Origin: Candidatus Woesearchaeota archaeon
GTDB taxonomy: Archaea; Nanobdellota; Nanobdellia; SCGC-AAA011-G17; GW2011-AR18
DNA length: 64,000 nucleotides
NCBI GenBank assembly: GCA_964497265.1
Contig: CAZCCK010000004.1
Coordinates: forward strand, 606 to 64,605
Direction of reading: 5' to 3'
Shown: positions 1 through 64,000 of the stretch, piece by piece
Layout: each line of letters opens with the position of its first letter
Position numbering within the stretch: position 1 is the first letter of the stretch
Position numbers and translations under genes: made by a program
Notes under the pieces: model-generated
Told to the model about the DNA's origin: nothing
Database searches by the model: none
Seen by the model: the letters and a program-made list of their open reading frames with translations, nothing else

Positions 1-662
1 TGAACGCAAGTTTGTGGTATAATGCTACCACTGCAAATTTGGATAATGCAACCTTGGGTTCTGGAAAGTCAATGACTCCTTTTTATGTTTTGGAGAATAA
101 TTCTTGGATTTGTGGGGTGATGAGTGGGGGAGATAAATGCTATGTCAATTGGACTGTGAACGCGACGGGTAGTGTGGGAAGCACGTGGGAGCTTGGAGTG
201 AATTTTACCTCGAATAATTCGCTTTTGCTTTCGAACTTAACTAACTATACTCTAATTAATATTATCAGTTCTTCGATTAGTATTACTCTTTCTGGAAATT
301 TAAGTTCGGTTAATTTTGGTTCTACCTTAGACCCTGGTACAAATTCCAATCCTGCTTTGGGAAATGATCCTAGTTTGTATAATATCACCTGTAGTAATAC
401 GGGTGCTAATTGTAATATTTCAATTACCTCTGGAGGGGATTTTGTGAGTGGTGTTCAAACGTTCAAAGTATTGAATGCAACGTGGGGTTCTATTTCTAAT
501 CTTTCTGCGAACGGTATTCATTTGAATGCCTCTGTAGGGATTATTAATAATACCTTGGGGGATGGGGCTATTCAGAAAATTTTCTTTTGGTTGACAATTC
601 CTCCAGGTCAGTCTACGGGAACGTACACAAGTAATTTTACGATTACGGCAGTTTCCAATTAA
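1..662 (+). CDS. Secreted N-glycosylation-sequon-rich protein, probably a 5'-truncated C-terminal fragment; paralog of 1273..1932
   Basis: The ORF runs open to the window edge in frame and starts at a TTG with no signal peptide. It has more than 15 NxS/T sequons. Its C-terminal motif FWLTIPPGQSTGTYTSNFT matches FRFWLDVPAGATAGQYSGNFT in ORF 1273..1932. Confidence 0.5.
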   Translation, partial: NASLWYNATTANLDNATLGSGKSMTPFYVLENNSWICGVMSGGDKCYVNWTVNATGSVGSTWELGVNFTSNNSLLLSNLTNYTLINIISSSISITLSGNLSSVNFGSTLDPGTNSNPALGNDPSLYNITCSNTGANCNISITSGGDFVSGVQTFKVLNATWGSISNLSANGIHLNASVGIINNTLGDGAIQKIFFWLTIPPGQSTGTYTSNFTITAVSN

Positions 663-693
663 TTTATATAGGTGTATTGATAAAGGAAGAGAA

Positions 694-1263
694 ATGAGGG
701 CGAAAAGTTTTTTCTTGATTTTAGTGATTAGTTTGCTTTCAATTAATTTTGTAGGCGCAGATGTAGGTGTCGGCGCTTCTCCTGCGAAATTTTTACTTCA
801 GATGCCTGGCGGTCAAAGTCAAACTCAGGAGCTTTTAATTTTTAATCCGGGGAGTAGTCCGATTGAAGTGTCCATTAGTGTGGATGGAGACATTGCTGCT
901 TTTACAAAGATAACTCCAGAAAAAGCGATAATTCAGCCTGAACCTGTACCTCATGAGAAGCCGATTAAAAATGGAAGGCGTTTTGTTGTGACGTTTAGTC
1001 CTCCTGCTTCAAGGGAGAAAAAAGTGTATACTGGTTCTATTTCTGCTTCTGGTGGGCCAACTGCAGGTCAGTTTGGGGGAAGTGTTGCTGTTGCGTCTCT
1101 AGTTGAGTTGACGGTTACTCCTCCTGCTTCATTTTTGGATTATATCACAAAGTGGCATGTTGCGGCTGCACTTCTTGTTTTAATTTTGATTGTTCTTTTA
1201 CTTACGTTGAAAAAAGCTGGTTTGAAAGTCTCTTTTGAGAAGAAAAAAGAGAAAGGTTTATAA
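694..1263 (+). CDS. Secreted protein with signal peptide and a C-terminal TM anchor followed by a Lys-rich tail; paralog of 1934..2503
   Basis: N-terminal hydrophobic signal and a C-terminal TM followed by KKAGLK...KKKEKGL. It shares the conserved block VGVG..PAK...PEPVPH..P.KNG..F.V.F.PPAS with 1934..2503. Confidence 0.55.
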   Translation: MRAKSFFLILVISLLSINFVGADVGVGASPAKFLLQMPGGQSQTQELLIFNPGSSPIEVSISVDGDIAAFTKITPEKAIIQPEPVPHEKPIKNGRRFVVTFSPPASREKKVYTGSISASGGPTAGQFGGSVAVASLVELTVTPPASFLDYITKWHVAAALLVLILIVLLLTLKKAGLKVSFEKKKEKGL

Positions 1264-1272
1264 GAGAAGCAT

Positions 1273-1932
1273 ATGCTTAAAAGAAAAAAGATGGTGAAGA
1301 AGAAAAAGAGTAAGAGTTTTTCAACTGAAAAGTTGTTAATTGTTGGTCTGCTTGTTCTTTCTTTCAGCTTTTTTGTACTCTATGGATTTTTGCCTCAGTT
1401 AAGTGTGACTGGTTTGGCTACGACGGCCACACAAGTAGGTAATCTTACTGTGGGTGTTCAAACCTTTATCGCTTGTACGTGGGCGAATAATGATTTTAAT
1501 ATAAGTTTTGGAGATAACATTAATCCGGGTACGAATGATTATAATGCTTCTCATAATTTTGATTATCCTAATACCAGTCTTGGTAGTGCTCAGGATTTGA
1601 ATAACGGGACGAGCTATAACATAAGTATAGATAGTACCACAAATGTTCAAACAAATGTAACAATAAAGGGATTACACTTCTTGTCTGGTGCAAATATTAT
1701 TGGTATTGGAAACGTAACGTGGGCTGGAAATACTACAAGAGCAAATGGAACGAATATGCTTCCTTCTACGAGTAATATTCTTTCGTTAAGTTATAATGCC
1801 ACAGTGCCAGTAGGTAGTTTGTTAAATGCAGGTGGTACTGCTTGGTTTAGGTTCTGGCTTGATGTTCCTGCTGGTGCTACCGCGGGTCAGTATAGCGGAA
1901 ACTTTACGCAGCAATGCTCGCAAGGAGTTTAA
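1273..1932 (+). CDS. Secreted sequon-rich protein with an N-terminal TM/signal; paralog of 1..662
   Basis: N-terminal Lys-rich region plus a hydrophobic helix. Many NxS/T sequons. Shares GVQTF and the C-terminal FWL..P.G...G.Y.GNFT motif with ORF 1..662. Confidence 0.55.
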   Translation: MLKRKKMVKKKKSKSFSTEKLLIVGLLVLSFSFFVLYGFLPQLSVTGLATTATQVGNLTVGVQTFIACTWANNDFNISFGDNINPGTNDYNASHNFDYPNTSLGSAQDLNNGTSYNISIDSTTNVQTNVTIKGLHFLSGANIIGIGNVTWAGNTTRANGTNMLPSTSNILSLSYNATVPVGSLLNAGGTAWFRFWLDVPAGATAGQYSGNFTQQCSQGV

Positions 1933-1933
1933 A

Positions 1934-2503
1934 ATGAAACTTACTCGCCTTTTACCTAGTCTTCTTTTATTTATCTTAGTGGTTAATCTTGCCTCAGCTT
2001 CTGTTGGGGTTGGGATGAATCCTGCGAAAGCGAGTTTAGTGTTAGAAGGTGGAAAAACGCAGACAATGGAAGTCACTGTTTTTAATACTGGAGATACGCC
2101 GTTAGAGATTAGTTTGCAAGCGGAAGGAGATATTGCTCCTTATGTTGATTTTGAGCCTAAAAGTGTTGTTGTAGATCCTGAACCTGTTCCGCATACGTTG
2201 CCTGTGAAAAATGGGAAAATTTTTACTGTGAAATTTACTCCTCCTGCAAGTTCGCAAGTTGTATCTTATAGTGGAGATATTGCGGCTACAGCTTTCGTTT
2301 CAAATGGGAATAATTTTCCTGGTACTGTCGGTACTGCGATGCTTGTTGAGGCTACTGTGAATCCTCCGCTTCCTTTGAAGGGCGTTTTGGGAGTGTTGAC
2401 TGTGCAACAACTTGTCTTAGTTGCTGCGATTATTCCGATGATTTTAAGTGTTTTCCTACTAATCAGACAGTCTTCCAAAAAGAAAAAGTCTAAAAAGAAA
2501 TAA
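1934..2503 (+). CDS. Secreted C-terminally TM-anchored protein; paralog of 694..1263
   Basis: An in-frame ATG at about 1934 (MKLTRLLPSLLLFILVVNLASA) gives a proper signal peptide. The upstream extension of the 1826 ORF overlaps the previous gene and is rejected. C-terminal TM plus a KKKKSKKK tail. Confidence 0.55.
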   Translation: MKLTRLLPSLLLFILVVNLASASVGVGMNPAKASLVLEGGKTQTMEVTVFNTGDTPLEISLQAEGDIAPYVDFEPKSVVVDPEPVPHTLPVKNGKIFTVKFTPPASSQVVSYSGDIAATAFVSNGNNFPGTVGTAMLVEATVNPPLPLKGVLGVLTVQQLVLVAAIIPMILSVFLLIRQSSKKKKSKKK

Positions 2504-2520
2504 TTCTAGACTTAACTGCT

Positions 2521-4137
2521 ATGAGGATAGAAAAGAGGTATGAAATTGGTGTTCTGTTATTTATCTTAATTATTTTTATTCTTTTAGTGAGTATTAAATT
2601 AAGCAATTCTCATATTACTACAGGTTTAAGTACGATGAGTGGTCAGCTTGGTTTTGGGATTGCTTCTTCTGAGCATTATCTTACCAATAACTTTCAAGTA
2701 GCGAATGAGACTACTCTAAATACTGGTTTGAATACAACGCTCATTTTAAGAGCGAATGCGACTGGAGAAGCGGGTTTTGTAAATCTCACTTTAAGTTCTT
2801 CTAATCCTACTTCGAATAGTTTTGTGAATAAAACTGCTCTTGATAAGTTTGCGACTTTAGAGACCAATATTAATTTTACAAATGCTACCCTTTCTTTTAA
2901 TTATAGTGACGGTGAATTAGGACAGTTAAACGAAAGCACATTAAGAATATATCATTACAATCAGAGTGGAGATTCTTGGACTCTTCTTCCTGGTGGGGTC
3001 GATCAAAGTGCTAATTTTGTGTATGGTCTTACAACAAGTTTTAGTCCTTTTGGTGTGTTTGGCGATCTGAAGAGTGATTCGGGGACTAATCCCGGTTCTA
3101 GTTCTTCTGGCAGTAGCGGTGGGGGAGCGAGTGGTGGCGGTGGAGGGGGCGGAAGTGCTAAACTAAAGAAGCCTGGAGATTTTGAGATTGTTCCTCCGAT
3201 TATGGCAATTACGTTAAGTAAAGGAAAGAGGGTATACGGCGCTGCTAAGATTACCAATACTGGCGGAAATGATTTGGTTCTAGCTTTGGATTTTGAGAAT
3301 CTTAATGAGTTTGATATTGACACTGAAAAGATTTTAACCTTAAAAGCTGGAGAAACTAAAGAGATCAAGTTAGGTTTTTCAGCAAAAGAAGGAACTCCTG
3401 AGGATATTTATCTTGGAAAGATTTTGGTTAAGAGTGAGAAGAGAGCTGAAGAAATAAATGTTATTGTTAATTTTAGACAGCAAGAATCTCTTTTCGATTT
3501 GAAAGTGAGGATTTTACCGGATTATCAGAATGTTAAGCGTGGCGCAAGAGTAATTGCGGGTTTAGAGATGCAGAATATTGGTACTCGTGGAAGGTTAATT
3601 GATGTTAATTTAAATACCTATATTACGGATTTTGATCGAAGAGTCGTATTACAATCTTCTAAAGAGACTGTGGCGGTTGGTGCTGAACTTGCATTGACAA
3701 GGGAGTTTAAGGTTCCTTCGGATATGAAGGATGGAAAGTATTTATTTGTCGCAGAAATGGATTATGGAAATGTAACTGTAAAAAGTTATGACCTTTTCGA
3801 AGTAGAAGGTGAGCTTCAAGGGGAGAAGACTGAGATCTTAAGTTCTAACTTTCAAGGAGAGCTAATTATCAGTCTTTTAATTCTTGTTGTAGGAGTAATA
3901 ATTGGTTTGTTTTATCTCAAACTAAGAGGATTAGATTTGAAGTTAAGTGGTTTGAACACGCGTAAAGTTGAAAAGCGACTAGTAAGCGAGTTAGAAGTCT
4001 TAGAGCAGCTTGAGAGATTAGATCAAGCGTATAAAGAGGGAGTGATCAGTACTGAGCATTATAGTGCTGCTCAAAACAAATTAATTAAAAAGTTAAAGAT
4101 GATTAAATTGTCTAAAGATGGGAAAAAATCTATTTAA
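2521..4137 (+). CDS. Surface protein with an N-terminal TM, a poly-Gly/Ser linker, a C-terminal TM and a cytoplasmic SHOCT-like tail
   Basis: SSSSGSSGGGASGGGGGGGS linker. C-terminal TM LIISLLILVVGVIIGLFYL followed by LEQLERLDQAYKEGVISTEHYSAAQNKLIKKL, which matches the SHOCT (short C-terminal domain) consensus. Confidence 0.5.
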   Translation: MRIEKRYEIGVLLFILIIFILLVSIKLSNSHITTGLSTMSGQLGFGIASSEHYLTNNFQVANETTLNTGLNTTLILRANATGEAGFVNLTLSSSNPTSNSFVNKTALDKFATLETNINFTNATLSFNYSDGELGQLNESTLRIYHYNQSGDSWTLLPGGVDQSANFVYGLTTSFSPFGVFGDLKSDSGTNPGSSSSGSSGGGASGGGGGGGSAKLKKPGDFEIVPPIMAITLSKGKRVYGAAKITNTGGNDLVLALDFENLNEFDIDTEKILTLKAGETKEIKLGFSAKEGTPEDIYLGKILVKSEKRAEEINVIVNFRQQESLFDLKVRILPDYQNVKRGARVIAGLEMQNIGTRGRLIDVNLNTYITDFDRRVVLQSSKETVAVGAELALTREFKVPSDMKDGKYLFVAEMDYGNVTVKSYDLFEVEGELQGEKTEILSSNFQGELIISLLILVVGVIIGLFYLKLRGLDLKLSGLNTRKVEKRLVSELEVLEQLERLDQAYKEGVISTEHYSAAQNKLIKKLKMIKLSKDGKKSI

Positions 4138-4501
4138 GAATTTTCTTTATCCTTTTTTTAAAATCATTAATTTCTATCGGTTTATGGAAATAGTCGACAA
4201 GTTTGAATTTGTCCACCGCATCTTTTCCATACTTTTTAAGGTCTACTACCGTTAGGAAGGCTACTTTCTGGTCTTTGGTTTTAGGATTTGTTCGTATCTT
4301 TTCTAAAGTTTGAGTTCCAGACATTTGAGGCATAAGGATGTCTAGAAGTACAAGGTCAAAAATATTTTTCTGCAAAAGTTCGAGAGCTTCCCGTCCACTT
4401 GAAGCTAAATTAACCTGATAATTCATTGTTTCTAATACTTGTTTGACTGATTCTCTGATGTCTTCTTCATCATCGACTACAAGTATTTTTTTAGTAATCA
4501 T
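4130..4501 (-). CDS. Stand-alone response regulator (CheY-like receiver domain)
   Basis: KILVVDDEEDIRESV...DLVLLDILMPQMSG...K. Phospho-acceptor Asp and the conserved Lys are present. Confidence 0.8.
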   Translation of the reverse strand: MITKKILVVDDEEDIRESVKQVLETMNYQVNLASSGREALELLQKNIFDLVLLDILMPQMSGTQTLEKIRTNPKTKDQKVAFLTVVDLKKYGKDAVDKFKLVDYFHKPIEINDFKKRIKKILK

Positions 4502-4503
4502 AA

Positions 4504-6240
4504 TTAATTTTTAGCTCCTTCCCTATTTAAAGTTTTTTTAAAAGGAAGTGTGAAGTAAAAAAGCGATCCCTTCCCTGGAGAAGACTCTACTTTTAGCTTT
4601 CCGCCGTGTTGTTCAACAATTCCTTTGCAAATGGCTAGGCCCAATCCTGTACCTTTTTCTTTTCTTTGATAAGAAGGCTTTACCTGGGAAAAAGGAAGGA
4701 AAAGTTTTCTAAGATTCTGTTGGGAGATGCCAATTCCGTTATCTTTGATTTTAATGAGGGCGAATGTTTTTTTGTTTTCAATGAAGATTTCTATTTTACC
4801 CTCTCTTTTCGAGCTGAATTTAATGGCGTTGTCTAGAAGGTTATTGAAAACTTCTCTTATTCTAACCGGATCGAAGAAGAATTTTGGAAGGGGAGATATT
4901 TTGGTTTTGAGCTGAATATTCTTTTTGGTAATGAGTGGTTTAAAATTTTCAACAGACTGTTCAAGTACTTTTTCAAGTGAAGTTTTTAGAGGATAAAGCT
5001 TCATCGCTTTGGATTGGATTTTTGAAGCGTCAAGTACCGAGGTAATAAGGGTATCAAGATTCTTAACATTTCTCAAAATCATTTGAATGCTTTTCTTTTG
5101 TTTATTCGAAAGTTTGCCAAAATCTTCTTTTAAGAGAAGTTCTGTTTGAATAAGGATGGGGGTGATTGGAGTTTTAAGCTCGTGAGAGGTATTGGTAAGA
5201 AATTGGAGTTTTAAATTATCTAAAGTTTTGAGTCGATCATAGGTTTTCTGTAATTTTTCTCTAAGAAGATGTTCTTCTTTAGCCGCTTTTTGGGTTTGCC
5301 TAGATTGTTTTGAAAGTTGGAGGTTTTGGTAAGAAATACTTTTTTCAAACTTATTATGCTCTTCAACAACTGAAGAGGTCAGAACGGTGATGAAAGCGAT
5401 GGTTCCAATAAATGCTTCAAAAAAAAGAAGGGTGTCGTTCGGTGACTGGGCGGCGAAGGGTCCTTTTCCTTGTAGGGTAAAGAAGAGAATGGCCAAAGAA
5501 AGAAGAAAGGTAATCGTTAGGGCGGTTCTTTTATCAAAGCGAAATGCAATCCAGATTAAGAGTGGAATGATAAGGACAAGGGGTGCTCTATTTTCCAGGC
5601 CGAATGATTCTGACTGAAAAGCAAGTAGGAAAAAGAGTATCAATAGAAAGGTCATTACCCCTAATTCTATAATCTTTGCTTTGGTATAACTCTTAAATGA
5701 AAATGGAGTGCTCCAGACGAGAATGAGGGGGGCGAATTTAAGCGCAGAAACAAGATCTCCGATCCACCAGGTGAACCAGACGTGACCGTAATTGGAGAGG
5801 GGATTGAGAGAGAAAAAAGTAAGGGCGGTAACCCCGATTGTTGCGCTAAGCAGAGTGCTTACCGAAGCGATGGCTAAGTAAGCTAATACTCCTTTGGAGC
5901 TCTCAAACACGCGAATTCCATTTGTGTATTTTCTGATAAGAAAAACTGCAAGAAATGCTTCAAGGGTGTTTCCTAAGGCAATGAAGAATGAAGAAGCTAT
6001 GAGTGAAGTAGTTGTAACATTAACAAAGTAAGCTCCTAAGAAGATCGCAGGCAGAATTTCGTATCCGAATAAAAGGAGGAGTGCAATGCTTAATCCGGTA
6101 GGCGGCCAGAACGCAGATGCGCTGGAGTTAAGGAAAGCCAACTTTAATCCAAGTTTTCCCGAAAGAAAGTAGATTGCGGTTATAACCAGCAGTTTAAGGA
6201 GGTAGCGAGGAAGTTTTTTGAGAATCTTTTGAGTATCCAA
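4504..6240 (-). CDS. Sensor histidine kinase with a polytopic N-terminal membrane domain (MASE1-like) followed by HisKA and HATPase_c
   Basis: H-box SHELKTP. N, G1 (DNGIGI) and G2 (GTGLGLAI) boxes. About 8 predicted TM helices at the N-terminus. Adjacent to the receiver gene on the same strand. Confidence 0.8.
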   Translation of the reverse strand: MDTQKILKKLPRYLLKLLVITAIYFLSGKLGLKLAFLNSSASAFWPPTGLSIALLLLFGYEILPAIFLGAYFVNVTTTSLIASSFFIALGNTLEAFLAVFLIRKYTNGIRVFESSKGVLAYLAIASVSTLLSATIGVTALTFFSLNPLSNYGHVWFTWWIGDLVSALKFAPLILVWSTPFSFKSYTKAKIIELGVMTFLLILFFLLAFQSESFGLENRAPLVLIIPLLIWIAFRFDKRTALTITFLLSLAILFFTLQGKGPFAAQSPNDTLLFFEAFIGTIAFITVLTSSVVEEHNKFEKSISYQNLQLSKQSRQTQKAAKEEHLLREKLQKTYDRLKTLDNLKLQFLTNTSHELKTPITPILIQTELLLKEDFGKLSNKQKKSIQMILRNVKNLDTLITSVLDASKIQSKAMKLYPLKTSLEKVLEQSVENFKPLITKKNIQLKTKISPLPKFFFDPVRIREVFNNLLDNAIKFSSKREGKIEIFIENKKTFALIKIKDNGIGISQQNLRKLFLPFSQVKPSYQRKEKGTGLGLAICKGIVEQHGGKLKVESSPGKGSLFYFTLPFKKTLNREGAKN

Positions 6241-6347
6241 TAAATCACCCTTTTGTTTTTAAGTTTATTCTCTCCTTTTAATAGTTTTCTTTGGAGTGTT
6301 TGAGAAAATAGGATAGCTTTATTAAATCCTTTTCAAGTTAGTGAGAA

Positions 6348-6956
6348 ATGCCTCAATTATCTGAAGAGCAGATTAATCAAATTAAGAAGTTTGTTGAAAC
6401 TTTTCCTGAAGAGGAGAGAGAGGCAAAATTAGAAGAAATTCTTTCTCAGCTTGTTGAGGAAGATAAGAAGCCTCAAGCAGTCCAGTGTCCGTTTTGTTTG
6501 ATGGGTGAGGGGAAATTAAAAACACAAAAAGTTTTTGAGGACGAAAGGTTTCTTGCTGTGTTAGAAATTAATCCTGCAAATCCGGGGCATATCCTTGTTT
6601 TTCCAAAAAAGCATCTTGCTGATCTACACGCTCTTGAAAATAGTCTTGTTGATTTTTTACTTCTTATTCATAATCTCTCTTCAAGTTTATTGAAATTTAA
6701 TGCGGGTGTGAATGTACTTGTTTCTCTGGGTGTTCTTGCAGGTCAGAAGTTTCCGCATCTTGTAGTGCATATTCTTCCCAGAGTAGAGAAGGATGCGGTT
6801 ACACTTTCTTGGAAAGGAAAGCCGCTAAGTGAGCAAGAGTTAAATGCTTTAAGAGAAAAGATTGCTGCAGGTCTAGTAAAGAAAGAGCCTGAAAAAAAGG
6901 TAGATCCTGAGAAGTTTAAGTCAAGATTGATTAAACCTGAGAATAGAATGCCTTAG
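6348..6956 (+). CDS. HIT-family (histidine triad) hydrolase with an N-terminal extension containing CPFC
   Basis: C-terminal histidine triad PHLVVHILPR (HxHxHxx). NPANPGHILVFPKKH core. Confidence 0.65.
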   Translation: MPQLSEEQINQIKKFVETFPEEEREAKLEEILSQLVEEDKKPQAVQCPFCLMGEGKLKTQKVFEDERFLAVLEINPANPGHILVFPKKHLADLHALENSLVDFLLLIHNLSSSLLKFNAGVNVLVSLGVLAGQKFPHLVVHILPRVEKDAVTLSWKGKPLSEQELNALREKIAAGLVKKEPEKKVDPEKFKSRLIKPENRMP

Positions 6957-7942
6957 AAAAGAGAGGTGAGGTGTGTCCAGAATAAGGTTAAGAGTAGCGC
7001 GAAGAAAAATGCGGGCACGAAAGGTATTCCTTCCTTAACTAAAACTTTTTTAATACCGTGTTTTTTAAGAAGCTCGATTTGTTTTTTTTCAAGTCCTAAA
7101 TCTTTGGGAGTACAGATTGTTTTAGAACCTACTTTAACGGTATTTAGTACCCAGTCTCCTTCTGTTAATTTTTCTACGTTCATCCAAGATTGCATGCTTA
7201 TCTTTTCAACAATTTTTACAAAGAAATAGAGATTGAAAAAGAAATAAACAAAGACAATACTGATAAGAAAGAGGGTCTGATAGATTTCTGTCAGAAAGAA
7301 ACTAATGCTGAGGAGAAGGAGAAATGCTAAAAGCGCGAAGAGGAAGTAATTTCTATTTTGCTTTTTAAGTTCTTGTTTAATTCTTTTCCAGTGTTTTATG
7401 CTTAATCCTAATGTGTAGAATAATCCGTAGAGAGATCCTGCAATAAAGAGGTTAAGGATGAAGAGCGCTAAGAACGGCCAAGGAGAGGTTAATCCGCTGA
7501 TGGGAAGACCGTTTCCAAAGATTGCGCCTACGCCCATAAGGAGTTTACTGTCTCCCCCTCCCCACTGTTTTGTGTAATAAAAAAGGTTGGCGATAACAAA
7601 AGCTGCTCCGAAAGCGAGTAATCCTGTAAGAAAAGGCAAGTAGTCTTTTAAGAGAACAGACTCTAAAGCTCTACTTCCTAATCCTGCGAAGATCATACCA
7701 TAAGAAAGCCAGTCTGGAACTTCTCTTTTTTTTAGATCTGTGATGCTTGCAAGTGTTATTCCAAGAAAACCAATAATTAAGAGCAGGAATTCAATCATAG
7801 ATTCTTTTGGGTAAGAAGCCTTTTTAATGTTTAGCATTTTTCTTTTCAAATGATTTCGATTATTGGTGCGGGTCCTGCTGGTTCTTATGCCGCTTATTTG
7901 CTGGCTAAGGCTGGAAAAGAAGTTCATGTATACGAAGAACAT
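6953..7942 (-). CDS. Archaeal type IV prepilin/preflagellin peptidase (A24 family, FlaK/PibD-like); the true start is probably the internal Met near 7798
   Basis: ASITDLKKREVPDWL (first catalytic Asp motif) and QWGGGDSKLL (second Asp motif, GGGDxKL) lie within a polytopic membrane protein. The first 48 codons of the ORF are Arg/Asn-rich and non-membrane, so they are probably not translated. Confidence 0.7.
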   Translation of the reverse strand: MFFVYMNFFSSLSQQISGIRTSRTRTNNRNHLKRKMLNIKKASYPKESMIEFLLLIIGFLGITLASITDLKKREVPDWLSYGMIFAGLGSRALESVLLKDYLPFLTGLLAFGAAFVIANLFYYTKQWGGGDSKLLMGVGAIFGNGLPISGLTSPWPFLALFILNLFIAGSLYGLFYTLGLSIKHWKRIKQELKKQNRNYFLFALLAFLLLLSISFFLTEIYQTLFLISIVFVYFFFNLYFFVKIVEKISMQSWMNVEKLTEGDWVLNTVKVGSKTICTPKDLGLEKKQIELLKKHGIKKVLVKEGIPFVPAFFFALLLTLFWTHLTSLF

Positions 7943-8923
7943 GAAGTGATTGGTAATCCGATCCAGTGTAGTGGAGTGATTACTCCTGCGATTGAAGCGT
8001 TAATTCCTTTAAACAAGGAGATTATTGTAAATAAAATAAACAAAGTAAGGTTTCACGCTCCAAATGGTTCTTTCTTTGATGTGAAAATTAAAGAGGATTA
8101 TGTGTTTGATCGAGCAAAGCTAGATCAGTATATTGCTTCTCTCGCACAGGAGGCTGGCGCGGTCTTCCATCTAGGAAAACGTTTTCAAAGTTTTGAAAAA
8201 AAGGTAGGTAAAATAAAACTAAATTTTTCTTCTGCAAATGTTGAAACAGACATCTTGGTTGGTGCTGACGGTCCTCATTCATTAGTTGCTAAATCCGCGG
8301 ATTTATTTGAAAATAAAGATTTCATTGTGGGTATTCAGGCAAGAGCCAAAGCGCAAGTAATAGATAAACATCTTGTTGAGATTTTCTTAGGCTATGGTGA
8401 TTTTGGATGGTTGATTCCTGAAGATGAAGAAACTGCTCGTATTGGGGTTGTTGCTCACCGGGAATGTAAAAAAGAATTCGATCAGTTAATGAAATTAAGG
8501 GGCGGGAAGTTTATTTGCTATCAGTCTGGCTTGATTCCCTTATATAATAAAAAGATAAAAACTCAAAAAGGAAATGTCTTTTTGATTGGAGATGCTGCAA
8601 GGCAAGTGAAAGCAAGTACCCATGGAGGAATTCTATTCGGAATGCTTGCAGGTAAATCTTTAGCGAAAGCAATTCTCGAAGGAAAGGATTATGAAAGGTT
8701 GTGGAAAAAAGAATTAGGCCTTGATTTGTGGCTAAACTTAAAGATTCATGAAACGTTAAGGAAGTTTTCTGAAGAAGATTTAAATGAGCTTGTAAGGTTA
8801 TTTTCTCAAGAAAAACTAAAATCGATTCTTAGTTCAAACGTGAGGGATTTTCCAAGCAAATTTATTATAAAAATGCTTTGGACAGAACCTAGATTGTTAA
8901 AATTTGCTACAAAGCTACTTTGA
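7850..8923 (+). CDS. FAD-dependent geranylgeranyl reductase family (archaeal lipid saturation)
   Basis: N-terminal Rossmann motif IIGAGPAGSYAAYLLAKAG. GxGxxG. Length and order are typical of the GGR family. Confidence 0.7.
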   Translation: MISIIGAGPAGSYAAYLLAKAGKEVHVYEEHEVIGNPIQCSGVITPAIEALIPLNKEIIVNKINKVRFHAPNGSFFDVKIKEDYVFDRAKLDQYIASLAQEAGAVFHLGKRFQSFEKKVGKIKLNFSSANVETDILVGADGPHSLVAKSADLFENKDFIVGIQARAKAQVIDKHLVEIFLGYGDFGWLIPEDEETARIGVVAHRECKKEFDQLMKLRGGKFICYQSGLIPLYNKKIKTQKGNVFLIGDAARQVKASTHGGILFGMLAGKSLAKAILEGKDYERLWKKELGLDLWLNLKIHETLRKFSEEDLNELVRLFSQEKLKSILSSNVRDFPSKFIIKMLWTEPRLLKFATKLL

Positions 8924-8926
8924 AAT

Positions 8927-9436
8927 GTGGTTTTTTTAAAAGCAAAATATATTTATAGTTCTTATTTAACGGGGGGTGGTATGGAAAAAGATTTAGAGAG
9001 TATCACTCTTCAAGAAAGTTCTTCTAGTAGAGAAGATGAGACTATTCGCACTTTAAGAACACAAGCAGAATCTTTTCTAAAAGGGACAGGATTGTTTGTT
9101 TTTAAAAAGAATGCAGGTAAGATGCCTCAGGAATATAAGGGAACGCTTTATGCTCGTAACCCTAATGGGATTTATCTAAATCTTAGTAAAACTGATGAAG
9201 AGGTCGAATTTTTCCCTTATGCTTCGATTTCTGCAATTTATAGGGGAATAGATGCGTCTGATAAGTATCAAGATCCTATTTTAGTAACCCGGATTGTTGA
9301 AAGTAAAGATGGGACTGGGTGGGTATTCACTGAACCGAATGGAGAGCAGAAGCTTGTTGAAAAAGTGGTGGTTACTCCTTATTCCAAAAAGAATGGTATA
9401 TTGCCCATTGTGAAAGAAGAGTATTCGCCAGATTAA
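8927..9436 (+). CDS. Hypothetical protein (GTG start)
   Basis: 169-aa ORF with coding-like composition and no recognisable motif. Confidence 0.35.
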   Translation: MVFLKAKYIYSSYLTGGGMEKDLESITLQESSSSREDETIRTLRTQAESFLKGTGLFVFKKNAGKMPQEYKGTLYARNPNGIYLNLSKTDEEVEFFPYASISAIYRGIDASDKYQDPILVTRIVESKDGTGWVFTEPNGEQKLVEKVVVTPYSKKNGILPIVKEEYSPD

Positions 9437-10488
9437 ACGATTTTATATCTAAGTAAAGCTGCAATGCCTCCAAGCCCATCTAGTTTTTCTCCCGCTTCGT
9501 GATCTGAAGAGATAATGCAGATAAAGCCTTTATGTTGTTCTACTGTCTTCATAATCTTATTGAGTTCTTCATAATTTTCTTCATGCATTTTTTTCCGAAT
9601 AAAACTATCTGTAAGGAGTAAGTTTTGTACTGCTCCACTTGGTGCTGCTTCTAAAACTTCATAAAAGCCGTAAACGCAAGGCTCGTTCTTAGCTATCGCT
9701 TTTAAGAGTTCTTCGACTAAAGCAACTTCTTTGCTTATCCGTTCGTCATGTAAAGCCTGTTTGACTTCGTCTCTTTTCAAAAGTTCGTTGATTCCACTTG
9801 GGCCTGTACTGTGGCAGCTTGCTAAGATGACTTTGGATTTTAATCCTGCCGGAAGTCTTTTGTAAATTTCATCCTTCCAAAACGCGGGACTTCCAATGAT
9901 AATTTTTTCAAGATGCATTCTTTCGGCATAACCCTCTAAGATTTTAATTACTTCTTCATAAAAATCTGAGCGAATGGTTTCTTTATTATACTTTTTTTCA
10001 ACTTCTCCTTTTACTTCGCCTAAGTAATCATACCCATATTTTTTTAAAAGTGCGAAATAAGCTTCTTCCCGTTCTAAGGTGCAGAGTAAGATTTTGCTTC
10101 CTTTTTCTTTGCTTGCTTCTTGGATGTGGCGTACCTCAAAGTCAAGAAAAGTGTCTTTTTGTATTTCCAGGGTGGTGTCTGGTTCAACATTTAAGGTGTG
10201 ATAGCTTCCATGTGGTACGTCCTCTGGTCCTTCGGTGACGGTACCGTTAATCCTAAGACTTTGTTGGTATTTGTCAAATTCTATTTTTTCTGTTTTTAGG
10301 CGGATAATAATTGGTTTTTTGACTGAAGCTGATTTTTCCTCTGTTCCGCCGAGTTTTATTTTTCGATAGCTTCGACCTTTGACAAGGTCATTCTTGTGAA
10401 GAATCTGGCTTAAGTGCCAGAGATCGTCTAAAGTTTCTATTTTGAGTTTTGCATAGCCTTTTTTGAAGTCTGCGGTGAGGATGTGCAT
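9433..10488 (-). CDS. Pelota/Dom34 (mRNA surveillance; eRF1-like)
   Basis: N-terminal ...LKIETLDDLWHLSQILHKNDLVKG..R matches the Pelota N-domain. Size is 351 aa with an eRF1-like C-terminal domain. Confidence 0.7.
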   Translation of the reverse strand: MHILTADFKKGYAKLKIETLDDLWHLSQILHKNDLVKGRSYRKIKLGGTEEKSASVKKPIIIRLKTEKIEFDKYQQSLRINGTVTEGPEDVPHGSYHTLNVEPDTTLEIQKDTFLDFEVRHIQEASKEKGSKILLCTLEREEAYFALLKKYGYDYLGEVKGEVEKKYNKETIRSDFYEEVIKILEGYAERMHLEKIIIGSPAFWKDEIYKRLPAGLKSKVILASCHSTGPSGINELLKRDEVKQALHDERISKEVALVEELLKAIAKNEPCVYGFYEVLEAAPSGAVQNLLLTDSFIRKKMHEENYEELNKIMKTVEQHKGFICIISSDHEAGEKLDGLGGIAALLRYKIV

Positions 10489-10549
10489 ATTTTTAGGTAA
10501 TTCTTTGTGTTCTTAAAGATTGGGCTGTTGCCGAAAAGATTAAATATGA

Positions 10550-11746
10550 ATGTGGTTCTTTGTTCTTATGCGGTTTAAAAAAGGCCAGGTGTCTGAGGGT
10601 AAGTTTGTTGCCTCTCTTATCTTTTTGATTGGTTTTGCTATTGTTTTGTATGTGCTGTTTATTCCTCCTGCTGATCGTCAGCAGTTATTGTCTGGATCTA
10701 ATGATTCCGATTTTGGAATAGGTTCTGGTCGTATCGAATTATTATCTGAATCTCCTGGTTTTATTTCTCCTAATCGCGCGTTTGGAGTAGTTCATCAACT
10801 TCCTTCTGTGAATATTTTTGTGAAAAAAGAGCCTAAGGTTCTTAACCTCGCACAAAGTTTAAATGTCAAGCGAGGTTGGTTTTCTAAGTCTTTTCCTATG
10901 ACGAGTTTTGAGATGACTGATTCTGATTTGAAGAAGGTCACGTTAGTGTTTTCAGTGAGTCAGCCTGAAGGGGAATTAAGAATCCTTTTGAACGGGAATA
11001 CTTTTTTTGCTCAAGAAGTTAGTCCCGGATTAAAAGTGATTGAAATTCCTTTAAATTTGATTCAATCGAGGAATACGTTAGAATTTGAAGTTTCTTCTCC
11101 GGGTATTGCTTTCTGGGCGACGAATCAGTATGTGCTGTCCGATGTTACGTTAAAGGAAGAGTTTGAACGTATTCATGCTGAAGAGTCAAGACAGTTTAGT
11201 GTAACAAGCGAAGAAAAGAGTAATTTGCAATCTGCCCATCTGAGTTATTTCCAATTCTGTAATTTAGCTTTACCTGAGCAAACTGCAGCTTTGAAGATTT
11301 ATCTCAATGACGAATCTGTATTTTCTGGTTTAATTAGATGTATTAGTACGCAGCAGACTATAGACTTAGATAAGTCTAAATTAGTCAGCGGGCTAAACAC
11401 ATTAAGATTTATTTTAGAACAGGGCGATTTTACTTTTAATGAAGTGAAAGTTGAGACTGATTCAAAGCAACTTCAAAATCCAACCTATTTGTTTAGTCTT
11501 TCTAAAGAACAAATGGATGATATTAAAGCTCAAAAGAGAGAATTAGACTTAAGTATGTTCTTGGAAGATACGCAAGTAAATAAGAAAGCCAAGATTTTAG
11601 TGAATAATCATGCATTATTCTTAGATACGGCTTCAAGTTCCTATAAACAGAACATCAAAGATTATGTGAATGAAGGAACGAATCATATTCAGATCATTCC
11701 AAGTAATAGTTTTAATCTTGTAGGTTTGAAAGTTGTTTTAGGTTAA
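10550..11746 (+). CDS. Pilin-like (class III signal peptide) secreted protein
   Basis: N-terminus FKKGQVSEGKFVASLIFLIGFAIVLYVLF. KG then Q at +1 followed by a hydrophobic stretch resembles archaeal type IV pilin signals. Confidence 0.5.
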   Translation: MWFFVLMRFKKGQVSEGKFVASLIFLIGFAIVLYVLFIPPADRQQLLSGSNDSDFGIGSGRIELLSESPGFISPNRAFGVVHQLPSVNIFVKKEPKVLNLAQSLNVKRGWFSKSFPMTSFEMTDSDLKKVTLVFSVSQPEGELRILLNGNTFFAQEVSPGLKVIEIPLNLIQSRNTLEFEVSSPGIAFWATNQYVLSDVTLKEEFERIHAEESRQFSVTSEEKSNLQSAHLSYFQFCNLALPEQTAALKIYLNDESVFSGLIRCISTQQTIDLDKSKLVSGLNTLRFILEQGDFTFNEVKVETDSKQLQNPTYLFSLSKEQMDDIKAQKRELDLSMFLEDTQVNKKAKILVNNHALFLDTASSSYKQNIKDYVNEGTNHIQIIPSNSFNLVGLKVVLG

Positions 11747-11750
11747 TGCG

Positions 11751-13115
11751 ATGAGGAAAGGTAAACGCGGGCAAGCTAGTTCTTCGTCAGGTGGTCCGAT
11801 AAGTCATAGTTTAAGTGTGCTCTTTGAGATTTCTTTTTTCGTTTTAGTTATTGTTGTTATTGTTGTTGCCGGAATTATCGTTTTTCAAAGGTATCAAAGT
11901 GGTCAAGGTGCGACTGCGGTGGCGCATGTTGGGGTAGCAGCTGAAAATACTGGTGCGCAAAAGTACGCAAAGTATCTTCCGTCTGTTCTTGCCGATGCTT
12001 TATTTAACACAAATGAGGTGTATGGTTTTGAGTCGGAGATTGATAAAAGTCAGATTCAAGAGGTGGGTATTAAAGATATTCGGCTTCAACAGTTAGGGAG
12101 GTCTGAATATGATCAGCCTATTGAGGTCTTAGGAAGATTTTTAGCGAGCAGTCCGTTGCAGGATTTATCTTTGACTGTTGATTGTCAGTTGGAAGAAGGA
12201 GAAAAAGTCCCTGCTTCTGTTTCCGCAACGTTCGCGCAGGGAAATGTTGCTACAATTCCTAAGGGAACAAGTGAAGTGATTACTGCTTCTTGTCGTTTTC
12301 CTCAGGGTATTAGCGCTAAAGACAGTACCTTTATTGCAAATCAAGCTCCTTCGTTTTCAAATCCTGTTCCTACAACTCAAGAAGTTCCCTTGCAGATTCC
12401 TGGAAAGGTGAATATGTTTATTCGTTACGAGTTTGCTTCTAAGGCGAGTCATAAGACGTATTTATTGAGTAAAACTACTGCAGCTCAGTTGCAAAGAAGA
12501 GATCCTCCTGTAAGTGCGTTTGATTATTATGGTGTTTCTGATCCTCAACTAAATAGGCAAGAGTGGAAGATTAAGTCTGTTGCTACTCCTGGTCCTTTGA
12601 ATCTGGGTATTGGTACCTATGCCAGTCAGCCTTTTGTGGAGGAGGTTCCGCATCCTTTTGCTGTTTCTTTATCGAATAATCTTGTTGGTTGGAATGGTCA
12701 GCTAAAAAAGTTGGAATCTTTGGACGTACTTGTTCCTCCCTATATGCGTTTAGAGACTGATGCTGATTATGCGGCTACGCAGACAACGAGTACTTGTCCT
12801 TTTGTGTATAGCGGGGAGGGTTCTGAAGGGTTTAGGCAGTATGTTTTGAAAGATGAGGTTTTAGCCAGGGTTAATCAAGAGTGTGATAAAGAAACGTTGC
12901 AGTCTTCAAAGCTCACGCAGTCTGAATGTGAAGATCTTTTTAGTAAAGAGCAGGATAAGTTGTTTGCTTGTAACTTTAAGTATAGTGAACCGTTTAATTC
13001 GTTAAAGTACGATTTTATTCGTGCTGAGACAAAATATCTGTATGAAACCAAAGAAGCTCTTGTTGTTACTGCTTACAGGCCAATTGGAGTGCAATCTTCT
13101 AGTAGGGTAGCATAG
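11751..13115 (+). CDS. Membrane-anchored secreted protein with a KGKRGQ N-terminus and Cys-containing extracellular domain
   Basis: N-terminal basic KRGQ followed after a Ser/Gly stretch by the TM helix FFVLVIVVIVVAGIIVF. No known domain. Confidence 0.45.
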   Translation: MRKGKRGQASSSSGGPISHSLSVLFEISFFVLVIVVIVVAGIIVFQRYQSGQGATAVAHVGVAAENTGAQKYAKYLPSVLADALFNTNEVYGFESEIDKSQIQEVGIKDIRLQQLGRSEYDQPIEVLGRFLASSPLQDLSLTVDCQLEEGEKVPASVSATFAQGNVATIPKGTSEVITASCRFPQGISAKDSTFIANQAPSFSNPVPTTQEVPLQIPGKVNMFIRYEFASKASHKTYLLSKTTAAQLQRRDPPVSAFDYYGVSDPQLNRQEWKIKSVATPGPLNLGIGTYASQPFVEEVPHPFAVSLSNNLVGWNGQLKKLESLDVLVPPYMRLETDADYAATQTTSTCPFVYSGEGSEGFRQYVLKDEVLARVNQECDKETLQSSKLTQSECEDLFSKEQDKLFACNFKYSEPFNSLKYDFIRAETKYLYETKEALVVTAYRPIGVQSSSRVA

Positions 13116-13152
13116 AAACCTTTTTATTTAGTATTCTTCTTTCTTCTTTTTA

Positions 13153-14073
13153 ATGAAAAAGAGTCTTGTTTTTTGTTTAGTCTGTTTATTATTTTTAGCA
13201 GCCTGTCAGTATCTTCCTTTTCAATCGTCAGGAAGTGTTGTTTCTGGTAAAGGGGTTAAAGTGGAGTTTGTCGATTATCCTTCTGGAAAGCTTGGTGAAG
13301 GGGAGCTTTTCTCAGTGAGAACAAGAGTAACAAATTATAATCCTTCTTCGCCAGTTCAGGGTCAACTTTGTATTGCTGATTTTGTTTCTAAACGTTTAGG
13401 GGGAATTCCTGAAAATACGTGTCAAGATTTCATTGTTGAGAAGGCTGAAGTTGTGAATAGTAAGGTGTATGAACAGGCGAAAGAGCAAATTTTCAGTAGT
13501 TATTCGTATCATGATCTTGAGCCAAACGTTCCTTATACAGATAATATTGGTGCTATCTTTACCTATAGTGTCGCGTCTGACCATATTCTTGAAGGGTTAT
13601 GTGTAAAGACTTCTGAAAGTGTAAGAACAAGTGATGTCTCAGCAAGTAAATGTAGTAAGTCCGAATCGTTTTCTTCTGTAAAGCAGCCTGATACTCCGAT
13701 TCGAGTGACGAGTATTACTAAAGACGTGAATTATCTTGGAAATCAACAGGCTAATGTACGTTTAACAATTGATTTAAAGAAAGTAGAGGATGGAGATGTT
13801 GTGTCGTCAGAACTTGCGGATAGTTCTGCAAATCCATTCTCCGCTGTTCCTTTTATTGATTTTGATCTAAATTATGCTGGTGTGCCTTTTGAGTGTCCAG
13901 GTGTGAACGCAGGCAGGTTGCAGTTCGGGCAAGCAGAGAAAGAGATATCTTGTCATGGATTAGTAAATGTTCCTGGAGAGTTTTTGAGTGAACCTTTGGT
14001 TATTCGTTTAGGGTATAGTTTCAGAAAAACGATTCAGACACCTTCGTTTACGGTTTATTCAAATAGGGTCTAG
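13153..14073 (+). CDS. Lipoprotein-like secreted protein; paralog of 14097..15068
   Basis: Signal with a lipobox-like LAAC. Shares the PIRVTSI / PIQVTSI block and Cys spacing with the next gene. Confidence 0.5.
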   Translation: MKKSLVFCLVCLLFLAACQYLPFQSSGSVVSGKGVKVEFVDYPSGKLGEGELFSVRTRVTNYNPSSPVQGQLCIADFVSKRLGGIPENTCQDFIVEKAEVVNSKVYEQAKEQIFSSYSYHDLEPNVPYTDNIGAIFTYSVASDHILEGLCVKTSESVRTSDVSASKCSKSESFSSVKQPDTPIRVTSITKDVNYLGNQQANVRLTIDLKKVEDGDVVSSELADSSANPFSAVPFIDFDLNYAGVPFECPGVNAGRLQFGQAEKEISCHGLVNVPGEFLSEPLVIRLGYSFRKTIQTPSFTVYSNRV

Positions 14074-14096
14074 AAACGAAAAGATTTATTAATGAA

Positions 14097-15068
14097 ATGA
14101 TGCTAAAGCAAGTTGTGGAAAAAAAGATGAAGAAGGTGTATTTGTTTTCATTGTTTTCTATTCTCTTACTCTTAGCCGCATGTAGTTCTTCTAAACCTGC
14201 TGCTACAAAGGCGGGTTTTATTGGTGGAAAGGAAGGTCTTTCTCCTTCGTTGAATGTCTTATCTGGAAAAGCGAATGAAGTGTTAGATGCTAATCTTGAG
14301 GATTTTCAGATAGCTGTTAATTTGCAGAATAAAGGGGAGTATGCAGTTCAGCAAGATGAAGTGTTGGGTACCGTGACGGGTGTAGATTATAATTCGTTTT
14401 CTTTGACAACTCCTTCTTTAAGAAATGTTGAGCCTTTAGAGAAAGTAAGGTCTGATCAAAGTAAATCTGTTGCTGGCGGTCAGACTGTTTTATCTTTTCC
14501 TGCTAAGTTTAGAGATGATCTTCCTGTGGATCAAGTATATGATCTTGGTGTGAATGTATGTTATAAGTATCAAACTGGTGCTACTTCGAGTCTCTGTTTA
14601 AGAAGAGAAGCTACTAAGAGAGGAGAATCCTCTGATAAGTGTAGTGTGAATAATAATCCTGTTATTGGTTCTTCTGGTGCTCCGATTCAAGTAACGTCTA
14701 TTTCTCAAAGACCTACGGGCGCGAATGAGATTTCTTTTACGATTGCTATTGAGAACGTGGGTAAGGGAGATGTATATCCTCCTACGTTCATTCAGACAAA
14801 TCAGCAGTGTTTAGAGAAGAATGATGTGAAAAATAAATTCCAGATCGCGCTTTCTTTCCCTGAGAATAAGCCTGCGATTTCTTGTCCTGCTTTGGCAAAT
14901 GCAAATCAAGGAATGTTGCAGTTAATTCAAGGAAAAGCGACTTTAACCTGTAAGATCGATACGTCTCAAGAGCAGGATACGACTTTCTCAAGAAGTCCGA
15001 ATATTCAGTTAGATTATGTGTATAAGGATCTTGTTTCAACAAAAATCACCGTAAGGAATGCTGCTTAA
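14097..15068 (+). CDS. Lipoprotein-like secreted protein; paralog of 13153..14073
   Basis: Signal LLLAACSSS. Conserved blocks are shared with the previous ORF. Confidence 0.5.
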   Translation: MMLKQVVEKKMKKVYLFSLFSILLLLAACSSSKPAATKAGFIGGKEGLSPSLNVLSGKANEVLDANLEDFQIAVNLQNKGEYAVQQDEVLGTVTGVDYNSFSLTTPSLRNVEPLEKVRSDQSKSVAGGQTVLSFPAKFRDDLPVDQVYDLGVNVCYKYQTGATSSLCLRREATKRGESSDKCSVNNNPVIGSSGAPIQVTSISQRPTGANEISFTIAIENVGKGDVYPPTFIQTNQQCLEKNDVKNKFQIALSFPENKPAISCPALANANQGMLQLIQGKATLTCKIDTSQEQDTTFSRSPNIQLDYVYKDLVSTKITVRNAA

Positions 15069-15070
15069 TA

Positions 15071-15760
15071 ATGGCGCTTTTGCATGACGAACTAAAAAGT
15101 AAGTTTTCTGTCTGTGAGAAATCTGCTTATCGCGCCTGGGATGCAGTAAGTTTAATTCTTAATCGGAAAAATAAGTTAGAAGAAGCGAAATCAGCTATCT
15201 GGCAGTTGGAAAAAGAGTTCAAAGAGGTTGGCATTATTCTTAGTGAAAAGAGAAGTGCTTTAAGTGAGTACGATCGTTTGTTAACAAACGCTGTTGAAAA
15301 TTTAAAGAAGTATCAAGAATCTAAAAAGAAGAGTTATTTAGAAGAGGCAGGAGTTGTTATGAAATTAATTGGGCGTCTTTGGGGAAAGGAGTGGGGTTTT
15401 GGAAGATCCTATGATGAAAAGCTTTCTTCTTTGCTTAGTGGGATGAGCTCAAGTTCTTATGCAGGTCAGATCTATCGATTAGAATCAACTCTTCTAAAGG
15501 GGTGGAGGTATATCTTGGAGGCTATGGATGCACTGCGCTTAGAAGAGGAAGGTACAGCGTTGGTCGCCATTAATAATTCTGAAAAGATTTTAAAAACAGC
15601 TTATCTCCAGTTAGGAGATGTAGAAAAGACGTTCAAAAGTTTTTATAATGAGATTCTAGAAGCTGAAGAATTGGTGAGCGGTCCGCTTATAGGCGGTAAG
15701 TTTAAAAAAGCGACATTTATTTTAAAGGATTTTTATGATTATTCAAGAAAGTTACGATAA
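15071..15760 (+). CDS. Hypothetical cytoplasmic helical protein in the surface-protein operon
   Basis: ORF only. The gap to the previous gene is 2 nt. Confidence 0.4.
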   Translation: MALLHDELKSKFSVCEKSAYRAWDAVSLILNRKNKLEEAKSAIWQLEKEFKEVGIILSEKRSALSEYDRLLTNAVENLKKYQESKKKSYLEEAGVVMKLIGRLWGKEWGFGRSYDEKLSSLLSGMSSSSYAGQIYRLESTLLKGWRYILEAMDALRLEEEGTALVAINNSEKILKTAYLQLGDVEKTFKSFYNEILEAEELVSGPLIGGKFKKATFILKDFYDYSRKLR

Positions 15761-15799
15761 GTAAGGAAGGTTTATATAAGAAGAATCTTATTCTATAAG

Positions 15800-16477
15800 G
15801 TGGAGGATAAGCAAGCGTTTGCAGAATATTTAAAAGACAGTAAAGGCTTATTTTTTGAGACATCTTTTTTTAAAACGTTTAACAAGTATATCGGTGCGTG
15901 TTTAAGTGATTCTGCTACTATTTTAGAAGAGTTGAAAGAAAAAAATCCCCAGGTCAGATTACTTGATCTTAATCTAATAAAACTTATTTCTACGTTAAGA
16001 GGAGCGCGAGGGTTTGCTTTAGAAAAACAAAGTTTTCTTAATGAATATGAAAGTAATCTTAATGAAGTGTTGAAGGGAAAATTGGCTAAACTTAGTTCTG
16101 CGGACAATTATCTAGATGGGTTGTTCGGGTTTTCAGAACTTAAGGGATTTACGAAAGAAAAAAGAATTAATCCTCTTTATTCAAGACTTTTTGGGTATGG
16201 GTTTCTTTGCCAGTCTTGTACGAAGAATGCATTAGTGGCTATTAGTTCGAAGCAAGAGAGTAGTATAAGGTATTATCTTACAATGCAATTGAGTGAGCAA
16301 GGGTTAGGCGGTCTTAAAAGGGAGATGCAAAAGATTGTTGATGCAATGCAAATGTATGAAACACAAGCAAAGCAGGTAATTCATTTGGTAAAAGAGAATA
16401 AACTTGTTGATGCTAAGAAGAGTGTGGAAGGGTTGAGGTTGACTTTTGCTTCTCAATGGATTGAACGTCCAATTTAG
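15800..16477 (+). CDS. Hypothetical protein
   Basis: ORF only. Confidence 0.4.
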   Translation: MEDKQAFAEYLKDSKGLFFETSFFKTFNKYIGACLSDSATILEELKEKNPQVRLLDLNLIKLISTLRGARGFALEKQSFLNEYESNLNEVLKGKLAKLSSADNYLDGLFGFSELKGFTKEKRINPLYSRLFGYGFLCQSCTKNALVAISSKQESSIRYYLTMQLSEQGLGGLKREMQKIVDAMQMYETQAKQVIHLVKENKLVDAKKSVEGLRLTFASQWIERPI

Positions 16478-16512
16478 GTAAGTCTTATATAATTTTAATT
16501 CTTTTTAAAAAG

Positions 16513-17751
16513 ATGAGGTTTATAGGAGATTTTCATATTCATGGAAGATTTGCAGGTGCTTGCTCTAAAGATATTACCTTAGACAAGTTAGAGGAGTATG
16601 CAAGAATAAAAGGAATTAATGTTTTGGGTGTTGGAGATTTTACTCATCCTCAATGGTCAAAGGAAATCAAAGAAACGTTGAATGAAGATGAGAATGGGAT
16701 TCTCTGGAGTAAAAGTAATTTTCCTTTTATTTGGCAGACTGAAATTTCTATTGTGTATAGCCAAGGTGGAAAAGGAAGAAGATTGCATCATTTAGTGCTT
16801 GCTCCGAATGGAGGGGTTGCAGATCAGATTACAGAGTGGTTAAAGAAGAAAGGAAGAGTAGATTATGATGGAAGGCCTATTTTTGGAATGAGCAGTATCC
16901 AATTTGTTGATGAATTAATGTGCATTTCAAAAGAGATTGAAGTTATTCCTGCACATTGTATGACTCCTTGGTTTGGACTTTATGGTAGTAAATCTGGTTT
17001 TGATTCTTTGAAAGAATGTTTTGAGGAGAAGGAGAAATATATTCATGCTGTTGAAACGGGAATTAGTGCAGATCCAAAAATGTTAGCCCAATTTTCTCAT
17101 TTGAAGGAAAAAAGATTTGTTTCTTTTTCAGATAATCATTCTTACTGGCCTTGGCGGTTAGGACGAGAAGCAACGTTTTTTGATTTGAAAGAATTGTCTT
17201 ATGCAAATATACTCAAAGCGATTCGTACAGGAATAGGATTCGGGGGTACAATCGAGTGTCCTCCTTCTTTTGGCAAATATCACTTTTCAGGACATCGGTT
17301 GTGTAATGTTTCTTTTAATCCTGAAGAAACCAGGAAGTTGAAGGGTATTTGTCCTGTTTGCAAGAAAGAACTAACAATTGGGGTAGAGGACAGGGTAGAA
17401 GAGCTTGCAGATACAAAAGCTACTAATATTCAAAGTTTTATAGAAGTGATTCCTTTAACTGAGTTGATAACTTTTCTGTATAAGATTAAACAGCCCGGTT
17501 CTAAGAAGGTCTGGGGGGTTTATAACTCTTTAATTAAGAATTTTGAAAGTGAATATAAGGTGCTTTTAGAAGTTTCTTATGGAGATTTAATGAAGGTTGT
17601 TGATGAAAAATTAGCTAAGCTAATCTTATTAAACCGACAAGGGAAGTTAGAGCTCAAGCCAGGGTATGATGGGGTGTACGGTGAAATTGTTTTAGAGGCA
17701 GAGCAGATGCAGCCTCAAAAAAAGAAACAAAAGAGTTTAATTGATTTTTAG
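16513..17751 (+). CDS. PHP-domain nuclease, endonuclease Q-like (PHP fold plus a C-terminal zinc ribbon)
   Basis: N-terminal GDFHIHGRFAGACSKD (PHP HxH). C-terminal CNVS...CPVCKKE zinc ribbon. About 410 aa, as in archaeal EndoQ. Confidence 0.45.
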   Translation: MRFIGDFHIHGRFAGACSKDITLDKLEEYARIKGINVLGVGDFTHPQWSKEIKETLNEDENGILWSKSNFPFIWQTEISIVYSQGGKGRRLHHLVLAPNGGVADQITEWLKKKGRVDYDGRPIFGMSSIQFVDELMCISKEIEVIPAHCMTPWFGLYGSKSGFDSLKECFEEKEKYIHAVETGISADPKMLAQFSHLKEKRFVSFSDNHSYWPWRLGREATFFDLKELSYANILKAIRTGIGFGGTIECPPSFGKYHFSGHRLCNVSFNPEETRKLKGICPVCKKELTIGVEDRVEELADTKATNIQSFIEVIPLTELITFLYKIKQPGSKKVWGVYNSLIKNFESEYKVLLEVSYGDLMKVVDEKLAKLILLNRQGKLELKPGYDGVYGEIVLEAEQMQPQKKKQKSLIDF

Positions 17752-17904
17752 ATGTTCTTTATACTTTAATCTGTATTTAGAATATTTATCTTCAGGATTC
17801 CATTTTGCGGGTTTTACGCTTACTGCTTCTCCTCCGCATAAACAAGGTGCATGGAGGGTGTATTTTTCACATTTTAGACATTTCAAAATGTGTTTAGGCG
17901 CCAC
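17737..17904 (-). CDS. nop10: H/ACA RNP protein Nop10 (not in the ORF track; GTG start overlapping the aIF2-alpha stop, alternative TTG at 17886)
   Basis: Hand translation gives VAPKHILKCLKCEKYTLHAPCLCGGEAVSVKPAKWNPEDKYSKYRLKYKEHLKIN. It has a zinc ribbon plus the PxKFSPEDKYxxYR signature. It lies immediately downstream of aIF2-alpha, as in most archaea. Confidence 0.6.
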   Translation of the reverse strand: MAPKHILKCLKCEKYTLHAPCLCGGEAVSVKPAKWNPEDKYSKYRLKYKEHLKIN

Positions 17905-18673
17905 TTTTTGCAAAGTCTCCGACTAGTCCAAGCTTTTTGCTTTGTTCTAACGCTTTGTCAATAATTGCTTTTAGAAGCGTTTCTGCGGTTTTGTAATCTT
18001 TAGAAACGATTTCAACTTTGTATTTTGGAGCTCCAAGGTATTGGACTTTGACGCCTTCTTTTTCTATTTCGCTTAAGACTTTTTTTAGGGATTTTATTCC
18101 GTCTTCTGCATAAGTTTGAAGATTAAGAATGCCGCTTATTTTGACTTCTGTTGGTTTTATTTTGTCAATTGCGATTTTATAGAGTGCGTCTTTGTAATTT
18201 TTCGGAATGTCTAGTTCTTCTACAACGGTTTTTCCTTTTGCAACCATTGTCTGGAAGAAAGTAGAAAGGTTTTCGTGTTTTTGAAGTGCTTTAAGCGCGA
18301 CTTGGGTGTACATTGTTTTAAGATCTGTTTTGAATTCTCTTCCGACTGTTTCTAGAAGTTTCTCTGCTTTTTCTTCTTGTTTGATTTCATTTAATTTTTC
18401 AATCATTGCAGAAGTAGAGACTCTTCTTAAGGAAAGGTCAATGTTTCCGGTTTGTCTGTTAATATCTAAGACTTTACAGACGATTCTTTTTCCTTCTTTA
18501 ACATAGTCTCTTAGATTTCTGATTCTTCCTGCAGCTATTTCTGAAATGTGGACCATTCCGTCTTTGCTTTCATAGTCGTCGATACTGACAAAGACAGAGT
18601 GATAAAGAATTTTCTTAACAGTGCAAATAACGACTTCTCCTACTTCAGGTATTCCTTTTTTCTTGTAAAACAT
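17894..18673 (-). CDS. eif2a: Translation initiation factor aIF2 alpha subunit
   Basis: S1 domain: PEVGEVVICTVKKILYHSVFV...DGMVHISEIAAGRIRNLRDYVKEGKRIVCKV. Confidence 0.85.
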   Translation of the reverse strand: MFYKKKGIPEVGEVVICTVKKILYHSVFVSIDDYESKDGMVHISEIAAGRIRNLRDYVKEGKRIVCKVLDINRQTGNIDLSLRRVSTSAMIEKLNEIKQEEKAEKLLETVGREFKTDLKTMYTQVALKALQKHENLSTFFQTMVAKGKTVVEELDIPKNYKDALYKIAIDKIKPTEVKISGILNLQTYAEDGIKSLKKVLSEIEKEGVKVQYLGAPKYKVEIVSKDYKTAETLLKAIIDKALEQSKKLGLVGDFAKSGA

Positions 18674-18760
18674 ATTCTAAGGGTAAGTAGAAGGTTTATA
18701 AGGATTGCGAGAGCTAATAAAATAAATCTTTAAATATTTTGCGTATCCTCTAATCTTAGA

Positions 18761-19333
18761 ATGGACGATCCTCAATCTACTTTTTTACTGCCCAGGGATT
18801 TTAGGCAACCCGCTTCTTCTTTTTTAAGAAGATTTTGTCCTTCTTGGAAGGGAGATGTATCGATTGATGCGCAATTGGTTGCTCGTGAAGAATTATATCA
18901 GCAAGGAAAAGTCAATCGAGGAATAAGGATGGCGTATTTAGGTGCTAGGGGGGTTAGGGAAGAACAAGCAGAAGATGTGCCTTATGAAAAGTTGGAAGAG
19001 AGGGCGATGTTAGAGACCGGCACGCTTTTGAAAGAAAGGAGGGATATTCCTAGAGAATTATTTCTATCTCTTTTTCCTTCTTCTTTGATTTTATTAGATG
19101 CGGGTTTTGAGCCTGTAAAGAAAATTTACAACTCAAATGATTTTAAGCAAGGATGGAGTATTGCAGCGAATGCGCTTGATTTTGGGTATGGGGGAGAAGT
19201 TAGCTTATGGAAAAGAGGGGGTTCGGTAGTAAGTCTATCTACTTATTCAAGAAAAATTTCGATCTCTTCAGGAACAGAGAAAGATGTAGACAATTTTAAC
19301 GAAGTTTGTACTCGTTACAACTTAATTAGTTAG
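18761..19333 (+). CDS. Hypothetical protein inserted, in opposite orientation, inside the conserved L44e-S27e-aIF2a-Nop10 cluster
   Basis: 190-aa ORF with no recognisable motif. Confidence 0.35.
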   Translation: MDDPQSTFLLPRDFRQPASSFLRRFCPSWKGDVSIDAQLVAREELYQQGKVNRGIRMAYLGARGVREEQAEDVPYEKLEERAMLETGTLLKERRDIPRELFLSLFPSSLILLDAGFEPVKKIYNSNDFKQGWSIAANALDFGYGGEVSLWKRGGSVVSLSTYSRKISISSGTEKDVDNFNEVCTRYNLIS

Positions 19334-19506
19334 TCGTAGCTTTCTAGAATTTGTGCTTTAATCGAAGCTTTTCCGCCTGTTGGTTGAGCTAAAATTTCGT
19401 TGCAGACTAAGCAGTGTATTTCGCTTGCTGTTTTTTCGAAAATGACTTGTTCGTTTTTACATTTTTCGCATTTGATTTTTACAAATTTGCTTATTGTTGG
19501 TTTCAT
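19330..19506 (-). CDS. rps27e: 30S ribosomal protein S27e (not in the ORF track)
   Basis: Hand translation gives MKPTISKFVKIKCEKCKNEQVIFEKTASEIHCLVCNEILAQPTGGKASIKAQILESYD, with the C4 zinc ribbon CxxC...CxxC. The start ATG overlaps the L44e stop (ATGA). Confidence 0.75.
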   Translation of the reverse strand: MKPTISKFVKIKCEKCKNEQVIFEKTASEIHCLVCNEILAQPTGGKASIKAQILESYD

Positions 19507-19817
19507 GTGAACTCCACCTTTTTAGTGCGTATTCCGCCGCTTTGTTGTGTTGCTTTATTGCAGATTTTACAGGTATATCTTAGTGTTGTTTTTTTACTAA
19601 TTTTTGCTCCTGTTCTTTTGAATTTGCTAATGGCTGGTTTAGAACCCCATTTTCCTTTGTTTCCTGCGCCTCTACCCTGACCTCTCATCCTTGCGCGTGC
19701 AATTGAACCGTGGCTAAGGCTTCCTCTTTTACCTGCTGATTTATATTGATCGACTTTGTGTTCTGTAGTTTTATTACATTTAGGACAGTAACGTTTTTGA
19801 AGTTTTGGAACTTTCAT
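19503..19817 (-). CDS. rpl44e: 50S ribosomal protein L44e (eL42)
   Basis: YCPKCNKTTEHKV...RYTCKICNKA zinc ribbon. Lys/Arg/Gly-rich middle region typical of L44e. Confidence 0.8.
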   Translation of the reverse strand: MKVPKLQKRYCPKCNKTTEHKVDQYKSAGKRGSLSHGSIARARMRGQGRGAGNKGKWGSKPAISKFKRTGAKISKKTTLRYTCKICNKATQQSGGIRTKKVEFT

Positions 19818-19913
19818 AAGCCAGAGTGATAAGGGGATTATTTATATAGTTTTGGTTGAGGTTTAAGGTGGTTTTTTGTAAAGGAGGAACTACTTTTTTT
19901 CAGAGTTAAGGGT

Positions 19914-20537
19914 TTAGATTTCTTCTGCTCTATTGTTCTTGATAAGGATCTCGGATACTTTAACAGGAAGATTGGCAATATCTTCGCTCTCATAAGGACC
20001 GTAGGTATTCATGTCTTCTCCTACAAATTGAGGTACTGCTTGAATGAATCGTACGAGTTTATTCTTTAGAGCTTCTTGTGTTTGAACTCTTGCTTCTTTG
20101 TTTGGATGGATGATCTCTGGTGTTTTACCTTCAACTAGTCTGTCTTGAATTCCTGCTCGAAAAAGGTCGAGTTGTTCTACGATGTTTTCAAAAAGTTGTT
20201 TTTCTTCTTCCAAGAGCATGGAGCTGTCTTGAAGTTTACTTTTTGTTCTTGAGCAGAATAAGGCAAGTTGGACTATTTTACTTTCTCTTTTTTCATAGAG
20301 TTCTTTTAAGATTTTTTGAATGTTTTCTAGTTGTTTTCTTGTCTTTTCTATGTTTTGTTGGGCAAAGAGATTGTCTTTGCTTTCTTGGGAGTGAAGGATT
20401 GCTCTTTTTTCTTCTGAGTATTTTGCTACATTACTAAAGAAATTGTCCTCGAGTTTTTGGAGTTCTTTTTTGTATTTTTCTAAGCGTAAGATTTCAAATA
20501 AGGTTTCATAGGTGATAATCGCATCCTTCTCTGTCAT
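19914..20537 (-). CDS. Hypothetical helical protein (GINS-like? speculative)
   Basis: 207 aa, alpha-helical and charged. It sits immediately downstream of the L44e cluster. The weak resemblance to the Gins51 A-domain cannot be verified by eye. Confidence 0.3.
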   Translation of the reverse strand: MTEKDAIITYETLFEILRLEKYKKELQKLEDNFFSNVAKYSEEKRAILHSQESKDNLFAQQNIEKTRKQLENIQKILKELYEKRESKIVQLALFCSRTKSKLQDSSMLLEEEKQLFENIVEQLDLFRAGIQDRLVEGKTPEIIHPNKEARVQTQEALKNKLVRFIQAVPQFVGEDMNTYGPYESEDIANLPVKVSEILIKNNRAEEI

Positions 20538-20561
20538 AAAAAGGGAAAATTGCAGGGGGAT

Positions 20562-21809
20562 TTAAGGATTGCTAAATCCGAATTTAGTTAAGATGTCTTT
20601 TCCGTAGAGTTTTCCTAAGGATCCTTTTCGGCATTCATTCTCGGTAAATCTTTGGACGTTGTCTTTTTTTTCTTTTCCAATCCAGAGTAAAGGAACAGGA
20701 TCTAGGGTGTGTCCCTTATCTTCGCAAGGAGTGCTATGGTCTCCGGTAAGGATAAGTTCACAATCTAAAGTATTTAAAAAGCTGAAGAGGTCTTTGTCTA
20801 AGAGTTCTATCATCTGTTTCTTGTCTTTAGGTCTATTATCATGCCCGGGGATATCAGTTTCTTTGATGTGTAGGTAATAGCAATTGTATTTTGCTTCTTT
20901 GAGTGCTTTTTTACTGGATTGGATGGTTACTTTGAGGGTTTCATAGAGATGGCTATAGATATCGGTAGTGGTTATTTTTGGTATTGGTACATTGATAATT
21001 TTAAATCCTGCTAACTGCGCCAATCCTTTTTCTAAGGGCATTCCAACGACTGCTGCCCAGTCTTTTTTCTTTGGAAAAACAGGTAAGGAGGTTCCTGCGT
21101 CGCGAGGAAGGATAACGTTAGCGGGTAGTAAATAGTTTTTAGCTCTTTTAAGATTAACTGGATGATTTTTTAAAATTTCATAGCTTTGTGCTACAAATTC
21201 GTTGACAAGTTTTGCGCTTTTCTTTGTTTCTGGTTTTGGATCAAGAGGTTTGCAAAGGGCGATTTGGTCTTTCTCTCCTTTTCTTGCAACTCCAAAAGTG
21301 CCTTTTTTTTCATAGGCTGGGTCTACGTTGCTAATATTTGAAGAGAGATTTCCTTCAAAGAGGAGGATGCCTCGATGTTCTACTGTGGGAGTAAAGCTAA
21401 AGGGGGTGTCTAAGTTGATTTCTTTATTTATTGTTTTTGCAAGTTCTTCTGCTTCCTTTGTAGTAAGGGTTCTTCCAGCTCTTCTATCTAAGATTTTTTT
21501 ATCTTCTTTAAGCGTGGCGAAGTTGGTGCGTAAGGCAAGATTTCCTTCTTTGAAAGGAATATTTGCGCCGTAAGCTTCTAGAGGACCTCTGCCAGTATAG
21601 TAAACTGTAGGATCGTAGCCTAAGAGGGCTGTGACTGCGATGTCACTTTCTGGTGCGATGTCTTTTCCTACAGTATAGACATAGCCTGTATTGGCTTTTC
21701 TTGTTAGTTTATCTAAAAAAGGAGTTTCTGCAGCTTCCAAAGGGGTTTTTCCTCCTAAGGTTTTGCAAGGTTTATCACCGATTCCGTCCAAGACGAGCAG
21801 GATTTTCAT
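20562..21809 (-). CDS. apgM: 2,3-bisphosphoglycerate-independent phosphoglycerate mutase, archaeal type (ApgM)
   Basis: MKILLVLDGIGD...TPLEAA.TP.LD.L N-terminus. About 410 aa. C-terminal GDHSTP. Confidence 0.75.
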   Translation of the reverse strand: MKILLVLDGIGDKPCKTLGGKTPLEAAETPFLDKLTRKANTGYVYTVGKDIAPESDIAVTALLGYDPTVYYTGRGPLEAYGANIPFKEGNLALRTNFATLKEDKKILDRRAGRTLTTKEAEELAKTINKEINLDTPFSFTPTVEHRGILLFEGNLSSNISNVDPAYEKKGTFGVARKGEKDQIALCKPLDPKPETKKSAKLVNEFVAQSYEILKNHPVNLKRAKNYLLPANVILPRDAGTSLPVFPKKKDWAAVVGMPLEKGLAQLAGFKIINVPIPKITTTDIYSHLYETLKVTIQSSKKALKEAKYNCYYLHIKETDIPGHDNRPKDKKQMIELLDKDLFSFLNTLDCELILTGDHSTPCEDKGHTLDPVPLLWIGKEKKDNVQRFTENECRKGSLGKLYGKDILTKFGFSNP

Positions 21810-21847
21810 CAGATTATTTTAAGTAGCTTTGCTATATAAAAATTTGT

Positions 21848-22792
21848 ATGTTAATTAAGCGCAAGCCAGAAGATTTTATCGTAGAAGAAATAATTGAGTT
21901 AGATAAGAATCCTGGTGAATATCTGTATGTAATGGTGACAAAGAAGAATCTAAACACGTTAGATATTGTCAGGTTTTTTTGTTCAAAATTAAGAATGCCT
22001 AGGAAGGATATTGGGTATGCGGGAAGTAAGGATAAAAGGGCGATTACTACTCAATATTTTTCTTTATTTGGAAAGAAAGAAGAGGATCTAAGAGGGTTGG
22101 ATAATGAGAATGTAAAAATAAGCGTTGTTTCTTCCGGTTCAAAGCCAATTCATTTAGGTGGGTTATCGAAGAATCATTTTAAGATTAAAATTGAAGAATC
22201 TTTGAAACTAGTGGACTTTTCAGTGAATTATTTTGGAGAGCAACGTTTTAGCAAGAATAATAGTCAGATTGGGAAAGCGATTATTTTGAAAGAGTTTGAA
22301 AAAGCGTGTTTTTTGATAGATCATCCTGTAGTGAATGAGCATCTTAAAAAAGTAAAAACTGATTTTATCGGTGCTTTAAAGAAGTTAGATAAGAAATTAC
22401 TTTCTTTGTTTATTCATGCGTATCAGTCTTATTTGTGGAATGAAGTGGTAAAGATTTATTTGAAAGAATCTTTTAAAGATGCTTTTTCTTTTGAAGAGTA
22501 TGTTTTTGTAAAAGAAAGAAAGTCAGATATAAGTATTCCGTTAGTAGGATTTGATACTGTTTTCAAAAACGAGCTAATTGAAAAGATTTATGAAGAATTA
22601 TTAAAAAAAGAGAATATTGTTTTAAGAGATTTTGTAGTAAGGTCTTTTCCAGAATGTATGCCTATCTCTACGGAAAGGCAGGTATTTATTGATGTGGAAG
22701 GGGTAAAGCTAGAAGGGAGTTCTTTAGAGTTTACTTTGCCAAAGGGTTCTTATGCTACTGTGTTTTTGAAGCAGTTAGAAAGTTTTTTATAG
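21848..22792 (+). CDS. truD: tRNA pseudouridine synthase TruD/Pus7 family
   Basis: N-terminal KPEDFIVEEI and the catalytic motif GYAGSKDKRAITTQ (GxKD). Confidence 0.6.
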   Translation: MLIKRKPEDFIVEEIIELDKNPGEYLYVMVTKKNLNTLDIVRFFCSKLRMPRKDIGYAGSKDKRAITTQYFSLFGKKEEDLRGLDNENVKISVVSSGSKPIHLGGLSKNHFKIKIEESLKLVDFSVNYFGEQRFSKNNSQIGKAIILKEFEKACFLIDHPVVNEHLKKVKTDFIGALKKLDKKLLSLFIHAYQSYLWNEVVKIYLKESFKDAFSFEEYVFVKERKSDISIPLVGFDTVFKNELIEKIYEELLKKENIVLRDFVVRSFPECMPISTERQVFIDVEGVKLEGSSLEFTLPKGSYATVFLKQLESFL

Positions 22793-22813
22793 ACAATTCC
22801 TTAAAGAGGGGGT

Positions 22814-23779
22814 ATGATTCCTTCTCAAAAGAGTGTTGAGCGAAATATTAGCCATATAAGGCATCTTGTTGCTAAAAAGAATTTTGAGAAAGCGATAAAA
22901 TTTTATCGGGTCTTAGAGCAAGAGTTTAAGAATTTAGATCAAGAAAGTAAAAAGTTGTTTAGCAGAAGCGTGGATCTTGTTTCTAAGGAGTTAGAGTTGT
23001 ATTTGAGGATAAATGAGGCTTATTTTTTTGCTGAAGGTAAGGATTTGGAAAGATTAAAAGAAGAGAGTGAGAAAATTAAGAGTTTAGCCTTTGAGCTTTC
23101 TTCTCGACGAGAGAGTGCAGATGTAGATACTCTGCTTTCTTATACGGACCGGCATTATAAATTCTTTTTAGATGTGTATAATTATAGGATTGCTATTAAG
23201 GATTTTAATAAGATGTTTTTAGGAACAAAGAAGGCTTTTGAGGAGAAAGATTTTGATGTTGGTTTAAAAAGTTATGCCGAATTATTGATTGCGTATAACG
23301 CGTTAGTTGAAGTAGTGGATAGTGAGCAGAGAAGTCAGTTATATAAGAAAGTAAAGTCTCTTTTTGATGATGTTTCTATGCAAAGACTGATTCATTTTGC
23401 GACAGAAAAGCCTCAAAAAATACATTTAGAAGTTTCTTTTCCCAAGTTGCAGCCAGTTGTCAGAGAGTTAAAATTAGCTAGAAGCCTTCATTTTGATCCT
23501 CGTTTTGAGAAGATGCATGAGTTTTTAGATGAAGAGCGATTAAGTGATGCGATTGATGTTTACGAGGAGCTTACTAAAGAGAAGAAAGAAGTAAATGAGG
23601 ATTTTAAAGTAAGTAAATTCAGAAAGGTAAAGGTCCAGCCTATTTTTCGAAATATTGAAGTTCCGGAATACGGGGTTTTAGAGGGGGATTTTAGGCAGTT
23701 AAGAAAACTCATTAAAGAAGAGAAAGTAAGTCAAGCCAAAAAGGCATATCATCACGTGTTTAAAGAGCGTTTAAAGTAG
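22814..23779 (+). CDS. Hypothetical coiled-coil protein
   Basis: ORF only. Confidence 0.35.
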   Translation: MIPSQKSVERNISHIRHLVAKKNFEKAIKFYRVLEQEFKNLDQESKKLFSRSVDLVSKELELYLRINEAYFFAEGKDLERLKEESEKIKSLAFELSSRRESADVDTLLSYTDRHYKFFLDVYNYRIAIKDFNKMFLGTKKAFEEKDFDVGLKSYAELLIAYNALVEVVDSEQRSQLYKKVKSLFDDVSMQRLIHFATEKPQKIHLEVSFPKLQPVVRELKLARSLHFDPRFEKMHEFLDEERLSDAIDVYEELTKEKKEVNEDFKVSKFRKVKVQPIFRNIEVPEYGVLEGDFRQLRKLIKEEKVSQAKKAYHHVFKERLK

Positions 23780-23813
23780 GAATCTTTTTAAAGATTCTTT
23801 AATTAAGTTTGCT

Positions 23814-25358
23814 ATGTTTAAGTTTTTAAAAGACAAAGTAAAGTCTGTAATTAGTTCTATCTCTAAAAAGATTGAAGAATCTCCTCAAGAGCTTGAAGAG
23901 CCTAAGAAGCAAAGTAAAATTTTAGAAGAAATTAAGCAAGAAATTAGACCTGAAGAAGTTCCAGAGCCGCATGAGGAGTTTAAAGAAAAGAAGGTTGAAG
24001 AAAGTAAAAAGCCTCATAAAGAAGAAGTTGTTGAACCAATTAAAGAGAAGGTTCGGGAAGGGGATGTTTCTATTGAGAAGAGTTTGATTGAGCGGTTGAC
24101 TAAAAGGATACAAAAGCTTTCTGAAGGCCAGATCGATATTTTATTTGAGAGAATAGGGTGGATTGATGCGGATAAAGGGGAGAATAAAGCGCTACCTTAT
24201 TCGCGATTGAAAGAAATAAGGGCTAATTATAAGAAAGCTTACAACTTTTTAGAAACGGTTTTACAAAAAAGTGATCTTGCTGAAGTGCAGAGTGTTTTAG
24301 AGTCTCTTGAAAAAGCAGGTCAAGAAAAACCTTCTGAAATTCAGTCAAAAGAAAAAATAATTGAAGGTAAACTGGATGAGCAAGTCCCTGTTGAAGCGCA
24401 GAAAAAAGGATTTTTTTCTAAAATTAAAGAAAAAATTGCTAAAAAAGAAGAGCCTTTAGAAATTAAAGCGGTCCCTAAAGAAGAAAAAGGTTTTTTAGGA
24501 AAGATTACAGAGAAGATCACAACAAAGAAGATTTCTCAGAGTGAGTTTGAAGAATTATTTTGGGATTTAGAATTAGCTTTATTGGAGAGTAATGTCGCTT
24601 TGGAAGTTGTTGAAAAAATTAAGCTAGATTTAAAAGAGAAATTGGTTGATCAGCCTTTGAAGCGTTCGCTTGTTTCAGAAAGTATTGAAAGTGCATTAAA
24701 AGAGAGTATTCGAAGTTTATTTGAAGTAAAGCCTTTTGATTTAAAAGAGAAGATTAAAACTAAAAAGCCGTTTGTTATTTGTTTAGTGGGAATTAATGGT
24801 TCTGGGAAAACGACAACAACTGCAAAGTTAGCGTATTATTTAAAGAAGAATAAGTTTTCCTGTGTATTGGCTGCAGCAGATACGTTTAGGGCAGCGGCAA
24901 TCTCGCAATTAAAAGAATGGGGGAATGAGTTAAACGTGAAGGTTATTGCGCATGAGTATGGTTCTGATCCTGCCGCTGTAGCTTTTGACGGAATTAAACA
25001 TGCAGAGGCGCATAATGTGGATGTTGTTTTGATTGATACTGCTGGTCGTTTGCATTCAAATAAGGATTTGGTGAGAGAGATGGAGAAAATTGTCAGGATT
25101 GCTAAGCCAGATTTGAAGATTTTTATTGGTGAGAGTATTACTGGCAATGATTGTGTTACTCAAGCTAAAGAATTTAATGATTCTATTGGTATTGATGGTA
25201 TTATTTTGGCGAAAGCTGATGTTGATGAGAAAGGCGGAGCAGCGATTTCTGTTTCATATGTTACGAAAAAGCCGATTTTGTATCTGGGTGTTGGTCAGAA
25301 AGCTTCGGATTTGGAAGAGTTTAACGTAGATCAATTGATGGAAAAGCTAGGGTTATGA
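23814..25358 (+). CDS. ftsY: Signal recognition particle receptor FtsY (long acidic/Lys-rich N-domain plus NG domain)
   Basis: GINGSGKTTTTAKLA, DTAGR and TKADVDEKGG (GTPase G1-G4/G5). VLAAADTFRAAAISQL. Confidence 0.85.
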   Translation: MFKFLKDKVKSVISSISKKIEESPQELEEPKKQSKILEEIKQEIRPEEVPEPHEEFKEKKVEESKKPHKEEVVEPIKEKVREGDVSIEKSLIERLTKRIQKLSEGQIDILFERIGWIDADKGENKALPYSRLKEIRANYKKAYNFLETVLQKSDLAEVQSVLESLEKAGQEKPSEIQSKEKIIEGKLDEQVPVEAQKKGFFSKIKEKIAKKEEPLEIKAVPKEEKGFLGKITEKITTKKISQSEFEELFWDLELALLESNVALEVVEKIKLDLKEKLVDQPLKRSLVSESIESALKESIRSLFEVKPFDLKEKIKTKKPFVICLVGINGSGKTTTTAKLAYYLKKNKFSCVLAAADTFRAAAISQLKEWGNELNVKVIAHEYGSDPAAVAFDGIKHAEAHNVDVVLIDTAGRLHSNKDLVREMEKIVRIAKPDLKIFIGESITGNDCVTQAKEFNDSIGIDGIILAKADVDEKGGAAISVSYVTKKPILYLGVGQKASDLEEFNVDQLMEKLGL

Positions 25359-26005
25359 TTGAGTCTTTAGTTGGAGTTTGTTTTTTTGGGCTTATTTGGT
25401 TTATTTTGTTTTTCTTTAAAAGAAGTTTAAGAAAAGAAATGATCGTAATGAGTCTGTTTGCAGCGTTGTTAGGCCCTTTATCCGAATTTTTTTATGTTCG
25501 TGATTATTGGCGTCCAACGTATATTTTTTCTTTTTTAGGGGTGGGTGTTGAAGATGTTTTATTTGCTTTTTTTATCGGAGGAATTGCTGCGATAAGTTGT
25601 GAACTCTTTTGGGATAGGTCTGCGAAGAAAGAAAAGAGAGAATCAAAATGGGTGATTTTGTTAGGCGTAATTGGTCTAGTAATTTTAATGATATTAAATT
25701 TTGTCTTGAAAATAAATTCGATTTATGCTTCTTCTTTAGCTCTTTTAGGTGTAGGGGGTATTGTTTTGTTAAAAAGAAGAGATCTTGTAAAAAACGCGCT
25801 AATAAGTGGAATTGTAGTTTTACTTGTGATGTTTTTATTTTATCTTTGTTTCATTTCAATCTTCCCCAAGATTATTCAAGAGTGGTGGTTATTAGATAAT
25901 ATCAGTGGTATTCTTGTCTTTGGAATGCCTATAGAAGAATTGTTGTGGGGCTTCTCGTGGGGTTTTATGTATAGTCCTTTCTATAAATTTTGGAAGGGAT
26001 TGTAG
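25355..26005 (+). CDS. Polytopic membrane protein of unknown function between ftsY and srp54
   Basis: At least 5 hydrophobic helices. The start overlaps the ftsY stop. Confidence 0.45.
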   Translation: MIESLVGVCFFGLIWFILFFFKRSLRKEMIVMSLFAALLGPLSEFFYVRDYWRPTYIFSFLGVGVEDVLFAFFIGGIAAISCELFWDRSAKKEKRESKWVILLGVIGLVILMILNFVLKINSIYASSLALLGVGGIVLLKRRDLVKNALISGIVVLLVMFLFYLCFISIFPKIIQEWWLLDNISGILVFGMPIEELLWGFSWGFMYSPFYKFWKGL

Positions 26006-26043
26006 GAAAAGGATTATAAAGATTGTTCTGATGGATTTAGTGT

Positions 26044-27381
26044 ATGGTTTTAGAGAAACTAAGTGAGTCGTTGAAAGGAACTTTGAGTAAGATAGCTCGT
26101 TCTATGTTTGTTGATGAAAAGCTAATTGGTGAGTTAGTGAAAGACATTCAAAGAGCTTTATTACAGGCAGATGTAAATGTAAAGTTGGTTTTTCAATTAT
26201 CTAAAGATATTAAAGAGCGAGCGTTAAAAGAAAAAACTCCGCAGGGGCTAACTCAGAAAGAATATTTGGTAAAAATTGTGTATGAGGAGTTAGTAAAATT
26301 TTTAGGTGGTGAAGGAAGAAAGATAGAGGTTACAAAGAAACCCTTTAAGATTATGTTAGTGGGTCTCTATGGTTCTGGAAAAACCACGACATCGGGGAAG
26401 ATAGCAAAATATTTTCAGAAGAGAGGGTTTAAGGTTGCTTTGATTGGTACTGATATTTGGCGCCCAGCAGCTTTAGATCAGTTAAAAATGTTGGGTAAGC
26501 AGATAAACATTCCTGTTTTTGGTTTGGAAAAAGAAAAAAACCCGATTAAAATTTATGAGACTTTTGAAAAAGAATTAAATGAGTTTGATGTTATTATTAT
26601 TGATACTGCTGGAAGAGATGCTTTATCTGATGAACTAATAAAAGAGATAGAGGCTTTAAATAAAAAAGTAAATGCTGATGAAAGGTTTTTAGTAATTTCT
26701 GCGGATATTGGTCAGGCTGCACAAAAGCAAGCAGAACAGTTTCATACGTCGTGTCATATTACTGGTGTGATTGCGACAAAGATGGAAGGTACTGCTAAAG
26801 CGGGTGGTGCGTTGACTGCCTGCGCTGCTGCTCAGGCGCCGATGATTTTTATTGGTGTTGGTGAGAAAGTTGATGATCTTGAGCCTTTTAGTCCAAAAGG
26901 TTTTGTTTCTCGCTTATTGGGGATGGGAGATATTGAGTTATTGCTTGAGAAAGCAAAAGAAGTGATGAGTGAAGAGTCAGCGGAGGATATGAGTAAGAAA
27001 TTTCTGAAAGGTGAGTTTAATTTTATTGATTTATATGAGCAGATGGAGTCTATGAGTAAAATGGGTCCTTTAAGTAAGCTTACTGAGCTCATTCCTGGTT
27101 TTGGGAATTTTAAGATTCCAAAAGAGATGGTTGAGGTTCAGCAAGAAAAACTCAAGAAATGGAAGTACATGTTGCAGTCGATGACTAAAGCAGAGCTTGA
27201 AGATCCCGAGATTTTAGATTCAGATAGGATTGAGAGAATCGCGAAGGGTTCTGGTGTTTCTGTAGGTGAAGTTAGAGAGTTATTAAAGCAGTATAGGCAG
27301 AGTAAAAAGATGATGAAGTTGATGAAAGGTCAAGATCCTGAAAAGTTGATGAAGAAGTTACAAGGTAAAGGTTTAAAATAA
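26044..27381 (+). CDS. srp54: Signal recognition particle protein SRP54
   Basis: GLYGSGKTTTSGKIA, DTAGR and TKMEGTAKAGGAL, plus a Met-rich M-domain at the C-terminus (MMKLMKG). Confidence 0.85.
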   Translation: MVLEKLSESLKGTLSKIARSMFVDEKLIGELVKDIQRALLQADVNVKLVFQLSKDIKERALKEKTPQGLTQKEYLVKIVYEELVKFLGGEGRKIEVTKKPFKIMLVGLYGSGKTTTSGKIAKYFQKRGFKVALIGTDIWRPAALDQLKMLGKQINIPVFGLEKEKNPIKIYETFEKELNEFDVIIIDTAGRDALSDELIKEIEALNKKVNADERFLVISADIGQAAQKQAEQFHTSCHITGVIATKMEGTAKAGGALTACAAAQAPMIFIGVGEKVDDLEPFSPKGFVSRLLGMGDIELLLEKAKEVMSEESAEDMSKKFLKGEFNFIDLYEQMESMSKMGPLSKLTELIPGFGNFKIPKEMVEVQQEKLKKWKYMLQSMTKAELEDPEILDSDRIERIAKGSGVSVGEVRELLKQYRQSKKMMKLMKGQDPEKLMKKLQGKGLK

Positions 27382-29250
27382 GATTTGTAAAAAAGAAGAG
27401 GGGTAGAGTTGTTTCCATTCGTTTGCCTGCGAATAGGTTAAAGTAAGATGATCTTTTGCTCTGGAGAGTGCAACGTAGAAGAGACGAAGCTCGCTATCTC
27501 TTTCTAGCGTAGAAAGTTCTTCTCGATAGTAAGGTAGGATTCCTTCATTGCAAGAAATTAAGTACACGTGTTCCCATTCCAATCCTTTTGCGCTATGGAT
27601 AGTACTCAAAGTAATTTTATCCTTGTCTTTTTCTCTTTTTTCTAAATCGAGTAAGCTGTCTAAGAATTCTTGTATTCCTGGTTGTGAGAAGGAGTAGCCT
27701 TCGAAGAGTTCAGTTAAAACGTTAAGATTTTGGATTTTTTCTTTTGCTTTGGGAGGATCATTTTTGTACTTTCTGTTGATTTGTTCAGCATAATGGAATA
27801 GTCCAAAGAAGAGGGGGATTGGATTGTCTTTTGTGTTATCTAAGACTTTTTTGAGACTAGCTAGTTTATCTTTAGCGTTCGTACTTAACCCTAATTCCTT
27901 GCTATAAATAATTTCTAAGGGTGCAAGATCATATTTTCGCGCATATTCTTGAATATTTTTAATAGTCACTTGTCCTAATCCTTCAAGTAAGAGAGCTACG
28001 CGTTCAAAGTCGGGAAAAGAAGAAGGATTTACTTTAAGCTTTAAAAAAGAGAGGAGATCTTTGATTTCTTCGCGTTCAAAGAAGTTTCTTCCTTTTGCTA
28101 AATGACACGGAATTTTGTTTTTTAAGAATTCTCTTTCCAAGGTTTTTCCAATAGCATTTGTTCTAAAGAGTAAAGCGATTTTTTCTTTTTCTACATTTTT
28201 AGAAAGGAGGGTTTTGACTTCTTGGATAAGATAGTTTATTTCCTCTTCATTGGTATAGAAAGATTCGAGGTTGATCTCTTTTCCTTTTTCTCGAGTGCAA
28301 ATCAATTCTTTTTCGATTTTTGATTTCATTGCTTTTATTGTTTTGTTTACTCCTTCTATAATCTGTTTTGTAGAGCGATAATTTTCTTTTAAGAGGATGG
28401 TGTTGTAGTGTTCATTGAATTTAAAAACTAAATCATTTGATGAGCCGCGCCATTCGTAGATGTTCTGGCAGTCATCTCCTATTAAACAGAGATTGTCTCT
28501 TTGTAAAAGATTAAGTATGCTCATTTGAACGTAATTAAGGTCTTGCGCTTCGTCTACCATAATAATTTTGAATTTGTCAGAGTAATATTGTTTTATTTCA
28601 GAATTATTTTGAAAGAGTTTGTAAGTCAAGAGTAAAATATCATCCAGGTCTAAAAGGTTATTTTTTTGTAAATGTTTCGCGTATTGGGTGTAAAGCAGAG
28701 GGATAAGATTTTTGAGCTCAGCGTCAATGTAAAGAATGGTGTCGTCGATAAGAAGTTCTTTAACTCCCGTTTGATCTTCAGTTTTAAGTTTAGGATCTAA
28801 TGATTCTGGTAAAATTCCCCGGTTTTTGAATTTAGTGATGCTCGTAAGGAGGTAATGAACGTTATCTGCTTTAGAATCAAGAGAGTGCTCTTTTAAAAGA
28901 TTTTTTGCTATTTTTGTTTTGTCTTCTTCGTCAATGAGTGTAAAATTTTCTTTATATCCTAAAAGAGAAGCGTGTTGTCTAAGTATCTTTAAAAACAAAG
29001 AGTGCATAGTTCCGATATAAGGAGAGACTTTGTCTGTTTTGTTTTTGATTTTCAAAATCATGTCTTTAGCCGCCTTATTGGTAAAGGTGGTCATCATAAT
29101 TTCATTGGCAGAGTAATTGTGATTTGTAACAAGGTTGAGATAGCGTTCAACAATGGTTGTGGTTTTCCCTGTTCCTGCGCTTGCGAGAATGAGCAAGTTG
29201 CCATTGAGGGTGTTAACTGCTTTTTGTTGTGCTTGGTTAAGTAAAGTCAT
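27373..29250 (-). CDS. UvrD/PcrA-like superfamily-1 DNA helicase
   Basis: Walker A ILASAGTGKTTTIVER. DEAQD motif (MVDEAQDLN). YRST. C-terminal SF1 motifs VI (LFYVALSRAK). Confidence 0.75.
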   Translation of the reverse strand: MTLLNQAQQKAVNTLNGNLLILASAGTGKTTTIVERYLNLVTNHNYSANEIMMTTFTNKAAKDMILKIKNKTDKVSPYIGTMHSLFLKILRQHASLLGYKENFTLIDEEDKTKIAKNLLKEHSLDSKADNVHYLLTSITKFKNRGILPESLDPKLKTEDQTGVKELLIDDTILYIDAELKNLIPLLYTQYAKHLQKNNLLDLDDILLLTYKLFQNNSEIKQYYSDKFKIIMVDEAQDLNYVQMSILNLLQRDNLCLIGDDCQNIYEWRGSSNDLVFKFNEHYNTILLKENYRSTKQIIEGVNKTIKAMKSKIEKELICTREKGKEINLESFYTNEEEINYLIQEVKTLLSKNVEKEKIALLFRTNAIGKTLEREFLKNKIPCHLAKGRNFFEREEIKDLLSFLKLKVNPSSFPDFERVALLLEGLGQVTIKNIQEYARKYDLAPLEIIYSKELGLSTNAKDKLASLKKVLDNTKDNPIPLFFGLFHYAEQINRKYKNDPPKAKEKIQNLNVLTELFEGYSFSQPGIQEFLDSLLDLEKREKDKDKITLSTIHSAKGLEWEHVYLISCNEGILPYYREELSTLERDSELRLFYVALSRAKDHLTLTYSQANEWKQLYPSSFLQILF

Positions 29251-29504
29251 TGTTTTAATGCTTCTTCTAAAGTTTTGTTAGGTTTGAAGATTCCAGGATC
29301 AGGGCCAATGCGCTTTTTATCTATTTTTCTGCTTTTAATGAGAAGGGAAAGGAGATTATCACATTCCTCTTGATCTTTAAATTTAAGTGAGTTATTGTTT
29401 ATTGCTAAATAAAAGAAGTCTCGGTTATCAAAGTGGCTGGAAGATCGATCTAGCTCGGAGAGAATAAGTTGTTCTTGTTTCTTCTTTTTTATTCTTTTGT
29501 TCAT
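29247..29504 (-). CDS. Small basic protein translationally coupled upstream of the UvrD-like helicase
   Basis: 85-aa ORF. Its stop overlaps the helicase start. Confidence 0.3.
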   Translation of the reverse strand: MNKRIKKKKQEQLILSELDRSSSHFDNRDFFYLAINNNSLKFKDQEECDNLLSLLIKSRKIDKKRIGPDPGIFKPNKTLEEALKQ

Positions 29505-29551
29505 AATTCAAGAAAGATCAGTAAATTTATTAACTTTCTTTTCATAAGTTC

Positions 29552-30169
29552 TTGATGGATCTTATCGCGCAGGGTGCAGAAGCAAAGGTTTACAAAAAGG
29601 GTTCTACCTTAATTAAAGAGAGAGTTTCAAAATCCTATCGGGTAAAAGAGATTGATGAGAAGTTAAGGGTTCAAAGAACGCGTTTGGAGGCTAGAATTTT
29701 AGAAAAAGCAGCTAAAGCGATAAATGTTCCGAAAGTGAAGAAGGTGGATGAGCTTTCTGGAAAATTAGAATTAGAGTTTATAGAAGGAAATAAAATAAGT
29801 GAATGTTTAGATGCTTTAAGTAAGAAAGAGAGAAGCAAAGTGTGTGCTCAGATTGGAAAAGAGGTAGGGTTGTTACATTATTTGGATATTATTCACGGAG
29901 ATTTGACAACTTCGAACATGATCTTATCTAAAAAGAAAGTGTTTTTGATAGATTTTGGGTTGAGTTTTGTTCATGCGAATGTAGAGCATAAAGCGGTGGA
30001 TTTGCACTTGTTAAAGCAGGCCTTTGAGAGTAAGCATTGGAGGCATTTTGAATCAAGTTTGAAAGAAGTCTTTGCCGCGTATAAAAAAAATGCTAAAGAC
30101 GCTCAAGCTGTTTTAAAAAGGCTAGAAGTAGTTGAGTTAAGGGGAAGATACAAAAGAAAGGGGAGTTAA
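29552..30169 (+). CDS. bud32: Bud32/PRPK atypical kinase (KEOPS subunit)
   Basis: LIAQGAEAKVYK glycine-loop analogue, IIHGDLTTSNMIL catalytic loop, LIDFGLS. About 205 aa. Confidence 0.7.
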   Translation: MMDLIAQGAEAKVYKKGSTLIKERVSKSYRVKEIDEKLRVQRTRLEARILEKAAKAINVPKVKKVDELSGKLELEFIEGNKISECLDALSKKERSKVCAQIGKEVGLLHYLDIIHGDLTTSNMILSKKKVFLIDFGLSFVHANVEHKAVDLHLLKQAFESKHWRHFESSLKEVFAAYKKNAKDAQAVLKRLEVVELRGRYKRKGS

Positions 30170-30200
30170 GTTTTTTATAGGAATAGTTTTTACCATTTGG

Positions 30201-30437
30201 ATGTCTGAAAGAAAATATGGCTTATTGCATCCTAAGCCTGCAAAATCTGTAGCAGATCTCGTTCTTAGACCTGGTTCTTTCATTGGAAACGCGCAGAGAG
30301 TGATTCGTATTGAGGAGAAATTGAATGGAGAATATGCGCTTGAGGATTTAATTGGGATGTATCTTGTTACAGGCCTTGTTGAAGCGACAAGACTCGCTTT
30401 GTATTTATATGTTCCTTATAAAATGCTTTCAGTCTAA
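30201..30437 (+). CDS. Small hypothetical protein; paralog of 30477..30725
   Basis: Shares the C-terminal block LVTGLVEATRLALYLYVPYK with the next gene (YLVASVGEAIRLGIYATLAYK). Confidence 0.35.
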   Translation: MSERKYGLLHPKPAKSVADLVLRPGSFIGNAQRVIRIEEKLNGEYALEDLIGMYLVTGLVEATRLALYLYVPYKMLSV

Positions 30438-30476
30438 ATAAAAAGGCTTTTTAACTTTAAGATCTAAAAAATAGAC

Positions 30477-30725
30477 ATGAAAAGATCCTTAGAGGATTAT
30501 TTCGTAACTTTTGATGATAATCATCTGACTAATTTAGTAAAGCTTATTTTCGTGCCTACTTCTTGTTTTGCTTTTACAAATGAAATGCGGTATTGGAGAG
30601 ATTTTATTGGTGGAATTGATGGTTATCAAGGTTATCTTGTCGCGTCAGTTGGGGAAGCAATCCGTTTGGGGATTTACGCGACTCTCGCCTACAAGTTTTA
30701 TGAAAATGCGCAAAACGTGTTATAA
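30477..30725 (+). CDS. Small hypothetical protein; paralog of 30201..30437
   Basis: See the previous feature. Confidence 0.35.
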   Translation: MKRSLEDYFVTFDDNHLTNLVKLIFVPTSCFAFTNEMRYWRDFIGGIDGYQGYLVASVGEAIRLGIYATLAYKFYENAQNVL

Positions 30726-30805
30726 GTGAGAGCTAATTAAAAACAGAAGCTTTTAAAAGAAATCCAGTTCTCAGTTTAATTAGCCCCGCTAGGCACTTTG
30801 GTCAT

Positions 30806-30930
30806 AGCCCCGTCGTCTAGCGGCCAAGGATAAGCTTACTTTTTAAGTAGGTTCCTTAAAGTGGCCTTTGGTAGGCAGAATGCTTTCCTAAAGAAAGCCA
30901 TTGACCGCAGTTCAAATCTGCGCGGGGCTA
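30806..30930 (+). tRNA. Intron-containing tRNA, anticodon loop TTTTTAA (Lys-UUU candidate), with a roughly 50-nt insertion between the anticodon stem and the variable/T region
   Basis: Acceptor AGCCCCG/CGGGGCT. D-arm TCTAGCGGCCAAGGAT. Anticodon stem CTTAC/GTAGG, possibly extended. T-arm CGCAG-TTCAAAT-CTGCG. 125 nt total versus about 75 expected. Boundaries may be off by 1-2 nt. Confidence 0.55.
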
Positions 30931-31011
30931 TATTATTCTCAAAAGATTTAAAAGAGACAGGTTTTTCTAATAAGAAGCACCGGGCGAAGTTAAAAGATCT
31001 ACCTGTATTAT

Positions 31012-31130
31012 AGCCCCGTCGAAGAGCTCTCTTGTTGAGGGTTCTGCGGAATCTAGCGGCCAAGGATATGGGACTCTGGATCCTATGACGGCAGTTAAGA
31101 GTTAGCCGAGTTCAAATCTGCCCGGGGCTA
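31012..31130 (+). tRNA. tRNA with two non-canonical introns, anticodon CTG (Gln candidate)
   Basis: Exons AGCCCCGTCG | TCTAGCGGCCAAGGAT-A-TGGGA-CTCTGGA-TCCTA-TGAC-GGCAG | TTCAAAT-CTGCC-CGGGGCT-A. The spliced length is 73 nt with all stems paired. Intron 1 is about 31022-31051 (D-arm). Intron 2 is about 31095-31110 (T-arm 53/54). Confidence 0.6.
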
Positions 31131-31214
31131 TTTTACGAAGTCTAGCTGAAATGTTATATTTTTTAAAAAGAGTATATACGTTAGGCTTATATCTGATTTT
31201 ATCTTTCTCATTTT

Positions 31215-31982
31215 ATGTCTGAACAAAATGTAAACACGAATCCTGACTCAAACAGAACTGTTTTTGGAAAAAACGAGGAGCTTGCGCTTGCGCGTTATCA
31301 GCAAGTTTTTGATTTAGTTAATCAGGCAGACCCTGTTTTTAAAAAAGAATTTGCGCGGGATGTCAGTCAGTTAATTGGATTGTGTGCTAATTATAGTGAT
31401 GCTCGAGAGCGTTTTGAAAAATTCAAGAAGTTATATGAAACGAATATGAATGCTCCGAATTTTTTGGTAAATTATGTTGCTGCTCAAAGAGAAATGGAAA
31501 TTTTAGAGGAGTCGCTGGAGCACAATTTGACTTATGTGAATGGTGAATTAATCCGCGATCAAAATATCGGGACAAAGCTTCCTTTTGGGGGTGTCTACGA
31601 CTCTAGCCTTGGGGGAATGGGTGAATGGGCGGTAATGTTAACAAAGGCTCTTTCGGTGAATACAGCGAAGACAGAACAGGCGTTAGAGATCTTAGCCGCT
31701 GAAGGTGAGGGAAGTAGGGGAAGAGTGTTAAGTCGCACATTCTATAAGGCAGTCGATCATTATAAAACAACTTTTGCTAAACAGGCTTCCATTCCTACAG
31801 GGGATGCGAGTCAGCAGTTGGAGGAAAATCCGATTACAACCGGGTATACTCATTTGAGACAGACTGCAGATCAGATTAATATGTATCTGGCTGAAAGAGG
31901 GGTTGAAGCTACTACTCGTATCGCGGCAGATAGGCCGTCATTGGAAAGGACGGTAACCGTTTTATATCATAAACGACATTAA
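31215..31982 (+). CDS. Hypothetical protein
   Basis: 255-aa ORF with no motif recognised. Confidence 0.4.
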   Translation: MSEQNVNTNPDSNRTVFGKNEELALARYQQVFDLVNQADPVFKKEFARDVSQLIGLCANYSDARERFEKFKKLYETNMNAPNFLVNYVAAQREMEILEESLEHNLTYVNGELIRDQNIGTKLPFGGVYDSSLGGMGEWAVMLTKALSVNTAKTEQALEILAAEGEGSRGRVLSRTFYKAVDHYKTTFAKQASIPTGDASQQLEENPITTGYTHLRQTADQINMYLAERGVEATTRIAADRPSLERTVTVLYHKRH

Positions 31983-32012
31983 ACCTATTCGTTAGTAGAA
32001 TGTTAAAACTAT

Positions 32013-32531
32013 ATGGCGAAGGTTTATAACTTATTTTTCTTTATAACTAGTATGGTGGGTGTAAGGGTGATTTTAAAAGAGGATCATGCGAAGGTAAAGA
32101 ATTTACTTGATCAAGTAAAGGACACTCCCGCGCAAGAGTTAAGAGAAGCTCTTTTTTTAGAGATTAAGGAAGAGTTAGAACTGCATATGATTGTGGAAGA
32201 AGAATTTTTTTATCCGTTAATTAAAGAGAAGAAAATGTTTGAAGATAATGTCGCTGTTTTTGAAAGGGCGCATAATGAAATTAAGGGTCTTCTTGAAGAA
32301 CTAAGCGCATTGGAAGTTGATTCAGAACAATTTTCAGAAAAATTAAAGAGTTTAAGAGAAAAAGTGGATATTTATCGCACTGAAGAGGAAAAAGTGGTGG
32401 ATAAAGTAGACAAAGTGTTTTCTCAAGGCAGGTTAGAGCTTATAGGGGTGGAGATTTTATCTCGGAAGGTAGCTTTATTGAGGGAGTCTTATCTTTTTAG
32501 CGAAGAAAGTCCTGAGGGAGTCGAGGCGTAG
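32013..32531 (+). CDS. Hemerythrin-like (HHE cation-binding) domain protein
   Basis: Repeated H...E spacing: EDHAKVKNLL, ELELHMIVEEEFFYP, FERAHNEIKGLLEEL. Confidence 0.45.
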   Translation: MAKVYNLFFFITSMVGVRVILKEDHAKVKNLLDQVKDTPAQELREALFLEIKEELELHMIVEEEFFYPLIKEKKMFEDNVAVFERAHNEIKGLLEELSALEVDSEQFSEKLKSLREKVDIYRTEEEKVVDKVDKVFSQGRLELIGVEILSRKVALLRESYLFSEESPEGVEA

Positions 32532-32613
32532 GAACTTTTATAAAAGAAGCCTGTTTCCCATTTTCTGATGAATAAGCTGGTGAAAGCTCGCTTATCTCGG
32601 GAGATAAAAGAAA

Positions 32614-33069
32614 ATGGCAAGAATGCATTCTAGGAAGAAAGGTCAGGCTGGTTCTAAAAGGCCTTCTAAGGAAAAAACTCAATCATGGTTAACGTATTCT
32701 GCTCAGGAAGTTGAGCAGTTAGTGTTAAAGCTGGGAAAGGCTGGAAATTCTTCAAGTAAAGTTGGAATTCTTTTAAGAGATGCGTATGGTATTCCAGATG
32801 TTGTGAAAGTGACTGGAAAGAAGATCATGCAGATTTTGAAAGAAGGAAAGCAAGCTCCAGAGTTGCCTGAGGATTTAATTCAATTGATTAAGAAGCAAAC
32901 GTTATTAATCAAGCATATTGAAAAGAATAAAACTGATATGGCGAGTAGAAGAGGTTTGCTCTTGACTGAATCTAAGATAAGACGTTTAACAAAGTATTAT
33001 CAGAGAAAAAAGGTTCTGCCCAAAGGATGGACTTATAGCGCTGAACAAGCGAAATTAATCGCTGGTTGA
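32614..33069 (+). CDS. rps15: 30S ribosomal protein S15 (uS15/S13e type)
   Basis: MARMHSRKKGQAGSKRP, LLRDAYGIPDV, PEDLIQLIKK, ESKIRRLTKYY, LPKGWTY. Confidence 0.85.
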   Translation: MARMHSRKKGQAGSKRPSKEKTQSWLTYSAQEVEQLVLKLGKAGNSSSKVGILLRDAYGIPDVVKVTGKKIMQILKEGKQAPELPEDLIQLIKKQTLLIKHIEKNKTDMASRRGLLLTESKIRRLTKYYQRKKVLPKGWTYSAEQAKLIAG

Positions 33070-34331
33070 GTATGTGGGAAGAAATTAAGCACGTAGGTAA
33101 GAATTTCGCGCTAGCTTTGGATAAATCTGTTCAGATGCAGATTTTTGTTCAGAGAAGTGTGGACGGTATTGCTGCTGGTACGATTCTTTCCAAGGCCTTA
33201 GCAAGAAAGGATTTTAATTTTTCTCTTTCTTTTTTTCAAGGTAAAGATAGTTTCAGCTTAGACAGTTCAAAGGTTCATTTTTTTATTGGTGCTCCAGAGG
33301 CTCCAGAAAGTGCTTTTCTTCTTACAAATACCGTCTCAAGTAGTTCGGGAAAGGTTTTAGGTTTTCAAGAGTGTTCTCTTTCTGTTTTAGCGTATGGGGT
33401 TGCGCTAGGGTTGAGTGAGGACAATAAAGATTTGCTTTATCTTGCTTTATTACCCTATCTTGCTGGTAAGCAAGTTCCTCAAGAATTGCTCAAAGAAACT
33501 TCTTTTGAAAGCAAAGAAGGTATTGTTGGTATGGGTTCGGCGAGCCAGCCGATTCATAGGATGTTAGAGCTTTCCGTAGAGCCTTTTCTTCCGGGTGTGT
33601 CTGGTTCAGAAGATGGTGCGTTTTCTTTTTTAAGAGAATGTGGGATTAGCGCCAAAGAGAATGGCAAGTTTAGAAGTTTTTTAGAATTGTCTGAAGGAGA
33701 AGTAAAGGAGTTTATCCATCAACTACAAGTGAAAGTGCCTTCTTTTCAAATAAAACCAAGATCTATTCTTTTGTTAAAAGAAGAAGATTCGATAATCAAG
33801 GACTTGTATGGTCTGTACCTGTTAATTCAGGGGGTTTTAGAGGCGGGGAATCCTTCTTTGGCTGTTTCTGTATGTTTGTATCCTAAGAAGTTTAGGCATA
33901 AAGCGTATGATGTTTTCTTGCAAAATAGAAGAACGTTAATTAATGCTTTGCAATGGTTTTATTTAGGTTTGGTGTCTGGAAGTTTTCAAGAGAAACAGCA
34001 GGTTGTTGTGGTGAATGTTGGTTCTCGTTTGCCGGAATTATTGGAGGAAGATTTTGTAAAAGTCGCCTTAACTCAGTGTAATGCGTCTAAGATTGTGTTT
34101 TTCTTGTTTTCCTCTTTAGAAGGTCACGGAAGAGTGATTTTTGGTTCCAAAAATGAAAGTGTGAATTTGAAGAATGTTGTTTCTAAGGTTCAAGAGCTTG
34201 GTTGTCAGGTTCAAACGTTGTCCTCTTTATTTTCTTTTAGTATTCCTCCTGCACTGGAGGCTACGTTAAGTGAGGGTTTGCTTTCTTTAAGCCAGGAGGT
34301 ATTAGCTGAAGAGCTCGTAAGAAGCTCATAG
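33066..34331 (+). CDS. Hypothetical protein, possibly a degenerate DHH-family (RecJ/Cdc45/GAN-like) protein. The call is speculative.
   Basis: Position immediately after rps15, as in many archaea. VQRSVDGIAAGTIL resembles DHH motif I with the catalytic residues replaced. Confidence 0.3.
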   Translation: MSMWEEIKHVGKNFALALDKSVQMQIFVQRSVDGIAAGTILSKALARKDFNFSLSFFQGKDSFSLDSSKVHFFIGAPEAPESAFLLTNTVSSSSGKVLGFQECSLSVLAYGVALGLSEDNKDLLYLALLPYLAGKQVPQELLKETSFESKEGIVGMGSASQPIHRMLELSVEPFLPGVSGSEDGAFSFLRECGISAKENGKFRSFLELSEGEVKEFIHQLQVKVPSFQIKPRSILLLKEEDSIIKDLYGLYLLIQGVLEAGNPSLAVSVCLYPKKFRHKAYDVFLQNRRTLINALQWFYLGLVSGSFQEKQQVVVVNVGSRLPELLEEDFVKVALTQCNASKIVFFLFSSLEGHGRVIFGSKNESVNLKNVVSKVQELGCQVQTLSSLFSFSIPPALEATLSEGLLSLSQEVLAEELVRSS

Positions 34332-34360
34332 AAAGCTTTATTAAATCGCCATTTTTCCTT

Positions 34361-34981
34361 GTGGAAATGGTAGAAACTGTTGCTAAGCAAGAAAGTGCTC
34401 CTCAAGAGCAGGTAGCTCCTCAGGCTTCGAAGAAGATTAAGAAGAAGTGGGTGAGTTTGATTGCTCCTAAAGAATTTAATAATGCTTTTCTTGGAGAAAC
34501 GTTTGTTGAAGAGCAAGAGCGTGCTGTTGGCAAAGTAGTGCATGTGAATTTGATGAATTTAGTGCATGATCCTAAGAAGCAGAATATGGTTGTTAGCTTT
34601 TCTGTGACTGATGTGAAGAATGCTCAGGCAAACACAATTCTTACTGGTTATGAGATTCCTCCTGCTCATGTGAAGAGATTGACAAAAAGGTCTAAAGCCA
34701 AAGTTGAGGATTCTTTTGAGTATGTTACGTCTGATAAGATTAAGATGAAGATTAAGACGATCTTAATGGTGAGATCTGAGACCGCTAAGTCTAAGCTTAC
34801 GTTATTAAGGATCGAGTCTAGAAAGTTTTTAGCTGATGTTGTCGCTAAGGAAACATTTAACAATGTGATGAGAAATGTTGTCGCTGGTAATTTGCAGCGC
34901 GATTTGAAAGGCGCTATTAAGAAATATCATTCTCTTTCTGCGGTGGTTATTCGTGTTGCTCAGAAAGTTCCTAATCAGTAG
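34361..34981 (+). CDS. rps3ae: 30S ribosomal protein S3Ae (eS1)
   Basis: KKKWVSLIAPKEFNNAFLGETFVEE and conserved blocks throughout. Length about 200 aa. Confidence 0.8.
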   Translation: MEMVETVAKQESAPQEQVAPQASKKIKKKWVSLIAPKEFNNAFLGETFVEEQERAVGKVVHVNLMNLVHDPKKQNMVVSFSVTDVKNAQANTILTGYEIPPAHVKRLTKRSKAKVEDSFEYVTSDKIKMKIKTILMVRSETAKSKLTLLRIESRKFLADVVAKETFNNVMRNVVAGNLQRDLKGAIKKYHSLSAVVIRVAQKVPNQ

Positions 34982-35427
34982 ATAATTGCTACAACCACTC
35001 CTTGAATTTGGTTTTCACGTATTTTTTCTGGATCTATTTCTTTGCTGTTATCTCCTTTGAGAATAAAGTAGGTTCCTTCTTGATCTTGATTCTTTGCTAT
35101 GATTCTGTGGATGATTCTTGTGTTTTGGGTTTGGTAAAGGACAATGTCTCCTACTTCGAAATCTTTTTTTGGCTGAATTAAAGCGTTGCTATTTTTATTT
35201 AGAGTTGGTTCCATTGAGTGAGTATCTTCTATTTGGATTAAAGTTGCGTTTGTTAAATTAAGGAGGACTTTATCTGGATAGACTTTAATTGTTTCTTGGT
35301 TAACCGTATTGGTTGGTGAAAGAATTGCGTTTGTAGTTAAGTTGGGTAAACTTTGAAAGGTTTGGTGAAGAAACCATCCTAGGCAAAGGAAAAGGAGGAA
35401 AAAGAAGAGTAGAGAGAATTGTTTCAT
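34975..35427 (-). CDS. Signal peptidase I, archaeal/ER type (S26B, Sec11-like)
   Basis: N-terminal TM. Catalytic Ser motif SMEPT. GDIVLY. His motif IIHRII. KGDNS (GDN box). Confidence 0.75.
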   Translation of the reverse strand: MKQFSLLFFFLLFLCLGWFLHQTFQSLPNLTTNAILSPTNTVNQETIKVYPDKVLLNLTNATLIQIEDTHSMEPTLNKNSNALIQPKKDFEVGDIVLYQTQNTRIIHRIIAKNQDQEGTYFILKGDNSKEIDPEKIRENQIQGVVVAIIY

Positions 35428-35480
35428 GGTAAGGAGAGTTTAGAAATCTATTTAAAGTTTGATAAGGGGGCTTCTTTAAC

Positions 35481-35583
35481 GCCACCGTAGCTCAGACTGT
35501 TATCTAATTTTAGATGATGGGAGCAATGGTAGAGCAGCTGACTTGTAATCAGCAGGTCGGGAGTTCAAGTCTCCTCGGTGGCT
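35481..35583 (+). tRNA. tRNA-Thr (anticodon TGT) with a roughly 29-nt non-canonical intron in the D-loop (about 35498-35526)
   Basis: GCCACCG-TA-GCTC-AGAC[intron]TGGTA-GAGC-A-GCTGA-CTTGTAA-TCAGC-AGGTC-GGGAG-TTCAAGT-CTCCT-CGGTGGC-T. All stems pair. The intron contains the hairpin ATCTAA/TTAGAT. TATA-like box tatttaaa about 27 nt upstream. Confidence 0.7.
35570..35583 (+). repeat. tRNA-Thr 3' end (tctcctcggtggct), which is repeated directly at 36554-36567 and inverted at 35636-35649
   Basis: 13 of 14 nt are identical in the direct copy (cttcctcggtggct). The inverted copy is agccaccgaggaag. Confidence 0.5.
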
Positions 35584-35672
35584 CTTTACTTCTAGAACAA
35601 AGCCCTTCATCATAGGCTCTATGCTAAGGGTACTAAGCCACCGAGGAAGCATCTGCTGTGAGGAGAGGTTTG

Positions 35673-36401
35673 TTATTCTCTTTTGAAGATATAATTAAGG
35701 ATAAACTCTAAACCCCCTAGCACTACTGACAAAAAAATAGAGGTTTTATTGTCTAAGGACAATTGGTTGCGAATAATCCAAAGAGTAGTTGCAGTAATTA
35801 AGAGAACCATCACGAATTTTCTGTTTTTTTCTATAAAAAACACGATTTTAGAAAGCCTTTTAAAAAAATTTCCAGGCACAAAATTTTCTCTAAAAAATAA
35901 AAAAGAGATTACCCAGTTACTAGTAGCTAAAAAACTCATGACCACCATTAGAATTCCAAAAACTGAAAATAAAATTAATTTGATAATCAAAGTCCAGTTA
36001 CTTTTTCCAGTAAAATAAAGTCCTAACCCCCCAATCGCAAACAAAAAACTCCAAACAATTACGTTTTCAAGAATAGATATTCTTTCTTTTAACTTATAAA
36101 AAGGAGAACTCTCTAATAATACAATATACTCTTCTTCATTTTTATTTTTAAGATCGTTTAATCTTTTTTTGAGCTCATTGATTCCAGTTTTGCTCACCTG
36201 GATATAAGGTACTTGTAATTTAGATTTAACTACCCACCCCTTCTTTTCCATAATTTTTAACAAACAATGAAAATCTTGTTCGGAAATCTCTAAATAGGGA
36301 GGTTTAATTTGATGATAAAGGACAGTTGGATCTAAACCATATGGGCTTATCCCTCCATCTAAAGTCATTAAAATCCAATTTTCAATCTTTTCAATAGACA
36401 T
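35673..36401 (-). CDS. Membrane protein with an N-terminal winged-helix-like domain and 4 TM helices; flanked by copies of the tRNA-Thr 3' end
   Basis: The N-terminus MSIEKIENWILMTLDGG...LEISEQDFHCLLKIMEKKGWVV is wHTH-like. Hydrophobic helices follow. Confidence 0.4.
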   Translation of the reverse strand: MSIEKIENWILMTLDGGISPYGLDPTVLYHQIKPPYLEISEQDFHCLLKIMEKKGWVVKSKLQVPYIQVSKTGINELKKRLNDLKNKNEEEYIVLLESSPFYKLKERISILENVIVWSFLFAIGGLGLYFTGKSNWTLIIKLILFSVFGILMVVMSFLATSNWVISFLFFRENFVPGNFFKRLSKIVFFIEKNRKFVMVLLITATTLWIIRNQLSLDNKTSIFLSVVLGGLEFILNYIFKRE

Positions 36402-36553
36402 ATTTTTAAGAAGGAGGACTCTTTATTAAAACTTACTTTTATTTAATCACTTCTCAGCAGCAGAGATGAAATTATATATCTCGAATTCTTTAAAAAAGTA
36501 TGAAAACATTCAATTATTTTTGTGTAAAAAAGAACCTATCCTTAAAGCATCGA

Positions 36554-36567
36554 CTTCCTCGGTGGCT
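36554..36567 (+). repeat. Direct copy of the tRNA-Thr 3' end, a candidate attR-like remnant
   Basis: cttcctcggtggct versus tctcctcggtggct at the tRNA 3' end, about 970 bp upstream. Confidence 0.45.
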
Positions 36568-36623
36568 TAATCTAGCTTTTCTATTCTAATAATTCTTATA
36601 AATCTTGAGGGTTTGTAGTTTGA

Positions 36624-37301
36624 ATGGAAGAGCGTTTAGAACAGCCTGAGCTTTCTTCAGAGATTGTGACTGTTGTTTTTGTTGATATTGTGGATTATAC
36701 GAATAAAACGAATCATTTGAACAGGCATTTGTTTATTGAATTGCATAATGCTTTTGATAGGATTTGTATTTCTTTATGTAAAAAGTATGGTGGTTCTGTG
36801 ATTAAAAAGATTGGTGATGCTTTTTTATTTGCTTTCAAATCCCCTACGAATGCTATTTTGTGTGGGATCCATTTGCAGAATAGTTTTGAGAGTTATAATA
36901 AAGAGCAGAAACCTCACGAACCGATTAAGATTAGAGTGGCAATTCATACCGGAGAAGTAATTTTAAGAGAGGGAGATATCTATGGTGATGCTGTGAATAT
37001 TGCTGCAAGGATTGAGGGTGTTGCTGGTCCGAATGAGATTGTGTTCAGTGGTGCTGTTTTTTTGGCGATGAATAAAAATGAGATTCCTTTTGTGCATGTT
37101 GGATTGTTTAAGTTAAAGGGGGTGAGTCAGCCTGTGAGGCTTTTTCGTGTGAAGGGTCATTATGATCGTATTTTGAGAAGGAAGAAGGTTTTAAGGAAAA
37201 GGTATAGGTTAGTTAAGCGTGTTATTATTACTATTATGGTCTTAAGTATTGTTGGAATAAGTGCTTATTTGATTTTGCCTTCTATTGGTTTTGTGTGGTA
37301 G
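36624..37301 (+). CDS. Class III adenylate/guanylate cyclase catalytic domain protein with a C-terminal TM anchor
   Basis: VTVVFVDIVDYT (metal-binding Asp), KKIGDAFLFAF, IRVAIHTGEV, YGDAVNIAARIE. Confidence 0.65.
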   Translation: MEERLEQPELSSEIVTVVFVDIVDYTNKTNHLNRHLFIELHNAFDRICISLCKKYGGSVIKKIGDAFLFAFKSPTNAILCGIHLQNSFESYNKEQKPHEPIKIRVAIHTGEVILREGDIYGDAVNIAARIEGVAGPNEIVFSGAVFLAMNKNEIPFVHVGLFKLKGVSQPVRLFRVKGHYDRILRRKKVLRKRYRLVKRVIITIMVLSIVGISAYLILPSIGFVW

Positions 37302-37560
37302 TTTAAGAGAAGTTTTGGATGCTGAGATTGTAAAGTTTTGATTGACTCCTTCTTCCTCTGGTTGTGCTAATATCGGGTAGTAACTTCCTGTGATATTGCT
37401 GCTAATTAAGTTCAGAGTGAGGTTAGTGTTCCTAAGAGTGCTTGTGAGGGATCTATCGTGTCTGTGCTTTAGCTAATAAGAAGAGAAGAGTTAAAATTTT
37501 CTTCTTGTTGGTTTACAATGAGGGTATAGATTTAAAGATTGTTAAGAGTAATTTTCCTTA

Positions 37561-38170
37561 TTATTCAGAAACGGTTAAAGTATAAAGTTGTGATCTACTC
37601 AAGTTTGCGTTTGTTGCCGTAATATTAATGGTATAGTCTCCTGCTTGGTTGATATTAGCAACGGTAAGAGTAGAAGTAAAATCGGGGTTTGAAGCAGAAG
37701 GTATGAATGTGCAGTCTCCTGGACATCCTTCTGTGTTTAAGGTGACTTGCTCGCTTGTTCCTGAAAGAAGATTTGCGCTTACGTCTACTGAAGCGACGTT
37801 TTGTTCAAGTGAGATTGTATCCGAGCTCTGATTTAAAGTTAAATCGAAATCAAAGGGAGCTTGTGTTTCTTCTACAGTTAAAGTATATGTTGCAGATTTA
37901 CTGATGTTTTCATTGCTTGCGGTTAGATTGATCTGATACGTTCCAGGTGGAATCGTTGGATTTGGTTCTACTCTGAAAAGCGAAGTAAAGTTAGGGATTC
38001 CTAGAGGGGAGCTAAAGGAGCAGCTTGCGCCTGAGGGGCATCCTGAGAAGCTTAGGACAATGTTTTGGGTGATTCCTGAAAGCAAGGTAAGGAAGGTTGT
38101 GACGATTGAAGGTTGTTCTTCTGTTATTGTTTCGCTGCTTTGATTGACATCTAGATTAAAATCAAAAGCT
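37561..38170 (-). repeat. Two tandem protein-coding repeats of about 300 nt at the 3' end of the 974-aa surface protein gene
   Basis: Protein-level repeats covering aa 772-875 and 876-974, with conserved Cys pairs (GCPSGASCSF / GCPGDCTF). Confidence 0.5.
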
Positions 38171-40485
38171 GCAGGAGCGACGGTTGTGATTGGTTCGTCA
38201 AAGTGTACTGCCCAGTTGTAAAGTGGATTTCCGTATTGGCTCGGTGTGTTGTCGCTGTCTCTTAAGTTTCCACGTGCGGAAGTGCTGATAAAAGCACCTG
38301 GCAAGACATTCGCTGCTCTATATGCGTATTGGAAGCGTTGATTTGTTCCGTTTGGTATTTGATCTAAAGTAACCTGTACTGTGTCTGGTGAGATAATCTC
38401 CACTTTGGTGATGTTGATTTTTCTTCCTCCAGTATCATTATAAGTAAATCCGTAGTTTGTTTGGTATAAAACTAAGGCAGTATCAAAGACAAGTGGTGGT
38501 GAAGGTACATGGAATTTGGCTGTAATTATTTTTCCTTCTCTGGTTATTGTTTCTGGCATGAGTGGTTTCCAGTCTTCGTGGTTAAGTAAGACTTTTGTCA
38601 TAACTTTTCCATAGTATTCTCCTAGTTGTCGATAGCTTACGTTAATCAAGTGTACTGTGTCTTTGTAAGTAAGGAAGTAATTTGGTCCGACTAAGTAGAT
38701 TTTTCCTGGATTATGTTTTGCTGCTTCAAGTTGAGCGCGTGGTGAGGGGGGCATGCCTCCTTTGCTAAAGGAGCTGATTTGATCGATGAAGAAAGGAATG
38801 GTTTCATTTTGTCCGGTGATTGTGTTAATGTCTGTTTCATAGTCGTGTTGCCATTCAACAAGGTTTGCTTCATAGTCTGGGTTAAATCTATCATCTTCTC
38901 CGTGGAGAACAGCAATTGCTAAGAATCGATAATGTTGTTCCAAGTCTGATACACCCCAGCTTGCGTTTTTAACTTCGCTAAGACTATTTTGATAGGTTTG
39001 CGTTCCTTTTTTTATGACCGTATATTTTGATCCACCTAGCGCGCTTCGAGTAACGATCATGTTATAATCTTTGTTAGGGGTGGATCCTGTGATGAAGTTT
39101 CCCATTGCACTGTCAATACTTTCTGTAGTTGATTCTTTAAGCGGGATAAGTGGAAGATGAGGGTAGGTAGGGTAGTACCAAAGCATTTTGTTGTTATAAG
39201 GTTGGGTTGTGGTAAGTGCAGGAACTCCTTGTGCGCCTAAAGCTAAACTCTGTCCTGTAACAAGGATGTGATTGAAGTAGATTTTTTTGGGTGTAAGGGT
39301 GATTGTTTCTGATGCAGGTCCAGCGCCAATACTGTTTACTGCGCGTACTCGAAATTGGTAAGGTACATCATTATCCAGTCCTGTAATATTTGCGGTTTTG
39401 AGGGTGCTTACTGGATCGTTATATACCGTAAACTCTGCTCCATCTCTGCTGTATTCTATTTGATAGTCTCTTATAGGGCTTCCTCCTTGGGTGGTGGGAG
39501 TGGTCCAGAAGAGTTTAACTTTTTGATCAAAAACGCTTCCATTTAAGAAGAGTGGTTCGGAGGGGGTTAGTGCTAAAGTCGGATTTACTGAGAAGCTTTG
39601 TGGATCAGTAAAAGGTCCTAAAACTTTTCCGCCTACTTCTGTCCAACTATAAGTAAGATCGTTAGAGGGAATGCTTCCGTAAGTATCTAAAATTCTCCAG
39701 GTGAAATTAAAAATGTACTGATTTGGTTGAATTGTAACTGAGCTTTCATTTGCAAGAAGTTCAACATATTGATTACCATAAGAACTGTATTCCTTAAATC
39801 CTTTTGTAGGGGTCCATTGGAAGTATCCTCGAAAAGGTTTAGTTGGAGTATTTTTGAAATTAACAAGGAAACTCATTCCTTGGATGTTGCTAAGTTCTCC
39901 TTTATTGAGTACAAAGACCGCGCTTTGTTGGTCTTGTCCTGTTGAGACAAGATCTTGTTTTGCAAGGGTAAGACTGTTAAAGCTTGAATAAAGGGAAGGG
40001 GCTAAAACTGTTTGAAAACTTGTGTTTGTTTCTGTTAAGGCTACAGTTCTTCCGCTGCTTTCGTGCCAATAGTAAGAGAGAGGGTTAGTTGTATATGCTC
40101 CTTGGGTTGGGCTGATGGTCCAGGCAAAAGTGACGCTCGTCGTGTTTGTTTCGTTAGAATCTATTTTTTGAGAAAGTGATTTTACCGGTTCAATACTTGC
40201 GCTTCCATAGCCAGCTAGTTCTACAAATCCTGCGGAAGTCCAACGTAAATATCCTCTTGGAGAATTTTTATTGATCATTAATCTTATTTCATTAATCCCT
40301 GCAAGCTCTTGGGGAGTTGCGCATTGAATGGTAAGAGTGGCCTGTTGGGCATCATTGTCATCGGTTAAGATTTGGGGCTTTGATACAGATAGAGAAGTGT
40401 AGGTGCAGGTCGCTGAAACAATACTTATAACAAATAAAAATGAGAGCGATAAAAACAATAAAAATCGAAAGATTTTCAAATTCAT
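37561..40485 (-). CDS. Large (974 aa) secreted surface protein with a SASA/SGNH-like esterase core, a fibronectin type III domain and two C-terminal tandem repeats of about 100 aa
   Basis: Signal peptide. ILVTGQSLALG is like the GQSNM motif of sialate O-acetylesterase-like domains. FN3-like PIRDYQIEYSRDG...YQFRVRAVNSIG. C-terminal repeats FDFNLDVNQSS...YTLTVEE and FDFDLTLNQSS...YTLTVSE. Many NxS/T sequons. Confidence 0.5.
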   Translation of the reverse strand: MNLKIFRFLLFLSLSFLFVISIVSATCTYTSLSVSKPQILTDDNDAQQATLTIQCATPQELAGINEIRLMINKNSPRGYLRWTSAGFVELAGYGSASIEPVKSLSQKIDSNETNTTSVTFAWTISPTQGAYTTNPLSYYWHESSGRTVALTETNTSFQTVLAPSLYSSFNSLTLAKQDLVSTGQDQQSAVFVLNKGELSNIQGMSFLVNFKNTPTKPFRGYFQWTPTKGFKEYSSYGNQYVELLANESSVTIQPNQYIFNFTWRILDTYGSIPSNDLTYSWTEVGGKVLGPFTDPQSFSVNPTLALTPSEPLFLNGSVFDQKVKLFWTTPTTQGGSPIRDYQIEYSRDGAEFTVYNDPVSTLKTANITGLDNDVPYQFRVRAVNSIGAGPASETITLTPKKIYFNHILVTGQSLALGAQGVPALTTTQPYNNKMLWYYPTYPHLPLIPLKESTTESIDSAMGNFITGSTPNKDYNMIVTRSALGGSKYTVIKKGTQTYQNSLSEVKNASWGVSDLEQHYRFLAIAVLHGEDDRFNPDYEANLVEWQHDYETDINTITGQNETIPFFIDQISSFSKGGMPPSPRAQLEAAKHNPGKIYLVGPNYFLTYKDTVHLINVSYRQLGEYYGKVMTKVLLNHEDWKPLMPETITREGKIITAKFHVPSPPLVFDTALVLYQTNYGFTYNDTGGRKINITKVEIISPDTVQVTLDQIPNGTNQRFQYAYRAANVLPGAFISTSARGNLRDSDNTPSQYGNPLYNWAVHFDEPITTVAPAAFDFNLDVNQSSETITEEQPSIVTTFLTLLSGITQNIVLSFSGCPSGASCSFSSPLGIPNFTSLFRVEPNPTIPPGTYQINLTASNENISKSATYTLTVEETQAPFDFDLTLNQSSDTISLEQNVASVDVSANLLSGTSEQVTLNTEGCPGDCTFIPSASNPDFTSTLTVANINQAGDYTINITATNANLSRSQLYTLTVSE

Positions 40486-40595
40486 CCAGTGAGGGGAAAA
40501 TATTCTTTTATAAAGATTTCCCTGTTTGAGTAGGTGGATCAGGTTATGTTATTTACTTTTGAGGGGTTTATGGAAGGATTTTAAATAAAAACCTT

Positions 40596-40603
40596 TAAAA
40601 TCT
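40596..40603 (+). promoter_or_regulatory. TATA-like box (tttaaaat) about 25-30 nt upstream of tRNA-Val
   Basis: AT-rich octamer at the archaeal promoter distance from the tRNA 5' end. Confidence 0.4.
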
Positions 40604-40626
40604 CTGGTCTTTTGTCAGCTTTTTGT

Positions 40627-40718
40627 GGGCTCATGGTCTAGTGGCTATGACACAACCTTGACGTTCTCTTCGGAGATCAAAATGGTTGTAGTCGCAGGTT
40701 CGAGTCCTGCTGGGCCCA
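40627..40718 (+). tRNA. tRNA-Val (anticodon GAC) with a canonical 37/38 intron of about 19 nt (40664-40682)
   Basis: GGGCTCA-TG-GTCTAGTGGCTATGAC-A-CAACC-TTGACG[intron ttctcttcggagatcaaaa]T-GGTTG-TAGTC-GCAGG-TTCGAGT-CCTGC-TGGGCCC-A. The intron contains the hairpin TCTC-TTCG-GAGA. Confidence 0.7.
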
Positions 40719-40763
40719 TTTTTTTTAATAAGTTTTATAATATTTTTCTCTTTACTTTTTTCC

Positions 40764-41090
40764 ATGAAAAAATCTTTACTTGCCTTAAGCCTTGTGAGTT
40801 TGCTTCAAGCCTGCCATCCAGTAAAAAATCCAGTGGTTAATTTAGAATGTGGGAATACTGCCTATCAGAAAACAGAAAAAAGAGAAGGAGAGTCTGTTTT
40901 TGATTTTGCTACTCGTTTTTGCCAAGTTTTTGGTGCTGGAAATTACAGTAGGGGCGCGTTGTGTCATCCGATATTAGCGGAAATTAATTGTAATCTAGAA
41001 AATCAAGTGAGCTCTTTTAAGATTTATGAAAGGCCAAAAGAAGTTTGTTATACTCGTCCTGAAGAAGCGTGTTATTCACTTGTTTTTTGA
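40764..41090 (+). CDS. Small Cys-rich secreted/lipoprotein-like protein
   Basis: Signal with LLQAC. Six Cys in 108 aa. Confidence 0.4.
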   Translation: MKKSLLALSLVSLLQACHPVKNPVVNLECGNTAYQKTEKREGESVFDFATRFCQVFGAGNYSRGALCHPILAEINCNLENQVSSFKIYERPKEVCYTRPEEACYSLVF

Positions 41091-41148
41091 TAAATTTTAA
41101 AGCGTAATAATCGTTATATTTATATACCATTAAAGTGGTTTTTTACGA

Positions 41149-43299
41149 ATGGGGAAAAGGGGGCAGGTAACTGTTTTCGTAGTGTTAGGTTTAATTATTC
41201 TTATTCTTGCAGGTTCATTTCTTGCGTACCGTTATTTTGTTATAAATTCTAGTTTAGAGAGTACAAGACAAGAGTTGAGTAGAGTTCCGAGTCAGTTTCA
41301 GCCTGTTGCTGCTTATTTGGATGAGTGTACCCAAACTGTGGCGAGTGATGCATTGACTTTTGTAGGTTCAAGGGCGGGATATTTTACATTGCCGACAGAC
41401 CCGCTTCCTCCTTCTTCTATTAATCCTCTGCAAAGAAATTTAGAAGTTCTTCCAAATACGGATTTGAAAGTTCCTTTGTGGTTTAGAGAATCTAGTAATG
41501 GTATTCAAGAAGTGAATGTTCCTTCAAAAGCAGATGTGGAGAAAAATCTAGCGTTGTATGTAACAACTCACTTTCCAGAGTGTCTTGACAATTTATCTTC
41601 TTTTCAAGAAGAAGGGTATCAAATAATTTCTTCAGCCACTCAAGTAAATTCAAAAGTAACTGTAACTAAAGATGCCGTGGATGTTGTTGTTTCCTTTCCG
41701 ATGCAAGTTTCTTTCAAAGGAGCTAATTTTAAGTTGGATGGTTCTCTTGCTCATGTAGAGACGCAGTTCGGAGATTTATACAATTCCGCGGTCGAGATGT
41801 TAACAACTGAAAATCAAGGATTTTTCTTAGAAAATAAAACATTAGATATGCTTGTTGCGTATGATAAGGAGGTTCCGTATTCTGGTTCTGATCTTTCTTG
41901 TTCAGAAACAGTTTGGTCAAAAACAGAAGTAATTAAAAGATTCAAAGCGATTCTTTTTGAAAATACTGCTGCGATTCATGTGGTCGGTACAGATTTTAGT
42001 TTAGATAATGAAGGTCAAAAATATTTATTGTTTGATGCTTTAAAGAGTAAGCGGTCTGATGTTTCTATAAACTTAAGATATAATCCTTCGTGGCCTACGC
42101 TTGTGGATATTAGTCCTTCGCAAGGGGATGTTTTAAGATCAGATCCTATAACCAAGAATACGGGCGGATTATTAACAACGATTTTATCTTCTTACTTTTG
42201 TTTGAACGATCATCATTTTATTTATACGATAAAATATCCTGTTTTAATTTCGTTGACAGATAAGAATGGTTTTGTGTTCCAGTATGCTACAGAGGTAATT
42301 ATTGATAGAAATCTTGCCAGAGAAAATAGGATTGTTCCCTTAGATATTCCAGATACTCGTTCTTTATTATGCGAGAATGCGGCTAGTCCTCTAACGATCA
42401 ATACCTATTCTTTGGATCAGAATGAAGAACTTGTTCCTTTGAGTGGTGCTGATGTTTCGTTTAAGTGTTTCCCTGACACGTGTCCTTTGAAGGCTGTTGG
42501 GCAGGCGGCAAATAAGATGCAAGTTCTTGCTCCTCCTTGTGTGAATGGGGTTGTAGAAGTTTCCAAAAAGAATTTTTTCAATGGTAAATCTGTTGTATCT
42601 ACGAATACAGCTGAAGTACAAAATCTCAACATTGTTCTTGAGCCTTTGTATGAGAAGCATGTTCAAGTAAAAGTAATTGATAAGAAAACTGGTGAAATAC
42701 GTGATCCGTTTAGTTCAGAATTAATCTCTTTTAGTTTCAAGCATCAGAACGCGCGGTATAATGAATACTTCACGTATCAGAGCGAAGGTGCCTCTTGTGA
42801 GTTAGAGGATACGTGTGGTCCTGGTTTAGAATGTAAGAGGGGCGCATGCGTGTATCCTAGTTGTGAATCTAAAGAAGATTGTTCTCTAAATCAAGAGTGT
42901 GTCTCTAAAAAATGCGCTCCGATTAATACGATTCATTTGCTTGCGGGTGATTATGCTGTCGAGTCTTTCGTTTCTCGTACAAGTACGTGGCCGATTCAAA
43001 CGCAAAAGAAAACGGTGCAAAACTGCGTACAGACCACTGCAGATGGAGTGTTGGGTCTTTTCTTCACAAAAGAAAAATGTTTCACGACAGAGATTCCTTC
43101 CGTTGATTTTAAGAACGCGCTTGTGGGTGGAGGGAATTTCAATGTTACATTTGAGCGTAGTGCTTTAGCTTCAAAGAACGTTTTAACGTTGTATGTTCTT
43201 GCTGATGCCACTCCTGCGGATCTAGAAGGTTTTGCTAATATTCAGACAGATTTAAGTATCAATAAAGATAATCCGAACTTTAGGTATCCTCAGCTATGA
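41149..43299 (+). CDS. Pilin-like (class III signal) large secreted protein with a C-terminal Cys-rich EGF-like module
   Basis: N-terminus MGKRGQVTVFVVLGLIILILAGSFLAY (KRG then Q at +1, followed by a hydrophobic stretch). CELEDTCGPGLECKRGACVYPSCESKEDCSLNQECVSKKCAP. The stop overlaps the next start (ATGA). Confidence 0.5.
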   Translation: MGKRGQVTVFVVLGLIILILAGSFLAYRYFVINSSLESTRQELSRVPSQFQPVAAYLDECTQTVASDALTFVGSRAGYFTLPTDPLPPSSINPLQRNLEVLPNTDLKVPLWFRESSNGIQEVNVPSKADVEKNLALYVTTHFPECLDNLSSFQEEGYQIISSATQVNSKVTVTKDAVDVVVSFPMQVSFKGANFKLDGSLAHVETQFGDLYNSAVEMLTTENQGFFLENKTLDMLVAYDKEVPYSGSDLSCSETVWSKTEVIKRFKAILFENTAAIHVVGTDFSLDNEGQKYLLFDALKSKRSDVSINLRYNPSWPTLVDISPSQGDVLRSDPITKNTGGLLTTILSSYFCLNDHHFIYTIKYPVLISLTDKNGFVFQYATEVIIDRNLARENRIVPLDIPDTRSLLCENAASPLTINTYSLDQNEELVPLSGADVSFKCFPDTCPLKAVGQAANKMQVLAPPCVNGVVEVSKKNFFNGKSVVSTNTAEVQNLNIVLEPLYEKHVQVKVIDKKTGEIRDPFSSELISFSFKHQNARYNEYFTYQSEGASCELEDTCGPGLECKRGACVYPSCESKEDCSLNQECVSKKCAPINTIHLLAGDYAVESFVSRTSTWPIQTQKKTVQNCVQTTADGVLGLFFTKEKCFTTEIPSVDFKNALVGGGNFNVTFERSALASKNVLTLYVLADATPADLEGFANIQTDLSINKDNPNFRYPQL

Positions 43300-46200
43300 A
43301 AAAAAGTAGTGTGATTGCAGTGTTTTGTATGGTTTTGATAGTGACTCTTCCTTTGGTTGTTGCTCAAAGCCAATATTCTTCCTCTTCACAAAGTCTTCTT
43401 CCAGGATATCAACCTAATGAGGTTGCTTTTTTTCAGCAGCCTTCTTCTTTGGCTGATTTGCTTGGTGGTGCTTTTAGTCAGGCTCTTGGAACTGAGCAAG
43501 ATCTTGGAGAGGCGTTAGTTATTTACGCTGCGACTCCTGATCCTCCTTTTATTCGTGCTTCTGCTTTGGAGCAGCAGCCTTTGCCGATTTACATTCCTTT
43601 GAGAGCAACTGATTTTGGTTCGATTTTAGGAAAGGTTTCTGAGGATCCTTCGCAGCGTGATCCTTTTACGGGTTTTACTTCTTTGCCTCCTGTAAAAAGA
43701 ATGGTTGTGAAGTTAAATAGGACAAATCCTTTTGTGAACACAATAAAGTATATTCCTCCTGAGTCTGGATTTTCGAAAGATAATATGGGTTATCTTGTTG
43801 TTGTTTTAAACAGGTTAAGAAATGAAACGAGTTTACCTACTGCTCGTAGTCAGCAGACAAGTGTGTTTAATAATTCTCTTCCGCAGGATGTTGTGCCTAA
43901 TTTAGGCGCAGATACTCCTGTGATTGACTTGGATTTGACTGCTGAGATTTATTTGAATTTGCAAGAGAGTTCTTTGACAAATTTAGGTCAGAGGGATCTT
44001 GTTTTAAAACCAGAATCAGAAAATGATTTTTTGAAAAAATCTTCTAAAGAGGAGAATGCGTTTTATAATGATCGTGCGTATGTACGCGCTTCTGCGATTG
44101 GTCAAGATAGGGTTACGTTAAATGTTTATAATAAGGATTTGTTGCCTTTGACCTTTTTTTCTGCGCCAAATGCTCCTGCTGGATCAAAGGTTGCTTCTGT
44201 CTCCTTAACCACCAATCAAGTATCTAGTCCTGTAAGACTAGGTATTAGTTCCAATCCGTTGCAAGATAGTGTTGTGTTTAAATTAAACAATGTTGTGCTT
44301 CCGGCAAATAGTGTTTCTTATCAATTAAGTACGTCTTCTCAAACATTTGAAAGGGAAGCGAATGAAGGTTCCTTCTTGTATCCTGGTTCTCATTGGCAGA
44401 TTATAAGTGTTAAAAAAAATGAAAGAGACGCGACTGCTGAGCAAGTGAGAAAGCAAGGTTTTACTCTAGATAGTGCTTCGCGTAAAAAGGTAGAGCAAGC
44501 TCAGCCGGGTGATATTAAGATTGTTTCTTATCAAGTATTTTTGAAAAATAGCGCTACCGGTGAGTCTCGTTCTTTGGAAAGAGAGGTGGTTACAGGTAGT
44601 ACGTTTAATTTTGATTTTCCTCCTCTTGATGACGCGACTGCGTTAGCGTTAGAAGAGATGTATTGTCCTTCAGCGTTACAAAAGACTGCCAATGAAGATT
44701 ATGGGTGTGCTGCTGTAAGAAGCTTTAAGCAAGTGATTAATGATTACCCCGCGAGCGCTGAGGCGAAAAGTGCGTATGGGCAATTAGTTGATGTGTACGA
44801 TAATGATCTAATTAGTAATCCTGCTTGTAAGGTTATTGGTAAAGATCAAGTTTTAGATGAGGATAAATGTAGTTTGTTTTTGGATGATATGTTTTCGCTT
44901 GCGTATTATTATGCGTCGAAAGTGAAGGTTTCTAATCCTGTTTTATTGCAAAAGTTAAGAGATGGATTTGGGGGAAAAGGTGGTTTTGAGTTTTTGGAAG
45001 ATGAAGGTATTGGTTTTCAAGTAAAAAATGTAAAAATTGCGACAAATGATGATAAGGGCAAGTTTTCTCTTTCTGTGAATAGAAATCCTCTGGTTATGTT
45101 GCAAGTGGGTAATACTATTCCAAATTTGGTGGGAACGACAACGAAAGGAGATTTGTTTAAGTTTATTGTGCGTCAGATTAATCAGAATTCTGTTTTGGTG
45201 GAGAAAAAGAAAGTTGCGGATATTAATCTGCCTGTTGATGAAAAGAGTGTTTCTTTTGGTTCTTTAACTTTAATTTCTGGTCAGAATAATGTTTTATTAA
45301 AAAAAGGTGAAGAAAATCAGCAAGATGAAAATGTTTTATTAGATATTGGTTCTATTGAAGTAAATACGAGGGCTTCTATCTCTATTATTCCTGGTGCGAA
45401 TCGAGGATTAGCTCGTTCTTCGTTTAGAGTGCATATTCCTATTGAGCCTCGTCCTTTTCCAAATCTTGGTGAAACGTTGAAAGGTCATATTAATGCGACA
45501 AGAAAATTGGTTGCGGATCTTGATTCTGTAATTACAAAGATGGATACAGTGGTAAAGTCTTGGAAGAAATTATGTATTATTACCTTTGCTTTTGTAACCT
45601 TGAAAAGTTCGTTTTTAGGTGGAACAACAAGAACGCTCGCAAGAAGAGGTGTTGCTCAAGTCTACAAAAAGGATTGTGCTACTCAAGTAGCTGCGACTAA
45701 ATTTAGAAGTGTTGATGATTGTCTTGCAAGCAGAACAGATGAGTTAAGTAAGGATGTTGATGCGAATCAAAAAGCGATTGAGGCTGTACAGAGTCAGCTT
45801 AGCAAAGAGACCCCTGATCATCTGAAGATGTGCGGAGATGTTCCTTTCCAAGAGGCGCGTTTACTTGGAGCAACAATTCAAGATTGCCAAGAGTATTTAC
45901 GTTTGAAAGCTTTAAAATCTGAGCAAACGAGTGATTTGTTAAAAATAGAAGCAGACAAAAGTTTAACTGATTTAAAGTTTGAGCAGAAGAAAGATCTTAT
46001 TAGTCAAGCTTCGAAAGCTTATGAAGATAATAAAGATAAGTTGCCTTTCAAAGGAGATGACGCTGCTCAAAAAGGTATGCAGTATTACGCGAATTTGTTT
46101 GAGCAGGAGCAGCAAAAGAAGACGCCGATTCGTGAAGATGTGATTAATGTGCCTTCTTTGATTCCAAATGGAAAAGATACTGCTATTGCTATTCTAAATC

Positions 46201-48578
46201 CGGTCTTTGATCCTCAGACAAAGCAAATAAATCCTGATTCTATTAAGCCTACTGAGCTTAAACAGATTACTCAGTTGCAGTTTAAGATTTATGATGAAGG
46301 CGCTGATGAGGTTGTTAAGCAGGCAACAGTAAATTGTCTGCAAAATGTGAATTCGCAAGTCGCAGCTAAAAATACTCCTGCATACACGTTGCCTTGTGTT
46401 CAGAAGAGGTTGAACGCGTTAAATGTTCCTGATCCTTCTGGTTTGTATGTTAACCCAGTTTTTATTGGTGCTGCGAATCAGATAAGTGCGGATGCTGCTG
46501 TTGCGAGTGCTTTAAGTAATTATAAGGATCAGTTGTTAGTTGATCAAGGAAGTCTAGCAAAGAAAGGCGCTTTACCAAAGGCAAGTTTGTTTAAAGTTTA
46601 TTCTTCTCCGATTGTTCCTCGTGGAAACGAATTGAAGAGTTTAGATTATGCTTATTTACAAGAAGGCGCAACTCCAGGCGGTCTTGTCGCGCAATATAAT
46701 CCTGAGTCTGGAAAAACATTCTGTTATCCTACTGGTAAAAACGGAGAGTATATTTTAGTCTTGGAAAGATATCCTGAGAATGGAAGAGTGAGAACGTTTA
46801 GAGCGATGAATGTTGGGTTGAATGGGGTGATGGAGTGTGGTGGCTCTGGTGATGATGTTCTTGCGGATAAGGGAGACGAGTCTACGCTAAACTTACCTGA
46901 AAATGCGAAGTTAAAGAATGATTACCTTTCTATTGTTGAGCGTGCTCCTACATGCAAGAAAGATGGGGATCAAGCTGGTTTTGTTTTTAATACTAAGGGA
47001 AATAAGATTCCTGTTGTTTGTAGTATGAAGCAGTCTTTATTGAACGCTGCGTTGAGTAATCCTAAGTGTGTGGATGTAATGGAGCCTGAAGATTGTAAGA
47101 TTTTGTTTAATGTGTGTGATCCTGTGATGTGCCCTGCTTCTAGGTGTAATTTAGGTGGAAGGTATCAAGTTCCGGATGTCATCCAGTCTGGTATTGTTGG
47201 TTCTTTATTCTTGTGCGCTCCAAATATTAAGCAGGGTGTTGTTGTTCCAGTATGTTTGACTGGTGTGCTTGCCGGTTTAAAGAATATTAAGAGTTTGCTT
47301 GAAAGTTATGCTGATTGTTTGGAAGCGAATTTGAAAGATGGAAAGAATGTCGGCTTCTGCGATTATATTAGGAGTGTTGGTGTGTGTGAGTTAGTTTGGA
47401 GAGAGTCAACAAGTTTACTTGGAATTAAAGGTGGAGTGATTGATTACTTGTCGGATAAAGTCTTTTCTGAGCCTGAAGGTGGAGCAGAGTATTTAACGTT
47501 CCAGAATTCGTTGCAAAACGTTGGTTCTTCGTTTAATTATTTTACGACTGAATATTCGAATACGTACGTTGCCGCACTGAAAGGTTCTTCTACTGCTGAG
47601 GTTGGTTCTCAGATTTGTAGGCTTGGAGTGTATGGCAGGTTGCCTACTGCTGGTGAAGTGTTAGATAAATTATCTGAGCCTGAAGATCCCCCTCAATTCT
47701 TTGCGTTGTTAGATGAAGCTCCGTATACGCAGACTGTTGGCGAGTCTCCTCTTGCGCTAAATGTTCCTGCGAGTGCTAAAGAGCTTTCATTGTATAAAGT
47801 GTTTTATCATATCTATGCTGGAACTGGCTATGCGCAAGATCAAGCTGTTTTTGCAGAGCCGTTGAATCCTGCGACAAATCAGCCAAATAAAGCTGTAACG
47901 TACTCTGTTGTTTTAAGAAATAGGGAAGCGGGGTTACCAGATGTGTACATGACTTCGGAAGGAGAGTTTTTACAGAATCAAGCGACGATTGCGCGCGGTC
48001 AGTACGCTCAAAAAACAGTACAAAAGGTGGCGGTTCCTGGTTATAATGAGGTGTGTATTGTTTTGAATGGTAAGGAAGCGTGTGGTTTTGGAAAAGTAAG
48101 TTCTTCTTTTTCTTTGAATTATTTGAATGATCGTCTTGTTGAGTCTGATAGTAAGAAAAAGATTACTTCTAGCGAGCAGTGTGTTCCAAATGTTCCGACA
48201 AGTGGGGTTGCTTTAGGTAGTTTAGCTACCCCTGAGAAGTATGGTGTTACCAGTACGGGAATAAGTAGGGTTTGTAATCCTACGCCTCCGACAGCTGATC
48301 TTTCTAGATGGGCAGATGTAGGTTCTTGTGGAAAGGATAAGAATGGGATTGATCGTGGAACATGTTGGCTTGATAAAAATTCTGTGCGCGTTCAAGATCT
48401 TGAGGCAAAGAAAGAGATTAATGTTGCTTTGAAACAATCTGGTTTAGCTGAAAGTGAAAAATCAAAAGTTCTTTCTAGTGAGGACAGTGTAAAGAAGTTG
48501 TCTGAATTAAATACAAAGAGAGATAGCATTCTTGCTCAGTTGAGAGCTGCAGTGCAAAGATTGGCAGGTGCTCTATGA
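43296..48578 (+). CDS. Giant (1760 aa) secreted protein of unknown function
   Basis: Signal peptide MKKSSVIAVFCMVLIVTLPLVVAQS. Continuous ORF with no recognisable catalytic motif. Cys-rich segment near aa 1230-1330. Start and stop overlap the neighbouring genes. Confidence 0.55.
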   Translation: MKKSSVIAVFCMVLIVTLPLVVAQSQYSSSSQSLLPGYQPNEVAFFQQPSSLADLLGGAFSQALGTEQDLGEALVIYAATPDPPFIRASALEQQPLPIYIPLRATDFGSILGKVSEDPSQRDPFTGFTSLPPVKRMVVKLNRTNPFVNTIKYIPPESGFSKDNMGYLVVVLNRLRNETSLPTARSQQTSVFNNSLPQDVVPNLGADTPVIDLDLTAEIYLNLQESSLTNLGQRDLVLKPESENDFLKKSSKEENAFYNDRAYVRASAIGQDRVTLNVYNKDLLPLTFFSAPNAPAGSKVASVSLTTNQVSSPVRLGISSNPLQDSVVFKLNNVVLPANSVSYQLSTSSQTFEREANEGSFLYPGSHWQIISVKKNERDATAEQVRKQGFTLDSASRKKVEQAQPGDIKIVSYQVFLKNSATGESRSLEREVVTGSTFNFDFPPLDDATALALEEMYCPSALQKTANEDYGCAAVRSFKQVINDYPASAEAKSAYGQLVDVYDNDLISNPACKVIGKDQVLDEDKCSLFLDDMFSLAYYYASKVKVSNPVLLQKLRDGFGGKGGFEFLEDEGIGFQVKNVKIATNDDKGKFSLSVNRNPLVMLQVGNTIPNLVGTTTKGDLFKFIVRQINQNSVLVEKKKVADINLPVDEKSVSFGSLTLISGQNNVLLKKGEENQQDENVLLDIGSIEVNTRASISIIPGANRGLARSSFRVHIPIEPRPFPNLGETLKGHINATRKLVADLDSVITKMDTVVKSWKKLCIITFAFVTLKSSFLGGTTRTLARRGVAQVYKKDCATQVAATKFRSVDDCLASRTDELSKDVDANQKAIEAVQSQLSKETPDHLKMCGDVPFQEARLLGATIQDCQEYLRLKALKSEQTSDLLKIEADKSLTDLKFEQKKDLISQASKAYEDNKDKLPFKGDDAAQKGMQYYANLFEQEQQKKTPIREDVINVPSLIPNGKDTAIAILNPVFDPQTKQINPDSIKPTELKQITQLQFKIYDEGADEVVKQATVNCLQNVNSQVAAKNTPAYTLPCVQKRLNALNVPDPSGLYVNPVFIGAANQISADAAVASALSNYKDQLLVDQGSLAKKGALPKASLFKVYSSPIVPRGNELKSLDYAYLQEGATPGGLVAQYNPESGKTFCYPTGKNGEYILVLERYPENGRVRTFRAMNVGLNGVMECGGSGDDVLADKGDESTLNLPENAKLKNDYLSIVERAPTCKKDGDQAGFVFNTKGNKIPVVCSMKQSLLNAALSNPKCVDVMEPEDCKILFNVCDPVMCPASRCNLGGRYQVPDVIQSGIVGSLFLCAPNIKQGVVVPVCLTGVLAGLKNIKSLLESYADCLEANLKDGKNVGFCDYIRSVGVCELVWRESTSLLGIKGGVIDYLSDKVFSEPEGGAEYLTFQNSLQNVGSSFNYFTTEYSNTYVAALKGSSTAEVGSQICRLGVYGRLPTAGEVLDKLSEPEDPPQFFALLDEAPYTQTVGESPLALNVPASAKELSLYKVFYHIYAGTGYAQDQAVFAEPLNPATNQPNKAVTYSVVLRNREAGLPDVYMTSEGEFLQNQATIARGQYAQKTVQKVAVPGYNEVCIVLNGKEACGFGKVSSSFSLNYLNDRLVESDSKKKITSSEQCVPNVPTSGVALGSLATPEKYGVTSTGISRVCNPTPPTADLSRWADVGSCGKDKNGIDRGTCWLDKNSVRVQDLEAKKEINVALKQSGLAESEKSKVLSSEDSVKKLSELNTKRDSILAQLRAAVQRLAGAL

Positions 48579-51500
48579 AGAAAGCAGTTTTACCTTTAAT
48601 ATTCCTTCTTTTTATTTCTCTTGTAGTTGCTCAGTCTGATATTTGTGATAAACAGAATGTGAAGTGTTTAGAGAAAGATCCTGCGAGTGTTACATTAATT
48701 AATGATTTTCGTTCTTTAGAGTATGGTCAACTTGCTACGTTTTCTAGTGATAATGATGTTTCTGCTAAAGCGTTGTACGATCAAGCTTCTGGTTTTAAGG
48801 ACATTGCTCTTTTGAAAAGGCAGTATGAAGGTGTTGTTCACTCTAATAAGAAAGTAAGCCAAGTATTAAACGCTTTTTCTGAGAATGTTTTAAGCGCTCA
48901 TAAAGATTCTTCAGGTAATATAAGATTTGATTTTTTTGTCTCTTCTGCTGATGCTGCAACGTATGTCCTTAATTGGAATAATCAGGTGGTTGCGCAGGCG
49001 ACAGAGAACGATCTTCAAGGGAACAGTATTGTTTTTCTAGTAAGTGCTGACGAATTGCAAAAGGCAGGTGTAACAAGTCTCGATATTTCTGAATTTTCTA
49101 AGTTTAGTGTTTCAAAGGGAGATGAGCAAGGAAAGGTGTTTGCTCGTTATGGGGTGAGTAGTGTTTCTGTTCCTTCTCCTTTAATTTCTGCGGCTACGGT
49201 GGATCGTATTCCTGCAGATTCAATAAGTATTGGCTACGATCCTGCCAAACTTGCTCTTGAGATAAGCATTGCTCCTAATCAAGTCGGTTCAACAGCTCAT
49301 TTGTTAATTGATGATCAGGATATTCAGCTTAATGGTGGGATTGGTGTTGATGGGAAGTTTAAGGCAAAGGTGGACCTTTCCTATCCGAATCAGATAAAAT
49401 TAAAAGATGCGTTAATGAAAGATAGTTCTTTACTTTTCAGTGCGAAAATTAAGACAACTGACGCAACATTTACTCCTTCCGAGATTTATGTTACTGCTCC
49501 TAGACTTTTAGAATCGTCTGGAGTGATTCCTGTTGTTATTGCTCCTACTCCGCCTACAGCGCCTGAAAAGAAAGTGCAAGCTGAGCAAGTAGGGATTATT
49601 GATTTGACAAATACTGAAGAGTTAAAGCAGCAAGCAATTACAGCTTGTGCTCAAGAAGCTTTGGGAATTGAGTTAAGTAAACCCAATTCGAAACAGGTGG
49701 AAGTTATTCAGCAAAGAATGACGTCTGTTCAACCAGGTGCTTCTGATACGTTGGTTAATTTAGTTCGATCTGCTACAAATGATCCTTCAGAGCAGGTAAC
49801 TTTAGCAGGTATTATGTCCAAAGAGTCGCTAGCGAAGGTCGATATTGGTGACAGTTCTGCTGGAGCGCGTGGAGTGATGCAGTTTATTTCTCTTTCTGCT
49901 GTTGAGATGAAAGTTCCCTATAAGGATTCGTATGGCGATCGTTGTGCGAACAAAGCTGCTGCAAAAGTTACTGGACAGTGCGCATTATGTCTTCCTTCTG
50001 GATGTAATAATGGTGATGCTCGAAAGCAGCCGGATATAGAGATTGCTTCAGCGAATGTATTATTACAACAAAAGAAAAAAAGTTTACAAAAATGTATTAA
50101 AGATAGTACTCAAGGAAAGAATATTGTTGTTCCTCCAGAGGATTTATTTAAGTTTACCATTGCTGCTTACAATAGGGGTGAAGGAAATATTTGTCATGAT
50201 ATTGAACGGGTAATTAGTCAAGGTTCTCAAAAAGATGCTTCAAAAGTAACCTGGGAAGATGTTGCGGCCTTGCAATTATTTCCAAGTCAGACACGTTGTT
50301 ATGTTCCTGCAGTAATCTTTTTTATGTCTGCGCATAGAAATTTATTTAATGTAGAAACTATTGGTGTTTCAAAAGAAACTGTATCCACTCAGTTAGGATG
50401 TGCTGATTGTGGTTTAGATAACCAATGCAGTGCAGATGATTGTCGTCAAAGAGGGTGTATTGTTGTTTCTAAGATTATTGGTTCTTCTTGTGCAGATAAG
50501 CCTGCGGAGGTGGTTACTCCAACACCAAATCAAGATCCTTGTAATGCTTGTGGAAAAGAGTGGACTGCTTTTTGTAATAAAAAGAATTGTGATGAAATTA
50601 AGAGTTTGTTAGAATCTCAAGGAATCGGATCTTGCACATATACGCCTGGAGTAGTTGATAGTATTTTTGGTGGTTCTTGTTCTTCAGCTGTAACAGCAAA
50701 TCCTTTAGTGGGTGGTTGTACGAATGTGGACCGATCGAAAAAGATCTTTCCGCTCAGAAGTGTGCAGGTAACTTCTTGTTATGGAAAACGGATTTTAAAG
50801 GGAAGTGAGCAATGGCATCCGGGTATTGATTTTAATGCGCCTATAGGAACAGATGTTTTGGCGGTTGATGAGGGCACGGTTTCAAAGATTTGTGTGGGTA
50901 GTGCTAAGACTGATTGTGGTGGTTACGGGTACTATGTGAGAATCAAGCACCCTGATGGAAGTATTAGTCAATATAATCATCTTTCGCAGTCCTCAGTTTC
51001 TAACGGAGAAAATGTCAAACAAGGACAGGTTATTGCAAAAAGTGGAAATACGGGCGATGTTACAGGTCCCCATTTACATTTCAATATTTATTGTAGTGAA
51101 CAGGATCTAAATGCGGGTCAGGATTATAAGTTAGATCCATTTTATTATTTACCTGACATTCCTTTAGCGAAAATTAATCAAAATGCGTGTAGGCTTTCTC
51201 CGATCTTTAATCAGATTTACGCGGTTAATCCTCAATCTCCGCAAGTTTTAGCAGCGCAGCCTCTTGCAAATGAACCAAGTGATGACGCTCATCCTGCTGA
51301 TTTGAATGTAGAAATTCATCCTCAAGAAGTATATTTAGTGTGGTCTGAAGGAGAGTTCGAACCTCCAACGCTCGTGCCACAGTTAACAAGTAAGCCGGTT
51401 GTAGGTACAAGATATTTAGCTGATGCTTCTGATGGTTTTTATGTTGAGCAAGTTTCAAAAGACGGAATTTCGCTTTCGTTGTTTTCTACAGATGAGCAGG

Positions 51501-52219
51501 GTGTGGTCAATCAGGTACAGCCTTTAGCTTTTGCTAATCTGGTAAAAGCTTCTTTGAATGGTGCAGAATATGATTTTGTTCCTGTTGAGGAAAATAAGTT
51601 GTATGTGCAGCCAGAGGTAAAGCATGTGTTTGTTGCGAGTACTATTGAGCCTGGTTTTCCAGTGAGAGTAGTTGATCTAACTCAGAATTCAAAGATTACT
51701 GGCGCTGTTATTACTGAGCATTCTGAAAAAGATATTCCGGAAGTATTTGTATTTAAGCATGGAGAATCAAGAGAGGTAAATGCGATTAATTATGTTGTGT
51801 TGCATCATACTGGCACGTTTAGTGCTCAAGATACGATGAAAGTGCTCTCAAAGAGAGGGCTTTCTGTGCATTATGTTTTGGATAAGGATGGCGCTTTATA
51901 CCGACTTGTTCCAGAAGAGGAAATCGCGTGGCATGCAGCTGGAAGAAATGCTGATTCTATTGGTATTGAGATTGTGAATACGGGTAATGCTGAGGATAAG
52001 TATACGCAAGAGCAGTATAGGGTGATTAGTGTTCTTTTAGATTATTGGGCAAAGACGTATCCGAATTTTAAGAAAGATAATGAGCATGTGTTAGCGCATT
52101 ATGAGGTTTCTAGTCAGAAGTGGGATCCTTCTCCTAATTTTGATTGGAGTCAGATTGGGTTAGAAGGGCACGCTTTGGCGAGTTCTGATCAAGTTCCAAA
52201 AGGGGCAGGGTATGCATAA
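48575..52219 (+). CDS. Secreted multi-domain peptidoglycan hydrolase: SLT lytic transglycosylase, M23 (LytM) endopeptidase and Amidase_2/PGRP N-acetylmuramoyl-L-alanine amidase
   Basis: Signal peptide. SLT motif SKESLAKVDIGDSSAGARGVMQF (about 49800). M23 motifs HPGIDFNAPIGTDVLAVDEGTV, GYGYYVRIKHPDGSISQYNHLS and TGDVTGPHLHFNIY (about 50800-51160). Amidase_2 INYVVLHHTG...GLSVHYVLDKDGALYRLVPEEEIAWHAAGRNADSIGIEIVNTG...DPSPNFDW (about 51700-52150). Confidence 0.75.
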   Translation: MKKAVLPLIFLLFISLVVAQSDICDKQNVKCLEKDPASVTLINDFRSLEYGQLATFSSDNDVSAKALYDQASGFKDIALLKRQYEGVVHSNKKVSQVLNAFSENVLSAHKDSSGNIRFDFFVSSADAATYVLNWNNQVVAQATENDLQGNSIVFLVSADELQKAGVTSLDISEFSKFSVSKGDEQGKVFARYGVSSVSVPSPLISAATVDRIPADSISIGYDPAKLALEISIAPNQVGSTAHLLIDDQDIQLNGGIGVDGKFKAKVDLSYPNQIKLKDALMKDSSLLFSAKIKTTDATFTPSEIYVTAPRLLESSGVIPVVIAPTPPTAPEKKVQAEQVGIIDLTNTEELKQQAITACAQEALGIELSKPNSKQVEVIQQRMTSVQPGASDTLVNLVRSATNDPSEQVTLAGIMSKESLAKVDIGDSSAGARGVMQFISLSAVEMKVPYKDSYGDRCANKAAAKVTGQCALCLPSGCNNGDARKQPDIEIASANVLLQQKKKSLQKCIKDSTQGKNIVVPPEDLFKFTIAAYNRGEGNICHDIERVISQGSQKDASKVTWEDVAALQLFPSQTRCYVPAVIFFMSAHRNLFNVETIGVSKETVSTQLGCADCGLDNQCSADDCRQRGCIVVSKIIGSSCADKPAEVVTPTPNQDPCNACGKEWTAFCNKKNCDEIKSLLESQGIGSCTYTPGVVDSIFGGSCSSAVTANPLVGGCTNVDRSKKIFPLRSVQVTSCYGKRILKGSEQWHPGIDFNAPIGTDVLAVDEGTVSKICVGSAKTDCGGYGYYVRIKHPDGSISQYNHLSQSSVSNGENVKQGQVIAKSGNTGDVTGPHLHFNIYCSEQDLNAGQDYKLDPFYYLPDIPLAKINQNACRLSPIFNQIYAVNPQSPQVLAAQPLANEPSDDAHPADLNVEIHPQEVYLVWSEGEFEPPTLVPQLTSKPVVGTRYLADASDGFYVEQVSKDGISLSLFSTDEQGVVNQVQPLAFANLVKASLNGAEYDFVPVEENKLYVQPEVKHVFVASTIEPGFPVRVVDLTQNSKITGAVITEHSEKDIPEVFVFKHGESREVNAINYVVLHHTGTFSAQDTMKVLSKRGLSVHYVLDKDGALYRLVPEEEIAWHAAGRNADSIGIEIVNTGNAEDKYTQEQYRVISVLLDYWAKTYPNFKKDNEHVLAHYEVSSQKWDPSPNFDWSQIGLEGHALASSDQVPKGAGYA

Positions 52220-52940
52220 GAATTTTATTCTAGATCTTATTTTTACGGTTTTATTGATTTCTCTTCTTATTTTTGTAAGAACAGAATCTAAAAGTTATTT
52301 TCAGCAAGTTCAGGGCTTTTCAGAAGATATTGCACATATTGAGAATGGGCTGTCTTCGAATGAGTTTACAGAGCAAGATACGTTAAACGCAGACCAAACG
52401 TTAACAAGTTTGAATAAGATCTTAACAAAATCTATTTTTTTAAATGTTCTTCTTCTACCTTTAGTTATTTTTTTGTTGTGGGTTGTCTTTCAAGGTCTGA
52501 TTTGGAGGTCTTTAACAAAGATGAGCTTAAGCAAATTTGCTTTAATTTCAATTATTCCAGTAGTTCTTTTCTTTTCTTTAATTTTATATTTTTTAGAATA
52601 TGTTTCTTTTGTTTTTTTTAAAGATACAACTGCTTCTTTAGTGGTTCTAATCTTAATGGTTCTCTTATTATTCATTGTCAATTATTTTTATTTAATCCTT
52701 GTTTTAAAACCAAATCTAAAAATGAAAGAAATTTTTAAAATAGCTAAGACTAAATTCTCTAAATTAATTGTTCCTTATTTAATTTTAAGTCTAACTGCCT
52801 TTATCTATTTAATTTTAGGCGTTTTAATTTTTATTTTTAGTTATGTTGGTACTTCTTTCATCATTCCGGCTTTACTTTTAGCGCTTCTTTTAATTCTCTT
52901 GCAGTACGAAAGAAAGTGGTTGCTTAAGCTAGCTTTTTAA
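52212..52940 (+). CDS. Polytopic membrane protein (about 6 TM) ending the giant-protein operon
   Basis: The start overlaps the previous stop. Mostly hydrophobic helices. Confidence 0.45.
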   Translation: MHKNFILDLIFTVLLISLLIFVRTESKSYFQQVQGFSEDIAHIENGLSSNEFTEQDTLNADQTLTSLNKILTKSIFLNVLLLPLVIFLLWVVFQGLIWRSLTKMSLSKFALISIIPVVLFFSLILYFLEYVSFVFFKDTTASLVVLILMVLLLFIVNYFYLILVLKPNLKMKEIFKIAKTKFSKLIVPYLILSLTAFIYLILGVLIFIFSYVGTSFIIPALLLALLLILLQYERKWLLKLAF

Positions 52941-52991
52941 GAAGCAAAGCGCTAAGAAAGATTTATATAGAAGTTTATACATTGTATAAAC

Positions 52992-53204
52992 ATGGAGATA
53001 GAAAGTAAAATCAGAAAGTGGGGAAATTCGTACGGGGTAATCCTTCCAAAGCAGTTTCTCGAATCAGAACACTTGCAAGAGGAAGATGTAGTAAAGATTA
53101 ATGTTACTGCTAAAAAAGCGGATATTGCTAAACTCCGAGGGTTATGGAAGTTTAAGCGTCCAATTAAAGAAATCATGAAAGAAATCAAGGAAGGATATGA
53201 GTAG
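52992..53204 (+). CDS. AbrB/MazE/SpoVT-type antitoxin (VapB-like)
   Basis: KIRKWGNSYGVILPKQFLE looped-hinge-helix motif. 70 aa. Its stop abuts the next start. Confidence 0.6.
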   Translation: MEIESKIRKWGNSYGVILPKQFLESEHLQEEDVVKINVTAKKADIAKLRGLWKFKRPIKEIMKEIKEGYE

Positions 53205-53584
53205 TGTCCGAATTTTTTTATGATAGTTATGCGATTATAGAATTTATAAATAATAATCCTAGATTTGTCCGCTACTTTACTGAAAATGGGGGTGTGACTA
53301 CGTTATACAATGTCTTAGAAGTTTATTATGCGATTATAAAAGAAGGTGGTGCTCATGAAGCAAAGAAAGTGCTGGAGTTATTAAGGCCGATAATTGTATA
53401 TCCTGATATAAGTTATGTTGAAGAGTCTATGAAGTTTAGGTTGGAGAATAAAGAAAAAAAGTTATCCTACGCTGATTGTTTGGGGTATATAATCGCTAAA
53501 AGGAAGAAAATAAAATTTCTTACTGGAGATGAGGGGTTTAGACATTTAGCCAACGTGGAATTTGTTAAGGCAAATGAGATCTAA
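53204..53584 (+). CDS. PIN-domain toxin (VapC-like)
   Basis: N-terminal FFYDSYAIIE (first Asp), SYADCLGYIIA and LTGDEGF acidic residues. 126 aa, paired with the AbrB-like gene. Confidence 0.55.
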   Translation: MSEFFYDSYAIIEFINNNPRFVRYFTENGGVTTLYNVLEVYYAIIKEGGAHEAKKVLELLRPIIVYPDISYVEESMKFRLENKEKKLSYADCLGYIIAKRKKIKFLTGDEGFRHLANVEFVKANEI

Positions 53585-53627
53585 ATGATCGATTATTTTT
53601 TGTTGCTTAAGCTAGTTCTTTAAGAAT

Positions 53628-54311
53628 TTAGAGTTTTGAGCGAGTTTGAGCTAGTTCTTCTTGAGTAAGTACAAAGTTTTTCCCGTAAGAATCGTCAGAA
53701 AGAGTTTTCCAAAGTCCAGTGCAACTTCGAAAGAAACGCTGTGCTCTATTATAATAAGCTGAATCTAAGGCAAGATAGGCTTTGGGATTAAAGTTTTTCT
53801 TTATTTTATCTTCATGTTTTCCTTCGCTAAAGGCATTAAAAAGAGATTTTGTTCCTTTGATTAATCCCAAAACAAGCTGAAAATTGTATTCATCAAATGC
53901 GGAAGTTAATGTTTTTTGGTATTCTCGTAGAGTAGAGACTGTTTTAAATTCTTTGAACCATCTTCTTTGAAGGTCTTCTATCATTTCCGCAGGAAATCCT
54001 TGCTGAGTGAGAAGTCCATTTTTTGAGGCGTAATAAATATGGGGTTGAGTGGCTTGTGCGATCACGAGTTCTAGAAATTCAAGGTGGAGTAGCGTCTTTT
54101 GACGATTGTGTACTATTGAAGGAATTTGAGCGTAAGAGGTGATAGGAGAAGGAAGGGTAGCGTGAAAAAGTGGTGTTTCTGCCAAAAGCAGATCCTGGAG
54201 AGCAAGATCTGTAAGAAGTGTGTCTTTAAAATCTCTTGTAAGTTCGTGAAGGTTTTTTATTTTTTCTTTGTCTGCTTCTCCATAAAATAAATAATCTGAA
54301 AGTTCTCCCAT
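53628..54311 (-). CDS. Hypothetical protein
   Basis: 227-aa ORF. Confidence 0.35.
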   Translation of the reverse strand: MGELSDYLFYGEADKEKIKNLHELTRDFKDTLLTDLALQDLLLAETPLFHATLPSPITSYAQIPSIVHNRQKTLLHLEFLELVIAQATQPHIYYASKNGLLTQQGFPAEMIEDLQRRWFKEFKTVSTLREYQKTLTSAFDEYNFQLVLGLIKGTKSLFNAFSEGKHEDKIKKNFNPKAYLALDSAYYNRAQRFFRSCTGLWKTLSDDSYGKNFVLTQEELAQTRSKL

Positions 54312-54489
54312 AAAAAAGTGAGAGAAGAAAAGTTTATTAGAGTTCTCTTAACTTAATTAGCGATGGGAGTATCCTTGCCAGCAATAGGGTCTACGTTTTC
54401 CTTGGACGATTTCTGTGCATGTTCTTTGGAGGTTGTTTGCTGCTTGTAGGTAATGAAAAGGTTTAATTAATCTCATTTGTTTAAGTGGT

Positions 54490-55104
54490 TTGATGGTTCG
54501 TTTGTTGTTGACGTCTGCGGGTTTAGTTAATGCTAAGTTGGTTCAAGAATTTTTAGATCTTTTGGAAAAGCCTGTTTCTGGGGTTAAGGTTGTGTTGGTT
54601 CCTACTGCTTCGAGAAGTAAGGAGGAGTTAGAGTATGTTGAGGAGTCAAAGGAAGAATTGAAGTCTTTAGGTGTTAAAGAGGTTAAAACCTTGAATTTAG
54701 ATAAGAAAATAAGTTATGAAGAGTTAAAAGGGTATGATTGTGTGTATGTATGTGGTGGGAATACTTTTTATTTGTTGAAGAAAGTGAGGGAGAGTGGTTT
54801 TGATAAGGTTTTAGAACGGTTTCTCAAAGAGAATAAATTGTATGTTGGTGTGAGTGCGGGAAGTATTCTTGCTGGTCCGAGTATTGAGATTGCGGGTTGG
54901 GGTAGTGAAGGGGATCAGAATGATGTTCATTTGAAAGAGTTAGCAGGGTTGAATTTTACAAAAATTGCAGTATATCCTCATTTTAAAGAAAAACTTAAAG
55001 GGGAAGTGGAAGAATTCAAGAAAAAAGTAAAATACAAAGTAATCTCTTTAACTGATGAGCAAGCTTTACTTGTTAAAGCCCAATCAGAAAAAATTATTCG
55101 GTAA
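54490..55104 (+). CDS. Peptidase S51 family (dipeptidase E / cyanophycinase-like)
   Basis: YVCGGNTFYLLKK and VGVSAGSILAG (Ser nucleophile elbow), then a His region. Confidence 0.6.
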   Translation: MMVRLLLTSAGLVNAKLVQEFLDLLEKPVSGVKVVLVPTASRSKEELEYVEESKEELKSLGVKEVKTLNLDKKISYEELKGYDCVYVCGGNTFYLLKKVRESGFDKVLERFLKENKLYVGVSAGSILAGPSIEIAGWGSEGDQNDVHLKELAGLNFTKIAVYPHFKEKLKGEVEEFKKKVKYKVISLTDEQALLVKAQSEKIIR

Positions 55105-55163
55105 GTTATTTTTGCTGCTTCTAGGTAGGAAAGGTTTTTATAAGATAAATTGGATGGAAGGGT

Positions 55164-55583
55164 ATGGTTTCAAAGAGAGAGGTTGATCGTTTTGTTGAGA
55201 GTCAGCAGAGTATTCAGTTTTATGAGAAGATTAGGGTTGCTTTGAAGAATGTTTTGTTAAAGTTGTCTGATAAGGAGTTTAATGATCTTACGAAAGGTTT
55301 AGTGGTTATGGCTATTCATGAGGGTGTTTTGGGGCAGGTGATGCATTTTAAACCTAAAGAGAACTTAAGAGTAATGCAGTTAACGTTTCCTAAAAAGGTT
55401 CCTTTAGATGTTTTGGAGTTTGTGATTGCGCACGAGTTAGGTCATGTTGCTCAGAAGAGGAATTGGGAGAAATCTGACGGATCAAATTTAGAAGCTGATG
55501 CTGACAAGAGAGCAGCAGAATGGGGTTTTAAGAAAACCAAAAAAATTGAAAAGTGGATGAAGAGTTATGCTAAAAATTTCTAG
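55164..55583 (+). CDS. Small putative zinc metallopeptidase (HExxH)
   Basis: VIAHELGHVAQ motif. Confidence 0.4.
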   Translation: MVSKREVDRFVESQQSIQFYEKIRVALKNVLLKLSDKEFNDLTKGLVVMAIHEGVLGQVMHFKPKENLRVMQLTFPKKVPLDVLEFVIAHELGHVAQKRNWEKSDGSNLEADADKRAAEWGFKKTKKIEKWMKSYAKNF

Positions 55584-56190
55584 TGCGTGGGATAAGAAGT
55601 ATAGAGAGAATCCTTTGAATCAGCCTTTTCATCCTGTTGTTAAGAGTGAGCTTGATGATTTTATTAAACTTTTAAAGAAGGGTTATTTTATATTGGATCT
55701 TGGGTGCGGTATTGGGGATAAGGCAGAATATTTGGGGAAGAAGGGTTTTGTTGTTTCAGGTGTTGATTCTTCTAAATCTGCGATAGCTTATGGGAAGGAG
55801 CATTTCAAAAAGGTAAAGCTGTATGAAAGAAGTGTTTTAAAGACAGGTTTTACGGATAAGAGTTTTGATGCTGTTGTTTCTATTGCTGTTTTTCATTGTT
55901 TAGAAGCTAAAGATCGAATAAAATATGTCGAAGAAGTAGAAAGAATACTTAAGTTTAAAGGATTATTGTTTCAATTGGTATTGTCAAGTAAGGATGAGCA
56001 TGCTCGTAAAGGAGAGTTGATTGAAGAAAATACTTACTTAAGAGATTCTGGTGTACTTTTTCATCTTTTTACCAAAGCCGAGATTAAAGGATATTTTAAG
56101 AATTTTAAAGTAATCAATTTTAAGGAACACGTGGGTGAAGCTGAAGGAAAGAAAAACGCAGTTTATACAATGATCCTTCAAAAAAAGTAA
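55567..56190 (+). CDS. Class I SAM-dependent methyltransferase
   Basis: ILDLGCGIGDKAEYLGKKGFVVSGVDSS (motif I and post-I). Confidence 0.6.
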   Translation: MLKISSAWDKKYRENPLNQPFHPVVKSELDDFIKLLKKGYFILDLGCGIGDKAEYLGKKGFVVSGVDSSKSAIAYGKEHFKKVKLYERSVLKTGFTDKSFDAVVSIAVFHCLEAKDRIKYVEEVERILKFKGLLFQLVLSSKDEHARKGELIEENTYLRDSGVLFHLFTKAEIKGYFKNFKVINFKEHVGEAEGKKNAVYTMILQKK

Positions 56191-56318
56191 TGCGGAGGAC
56201 ACGCGCACTAATGTTTAACGAATGCGTCTGTGGGTTGTGTCTTTCTTGTGCTAATTAATAATTTAATAAGAAAAGTAGTATTTTAAGTCATCTTCGTCAC
56301 TTAGAAGCAGCAAGATTT

Positions 56319-56726
56319 TTAGGGTTCTTTTTTTATGTGTTTTTTTACTGCTTCGAGTGTGGGGTTGAAGCAGGCTTGGCTGAATGAGATGATGTCTTCT
56401 ACTTCTGCTAGTGTGGGTGCGTATCCGTAGTAGTTGATGTTGTGTCGTAGTCTTCGTAAGTTTTCGAGGAGTTGGAGTGGTCGTGTGGTGTTTATTTTTA
56501 GTTTGAAAAGTTCGTTGATTGCTTCGATGTGGTCGTGTGCTTCTTTGCCTTCAGAGATGAGGAGTGCGTCTCCGAGCATGCGGAAGGATTCGTAGATGTT
56601 TCTTATGATTGTTGCTGCTGATTGTTCGTTTATTTGGAGGGTGAGTGTGAAGGTCATGTCTCTGTGTGCTGCTTCGATGATGCTCAGGGCGTTTTTTTGG
56701 TCTGGTCTTTTGTAGCGTTGGATCAT
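56319..56726 (-). CDS. HEPN-domain protein (toxin partner of the MNT gene)
   Basis: Rx4HxxxY motif RRLRHNINYYGY. 135 aa. Overlaps the upstream MNT gene stop. Confidence 0.5.
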   Translation of the reverse strand: MIQRYKRPDQKNALSIIEAAHRDMTFTLTLQINEQSAATIIRNIYESFRMLGDALLISEGKEAHDHIEAINELFKLKINTTRPLQLLENLRRLRHNINYYGYAPTLAEVEDIISFSQACFNPTLEAVKKHIKKEP

Positions 56727-57307
56727 GGTCGTACTTCGAGGAGTCCTTCTAAGAGTATTCCATTAGCGATGTTGGTGAAGAGGTTTAAGTCTATTTTGTT
56801 TCTTGAGAAGATGTGTACGTTGACTGGTATGTTTTTTCTGTAGCTGAATTGTTGGAGTATTCCCAATGGGTGGATGATGAGGTCTTTATTATTCAGTGTT
56901 TCTACTGCGATGTCAATATCGCTTGTGTCTATGTCGTCTCCTTTTCTGTAGCTTCCGAAAAGGATGATTGCTCTGCTGCTTGGGATTATTTTGTGGATTT
57001 CTTCTAAGATTCCTGATTCGTAGATTCTTGTGAGGTTGTGTCCTATTTTTTTGGTGATGTTGTAAGTGTGTTTTTGGTTGCAGGAGATTTGCCAGAGTTT
57101 ACCTAGGGATTTTTGGATAAGGAAACCTTCTTGCGTGAGTTGTGTGACGATCCTATTGGCTGTAGTTTTGGAGATTTGGAGTTGTTTAGCTAGGTCGCTT
57201 AGACTGATTTCTCTTGTTGGGTAAGAAAAAAACCAGTTTAAGGTTTTATTATAAGCATCTGTAAGTTCTTGTTCTGGAGGGGAGCGTATTTTATGATCTT
57301 TCTTCAT
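56723..57307 (-). CDS. Minimal nucleotidyltransferase (MNT) with an N-terminal HTH
   Basis: AIILFGSYRKGDDIDTSDIDIAV (GS..D.D polymerase-beta motif). The N-terminus LSDLAKQLQISKTTANRIVTQLTQEGFL is an HTH. Confidence 0.55.
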   Translation of the reverse strand: MKKDHKIRSPPEQELTDAYNKTLNWFFSYPTREISLSDLAKQLQISKTTANRIVTQLTQEGFLIQKSLGKLWQISCNQKHTYNITKKIGHNLTRIYESGILEEIHKIIPSSRAIILFGSYRKGDDIDTSDIDIAVETLNNKDLIIHPLGILQQFSYRKNIPVNVHIFSRNKIDLNLFTNIANGILLEGLLEVRP

Positions 57308-57470
57308 AATTTTATAAAGTTAAAGAAGTATATAAACTTTTTGGAAACCAAATGGTAACCTAAGAAACCAAATGAACTTTTATAAAACCATAGTTCTAGG
57401 GGTATAAATGTTAGTATCTAATGAGTAGTAACAAATAGTAAGATTTAAATATGCCTTATCCTTCTAATTC

Positions 57471-58460
57471 TTGATTAAAATGCTGGAAAATTTATTAAAA
57501 AAAGGAGTACTTGTAGGTGCTTTAAGTTTAAGTGCTTGTACTGCAAGTACTGAAACTTTGAATGAATATCCTTTGTTAGATGTAGGAAGTAAGGATATTG
57601 GGATCAGTGACGTCCAATCTTCTGATGTAAGCTCTCTAGACGGAGCTTTGGATGCTTCTATTTCTGATGTTCAGGTTTTAGATGCAAGTTCTGTTGATGC
57701 GAGTATTCCTGCTTCGTGTGAACAGGTGCGTTTTTCTGATGGCAAATATAATTTGAGTGATTTTCCTTATCCGTTTAAATTTCCTTTGAATGAAGATTCT
57801 TTAAAAATTATTATTGGTACAAATGATCCTGTTGAAGCGAACATTGCTGCTGCAGATGCGGTTTATTTATTGGGTACTCCGGATACTTTAGAGTTAAGCA
57901 ATGCTTTCTATGATGATCATGGAAGGGGAATTTATCTTGAAGATGTAATTGATTCTGATAGTGCAGATTTAAGAGTAGTTCAGGAGGGAGTTGGGGATGT
58001 TTTTCAGATTAATTTAGGTGAGGCTTATGAAAGGGAAGGATTGTATCTAACTCCTCTTGGGATTACTGATAATCCTGGTTCTAAAAATGATTCGGTAACT
58101 CTCGAAATTAGATCGAGTATTCCTACTAGAGCTTATTTAGACACTGAAGTTCCTGATCTAAACGCACAACAAGCAATTATTGTAGGAATGATTGAAAGCA
58201 ATAATGCTGTAAGAAGATATCTTAATTCTTCTATTGATTCTACTTGTCTTGAACCTAATACTGCTTATATTGGTTCTAAAATGATGGATAATGGTCCTGT
58301 AATTATGGTCATTGCTTCAGATCCAATTCTCCTTAAATCCGCAGGAAGAATATTAAAGGACGCAACACAGTTCAGATTAGCTAATCACTCTGCAGTAAAA
58401 ATAAAAGGTACTGAAGAAACAGGAATAACAATAGAACCTTTAGAAGATTATAATCCTTAG
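57471..58460 (+). CDS. Secreted/lipoprotein-like protein with a low-complexity SDV/LDAS repeat region
   Basis: Signal with SLSAC. SDVQSSDVSSLDGALDASISDVQVLDASSVDASIP. Confidence 0.45.
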   Translation: MIKMLENLLKKGVLVGALSLSACTASTETLNEYPLLDVGSKDIGISDVQSSDVSSLDGALDASISDVQVLDASSVDASIPASCEQVRFSDGKYNLSDFPYPFKFPLNEDSLKIIIGTNDPVEANIAAADAVYLLGTPDTLELSNAFYDDHGRGIYLEDVIDSDSADLRVVQEGVGDVFQINLGEAYEREGLYLTPLGITDNPGSKNDSVTLEIRSSIPTRAYLDTEVPDLNAQQAIIVGMIESNNAVRRYLNSSIDSTCLEPNTAYIGSKMMDNGPVIMVIASDPILLKSAGRILKDATQFRLANHSAVKIKGTEETGITIEPLEDYNP

Positions 58461-58807
58461 TAATTTTTAGAAATTTGTCTTTGGTCACTTGTTGTTAATG
58501 GGTGGCGAAATGGTTAAATAAGGATTTGGCGAAATATTATTTGCATTATGCTTATGCTCCACCTATTCTTAAGGTTCTTCCTAAGCATTATTTAAAAGCT
58601 TCAGGAAATCCCCAGACCTTTGGAACAGCAATAGACGATCCGCCAGAATACAAAGAACAACTTGAAAAAATAAGCAAGGACATTAAAGAAGAAAAAAGAA
58701 AACAGTTAGCAAATTTAGATGTTGCAAGAATCTTACCGTTTATATAAAAATTGCATAATAAATTTTAAGTTCTGAAAAATCGGAAACGCATTCACTTAAA
58801 AGACGCA

Positions 58808-58964
58808 TGCGGGGAACAGGATTCGAACCTGCGAAGGCACTAAGCCATCAGGTATCTTCAGTGATGGTTCGTAAGAACTCGCCACAGCCGCCTAAGCTAA
58901 ATCTTTTAGTTCTTTATACAAAGAAGCTAAAATCTGATCCATTTGGCCACTCTGGAATCCCCGC
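58808..58964 (-). tRNA. Class-II-like tRNA (Leu/Ser type D-arm) with about 70 nt of intronic insertion; the anticodon is unresolved
   Basis: Minus-strand 5' end GCGGGGA-TT-CCA-GAGTGGCCAAA-TGG-A and 3' end GCAGG-TTCGAAT-CCTGT-TCCCCGC-A pair perfectly as acceptor/T-arm. The internal 105 nt contains extra hairpins. A CTTAGGC loop (Leu-UAG-like) is present but could not be phased by eye. Confidence 0.45.
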
Positions 58965-59048
58965 ATTTAACTTGTTAGAAAAACTGTTGATTTATAAGAG
59001 TTTGGCTTTTAAAAAAGATTTATATAATCTGAAATTTAAGTTAAAGAA

Positions 59049-60005
59049 ATGTCTGTCAAATTTTTAATTATTGGAGATTTACACGGGAATAGACCTAAGA
59101 TCTATTTCAAAAATTTTGATGCGATTATTGCTCCTGGTGATTTTTGTTCTGACAAGTATGAAAGAGAATTGTGGAATAAATACATGAAATCCGAGTGGAG
59201 TAAACCTGCGGAGAAAAGGTTAAGTTTTGAAAAATTTGTTAAAGAAAAGTTAGGTATTAACAAATCGCAATTAAAAGAATTTTCAAAAAAGTCTTTAGGG
59301 GTTGGCAGAGAAATTTTAGAGTATCTTAATTCTTTTAATAAGCCGGTTTTTATCATTCCTGGAAATTGGGATCAGAGTTATCCTATAGATGAAAATAAAG
59401 AAAAAAAGAGTGCGAAAGCAGAGATAATAAGAAGACACGTTCTCTTTTCAGGAAAAAATACTAATCAAAAGTTGATAAGGGGTCTGAAAAATGTTAAAGA
59501 CTGTCAGTTTAATAGTTTTAATTTTAAAGGATATAACCTTCTTGGTTATGGGTTAAATCAGATTCCAGAACTTCCTGAAAAACGAAAGTTTATGTACAAA
59601 ACTGGAAAAAAGAGGTTTAGTGAAAAAGATTGGGCGCAAGTAAAGGCGTCTTATAGGAATTTATTTAATCAGTTAAAAAAAGTTTATCTTAAGGCTTCTA
59701 AAAAAACACCTTTAATTTTTCTTTCTCATAATATGCCTTATAATACTAAGTTTGATAAGATTATAAAGCCTGGAACTCCGGTACATGGGAAACATTATGG
59801 GTCAAAAATTGCAAGAGATTTTATTTTAAAGTACAGGCCTTTGGTGTGTGTTGGGGGTCACATGCATGAGTATTTTGGAAAAATTAAACTAGGGAAAACG
59901 ATTGTGATTAATGGTGGTTTTGGTTCAAAGGTTAATACTTTGTTAGAACTGGAAGAAAATAAAATAAAATCTCTTAAGTTTTATGGTGCAAAAATATCAA
60001 GATAG
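59049..60005 (+). CDS. Calcineurin-like metallophosphoesterase
   Basis: LIIGDLHGN, GDFCSD, PGNWD, GGHMHE motifs. Confidence 0.6.
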   Translation: MSVKFLIIGDLHGNRPKIYFKNFDAIIAPGDFCSDKYERELWNKYMKSEWSKPAEKRLSFEKFVKEKLGINKSQLKEFSKKSLGVGREILEYLNSFNKPVFIIPGNWDQSYPIDENKEKKSAKAEIIRRHVLFSGKNTNQKLIRGLKNVKDCQFNSFNFKGYNLLGYGLNQIPELPEKRKFMYKTGKKRFSEKDWAQVKASYRNLFNQLKKVYLKASKKTPLIFLSHNMPYNTKFDKIIKPGTPVHGKHYGSKIARDFILKYRPLVCVGGHMHEYFGKIKLGKTIVINGGFGSKVNTLLELEENKIKSLKFYGAKISR

Positions 60006-60627
60006 TTTTATATATGTATTTTATTTTAAGTAAGTGTGATCTTTGGAGGGAAAATGGAAACCTTAACTGAAAAAATAGGATTTGTAGAGAATAGTGTCTG
60101 TTCTGAAGAATTATTTGATTTTCAAAAAGATTTTTTAAGAACAGTGTATGCTTAGGTTTAGATTGGATTCAAAATCCATTTAAACCTGTTTATCTAAAAG
60201 GGAAGGATGGATCCCGACATTCAAGCGTTCTTAAGAGAGATTTTGGAAAAGCAGAGTAGTATTGAGAATCAGATTAATTTAATTATCAAACAAATAGGGG
60301 ATAGTGAACTAAAAAACGAATTAAAGACGATTCATGTTAAGGTAGAGTTAATTAGGCAACAATTAAAGGTAATAGAAGATTCTGTAAAGAAATAATTATT
60401 TAGTGTATTCTTGTTTATCAACGTCATTTAATATTGCTTCAATTAGTTTATCAGCTTCTTTTCTTTCGCCTTTAATTTCAGCTTTCAAAGCTTTTTCTGC
60501 TTTAGTGTAATCCATCTCGTTCATTGAAAGAAGTTCCATAGAAAATTCTAAAGATTTGCGTCTTAGGCCTTTATTGTCGATGTTAAGGATGTAAGAAAGA
60601 ATTGCTTTTAGTTCTAAGAGTAAAGAT

Positions 60628-60831
60628 TTATTCACGTTTTTTCATCCTTTTGGTTTCTCCTTTCCATTGGGTTTGCCATGAATACCTGCGTAGCTTAGCT
60701 GTCTTTCCAAAACCGCAAGAACTACACGCGTGATTTCGTACGTGATAGCTTCTTTTTCCACAGCGTCTGCAAGGTATAACAAGTTTGCTTTTCTTGCCCT
60801 TTGGGCCCATTGCAGGTGTTCCTTTGGTCAT
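60628..60831 (-). CDS. rpl37e: 50S ribosomal protein L37e
   Basis: [16 protein letters not shown]...[21 protein letters not shown] zinc ribbon. Confidence 0.8.
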
Positions 60832-60835
60832 GGTA

Positions 60836-61057
60836 TTAAGCTAGAGAAATAAAGACGATTGTGTCTCCTCGAATAAAGACTGTTCCTAGTTTTCTTTTAA
60901 CTTCTCCGTCTACTTTTTCTTCACAATTCTCAAGAACAGTGTTGACGTGAATATCAAATGATTTTAATTTTCCTACGAGTTGTTTATTGTTTTTAAGTTC
61001 TACAATTGCGTTTTTACCGCGTGCTTCGTTTAAAGCGTCTAATGGTCTTGTTTCCAT
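60836..61057 (-). CDS. Sm-like archaeal protein (LSm)
   Basis: Sm1/Sm2 pattern: [29 protein letters not shown] ... [12 protein letters not shown]. Adjacent to L37e, as is conserved in archaea. Confidence 0.7.
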
Positions 61058-61114
61058 AATCTAAAACCCTCGTTTATTGGCTTTGAGCCTTTTATTTAAA
61101 TCTTTCTGTGGTTG

Positions 61115-61624
61115 TTAGTGTGTTTTGAAAACAGTCTTTCTGAAGGCAAGGAGTGTGTTGGTAGCTTTCTCTATCCTCTCTTTCATCTCTGGAATGGTTC
61201 GGGGTGGATTTTTACTGAGGGAAAGAAAAGCAGCAAGTGCTTGTTGATAGTGTTCGTGAATATTTTCGTCCCATCTTACTTTTCGTAATCTATCGTGAAG
61301 TGAGTAAATGGTGGTGAGGAATTGTTTATGAATTGGTTCGAGTTGTTTTTGAAAGGAAGTGTAGTGCTCTGGTTCAAAAGGGAGGGTCTCTATGGTTCGT
61401 TGGATATTTTCTTGAAGGCTTTTTTGTTGTTTGATTAGGTTTTTAGTGCTTGTGCTCGGGCGCGATCTTTCAAGTTCTTGGAGATTCCTTGCTGAAAGCG
61501 CGAGTTGGCGGTTAGATTCTTTTTTAAGACTGAGGGCAAGATTCTTTAAATAATCAGACTGTTGGCTTAAAATTGCAAGAAGAATGTCAAATTGTTCTCC
61601 AAGGCTTTTTGGAATGACGTTCAT
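61115..61624 (-). CDS. Hypothetical helical protein
   Basis: ORF only. Confidence 0.35.
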   Translation of the reverse strand: MNVIPKSLGEQFDILLAILSQQSDYLKNLALSLKKESNRQLALSARNLQELERSRPSTSTKNLIKQQKSLQENIQRTIETLPFEPEHYTSFQKQLEPIHKQFLTTIYSLHDRLRKVRWDENIHEHYQQALAAFLSLSKNPPRTIPEMKERIEKATNTLLAFRKTVFKTH

Positions 61625-61710
61625 TACTTAATTCTGTAAAAAGAAATTTATAAAGCTAGTGGCAGAGGCTAAGCAAAAGTTATTTAAAGAGGCTTCTTTT
61701 TCCTCTGAGA

Positions 61711-62088
61711 ATGGCAATTACACAAAGTCGCTCAAAAAGAAAATCAACTGGTGGGCGCTATAAGTCTGCTACTAAGAAGCTTGCTCAATTTGGAAGTCTT
61801 CCTACGTATACTCTTCTTGGTGAAGAGTCTAAGAAGCAGAAGCGTGCGCGTGGTGGCGCGATAAAGCAAATCCTTTTTAGGTGTAATAAAGCAAATGTGT
61901 ATAATCCGGCTACCAAAAAATCTTCTCTTGTTGATATTAAGAATGTTGTTGATAATCCTGCGAACAGAAATTTTGTGAGGAGAAATATTATTACCCAAGG
62001 TGCTTTTATTGAGACTGCTTTAGGAAAAGCAAGAGTTACTTCTAGGCCTGGTCAAGCAGGTTTTGTGAATGCTGTTTTAGTAAAATAA
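61711..62088 (+). CDS. rps8e: 30S ribosomal protein S8e
   Basis: ITQSRSKRKSTGGRY ... NPANRNFVRRNIITQGAFIETALGKARVTSRPGQAGFVNAVLVK. Confidence 0.85.
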   Translation: MAITQSRSKRKSTGGRYKSATKKLAQFGSLPTYTLLGEESKKQKRARGGAIKQILFRCNKANVYNPATKKSSLVDIKNVVDNPANRNFVRRNIITQGAFIETALGKARVTSRPGQAGFVNAVLVK

Positions 62089-62089
62089 G

Positions 62090-62800
62090 TTATTCTTCTT
62101 CGTCTGTTTCTTCTACTTTAGGTTGTTTTTTAGAAATTCTTTTCTGTTTTGGTTTTTCTTCTGCGTTTTCTTCTTTTTTTGGTTCTACTGGTGGCGGGCG
62201 AGCTTGTGGTTCTTTAGCTTTCTCTCGTGGACCCAGAATAATGATAATAATTAAAAGGATAATAATGGCTGCGATGAAGTATTTAAGATAAGGATCTTTC
62301 TGAGAGGACGTTGTAGGTGGAAGGCTGGAGTTTGCGGAAACTGCTTTTCTATTTTTCAGGTCTTGGGCGTTTACTTTTTGGATGAGGGGTACTGTGAATT
62401 TAAGAACAGCATATTGGAGTTTTTTGTCAGGATTCGAATGGAAAATTTGATTTTCTAAGTAGACAACGGGCGTTTTGTCTAAGATTTGGATTTGTGTTGG
62501 TTGTCCTCCGAAGACAAGGAGGAAGTCTTTGGGAGTGCCGTTAGTGTTTACGCTTACGGTGACTAGTCCATCGCTGTTAATAGTTTTAATCATAAAAATG
62601 TTTGTGCTTTCGCCGATGTGAAGGGTAAGTGTGTTTCCTTCGTAGACTTTTATTTTGGTATAACTGTAGTCTTCAAGTTGGAACGTGTAGTTTTCTCCAG
62701 GTGTAAGTTCAACGCTATGTTCGTCTAAAACTTTTGCTGCTTGGACTGTTGTTAAAATGATAAAAAAAGCGAGTAAAATTGTCAGACCTTTTGTGTTCAT
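62090..62800 (-). CDS. Secreted protein with a signal peptide, a C-terminal TM and a charged Lys/Glu tail
   Basis: The N-terminus MNTKGLTILLAFFIILTTVQA is a signal. TM IAAIIILLIIIIILG. KEPQARPPPVEPKKEENAEEKPKQK tail. Confidence 0.45.
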   Translation of the reverse strand: MNTKGLTILLAFFIILTTVQAAKVLDEHSVELTPGENYTFQLEDYSYTKIKVYEGNTLTLHIGESTNIFMIKTINSDGLVTVSVNTNGTPKDFLLVFGGQPTQIQILDKTPVVYLENQIFHSNPDKKLQYAVLKFTVPLIQKVNAQDLKNRKAVSANSSLPPTTSSQKDPYLKYFIAAIIILLIIIIILGPREKAKEPQARPPPVEPKKEENAEEKPKQKRISKKQPKVEETDEEE

Positions 62801-62949
62801 AACTTGCTAGAAATTGGCTCTTTATTTAAGCATTTCTCCACTAGAATGGAGGTATCAAATTGGCTTTATATGCCCTGTTTTTAGCTAAAAAGGGGTTTTA
62901 AGCCTGAAGGAGAATTTTAGAAAGGTTTATATAGGGAGGGGCCTACTCG

Positions 62950-62957
62950 TATATAAA
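62950..62957 (+). promoter_or_regulatory. TATA-like box (tatataaa) upstream of tfb
   Basis: AT-rich octamer about 50 nt upstream of the TFB start codon. Confidence 0.35.
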
Positions 62958-63005
62958 GGTTTTTATGAAGTTATTGAGGGGTGGTATCTTCATTAGGGGG
63001 TAAGA

Positions 63006-63953
63006 ATGCCAGTCGAATATTCAAAGAAATGTCCAGAATGCGGAGGGTCAAACCTTGTACTTCAGAAAGATAGAGGGGAGGCTGTCTGCAGTGATTGCGG
63101 TCTTGTTATCGAAGAAAAGATGATTGACTTCGGTCAAGAATGGAGAGAGTTCAGTGAAGATCAAGCTTCTAAGCGTAGAAGGACAGGTGCTCCTTTAACG
63201 TATACTAAATTTGACAAAGGTCTTGGTACTGATATTGGTCAGAAAGGAGATATTTATCAATTAAGTGCTAAAGGCAAAAATAAATTCTTCAGATTAAGAA
63301 AATGGCAGCATAGAATTTCTACTGCTATTGAAAGAAATCTTAAGTTAGCTTTAGCTGAACTTAAAAGAGTTTCTTCTTATTTGAAACTTCCAAAATCTGT
63401 TGAAGAGGAAGCTTCTAGAATTTATACAATGGCTGTTCAGAGAGGTTTAGTCAGAGGTCGTTCTATGGAGTCTGTTGTTGCAGGTTCGTTGTATGCTTCT
63501 TGTAGAAGACACGAAGTTCCTAGAACGCTAGATGAATTATCTGAAGCTTCTGGTATTGATAAGAAAGAAGTGGGAAGAACGTACAGGTTTATCACAAGAG
63601 AGTTAGGAATTAGGATCTTACCGAGTAATCCAATTGATTATTTGCCAAGATTTGTTTCAGCTTTGAAGTTATCTGCTGAAACGCAGTCTAAAGCGATCGA
63701 TATTTTAAATAAAGCTCGTGAAGCTGAGCTAACCTCTGGTCGTGGACCAACCGGTATTGCTGCTGCTTCTTTGTATGTTGCTGCTTTGATGAACAACGAA
63801 AAGCGTACGCAAAGGGAAGTTGCTGATGTTGCTGGTGTGACTGAGGTTACAATCAGAAACAGGTATAAAGAACTCTTGAAAGAACTTAATTTGAAAGATA
63901 AAATTAAGAAGAAGATTAAAGAACTTGGGTTAGAAGAGGAAGATTTAGAATAG
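63006..63953 (+). CDS. tfb: Transcription initiation factor IIB (TFB)
   Basis: N-terminal zinc ribbon CPECGG...CSDCG, followed by two cyclin-fold repeats. 315 aa. Confidence 0.85.
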   Translation: MPVEYSKKCPECGGSNLVLQKDRGEAVCSDCGLVIEEKMIDFGQEWREFSEDQASKRRRTGAPLTYTKFDKGLGTDIGQKGDIYQLSAKGKNKFFRLRKWQHRISTAIERNLKLALAELKRVSSYLKLPKSVEEEASRIYTMAVQRGLVRGRSMESVVAGSLYASCRRHEVPRTLDELSEASGIDKKEVGRTYRFITRELGIRILPSNPIDYLPRFVSALKLSAETQSKAIDILNKAREAELTSGRGPTGIAAASLYVAALMNNEKRTQREVADVAGVTEVTIRNRYKELLKELNLKDKIKKKIKELGLEEEDLE

Positions 63954-64000
63954 ATTTTCCGGTTTTTGATCCAAAACTCTTATTAATCATTAAATTTTTC

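Follow-up and report, generated by a model that had tools for sequence, protein, structure and literature searches.

As judged by sequence comparison, the very large protein encoded by the second gene of a four-gene operon in the window, i.e., the 64,000-nucleotide stretch of Candidatus Woesearchaeota archaeon DNA considered here, is a member of a large, vertically inherited and unnamed family of Woesearchaeota and Pacearchaeota proteins. This protein, referred to here as the giant, could be the scaffold, itself non-catalytic, of a surface module that is specific to these lineages and brings lytic enzymes to bear on bacterial hosts, a function that we propose with roughly even confidence.

The giant is encoded by a single long ORF of coding-like composition, as an earlier sequence-only reading had maintained, with 1 in-frame stop, as compared to 122 and 201 for the alternative frames, and GC fractions of 0.49, 0.39 and 0.29 at the three codon positions. 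Its N-terminus, MKKSSVIAVFCMVLIVTLPLVVA followed by QS (ending in VVA before QS), was judged by eye and by hydropathy to be of the Sec type, in line with the signal peptide proposed in that reading, and hydropathy analysis revealed no strong transmembrane segment beyond this point. The same reading had seen no repeat motif, and none emerged: BLASTP comparison of the protein with itself detected no self-repeat, DNA-level repeats were limited to one trivial two-copy 24-nt repeat, and no tandem DNA repeats of note were found.

The earlier description of the giant as an ORFan did not survive database searches. A word-indexed search returned 5 full-length homologues, with full-length homologues sharing 32-52% identity with the giant, while an exhaustive profile search yielded 1214 cluster representatives (clustering at 50% identity), of which 994 scored E<=1e-30; among the 150 representatives listed, all were giants. 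Word-indexed searches with profiles added few further sequences and no informative names. In species-representative genomes, 530 loci were confirmed, and the 80 loci listed were labelled Woesearchaeota, Pacearchaeota, Nanoarchaeia, Nanoarchaeota or unclassified archaeon, with one bearing the label 'Paceibacterota'. The window itself carries archaeal markers. The module is chromosomal and lies in a conserved neighbourhood of housekeeping genes (S3Ae, LSM, S8e and TFIIB). A viral origin was rejected, as no relatives were found in the contigs of IMG/VR.

By contrast with its status as an ORFan, the absence of any recognisable domain in the giant held at the levels of both sequence and fold, with the profile and Foldseek searches matching neither a housekeeping family nor a known fold. 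Searches of Pfam (at E<=0.1 and at E<=1), NCBIfam and PHROGs returned no match, and comparison of the single sequence and three profiles with PDB sequences yielded only noise. Likewise, nothing reached E<=0.001 when both AlphaFold2 models were compared with the PDB by Foldseek and the C-terminal model also with BFVD, the top matches being generic Ig-like sandwiches (ApaG, MD-2) and CorA at a TM-score of about 0.1. Pfam detected neither an SLT nor any other catalytic domain in the giant, the SLT domain being found on a separate downstream protein. In these searches, moreover, no similarity to known adhesins, secretion components or pore formers was seen, nor any fold similarity to fusexins (HAP2/Fsx1) or other solved membrane fusogens and pore formers. 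The core of the giant offers more than 1500 conserved residues without detectable structural relatives.

Alignment of homologues located the conserved parts of the giant to aa 681-840, 1121-1200, 1241-1480 and 1561-1700. The sequence-only reading had pointed to a Cys-dense segment at aa 1230-1330; this segment is real and its cysteines are mostly invariant in alignments of 46-100 homologues, but the conserved region is far wider. In total, the giant contains 33 cysteines, 12 of which lie within aa 1201-1400, and about 20 are invariant across the family. The core of the Cys-rich motif reads C.DVM.PEDCK.LFN.CDPV.CP.SRC.LGG...SGI.GS..LC.PN...P.CLTG..AG...DCL...G.CD.I.S...CE..W, and this core, predicted to be helical (block pLDDT about 56-86 in AlphaFold2), encloses glycine-rich hydrophobic helices at aa 1295-1335, with hydropathy peaks at aa 1299-1335. 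The two AlphaFold2 models of the giant reached pLDDT values of 70 and 79, i.e., moderate confidence only, and the conserved stretch at aa 1368-1450 was poorly modelled. N-X-S/T sequons occur across the family at only 0.39 of the expected frequency, whereas another secreted protein of the window is enriched in such sequons.

The four genes of the operon overlap at every junction (Table 1), in agreement with the order 'up', giant, enzyme and 'dn' being, as read from the sequence, one translationally coupled operon. In 66/66 loci the giant is immediately preceded by the first gene, 'up', with a 4-nt (ATGA) overlap in most. The product of 'up' comprises a predicted class III signal followed by a globular part of ~650 aa that contains cysteines, and 63 of 69 homologues present [KR][GA][QAE] followed by a hydrophobic stretch. 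The class III cleavage motif [KR][GA]-[QA] belongs to 'up' and is not found on the giant, the signal of which is an ordinary Sec signal. No known homologue of 'up' was found in Pfam, NCBIfam or the PDB, it being hypothetical in all sources, and neither 'up' nor 'dn' was matched in Pfam, NCBIfam or PHROGs. The 'dn' gene overlaps the hydrolase gene by 8 nt, and a homologue lies downstream in at least 18 of the 36 loci with enough DNA, a lower bound given that the HMM was built from 3 sequences only. A 108-aa lipobox ORF upstream of the operon (40764..41090) was considered as a further module member and rejected, as no homologue was found in the other 84 loci. Walker A motifs are present elsewhere in the window, with none in or next to the operon.

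Table 1. Features of the operon and its products, in window (nucleotide) and protein (residue) coordinates.
Feature	Position (nt)	Strand	Residues (aa)	Description
Candidate archaeal TATA-like box	41115..41128	+		ttatatttatatac; by eye only; some 20-35 nt before the 'up' gene
'up'	41149..43299	+	716 in total	Predicted class III (type IV pilin-like) signal, MGKRGQ-VTVFVVLGLIILIL
Giant	43296..48578	+	1760 in total	From ATG; predicted Sec signal peptide at aa 1-23
Giant, N-terminal region			~70-700	Beta-rich and helical, more variable
Giant, long-helix region			681-840	Conserved
Giant, linker			841-1120	Variable
Giant, C-terminal region			1121-1700	Conserved, Cys-rich
Giant, Cys-rich motif core	47067..47390	+	1258-1365	Invariant columns in four alignments
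Giant, terminal helix			1728-1759
Murein hydrolase	48575..52219	+	1214 in total	Own signal peptide; ATGA overlap with the giant gene
Hydrolase, ~80-aa module			29-102	Conserved
Hydrolase, SLT			~390-590	Domains assigned with Pfam, NCBIfam and PHROGs
Hydrolase, Peptidase_M23			748-846	As above
Hydrolase, Amidase_2			1069-1187	As above
'dn'	52212..52940	+	242 in total	Polytopic membrane protein, about 6 hydrophobic helices by hydropathy

The position of the giant immediately upstream of a murein hydrolase, already remarked upon in the sequence-only reading, was corroborated, the next gene encoding a protein that combines SLT, Peptidase_M23 and Amidase_2 domains. Such domains act on bacterial murein, which archaea lack. 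Of the giant loci, 84 were fetched. In 60 of these, the giant bears a tail of 200-1911 aa, in which Pfam recognised SLT in 8 cases and Amidase_3 in 4, together with single cases of Phage_lysozyme2, DPBB_1, Peptidase_M15_4, NLPC_P60, Glucosaminidase and GH3. An iterated SLT HMM revealed SLT in 26 giants matching the core profile, located in the C-terminal tail in 18 and inserted N-terminally in 8. Two tails are homologous to parts of the window hydrolase: that of P0015 matches its Amidase_2 domain (E 3.5e-33), while that of P0021 contains the module corresponding to hydrolase aa 30-99 and then the SLT region, in the same order as in the window. By this comparison, the window hydrolase is the counterpart of the C-terminal tail of fused relatives. 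The body of the window giant, itself non-catalytic, is also found in the SLT-bearing giants of Woesearchaeota and Pacearchaeota.

A giant accompanied by a separately secreted enzyme was seen in about 17 other loci. The secreted enzymes occupying the slot after the giant include SLT plus M15 proteins, Amidase_2 proteins, an Exo_endo_phos nuclease and proteins without a Pfam match; the ~80-aa module is common to all of them and is also present in three fused tails. SLT was found in about 22 of the 84 loci, and ~40 giant tails lack a Pfam match. Because a peptidoglycan hydrolase was found with the giant, by fusion or as its neighbour, in no more than a minority of the 84 loci, the core of the giant must have a role independent of the hydrolase.

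These observations can be accommodated in the following scheme. The giant would be exported by the Sec pathway, with as many as some 16 disulfides lending it stability; having no membrane anchor of its own, it would be held at the archaeal surface by pilin-like 'up', by 'dn' or by both. Lytic enzymes would be carried by the giant, either fused to it or docked via the common ~80-aa helical module, and would break down bacterial murein where the archaeon touches its host or prey, thereby permitting close attachment or feeding. The size and restricted distribution of the family, the strict adjacency of 'up', the fusions, the fission of giant and enzyme, and the variable slot all speak for such a scaffold, while the signal peptide, the roughly 20 invariant cysteines and the sequon depletion can be counted as hallmarks of an extracellular protein. 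As such, the earlier guess that the giant is a host-interaction factor gains comparative support from the hydrolase fusions, the two homologous tails and the variable enzyme slot with its ~80-aa module, while the function itself we still infer. In a bolder and rather improbable version of the scaffold proposal, 'up', the giant and 'dn' would form an undescribed, lineage-defining surface machine of new folds, the molecular basis on which Woesearchaeota and Pacearchaeota live on, or prey on, bacteria. Here, the giant would have two tasks, displaying exchangeable lytic enzymes and, via its invariant disulfide-rich hydrophobic domain, contacting or penetrating the membrane of the bacterium.

The housekeeping neighbourhood (S3Ae, LSM, S8e and TFIIB) fits a basic role in the cell envelope at least as well as it fits a scaffold for attack. 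In a rival reading, which we regard as unlikely, the giant and 'up' are structural envelope parts, for example a two-component S-layer-like or surface scaffold resembling an anchor plus canopy, to which hydrolase domains were added in some lineages only, for scavenging bacterial wall debris. In favour of this, the pair is near-universal and strictly syntenic, has ribosomal and transcription genes as neighbours in many genomes and is absent from viral contigs, most giants have no recognisable hydrolase, and both proteins are predicted to be secreted or membrane-anchored. However, S-layer proteins are fast-evolving, such that strong conservation is atypical of them, whereas the giant is strongly conserved, with its invariant cysteines and long invariant motifs. 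Archaeal S-layer proteins are, moreover, usually glycosylated, and the scarcity of sequons in the giant family, set against their enrichment in another secreted protein of the window, offers weak evidence against such a role. No known S-layer family was matched in Pfam or NCBIfam, and no S-layer fold in the Foldseek search of the PDB. Finally, the giant acquired lytic domains by independent fusions at two separate sites, which argues for a direct functional link between the giant and such enzymes.

A less probable reading, to which we give little credence, treats the giant as the active agent, namely, a membrane-active or pore-forming delivery protein akin to polymorphic toxins, with the Gly-rich helices at aa 1295-1335 inserting into the host membrane once the wall has been breached. 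An architecture in which the body is conserved while the enzymes at its C-terminus or downstream vary, a nuclease included, would suit such an agent, as would the invariance of these hydrophobic helices within a disulfide-rich domain, and the low-confidence model of the conserved aa 1368-1450 could reflect a segment that changes conformation. Nonetheless, these helices give weak hydropathy peaks, of about 1.4 on the Kyte-Doolittle scale, with charged or polar residues among them, no similarity to a pore former, fusogen or toxin-delivery protein was found in the PDB or BFVD, and neither Pfam nor the motif scan of the window revealed an immunity-like gene or a dedicated secretion ATPase in the operon. 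The idea of an orphan or artefactual gene (spurious long ORF, misassembly, or one gene that a sequencing frameshift has separated from the hydrolase), for which the lack of any match in domain libraries is the sole support, can be dismissed as next to impossible, being refuted by hundreds of full-length homologues, the genomic loci and normal coding statistics, and further opposed by the recurrence of the giant/enzyme split in ~17 loci, the signal peptide borne by the downstream enzyme itself and the absence of repeats able to collapse an assembly; indeed, no frameshift or assembly problem was seen.

Several known systems resemble the proposed scaffold module in part. 'Up' is like archaeal class III (type IV pilin-like) proteins in presenting a [KR]G-Q motif and then an N-terminal hydrophobic helix, yet unlike them in carrying a ~600-aa globular domain without a known homologue. 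CdiA/Rhs polymorphic toxins, used against neighbouring cells, couple a very large conserved body to enzymatic modules that vary and are located C-terminally or just downstream. The giant shares only this layout of body plus variable tip, with no similarity in sequence or fold and with a cargo consisting mostly of wall hydrolases rather than cytoplasmic toxins; searches of the giant locus with Pfam and for repeats revealed no TPS, FHA, Rhs repeats, pre-toxin motif, transporter or immunity gene. The VirB1/PrgK-type wall hydrolases of Gram-positive conjugation or T4SS loci are multi-domain proteins, with SLT plus peptidase, encoded beside large membrane or surface proteins. The giant locus is similar in pairing a multi-domain hydrolase with a large surface protein, but differs in being chromosomal and syntenic with housekeeping genes. 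Neither the operon nor the ORFs beyond 27 kb gave a Pfam match to a VirB4/VirD4-type ATPase or another T4SS component, and no secretion ATPase was flagged in the other ORFs of the window by a motif scan, the sole search applied to ORFs before position 27000. As neither the ATPase nor T4SS components were found in these searches, a T4SS or conjugation locus was rejected.

The closest parallel is found in the large, SLT-bearing murein transglycosylase proteins of Woesearchaeota and Pacearchaeota (fam00969) reported in 2021 (PMC8204110; see also PMC9723730 and PMC10936187). Together, these two groups account for much of the diversity of archaea, with no cultured member in the literature searched, and nothing but the large transglycosylase proteins has so far hinted, at the molecular level, at a bacterial host in published work; attack on a host was likewise inferred for them (PMC8204110; PMC9723730). 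The published accounts, in the text searched, are confined to the SLT domain and to size, the ~1700-aa core, pilin-like partner, 'dn', 80-aa module and enzyme slot being absent from them (PMC8204110; PMC9723730; PMC10936187), nor are these proteins mentioned in a 2026 preprint that deals with complete Nanobdellota genomes. Like the giant family, fam00969-type proteins come from the same lineages, are similarly giant in size, are secreted and are linked to SLT; they themselves bear SLT, whereas the window giant is without a catalytic domain and the hydrolase is a separate downstream gene. The SLT-bearing relatives of the giant are very probably the proteins of these three reports, with fam00969 as the candidate match. 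The transglycosylase enzymes would then be accessories of a larger, strictly conserved module consisting of 'up', the Cys-rich core, 'dn' and the variable enzyme slot, and the giant family could serve as a marker for asking which lineages attack bacteria.

The 1760-aa product of the giant ORF, taken for an ORFan in the sequence-only reading, proved to belong to a large family. An initial search returned five homologues, including four full-length ones with 32-52% identity; when 1.84 billion representatives were then searched with a profile covering aa 690-1757, 1214 proteins matched, including 994 at E<=1e-30. A scan with one genome per species confirmed 530 genomic loci. Among the 150 listed of the 1214 proteins, lengths ranged from 1189 to 2964 aa, the majority exceeding 1600 aa, while the 80 listed of the 530 loci came from Woesearchaeota, Pacearchaeota, Nanoarchaeia or unclassified archaeal MAGs; no relatives were found in viral contigs. 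One locus (L080; DAOTCN010000002.1, a 379 kb contig) bears the label 'Candidatus Paceibacterota bacterium', yet presents the giant and its upstream partner in the usual arrangement, together with two short ORFs resembling that partner further downstream. This is probably an archaeal MAG under the wrong label, the alternative being transfer of the gene pair to a CPR bacterium. Conservation along the giant is moderate at aa 1-680, high at aa 681-840, low in a linker (aa 841-1120) and high again at aa 1121-1200, 1241-1480 and 1561-1700. A Cys-dense segment had been remarked upon earlier, and 12 of the 33 cysteines indeed lie within aa 1201-1400. Across 46-100 aligned sequences, ~20 cysteines are invariant or nearly so, the invariant residues being located in long motifs, such as LFN.CDPV.CP.SRC.LGG.

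The window is archaeal, encoding S3Ae, S13/S15 with the archaeal/eukaryotic N-terminal domain and TFIIB at ~37% GC. The long uninterrupted reading frame first described was confirmed, with a single in-frame stop (the two alternative frames contain 122 and 201) and with coding-like GC values of 0.49/0.39/0.29 at codon positions 1/2/3. Likewise, the N-terminus, MKKSSVIAVFCMVLIVTLPLVVA followed by QS, has the appearance of the proposed signal peptide, of the Sec type. As only two weak hydrophobic peaks follow (aa 758-777 and aa 1299-1335; Kyte-Doolittle ~1.4-1.5), the mature protein is most likely soluble and extracellular. The earlier view that the giant contains neither a repeat motif nor a recognisable domain was also upheld, in that BLASTP of the giant against itself revealed no internal repeats, Tandem Repeats Finder reported nothing beyond a single trivial 24-nt repeat in two copies, and comparison with Pfam, NCBIfam, PHROGs and PDB sequences gave no match, including at permissive thresholds and with family profiles. 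Two AlphaFold2 models built on family alignments reached a pLDDT of 78.9 and pTM of 0.62 (aa 1-700) and a pLDDT of 70 and pTM of 0.55 (aa 681-1760).

The giant is encoded by the second gene of a four-gene operon, 5' of which a TATA-like element was spotted by eye. The first gene product ('up') begins MGKRGQ-VTVFVVLGLIILIL, a sequence fitting the archaeal class III (type IV pilin-like) signal pattern, which 63 of 69 'up' homologues share. Such a homologue lies immediately 5' of the giant in all 66 loci with enough upstream DNA, in most cases with a 4-nt overlap. The last gene ('dn'), encoding a polytopic membrane protein of ~250 aa, was found downstream in at least 18 of 36 loci, a lower bound given the weak HMM, built from three sequences. 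Genes encoding S3Ae, LSM, S8e and TFIIB often lie near the module, which points to vertical inheritance of the module as a chromosomal core feature. ARAGORN assigned no anticodon to the tRNA upstream of the operon, a gene that probably contains an archaeal intron, and no homologue of the neighboring 108-aa ORF was detected in the 84 related loci fetched. In one of these (L001), an RHH and PIN pair (15269-15893) occupies a position comparable to that of the antitoxin-like and PIN-domain ORFs.

Features of the window and of related loci (L handles)
Feature	Coordinates	Strand	Remarks
Pilin-like ORFs	10550-11746, 11751-13115	+	class III motifs FKKGQ..., KGKRGQ...
Lipobox-like ORFs	13153-14073, 14097-15068	+	LLLAAC; after pilin-like pair
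Adenylate/guanylate cyclase catalytic domain protein	36624-37301	+	Pfam E 1.2e-19; small-genome archaeon
974-aa secreted protein	37561-40485	-	fn3, weak Ig-like matches, sub-threshold SASA (sialate O-acetylesterase-like); divergent, adjoins operon
tRNA, 92 nt	40627-40718	+	Rfam tRNA, 53 bits; just upstream of operon
108-aa Cys-rich ORF	40764-41090	+	signal peptide, lipobox-like LLQAC; between tRNA and operon
Operon: 'up'	41149-43299		overlaps giant by 4 nt
Operon: giant	43296-48578	+	ATG start; overlaps hydrolase by 4 nt
Operon: hydrolase	48575-52219		overlaps 'dn' by 8 nt
Operon: 'dn'	52212-52940
Antitoxin-like small ORF, PIN-domain toxin	52992-53204, 53204-53584	+	just 3' of module
Exo_endo_phos nuclease-type slot protein	L019 5603-8929		80-aa module
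Large secreted slot proteins, no Pfam match	L016 11441-12880, L020 10009-14835		80-aa module
Large secreted slot protein, no Pfam match	L040 9955-12564		80-aa module not detected

The murein hydrolase reported directly after the giant is indeed encoded there, in an overlapping ORF with SLT, Peptidase_M23 and Amidase_2 domains. Elsewhere in the family, the slot that separates the giant from 'dn' is occupied by different secreted proteins, with SLT plus Peptidase_M15_4, Amidase_2, SLT alone or an Exo_endo_phos nuclease, or with no Pfam match. Given the nuclease-type protein and those with no Pfam match (L016, L019, L020, L040), the cargo of the slot is broader than wall hydrolases. A helical module of ~80 aa (aa 29-102 of the window hydrolase) is common to slot proteins and is also found in three giant tails, right behind the conserved core.

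C-terminal tails of 200-1911 aa extend the giants in 60 of the 84 fetched loci. Pfam recognised SLT in eight tails, Amidase_3 in four and, in one each, Phage_lysozyme2, DPBB_1, Peptidase_M15_4, NLPC_P60, Glucosaminidase and GH3. An iterated SLT HMM detected this domain in 26 giants, in the C-terminal tail of 18 and as an insertion in the N-terminal region of eight (L028, L029, L030, L032, L033, L043 and L047, giant aa ~270-610; family protein P0152, aa 650-795), a distribution implying fusion at two or more independent positions. The tail of P0015 matches the window Amidase_2 domain (E 3.5e-33), while that of P0021 presents the module (aa 30-99) and then the SLT region, in the order seen in the window hydrolase; judging from these matches, the separate hydrolase is the counterpart of the fused tail of relatives. 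The split form, in which the downstream enzyme has its own signal peptide, recurs in ~17 loci, so that a frameshift artefact separating giant from hydrolase is rejected.

The giant has neither a catalytic domain nor an anchor of its own, is constantly paired with the pilin-like, membrane-anchored 'up' and is repeatedly linked to lytic enzymes, by fusion or by gene order. The preferred reading, given an even chance, is that it is a scaffold, in which case it would form a complex holding exchangeable lytic enzymes at the archaeal surface, with the ~80-aa module possibly serving for docking, and the held enzymes would act on bacterial murein. Murein is absent from archaea. A role in the cell's own envelope seems unlikely; universality, the housekeeping gene neighborhood and the many family members without hydrolase would fit such a role, but the strong sequence constraint, the fact that lytic domains were independently fused in two places and the family-wide depletion of N-X-S/T sequons speak against it. 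The giant family (P0001-P0155) contains 1017 sequons versus 2588 expected (ratio 0.39) and the window hydrolase none versus 8.1 expected; other window ORFs stand at 1.2x expectation, and the 974-aa secreted protein is enriched (20 versus 13.5). A membrane-active or delivery role for the Cys-rich hydrophobic domain, for which the positive support is purely compositional, is more improbable still. The notion of an artefact or orphan is refuted.

Elsewhere in the window, the 974-aa protein may be a further surface or host-glycan enzyme, and the ORFs spanning 10550-15068 look like a second surface-protein cluster.

An SLT-bearing family is among 51 families, of mostly unknown function, described as specific to Woesearchaeota and Pacearchaeota (Castelle et al., PMC8204110), an observation repeated in other papers (PMC9723730, PMC10936187). 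It is very probable that the published proteins and the SLT-bearing relatives detected in this analysis are the same. An SLT domain is the sole defining feature of the published family, whereas the window giant has none. No account of 'up', 'dn', the conserved core of the giant, the ~80-aa module, the slot with its variable enzymes or fission into separate genes came to light in the literature searched, nor was any cultured member found of the major archaeal group concerned. The general idea of host attack, already drawn for SLT-bearing proteins (PMC8204110, PMC9723730), is now joined by a strictly conserved, well-defined and structurally novel module that is open to direct testing.

Follow-up and report, generated by a model that had tools for sequence, protein, structure and literature searches.

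In a 64-kb window of Woesearchaeal DNA (the whole stretch analysed here, 64,000 nucleotides), several predicted proteins begin with a short basic segment that ends in K/R-G-Q. We asked whether this start is a class III (prepilin-type) signal and, if so, which enzyme could cut it and what the protein would then do at the cell surface. The first-pass annotation had proposed that three proteins, starting at 10550, 11751 and 41149, share such an N-terminus followed by a hydrophobic helix, and that giant proteins of this window are thereby displayed as pilin-like subunits.

The N-terminus of gene A

Gene A (41149..43299, forward strand) codes for a 716-aa surface protein predicted to be composed of a helix, an alpha/beta domain and beta-sandwich domains. 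Positions 41149-41260 translate as MGKRG|QVTVFVVLGLIILILAGSFLAY..., where the bar denotes the predicted cleavage after Gly5. The basic leader MGKRG comprises five residues (41149..41163) and is followed by the Gln +1 codon (CAG, 41164..41166), the predicted new N-terminus, and by a hydrophobic H-domain of 21 residues, V7-Y27 (41167..41229), that is predicted to remain on the mature protein. The helix spans +2 to +22, the first charge after Gln is found at +23 and the best 18-residue window reaches a GRAVY of 2.93; in the AF2 model (pLDDT 82) the helix extends over residues 5-43. When the class III criteria were applied as described in PMC4371748, all sequence features named there were found in 41149: basic N-terminus, charged residue at -2, Gly at -1 and adjoining H-domain.

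The protein has no Pfam match. Its relatives form 39 protein clusters, every one annotated as hypothetical, and are encoded in 124 species-level genomes; the family is restricted to Woesearchaeota/Nanoarchaeia. Comparison of 60 distinct N-termini revealed that residues of the helix drift while those around the putative processing site are nearly invariant: K(-3) is present in 58, K/R(-2) in 59, G(-1) in all 60 and Q(+1) in 59. Both G(-1) and Q(+1) are retained in 59/60 distinct homologs at an identity of just 26-60%. The leader is five residues long in 52 of 66 members. From +1 on, the family consensus reads Q-V-T-x-F-I-I-L-G (T at +3, F at +5, G at +9), with the glycine at +9 kept in 58/60; the QxSxExxxL motif is absent from it.

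The start region of the gene is rich in purines, and KRGQ might be thought to reflect an RNA-level signal. This possibility was ruled out by synonymous sites, which vary freely: across loci of the family, Gly(-1) is encoded by GGG (28), GGT (19), GGA (13) or GGC (5), and Gln(+1) by CAG (45) or CAA (20). It is thus the peptide that is under selection. Judged by its sequence and conservation, the 41149 N-terminus is best read as a class III signal with Gln at +1.

Occurrence of the motif in the window and in related genomes

Within residues 1-15, [KR]GQ occurs in 4 of the 59 window proteins, against 0.18 expected when each N-terminus is shuffled; none of 5000 shuffles reached four. Only three interior occurrences were found over about 17,000 positions of the window proteins. 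One of the four N-terminal cases is ribosomal protein S15 (32614; KKGQ), in which no helix follows, so the tripeptide by itself is not diagnostic.

Further, a census of about 2.3 Mb of related DNA was performed. Outside the families of 41149 and 10550 the motif occurs seldom and is only modestly enriched (5/50 cases, P = 0.02, with one locus contributing four of the five). The further KGQ proteins are one 162-aa protein (L051) and a cluster in a related genome (L074:67-5332), where a run of small, pilin-sized genes carries the identical type of leader. One gene of this run contains an M23 peptidase domain behind the leader VKG|Q, and the whole minor-pilin-like operon adjoins a module of genes A and B. 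A six-frame scan of our window detected no overlooked small pilin genes.

Profile searches do not recognise these starts. Pfam and NCBIfam were scanned with the three proteins and with their N-termini alone, and neither a pilin model nor a class III or DUF361 model was matched; Class_IIIsignal (DUF361) and Pilin_N gave no match to the N-termini even at E <= 10, and the sole match in these scans was a non-significant one to a Tad N-terminal model (E = 1.5).

Two further proteins with K/R-G-Q near the start

The open reading frame at 10550 (398 aa) contains an ATG at 10568 that yields a 392-aa protein (10568..11746, forward strand). This ATG is likely to be the true start: it is the one used in public annotation (P0040, 392 aa) and a TATA-like box lies upstream of it. 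The protein begins with the leader MRFKKG|Q, with K5-G6 at -2/-1, and continues through a short acidic spacer into a helix. Two charged residues, E at +4 and K at +6, stand between Gln and helix, which makes adjacency of the H-domain borderline in the window protein; most of the family shows it. Among 75 homologs, about 85% carry [KR][GA]|Q, mostly in canonical form running into the helix. In the subclade of the window, +1 varies (Q, E, A, D, V) and is followed by charged residues and an acidic spacer. The AF2 model (pLDDT 86.5) predicts three beta jelly-roll domains resembling carbohydrate-binding modules, with Foldseek matches to BcsB and to beta-galactosidase C-terminal domains. The 10550 and 41149 families are unrelated, yet they have the [KR][GA]|Q-helix N-terminus in common. 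The 10550 N-terminus is therefore probably a class III signal with Gln at +1 too, and its protein a probable second substrate.

The same does not hold for 11751. All three strings are present as they had been quoted, but in this 454-aa membrane protein (11751..13115, forward strand) R6-G7 at -2/-1 is separated from the helix, the best hydrophobic window beginning only at +20. No H-domain directly follows the site in the protein itself or in its homologs, where 14-100 variable polar or charged residues lie between basic N-terminus and helix; GQ occurs in only 3/10 homologs, the three closest relatives. Such spacers exclude 11751 as a class III substrate and indicate a cytoplasmic tail, in which KRGQ is embedded, followed by a signal anchor.

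Might 41149 be an uncleaved type II (N-in, C-out) signal anchor as well? KRGQ would then be a conserved cytoplasmic stub that is not cut by any A24 peptidase and is kept for topology, for recognition by SRP or insertase, or for contact with a cytoplasmic partner. The helix is of transmembrane length and is extended by AF2 to residue 43, 11751 provides an example of such a protein with a basic, KG-rich tail in the same window, and cytoplasmic S15 has KKGQ near its start without a role in secretion; the lack of matching Pfam class III models, and of pilus machinery found nearby (see below), fits this alternative too. However, the positive-inside rule covers K/R and not a near-invariant Gly-Gln (59-60/60) at identities down to 26%, and it leaves the five-residue leader unexplained. 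The G|Q junction is moreover repeated in the unrelated 10550 family and in pilin-sized genes, and it equals the experimentally cleaved KG|Q[VLI] sites of the Methanococcus pilins EpdB-E (PMC4371748). We consider an uncleaved anchor rather unlikely and retain the class III signal as preferred reading for 41149.

The A24 peptidase

The window encodes an intact A24 aspartyl (prepilin-type) peptidase on the reverse strand. It matches PF01478 with 49.6 bits (cut-off 26.5) and FlaK (3S0X) with E 8e-8, and both aspartate motifs are aligned: D69 (ITD...) and D131 (GGGD) of the open reading frame, encoded at 7736-7738 and 7550-7552, correspond to the catalytic motifs of FlaK. GGGD is retained in seven homologs. 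These homologs, 285-295 aa in length, begin at the equivalent of Met49, so that the start of the gene is most likely 7798 and not 7942 as annotated at first; the enzyme then has 281 aa (6953..7798).

The type of enzyme was narrowed further. About six hydrophobic segments place it in the 5-6-TM PibD/FlaK form. Its score against the FlaK equivalog NF040695 (FlaK_Arch), 49.6 bits, is far under the cut-off of 330, which indicates a related enzyme and not a FlaK orthologue. The 9-TM EppA (arCOG02300; criterion from PMC4858521) was not found in the window, where the 281-aa enzyme is the only A24 peptidase. The analogy with EppA suggested earlier thus fails for the enzyme.

PibD enzymes are permissive. 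M. maripaludis FlaK, by contrast, refuses Gln at +1, and EppA needs it (PMC4371748). Since FlaK rejects this residue, the PibD/FlaK-form enzyme of the window is only a candidate for cutting at KG|Q.

A functional linkage between peptidase and 10550 was considered from their vicinity. Loci of the 10550 family were retrieved with a 13-sequence subset of its 30 aligned members; the peptidase adjoins 10550 homologs in only seven loci of one clade, and genes for HIT and Pelota are equally syntenic there. The vicinity is therefore taken as general housekeeping synteny, not as a sign of a functional link.

The operon of gene A and its giant proteins

A conserved Woesearchaeal operon begins with 41149 and also encodes a giant lytic-transglycosylase protein and peptidoglycan hydrolases. 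Gene B (43296..48578, forward strand, as are C and D) overlaps gene A by 4 nt and codes for a 1760-aa giant secreted protein with Sec-type leader; relatives of it carry SLT. Gene C (48575..52219) codes for a 1214-aa Sec-signal protein with peptidoglycan hydrolase domains (Pfam: M23, 1.3e-27; Amidase_2, 4e-27; SLT, 2e-4); in four other loci (L007, L009, L013 and L016) these domains are found fused C-terminally to gene B. Gene D (52212..52940), the conserved last gene, codes for a 242-aa membrane-anchored protein without Pfam match; its homologs lie directly downstream in 15 loci. Pairing of A and B recurs in other loci, and the arrangement A-B-(C)-D is conserved.

The two partners differ systematically in their leaders. 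Gene A always has KRGQ and a helix of transmembrane length, whereas gene B homologs have a classical Sec leader in 58/58 cases and KGQ in 0/58. Sec-type leaders are likewise found on the truly large proteins of the window, at 43296 (1760 aa), 48575 (1214 aa) and 37561 (minus strand, 974 aa). The suggestion that giant proteins are pilin-like instead of Sec substrates is contradicted by these data, and the KGQ proteins themselves, with 398, 454 and 716 aa as open reading frames, are not giant.

These leaders also bear on an ordinary Sec signal peptide in 41149, which signal peptidase I would cut after the hydrophobic region. All Sec signals have a basic n-region ahead of a hydrophobic one, and "LAGS" inside the helix can be read as a weak small-x-small site. 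Genuine Sec leaders in the same operon look different, their short h-region leading into VAQ, VSA or VFA, and in 41149 the 21-residue hydrophobic stretch continues as helix and its small-x-small site is not conserved in the family. We regard a Sec signal as hardly credible here; the class III signal accounts better for this N-terminus.

A possible type IV filament context

No pilus ATPase or platform gene was detected among the scanned genes of the 64-kb window, and no filament ATPase/platform genes were seen in those homologous loci whose annotation was examined. Foldseek matches of the ectodomains (predicted models) included no type IV pilin fold; gene A gave generic Ig-like adhesin or S-layer matches only. 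Display as pilin-like subunits of a filament is thus no more than a proposal. Our literature search on Woesearchaeota returned nothing on class III signals or type IV pili.

The proteins might nevertheless be true subunits of a type IV filament, i.e. large minor pilins or adhesins in the pilus or at its tip, for which genes in another part of the genome would supply the ATPase and platform. A class III signal is what admits a protein to such filaments, and DPANN archaea are reported to have Epd-type "system 1" TFF loci (bioRxiv 10.64898/2026.04.22.720090). Minor pilins as large as 250-550 aa that are FlaFind-positive and have Ig-like folds have been described (PMC4858521); the minor-pilin-like operon with the same leaders beside the A-B module of the related genome points in this direction as well. 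Besides the filament genes and pilin fold that were looked for here and not detected, the size of 41149 speaks against this, known subunits being far smaller than 716 aa, and class III signals are also carried by non-filament proteins, in Sulfolobus by sugar-binding proteins, proteases and redox proteins (PMC2910488). Filament subunits are in our opinion quite unlikely.

A variant that we put forward as speculation, and hold to be unlikely as it stands, is that the KRGQ protein forms the pilin-like base or stalk of an undescribed Woesearchaeal surface machine, with A-B-C-D assembled via the type IV filament pathway. If so, this machine would attach to bacterial cell walls and open them locally, an apparatus for episymbiosis of an archaeon on a bacterium or for predation, and the M23 peptidase with VKG|Q leader in the related genome would be its second, smaller version.

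Proposed mechanism and significance

The account towards which we lean, with some reserve, is that 41149 starts with a KG|Q class III signal, 10568 probably does so too, and processing and anchoring proceed as follows. Sec would insert the protein while its short basic leader MGKRG stays cytoplasmic, as in the established pathway (PMC4371748). On the cytoplasmic side, the membrane aspartyl peptidase encoded at 6953-7798 would then cut the bond that joins Gly(-1) to Gln(+1). The mature protein would retain the helix of about 21 residues, which may keep the large ectodomain attached to the cell surface, by simple membrane anchoring or within a short pilus-like or bindosome-like assembly. Gene A, translationally coupled to gene B, would most likely serve as membrane-proximal anchor or partner by which a complex directed against bacterial cell walls stays on the archaeal surface.

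How Woesearchaeota and Pacearchaeota attach, and to which hosts, is to our knowledge not known, and the main published hint at a life of some of them on bacteria comes from giant lytic-transglycosylase proteins. Our comparison shows the giant protein always accompanied by an upstream partner with a conserved prepilin-type signal, which offers a testable handle on this question, consisting of the G5|Q6 site, the 6953-7798 enzyme and the four-gene operon. Two mid-sized surface proteins of a tiny DPANN archaeon are probably marked, as far as their N-termini tell, for cutting by an A24 peptidase encoded nearby. With the 41149 and 10550 families, a known signal type gains new families of putative substrates. 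The KG|Q class III signal is thereby extended from Methanococcus-type pilins to large proteins with non-pilin ectodomains, and occurrence of KG|Q beside a peptidase of PibD/FlaK type, the sole type seen, bears on the determinants of +1 specificity. As both signal type and giant protein were already known, these findings extend existing knowledge and introduce no new principle.

Comparison with known systems

Castelle et al. (2021; PMC8204110) described fam00969, a group of giant murein-like lytic transglycosylases from Woesearchaeota and Pacearchaeota that reach 3000 aa and for which binding or degradation of bacterial cell walls was proposed. To this group belong the gene B protein and, in gene C, the SLT domain. 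In the papers that we searched, no mention was found of a KRGQ partner gene upstream, of an A-B-C-D operon or of a class III-type signal.

With PibD/FlaK peptidases (MEROPS A24B), the enzyme of the window shares the A24 domain, two aspartates, the second of them in GxGD, and about six hydrophobic segments. It matches the archaeal C-terminal domain weakly and differs in its score far below the FlaK equivalog cut-off.

Epd pilins of M. maripaludis, which are processed by EppA, have the same K/R-G-Q-V/I/L site (KG|QV in EpdB and EpdC; PMC4371748), a short basic leader and a site immediately ahead of the hydrophobic domain. On the contrary, the proteins of the window lack S(+3), E(+5) and L(+9), do not match the Pfam model to which these pilins belong (Class_IIIsignal/DUF361), and are not surrounded by an Epd-type gene cluster. 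Epd pilins are small, whereas our proteins have 392-716 aa and multi-domain ectodomains, and a 9-TM EppA there stands against a 5-6-TM PibD/FlaK form here.

The best analogy for the way in which these proteins would work is the Sulfolobus bindosome (PibD/Bas), in which large non-pilin ectodomain proteins carry a class III signal (PMC2910488). Sulfolobus sugar-binding proteins are cut by the broad-range PibD-type peptidase and held at the surface through their retained hydrophobic N-terminus (PMC2910488), and bindosome genes adjoin functional partners, not pilus genes (PMC2910488; bioRxiv 2026 preprint). The analogy has its limits: Sulfolobus does not share the Gln at +1, its sites being KA|I, KG|I and RA|L, and our proteins have no solute-binding-protein fold or ABC transporter neighbour (genes A-D and the 10550 operon gave no SBP or ABC Pfam match). 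In place of transporters, the partners in the window are a giant lytic-transglycosylase-family protein and peptidoglycan hydrolases.

N-terminal [KR]GQ motifs in the window

The window is archaeal DNA (GC 36.7%) that encodes the archaeal markers Pelota/eRF1-type factor, eIF2-alpha, TFIIB and ribosomal proteins S15, S3Ae and S8e. The first-pass annotation had quoted N-terminal K/R-G-Q strings from three proteins, named here by start coordinate (10550, 11751 and 41149; 398, 454 and 716 aa), and all three strings are present in the sequence. N-terminal [KR]GQ exceeds chance: it occurs within the first 15 residues of 4 of the 59 window proteins versus 0.18 expected when each N-terminus is shuffled, at least four were obtained in none of 5000 shuffles, and just three interior occurrences were found in about 17,000 positions. 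Ribosomal protein S15 (32614-33069; N-terminus MARMHSRKKGQAGSK) accounts for one of the four; it is cytoplasmic, has [KR]GQ close to its start and lacks a hydrophobic segment. The tripeptide by itself therefore proves nothing; diagnostic weight lies in its combination with a helix and conservation, and S15 is a built-in false positive for tripeptide-only searches. Outside the 41149 and 10550 families and the small-gene cluster of locus L074 (see below), the motif is rare (5 of 1,838 distinct ORFs). Among N-terminal [KR][GA]X-helix cases outside both families, Gln was found in 5 of 50 compared with 3.2% in protein interiors (P = 0.02); a narrower earlier census gave 6 of 23 versus 2.6%.

Several other features of the window were recorded. 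Five consecutive secreted/membrane proteins of unknown kind, without Pfam match, lie at 12-4137, and two of them share a VGVG(A/M)xPAK motif directly after the leader. A MASE1 histidine kinase adjoins a receiver-like protein (4130-6240, minus strand) and a class III adenylate/guanylate cyclase domain is encoded at 36624-37301, which is more signalling capacity than expected for a reduced DPANN genome. Three tRNA genes were matched (35523-35583, 40627-40718 and 58808-58964 (-)); the 92-nt and 157-nt matches are far longer than a plain tRNA and these genes probably carry introns.

A probable class III-type signal in the 41149 family

The start of the 716-aa ORF (41149-41260, plus strand) reads MGKRG-QVTVFVVLGLIILILAGSFLAY-RYF. 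An identical copy of the protein is carried by a public contig (P0001, 65,227 nt), and the family is present in 124 species-level Woesearchaeota/Nanoarchaeia genomes. All relatives are found in Woesearchaeota / Nanoarchaeia (DPANN) metagenome-assembled genomes except one, on a contig (L079) whose record is titled uncultured Gammaproteobacteria bacterium, a label that is probably a binning error. The family matches no Pfam or NCBIfam model and every named member is annotated as hypothetical.

Homologs share 26-60% identity (mean column identity 47%), and M1, K3, G5 and Q6 are among the few nearly invariant columns. In 60 distinct N-termini from the loci, anchored on [KRE]G before residues were counted, K occupies position -3 in 58, K/R position -2 in 59 and Q position +1 in 59; G is found at -1 in all 60, partly by construction. 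Of 66 members, 52 have a leader of exactly five residues. Within the helix only the Gly at +9 is conserved, the other positions being occupied variously by I, V, L, A or F. Synonymous variation is seen in the K, R, G and Q codons (Gly(-1): GGG 28, GGT 19, GGA 13, GGC 5; Gln(+1): CAG 45, CAA 20), which rules out an RNA element as target; selection therefore acts on the KRGQ peptide. The annotated start is backed by a TATA-like TTTATATA-type box, situated about 25-30 nt before the ATG in nearly every locus (window 41110-41125, for example), which implies that the gene is transcribed from a promoter of its own, with a 5' leader that is very short or missing.

The criteria published for archaeal class III (prepilin-type) signals (PMC4371748) are a charged -2 residue, G/A/S at -1, and a hydrophobic domain of adequate length that follows the site immediately. 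All these features were found in the 41149 N-terminus. The Pfam models Class_IIIsignal and Pilin_N do not match the N-termini. Judged from sequence, 41149 is a strong candidate for a new substrate family of a known signal type, with predicted cleavage between Gly and Gln.

10550, 11751 and the giant proteins

Class III signals had been proposed for all three proteins; besides 41149, the proposal is probable for 10550 and fails for 11751. The true start of 10550 is most likely the ATG at 10568 (plus strand), which is used in public annotation and preceded by a TATA-like box; the product begins MRFKKG↓QVSEGKF (arrow, predicted cleavage site). In its 30 closest database homologs, [KR][KR][GA] is conserved and the helix follows after a short acidic spacer, with variable +1 residue (Q 14, E 6, A 3, D 2, V 1, K 1). 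Across a broader set of 78 metagenomic loci, [KR][GA]↓Q leads straight into a small/hydrophobic helix in about 85% of members (e.g. KRG↓QAAGAAVLLAIIAGL). A family unrelated to that of 41149 thus shares its N-terminal module, and the subclade of the window is a relaxed variant. We consider 10550 a probable class III substrate. Its AF2 model (pLDDT 86.5) has three beta jelly-roll domains besides a helix and a disordered linker. Given the resemblance of the jelly-roll domains to carbohydrate-binding modules of BcsB and beta-galactosidases, 10550 may be a surface protein that binds glycans.

Enzymes of the A24 family cleave at the face of the membrane, immediately ahead of the hydrophobic domain. 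In 11751 homologs, 14 to about 100 variable polar/charged residues separate the basic N-terminus from the helix, and GQ is limited to the three closest relatives. A class III signal was therefore rejected for this protein, whose architecture fits a cytoplasmic tail followed by signal anchor.

Three proteins with lipobox-like leaders (…LLAAC, …LLLAAC, …LLQAC) are encoded at 13153-15068 and 40764-41090, two of them in an operon after 10550 and 11751. These leaders suggest lipoprotein-type anchoring in a DPANN archaeon.

The giant proteins were likewise supposed to be pilin-like surface subunits, which their sequences do not bear out. The 1760-aa (43296), 1214-aa (48575) and 974-aa (37561, minus strand) proteins have an MKK-type or similar n-region, short h-region and small-x-small type site. 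A Sec-type leader of this kind is present in each of the 58 homologs of the 1760-aa protein, and KGQ in none; the giants are predicted to be ordinary Sec substrates. The 974-aa protein (37561-40485), whose gene lies on the other strand shortly upstream of the 41149 operon, contains a fibronectin type III domain and weakly matches the SASA sialate O-acetylesterase family. Altogether, the original observation is partly confirmed and its pilin-like interpretation partly supported.

The A24 peptidase

An A24 peptidase with both catalytic Asp motifs is indeed encoded in the window. The ORF at 6953-7942 (minus strand) matches Pfam Peptidase_A24 (PF01478) with 49.6 bits (cut-off 26.5) and, weakly, an archaeal C-terminal domain. 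In an alignment with the solved FlaK structure 3S0X (E 8e-8), its ITD and GGGD fall at the catalytic motifs of FlaK (Asp codons 7736-7738 and 7550-7552, minus strand). Because homologs (285-295 aa) begin at the position corresponding to Met49, 6953-7798 is the probable extent of the gene.

The +1 Gln had been likened to that of archaeal type IV pilins processed by EppA/FlaK-type enzymes. A24 peptidases occur in a 5-TM PibD/FlaK form and a 9-TM EppA form (Makarova et al., PMC4858521); with about six hydrophobic segments and the FlaK alignment, the window peptidase is assigned by sequence to the former, and the EppA comparison does not extend to it. FlaK is also its sole NCBIfam match, far under the equivalog cut-off. 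The distinction matters because in Methanococcus maripaludis a +1 Gln is required by EppA but rejected by FlaK; PibD enzymes, by contrast, are permissive (PMC4371748). It is plausible that the window peptidase accepts KG↓Q; a second peptidase may be encoded elsewhere in the genome. The peptidase gene adjoins 10550 homologs in one clade only, and this adjacency tracks housekeeping synteny.

Similar signals elsewhere in the lineage

In a woesearchaeote, nine small genes (67-373 aa; L074:67-5332) form a minor-pilin-like operon directly upstream of the rpS15/rpS3Ae/A-B module. Most products have a [KR][GA]↓X leader followed by a helix, and the +1 residue is Gln in four; no assembly ATPase appears before the locus ends. 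For DPANN archaea, Epd-type 'system 1' type IV filament loci have been reported (2026 preprint, bioRxiv 10.64898/2026.04.22.720090); together with the L074 leaders, this indicates that the lineage uses the KGQ-type signal on pilin-sized proteins. One product (L074:2141-3262, MVKG↓QITTLKF) contains an M23 peptidase domain (33 bits, Pfam cut-off 28.7), and a class III-type signal is thus predicted directly on a peptidoglycan hydrolase at least once in the lineage.

Operon organization and possible role

The 41149 gene (A) opens a conserved four-gene operon (41149-52940, plus strand) with overlapping stops and starts. It overlaps gene B (1760 aa) by 4 nt, B overlaps C, a hydrolase with SLT, M23 and Amidase_2 domains, and C overlaps D, which encodes a 242-aa membrane protein. 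Distant relatives retain the same A-B overlap and ribosomal-protein neighbourhood, full-length homology of B extends to 60 ORFs, and D follows the module in 15 loci. In four loci (L007, L009, L013, L016) B carries the hydrolase domains of C as a C-terminal fusion, indicating a functional link between these genes. Gene B belongs to the giant murein-like lytic-transglycosylase proteins of Woesearchaeota/Pacearchaeota, for which binding or degradation of bacterial walls has been proposed (PMC8204110). Neither gene A nor its signal is mentioned in the literature searched.

In the AF2 model of A (pLDDT 82), a long helix at the N-terminus is accompanied by an alpha/beta domain and by beta-sandwich domains; its resemblance to adhesins or S-layer proteins is no more than generic. 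Genes of the 64-kb window include no pilus ATPase or platform gene. On the most parsimonious view, A would be a membrane partner of the secreted enzymes B and C, keeping its helix after processing. The enigmatic cell-wall-hydrolase operon of Woesearchaeota is now linked to a predicted processing signal and to a candidate peptidase. The putative substrate family is new and the signal type already known; the 41149 site equals the KG↓Q[VLI] sites of M. maripaludis pilins EpdB-E (PMC4371748). Such a membrane-held A would be analogous to the Sulfolobus sugar-binding proteins, which carry class III signals and are retained at the cell surface (PMC2910488; also the 2026 preprint).

Follow-up and report, generated by a model that had tools for sequence, protein, structure and literature searches.

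A secreted archaeal protein with three predicted murein-cleaving domains is the variable cargo of a conserved operon in Woesearchaeota

Results

The gene for a secreted 1214-residue hydrolase encodes the variable cargo subunit of an operon that is present throughout its archaeal lineage, a context that was absent from the first-pass annotation. The gene lies in the window, i.e. the whole 64-kb stretch of Woesearchaeota DNA analyzed here. We suggest that this native, Sec-secreted protein with three predicted active sites is, on balance, probably an interchangeable enzymatic "head" on a conserved apparatus at the cell surface, and that it would breach the bacterial sacculus locally.

Three predicted catalytic domains in one secreted protein

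The gene and its parts are as follows.

48575..52219, + strand: slot gene, 1214-aa secreted tri-catalytic peptidoglycan hydrolase, predicted from an open reading frame with ATG start and three Pfam families
48575..48634, + strand: Sec-type signal peptide, aa 1-20, ...VVA/QSD, read from the sequence
48671..48892, + strand: conserved N-terminal (NT) module, aa 33-106, common to slot proteins whatever their cargo
48893..49609, + strand: region aa 107-345, without Pfam match (Pfam search, BLASTP, phmmer/HMM)
49631..50392, + strand: SLT/GH23 lytic transglycosylase domain, aa 353-606 (Pfam, lineage profile, AlphaFold/Foldseek)
50393..50725, + strand: Cys-rich linker, aa 607-717, defined by the positions of 12 Cys
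50726..51190, + strand: Peptidase_M23 (LytM-type Zn endopeptidase), aa 718-872 (Pfam; zoocin A)
51221..51664, + strand: "Mid" module, aa 883-1030, candidate targeting/binding module (homology to the slot protein of related locus L014)
51740..52204, + strand: Amidase_2 (N-acetylmuramoyl-L-alanine amidase, AmpD/PGRP type), aa 1056-1210 (Pfam; AmpDh2)

The N-terminus, MKKAVLPLIFLLFISLVVA followed by QSD, reads as a typical Sec signal. By hydropathy, it is the only hydrophobic segment of the protein, which has no membrane anchor, and a signal peptide is present in every positional orthologue. The first-pass annotation had described a secreted protein with signatures of three murein-cleaving families, and this description is borne out: HMM searches against Pfam recovered SLT (borderline by Pfam alone), Peptidase_M23 and Amidase_2, the Sec signal is in place, and the active-site residues (SLT Glu, M23 His/Asp and amidase Zn ligands) are intact and align with known structures or lineage sequences.

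Two of the domains are recognized with ease. Peptidase_M23 (PF01551) matches aa 748-846 with an E-value of 1.3e-27 (96 bits against a cut-off of 28.7). Residues H748, D752, H802, H833 and H835 align with zoocin A, TagE and other M23 structures; the HxxxD and HxH Zn-ligand motifs and two catalytic His are all present, as predicted for a LytM-type enzyme. The best solved match is zoocin A (1e-18), and the domain is about equally related to MepM/ShyA-type and zoocin-type enzymes. Amidase_2 (PF01510) matches aa 1069-1187 with an E-value of 4e-27 (96 bits against a cut-off of 26). The putative Zn ligands H1077, H1175 and D1184 and the putative catalytic residues E1132 and K1182 align with AmpDh2 (5e-11), as in the AmpD/PGRP/T7-lysozyme group. 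The amidase is 55 % identical to its positional orthologue in locus L001 and 53 % identical to a Nanoarchaeia amidase.

The SLT domain is borderline when Pfam is considered alone (aa 404-548, E 2e-4, 21.4 bits against a cut-off of 21.3), because a stretch of ~95 aa with a Cys-rich insertion (~aa 447-478) separates its GVMQ and AYNRG motifs. The motifs themselves are E417-S418, G433-V-M-Q436, A531-Y-N-R-G535 and Y576. In an alignment of 16 lineage segments, E417 and G433...Q436 are invariant, and S418, Y532-N533-x-G535 and Y576 nearly so. A profile built from the lineage matches MltC (2.6e-25) and Slt70 (3.5e-20) in the PDB, with E417-S418 aligned to the ES of MltC. The AlphaFold (AF2) model of aa 346-610 has a pTM of 0.77 and a core pLDDT >85, with low confidence solely in the Cys-rich insertion. 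In a Foldseek search of this model against the PDB, the top 30 matches are all lytic transglycosylases (probability 1.00), with TM values up to 0.65 when normalized to MltE. Thus, the lineage alignment, the profile-versus-PDB matches and the predicted fold together confirm the SLT assignment at the level of sequence and model, and the structure prediction proposed earlier for this domain returned a lytic-transglycosylase fold. In terms of GH23 family 1 (PF01464), the domain has the E-S motif, the GLMQ/AYNxG motifs with a downstream Tyr, a score just above the Pfam threshold and a predicted lysozyme-like alpha-helical fold.

In BLASTP, part of the region aa 107-345 can be aligned with that of the nearest relatives; the alignment reaches aa 198 for L010 and aa 324 for L087. 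The stricter phmmer/HMM search returned no homologue of this region. The Cys-rich linker has no homologue in the related loci, and the Mid module is homologous only to two tandem copies within the L014 slot protein. No recognized cell-wall-binding domain (LysM, SH3b, PG_binding, SPOR or similar) was found by Pfam at E-values up to 1; targeting must, therefore, come from elsewhere. Among 1.84 billion representative proteins, there is no full-length homologue, and the domain order SLT-M23-Amidase_2 is confined to the window protein.

The gene is native to an archaeal genome

Archaeal markers flank the hydrolase gene on both sides, and the gene order is that of Woesearchaeota and Nanoarchaeia MAGs. 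The verified markers are TFIIB/TFB (63006-63953), an eRF1-type factor, the A24 prepilin peptidase, SRP54, FtsY and TruD together with the ribosomal proteins S3Ae, S15 (with an S13/S15 N-terminal domain) and S8e. L37e and LSm were identified by eye and match Pfam-annotated syntenic genes in L001. Of the three tRNAs in the window, two are 92 and 157 nt long, consistent with introns. The archaeal context noted in the first-pass annotation is confirmed for TFB, LSm and the A24 prepilin peptidase, and the long tRNAs fit the introns that it had proposed. Moreover, 79 of the 80 related loci that were kept are titled Woesearchaeota, Pacearchaeota, Nanoarchaeia, Nanoarchaeota or "archaeon".

The T-rich third-codon usage that had been reported for the hydrolase gene is indeed that of the other + strand genes (T3 ~0.49, C3 ~0.06), and its strand skew is also that of its neighbors. 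Because of this codon usage, the translational coupling described below, the synteny with Woesearchaeota MAGs and the identity of at most ~52 % to M23 relatives (best 150 matches in the search of 1.84 billion representatives), the gene is, as judged from its sequence, native and not the product of contamination or recent bacterial transfer, as had been argued before. It is extremely improbable that the gene stems from a chimeric contig, from bacterial contamination or from the recent acquisition of a phage or conjugative lysin: the M23 and amidase domains do have matches among PHROG families of endolysins and tape-measure proteins and some of the nearest M23 relatives are bacterial, but the flanking archaeal genes have the same order in independent MAGs, the gene does not differ from its neighbors in codon usage or strand skew, the best amidase matches are from DPANN archaea, and the operon has no relatives among 2.9 million viral contigs (IMG/VR). 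We also rejected a phage endolysin or virion-associated lysin, since the neighboring genes have no PHROG matches, the operon family is absent from IMG/VR and the flanks are housekeeping genes.

The hydrolase gene is part of a conserved four-gene operon

The operon has the conserved order of a type IV pilin-like protein of ~700 aa, a giant secreted protein of ~1800 aa, the slot gene and a multi-pass membrane protein of ~250 aa. In the window, the other elements are the following.

41119..41126, + strand: TATA-like box TTTATATA, read from the sequence, putative operon promoter
41149..43299, + strand: p716, protein of 716 aa whose signal peptide, MGKRG/QVTVFVVLGLIILILAG, is of class III (type IV pilin-like); obligate partner upstream of the giant
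43296..48578, + strand: p1760, giant 1760-aa secreted Cys-rich protein, the signature partner of the lineage (open reading frame; relatives)
52212..52940, + strand: p242, 242-aa multi-pass membrane protein, last in the operon (hydropathy; orthologues)
6953..7942, - strand: A24 prepilin peptidase (Pfam Peptidase_A24, 5.8e-13), candidate processing enzyme for p716

The TATA-like box begins 30 nt upstream of the p716 start codon. Starts and stops overlap throughout, i.e. by ATGA at 43296, by ATGA at 48575 (giant stop and hydrolase start) and by 8 nt at 52212 (hydrolase and p242); the last two overlaps agree with the translational coupling of the hydrolase to its neighbors that had been claimed.

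The giant has relatives in no fewer than 530 stretches of species-representative genomes and in no fewer than 371 from metagenomes; these counts are not de-replicated, and some sequences are counted both under GTDB and under the metagenomes. The giant is 32-54 % identical to its orthologues over 98-100 % of its length; the AF2 model of its C-terminal region is poor (pLDDT 47). p716 lies directly upstream of the giant in 120 of the 121 assessable loci, and a prepilin-type signal motif is present in 105/124 members of the p716 family as opposed to 12/530 controls. p242 has seven hydrophobic segments, including one at the N-terminus, and its orthologues at the same position are 27-41 % identical regardless of the slot cargo. 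A p242-like gene was detected downstream of the giant in 57 of 150 loci, a number that HMM sensitivity may limit.

The slot cargo is variable

By contrast to its operon partners, the slot protein aligns with its positional orthologues over only 4-34 % of its length. What is kept is the NT module, ~75 aa with the motif Y..L...S.D..V.A.A.Y..A.G[FY]K.IA.L[KR]R.YEG, which is present in 29 ORFs of 166 related loci (not de-replicated), independent of cargo. The cargo can be SLT, M23+SLT, Amidase_2, SLT+Amidase_2, SLT+M15, SLT+DUF2272, EEP or nothing recognizable. For instance, L021 has an EEP domain in the slot and L006 has no such hydrolase after the giant. Thus, as in polymorphic effectors, the locus is fixed and the N-terminal module conserved, while the enzymatic cargo at the C-terminus varies. 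No cognate immunity gene that co-varies with the cargo lies directly downstream; p242, which is there, is conserved whatever the cargo.

These swaps also bear on the idea that the enzyme is an autolysin remodeling a murein-like wall of the archaeon itself. Most bacterial enzymes of the SLT, M23 and Amidase_2 families remodel the wall in a housekeeping role (NCBIfam names), but presence/absence and cargo exchange among close relatives are unlike housekeeping, the 64-kb window has no murein-synthesis genes, and such enzymes are regarded as foreign to archaeal envelopes (PMC8204110). We consider this idea very improbable.

Elsewhere, such domains are part of the giant. SLT is fused into it in many relatives (33 ORFs of the related loci), giving GIANT-SLT proteins of 2000-3741 aa, Amidase_2 in L093 and the NT module in L007. 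In these fusions, hydrolase domains are physically joined to the giant. From its conservation and the one clear fusion in L007, we propose that the NT module may be a docking module.

The hydrolase might instead be a freely diffusible, bacteriocin- or lysostaphin-like weapon that lyses competitors from afar, with co-expression as the sole reason for its place in the operon. It is secreted without an anchor, its best solved M23 match is the weaponized hydrolase zoocin A, the patchy distribution and rapid change of the cargo fit an arms race, and killing of bacteria by archaeal peptidoglycan hydrolases, M23 enzymes among them, has been shown experimentally (Strock et al. 2025, PMC12352652). However, a recognized wall-binding domain, usual in weaponized hydrolases of the Gram-positive type (PMC12352652), is absent, the outer membrane of diderms would block a free enzyme, and the conserved NT module, the fusions to the giant surface protein and the tight translational coupling favor a tethered enzyme; a diffusible weapon is therefore unlikely.

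Somewhat less likely still is nutrient scavenging, in which a biosynthesis-poor organism would digest wall debris (necromass) to amino sugars and peptides with no specific partner. The reduced metabolism of DPANN archaea and a published "recycling" role (PMC9723730) speak for it, and three complementary activities would reduce peptidoglycan to small fragments. By contrast, the operon contains no transporter or muropeptide-catabolism genes, obligate pilin-like and giant surface partners are unexpected for a simple digestive enzyme, and rapid cargo turnover is unusual in a catabolic one.

Discussion

We favor a surface apparatus with an exchangeable enzymatic head because the operon partners are conserved while the cargo varies, hydrolase domains are fused to the giant, and p716 has a prepilin signal with an A24 peptidase encoded in the same window. 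The hydrolase most plausibly targets bacterial murein, presumably the wall of a bacterial partner. Once exported, it would dock via the NT module onto the giant/pilin-like complex on the archaeal surface. At the contact with a bacterial cell, SLT would cut MurNAc-GlcNAc bonds, M23 would cut peptide cross-links and Amidase_2 would take stem peptides off MurNAc. Jointly, the three activities could breach the sacculus locally, so that the archaeon could attach, reach the host membrane or set muropeptides free. The partner-directed use suggested in the first-pass annotation is still the best reading, whereas its further claim that sacculi could be dismantled completely, and any choice among weapon, attachment and feeding, can only be inferred.

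More tentatively, and with more doubt than conviction, we speculate that the four-gene operon could be an undescribed contact-breaching machine found throughout Woese- and Pacearchaeota and the basis of cross-domain episymbiosis or predation, with the head as a polymorphic cassette tuned to host wall chemistry and the window carrying the most complete, three-enzyme version. To our knowledge, Woesearchaeota and Pacearchaeota have no cultured member, and we know of no host for any of them. Whether these archaea live on bacteria is at present judged mostly from the occurrence of SLT domains. In a bacterial case, peptidase and lysozyme homologues are reported to be required for epibiotic growth of an episymbiotic Saccharibacterium (PMC12102498). 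The locus offers a concrete handle, i.e. a compact 1214-aa protein with a signal peptide and three intact, separable predicted active sites. The bonds that these sites cleave in defined sacculi could indicate which wall chemotype the partner has, while the operon, the docking-type module and the pilin-like partner are open to interaction and localization tests.

Murein hydrolases in archaea have precedents (PMC8204110, PMC9723730, PMC10936187, PMC12352652), and the surprise expressed in the first-pass annotation was overstated. Large extracellular SLT proteins are a hallmark of Woese- and Pacearchaeota (PMC8204110, PMC9723730, PMC10936187): Castelle 2021 described the fam00969 SLT proteins of "up to 3,000 aa" (PMC8204110), and Vigneron et al. 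2022 reported GH23 genes in the same lineage (PMC9723730). The window protein, with 1214 aa, a signal peptide, an SLT/GH23 domain, an origin in the Woesearchaeota lineage and a proposed action on bacterial walls, by binding or degradation, fits the description of Castelle 2021. By that description, the GIANT-SLT fusions are likely the equivalents of fam00969; in the window, however, SLT is encoded with M23 and Amidase_2 in a separate coupled gene and not within the giant. We found neither the operon nor the NT module nor the variation in cargo mentioned in these three papers on SLT proteins. Thus, the novelty is the context, i.e. a conserved operon with a variable cargo slot, while archaeal murein hydrolases themselves are already published.

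The hydrolases of Strock et al. 2025 resemble the window protein as secreted archaeal M23 enzymes with conserved catalytic residues, patchy distribution, domain shuffling and enrichment in Nanoarchaeota; Woldo, for instance, combines M23 with two PG_binding_1 domains (PMC12352652). The window protein differs in having three catalytic domains instead of one and in being encoded in a conserved chromosomal operon, while their set is plasmid-biased. With no recognized cell-wall-binding domain, it falls outside the modular archaeal peptidoglycan hydrolases as they define them, and it would have been missed in their census, which required such a domain (PMC12352652). Censuses that demand a known wall-binding domain thus undercount archaeal peptidoglycan hydrolases.

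The arrangement also recalls polymorphic toxins or effectors, a concept associated with Zhang and Aravind in 2012 and Makarova in 2019, in which a conserved N-terminal delivery part is said to carry a variable C-terminal enzymatic tip. The conserved N-terminal module, the hypervariable cargo at a fixed slot and the occasional fusion to a large delivery protein are shared. However, there is no adjacent immunity gene, the cargo consists mostly of wall hydrolases and not of nucleases or deaminases, and no known secretion-system marker is present. If the producer has no murein, an immunity gene would not be needed. The variation in cargo suggests that it acts as a determinant of host range or in an arms race.

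PrgK is composed of LytM, SLT and CHAP domains. PrgK of the Enterococcus plasmid pCF10 exemplifies the VirB1-like hydrolases of monoderm type IV secretion systems (cited in PMC12102498). It is similar in having several murein-cleaving domains including SLT and M23/LytM, in belonging to an envelope-machine operon and in breaching peptidoglycan locally; it differs in acting on the producer's own wall, in its operon with a VirB4 ATPase and in having CHAP and not Amidase_2. We rejected a VirB1-like secretion-associated hydrolase, because no VirB4-type or other ATPase and no type IV secretion Pfam family was found in the operon or its flanks.

Phage lysins likewise join M23 to an amidase or a glycosidase in a single chain, and PHROG endolysin families match. 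In phi29 gp13, a lysozyme-like domain is combined with M23. The Ply2638A endolysin is M23-amidase-SH3b (PMC12203907). However, phage lysins are phage-encoded, have 300-500 aa and carry a binding domain, whereas the window protein is cellular and has 1214 aa and three catalytic domains. Multi-catalytic lysins are of interest as enzybiotics.

Whether homologous multi-domain architectures exist in other DPANN archaea, a question raised in the first-pass annotation, has a divided answer: the three families do occur together elsewhere, as Amidase_2-M23-SLT, whereas neither the same order nor a full-length homologue was found. These proteins (P0074, P0106, P0142 and P0125, and P0051 of the same type, which is "Candidatus Aenigmarchaeota archaeon" MBI5060839.1) have 1100-1275 aa, the same families (with SLT weak or absent in some) and a place at the end of a co-directional unannotated operon. 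They differ in the reversed domain order, the lack of the NT module and the other operon, and where measured (P0074, L002) their domains are 31-41 % identical to those in the window. This DPANN family is unrelated to the window protein and represents an independent assembly of the same toolkit.

Results

Three murein-cleaving domains in one secreted protein

The first-pass annotation had described a secreted 1214-aa archaeal protein with a lytic transglycosylase (SLT), an M23 endopeptidase and an Amidase_2 domain. An open reading frame (ORF) of this length with an ATG start is present at 48575-52219 (+), and a Pfam search of the encoded protein recovers all three murein-cleaving families:

aa 404-548, SLT (21.4 bits versus a gathering score of 21.3)
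aa 748-846, Peptidase_M23 (E 1.3e-27)
aa 1069-1187, Amidase_2 (E 4e-27)

NCBIfam matches are of the M23 type (MepM, ShyA/ShyC and Pgp3) and of the amidase type (AmpD). Because the Pfam score of the SLT domain is borderline taken alone, this domain was tested separately. In an alignment of 16 SLT segments from the target's lineage, E417, G433 and Q436 are invariant and S418, Y532-N533-x-G535 and Y576 nearly so; these residues make up the family-1 motifs ES, GLMQ and AYNxG together with a downstream Tyr. The lineage SLT profile matches the solved structures of MltC (2.6e-25) and Slt70 (3.5e-20), and also MltE, MltF, goose-type lysozymes and T7 gp16. For aa 346-610, AlphaFold2 modelling with 12 homologues gave a pTM of 0.77 and a core pLDDT above 85, with low confidence confined to a Cys-rich insertion (about aa 447-478). 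Lytic transglycosylases account for all of the top 30 Foldseek matches of this model in the PDB, at a probability of 1.00 throughout. A full-length MAFFT alignment built from domain fragments was visibly misaligned (SLT, M23 and NT-module identities far below the pairwise values) and was left out of modelling. In the M23 domain, H748, D752, H802, H833 and H835 (metal ligands and catalytic residues) align with their counterparts in zoocin A and further M23 structures, and the amidase residues H1077, E1132, H1175, K1182 and D1184 with those of AmpDh2.

The N-terminus is a Sec-type signal. No second hydrophobic segment is present in the target beyond this signal, and no recognised cell-wall-binding domain was found by Pfam, even with E relaxed to 1. 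Only the related locus L014 also has the "mid" module (aa 883-1030), there in two tandem copies; this module is a candidate lineage-specific targeting domain. A CoA_binding_2 match at aa 983-1070, lying mostly inside this module, was regarded as spurious (21.1 bits, below its cut-off).

The gene resides in an archaeal neighbourhood

The contig is archaeal, with archaeal genes flanking the target on either side:

Upstream: ribosomal S3Ae, S15 (with S13/S15 N-terminal domain), SRP54, FtsY, TruD, an eRF1-type factor, A24 prepilin peptidase
Downstream: L37e, LSm, S8e, TFB
35523-35583 (+), tRNA gene (Rfam)
40627-40718 (+), tRNA gene (Rfam)
58808-58964 (-), tRNA gene (Rfam)

The lengths of two of these tRNA genes (92 and 157 nt) are consistent with introns; the third match (61 nt) is unusually short, and ARAGORN reports only one tRNA in the window, with its anticodon not assigned. 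GC skew is positive (0.14-0.47) in all 2-kb bins of window 1-64000, whatever the gene orientation. C3 is about 3-9 % in + strand genes, including the target, and G3 about 5-8 % in - strand genes; because this pattern matches by strand, the target and its neighbours have a strand-wide composition in common, and the third-position usage of the target follows that of the + strand genes. This asymmetry is reminiscent of the strand disparity described for a Microgenomates genome in the available text of PMC7143001. The operon genes are translationally coupled: stop and start codons share an ATGA at 43296 and again at 48575, and the junction at 52212 overlaps by 8 nt. Moreover, the gene order recurs in the independent Woesearchaeota metagenome-assembled genome (MAG) GCA_964395935.1 (locus L001: giant secreted protein, hydrolase, ~250-aa membrane protein, toxin-antitoxin pair, L37e, LSm, S8e and TFB) and in part at locus L006.

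The flanking archaeal genes, shared composition, gene overlaps and recurring order effectively exclude chimerism, contamination and recent transfer; the first-pass annotation had argued against recent contamination and a very recent bacterial transfer from codon usage and coupling. An artefact or foreign element is highly improbable. A virus or prophage origin was rejected, as the giant protein upstream has no relatives in 2.9 million viral contigs and the neighbours have no PHROG matches.

Several other genes in the window were noted. Directly downstream of the operon lies a MazE/AbrB-type antitoxin and PIN toxin pair (52992-53584, +), and an RHH-PIN pair occupies the equivalent place in L001. 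Further on, at 56319-57307 (-), a nucleotidyltransferase with a wHTH domain is followed by a 135-aa ORF without Pfam match, which to judge from its position might be a HEPN-like partner of the former. A stand-alone class III adenylate/guanylate cyclase domain protein (36624-37301, +) and a MASE1-HisKA-HATPase sensor kinase (4504-6240, -) are bacterial-type signalling genes within a DPANN contig.

A conserved operon with a pilin-like and a giant secreted protein

The target is encoded together with three further proteins:

41149-43299 (+), p716, 716-aa pilin-like protein with class III signal peptide
43296-48578 (+), giant, 1760-aa secreted protein
52212-52940 (+), p242, 242-aa multi-pass membrane protein

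The giant is 32-54 % identical to its relatives across its full length, and its profile identifies 530 related stretches among the species representatives of GTDB and at least 371 in metagenomes. We kept 80 loci, of which 79 bear a title with Woesearchaeota, Pacearchaeota, Nanoarchaeia, Nanoarchaeota or "archaeon"; the remaining one is labelled Paceibacterota. The latter contig (L081, DAOTCN010000002.1), titled "Candidatus Paceibacterota bacterium" (CPR) and encoding a 2209-aa relative, probably belongs to Pacearchaeota and was mis-binned or mislabelled, with cross-domain transfer as a less likely alternative. An AlphaFold2 model of the conserved C-terminal 631 aa of the giant (6-sequence alignment; mean pLDDT 47, pTM 0.29) was too poor for a fold search.

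A p716 relative lies directly upstream of the giant in 120 of 121 assessable loci. At the N-terminus, members of this family have [KR][GA]Q[VILA..] ahead of ~20 hydrophobic residues (the window copy reads MGKRG/QVTVFVVLGLIILILAG). This motif is present in 105 of 124 complete members versus 12 of 530 control ORFs and matches the class III signal peptide known from type IV pilins and archaellins of archaea. Because this signal (RGQ/V...) is conserved, we regard the family (~600-700 aa) as unusually large type IV pilin-like proteins. The A24 prepilin peptidase gene (6953-7942, -) is 33 kb upstream of p716. Downstream of the giant, a p242-like membrane protein is encoded in 57 of 150 loci, as the next gene in 34 and past one intervening gene in 22.

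Two genes close to p716 were left out of the operon because they have no relatives in related loci. A 108-aa protein (40764-41090, +) with seven Cys and a lipobox-like signal (LLQAC), encoded between a tRNA gene and the operon, has none in 166 related loci. A 974-aa secreted protein (37561-40485, -), which has none in any, contains an fn3 domain and a SASA-like (sialate O-acetylesterase/SGNH) region; its aa 402-767 match PHROG 4201 "tail fiber protein" (2.5e-89). Since O-acetylated MurNAc blocks lytic transglycosylases, a predicted carbohydrate de-O-acetylase near such an enzyme is suggestive.

The gene between giant and membrane protein is polymorphic

In the sub-lineage to which the window belongs, a stand-alone slot gene lies between the genes for the giant and the membrane protein. 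All slot proteins have Sec signals and share an NT module of ~75 aa (aa 33-106 of the target; Y..L...S.D..V.A.A.Y..A.G[FY]K.IA.L[KR]R.YEG). Beyond this module they align over 4-34 % of the length of the window protein, whereas in the same loci the giant aligns over 98-100 % and p242 over 80-98 %.

Table. Cargo of slot proteins in related loci (locally built HMMs, E up to 1e-5; loci include some duplicates)
SLT only: L004, L014
M23 then SLT: L008
SLT and Peptidase_M15_4: L015
SLT and DUF2272: L010 (protein ends at contig end)
SLT and Amidase_2: L001
Amidase_2 only: L016, L020
Endonuclease/exonuclease/phosphatase (EEP) domain, no wall hydrolase: L021 5603-8932 / L095
Weak Hydrolase_2 match below Pfam cut-off: L009
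No recognisable domain: L011, L017, L018, L019
Slot gene absent: L006

The order NT-SLT-M23-Amidase_2 was found in the window alone among 166 loci (some duplicates included). The EEP domain in L021 suggests that the slot may also deliver non-wall effectors, e.g. a nuclease or a phospholipase/sphingomyelinase-like enzyme. In addition, 33 giant ORFs contain an SLT domain of their own (20 C-terminal, 13 inserted near aa 350-600), the L093 giant has an Amidase_2 domain at its end, and in L007 a clear NT module and a 295-aa tail are fused behind the giant core. These fusions constitute Rosetta-stone evidence that the hydrolase modules and the giant function as one unit.

No full-length homologue of the target emerged from an exhaustive HMMER search against 1.84 billion representative proteins. 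The search gave 98,149 matches with E no higher than 0.001; we mapped the best 150 onto the target, and almost all of these are confined to one domain, either M23 or Amidase_2. A word-indexed homologue search with the full protein likewise gave single-domain matches only, and one with the NT-module alignment gave none. The amidase is closest to its positional orthologues and other Nanoarchaeia (53-55 % identity). The M23 domain has no relative above 52 % identity among the best 150 matches, and the nearest include a bacterial BlaR1-type M56-M23 protein and two-domain hydrolases of glycosidase and M23. A common source with the M23 domain of L008 is unsupported (39 % identity, rank 14 among matches). 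The simplest history would be that an ancestral NT-SLT(-Amidase_2) protein later acquired an M23 cassette together with the Cys-rich linker; this gain is not recent.

Discussion

We suggest that the target is a surface-held hydrolase with contact-dependent action on the bacterial wall, a reading that we consider rather probable. The enzyme is secreted, has three murein-cleaving active sites that are intact by their residues, and has neither a membrane anchor nor a known wall-binding domain, while its linkage to the giant and the pilin-like protein is genetically tight and occasionally physical. In this model, the NT module would hold the enzyme at the archaeal surface, and the enzyme would act where this surface meets a bacterium. 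There, SLT would cut glycan strands, M23 the cross-links and Amidase_2 the attachment of the stem peptide to MurNAc, and the combined cuts would open the sacculus locally. The purpose may be attachment, penetration, feeding or outright killing.

Secretion and the lack of a membrane anchor would also suit a free enzyme. A bacteriocin-like weapon finds a precedent in archaeal hydrolases that kill bacteria, as the available text of PMC12352652, centred on M23 zoocin A homologues, reports; set beside the missing wall-binding domain and the linkage to the giant, we judge it unlikely. Scavenging of wall debris would use the same three cuts and meets the same linkage, and is somewhat less likely still. 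A self-directed autolysin seems very unlikely next to an operon in which the slot can hold an EEP domain in place of wall hydrolases.

Archaeal wall-degrading enzymes as a general phenomenon are already published. Large extracellular SLT proteins, reaching 3000 aa, have been reported as typical of Woese- and Pacearchaeota with small genomes, with binding or degradation of bacterial walls as their proposed role (PMC8204110), and GH23 genes are present in Woesearchaeota MAGs described as "vampiristic" (PMC9723730) as well as in DPANN from oxygen-deficient zones (PMC10936187). According to the available text of PMC12352652, genes for modular peptidoglycan hydrolases occur in nearly 5 % of archaeal genomes; because a known binding domain was required there, that census would have missed the target. 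The first-pass description of the domains is borne out, while its view of archaeal murein hydrolysis as unprecedented is outdated, and the target would not greatly surprise a DPANN specialist. In the literature searched, we did not find the SLT-M23-Amidase_2 arrangement, the operon of pilin-like protein, giant, slot and membrane protein, or the NT module with its cargo polymorphism, including split and fused SLT states. The target provides a well-defined, experimentally tractable handle on whether Woese- and Pacearchaeota live on bacteria.

Multi-catalytic hydrolases are also known from bacteria (PrgK and further VirB1-like enzymes that serve type IV secretion in monoderms, cited in PMC12102498) and phages (endolysin Ply2638A, M23-amidase-SH3b; PMC12203907). 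We also observed a second DPANN/archaeal family (1100-1275 aa), which is unrelated to the target and has the opposite domain order, Amidase_2-M23-SLT:

L168, 2739-6566
L002, 6849-10496
L167, 10001-13303
L169, 6491-10246

Each of these genes closes a co-directional run of ORFs without Pfam match. Hef-like, PriL, Toprim and L3 genes adjoin L168; Hef-like, PriL and L3 genes adjoin the gene for family member P0074, and another protein of this family (P0051) is annotated "Candidatus Aenigmarchaeota archaeon".
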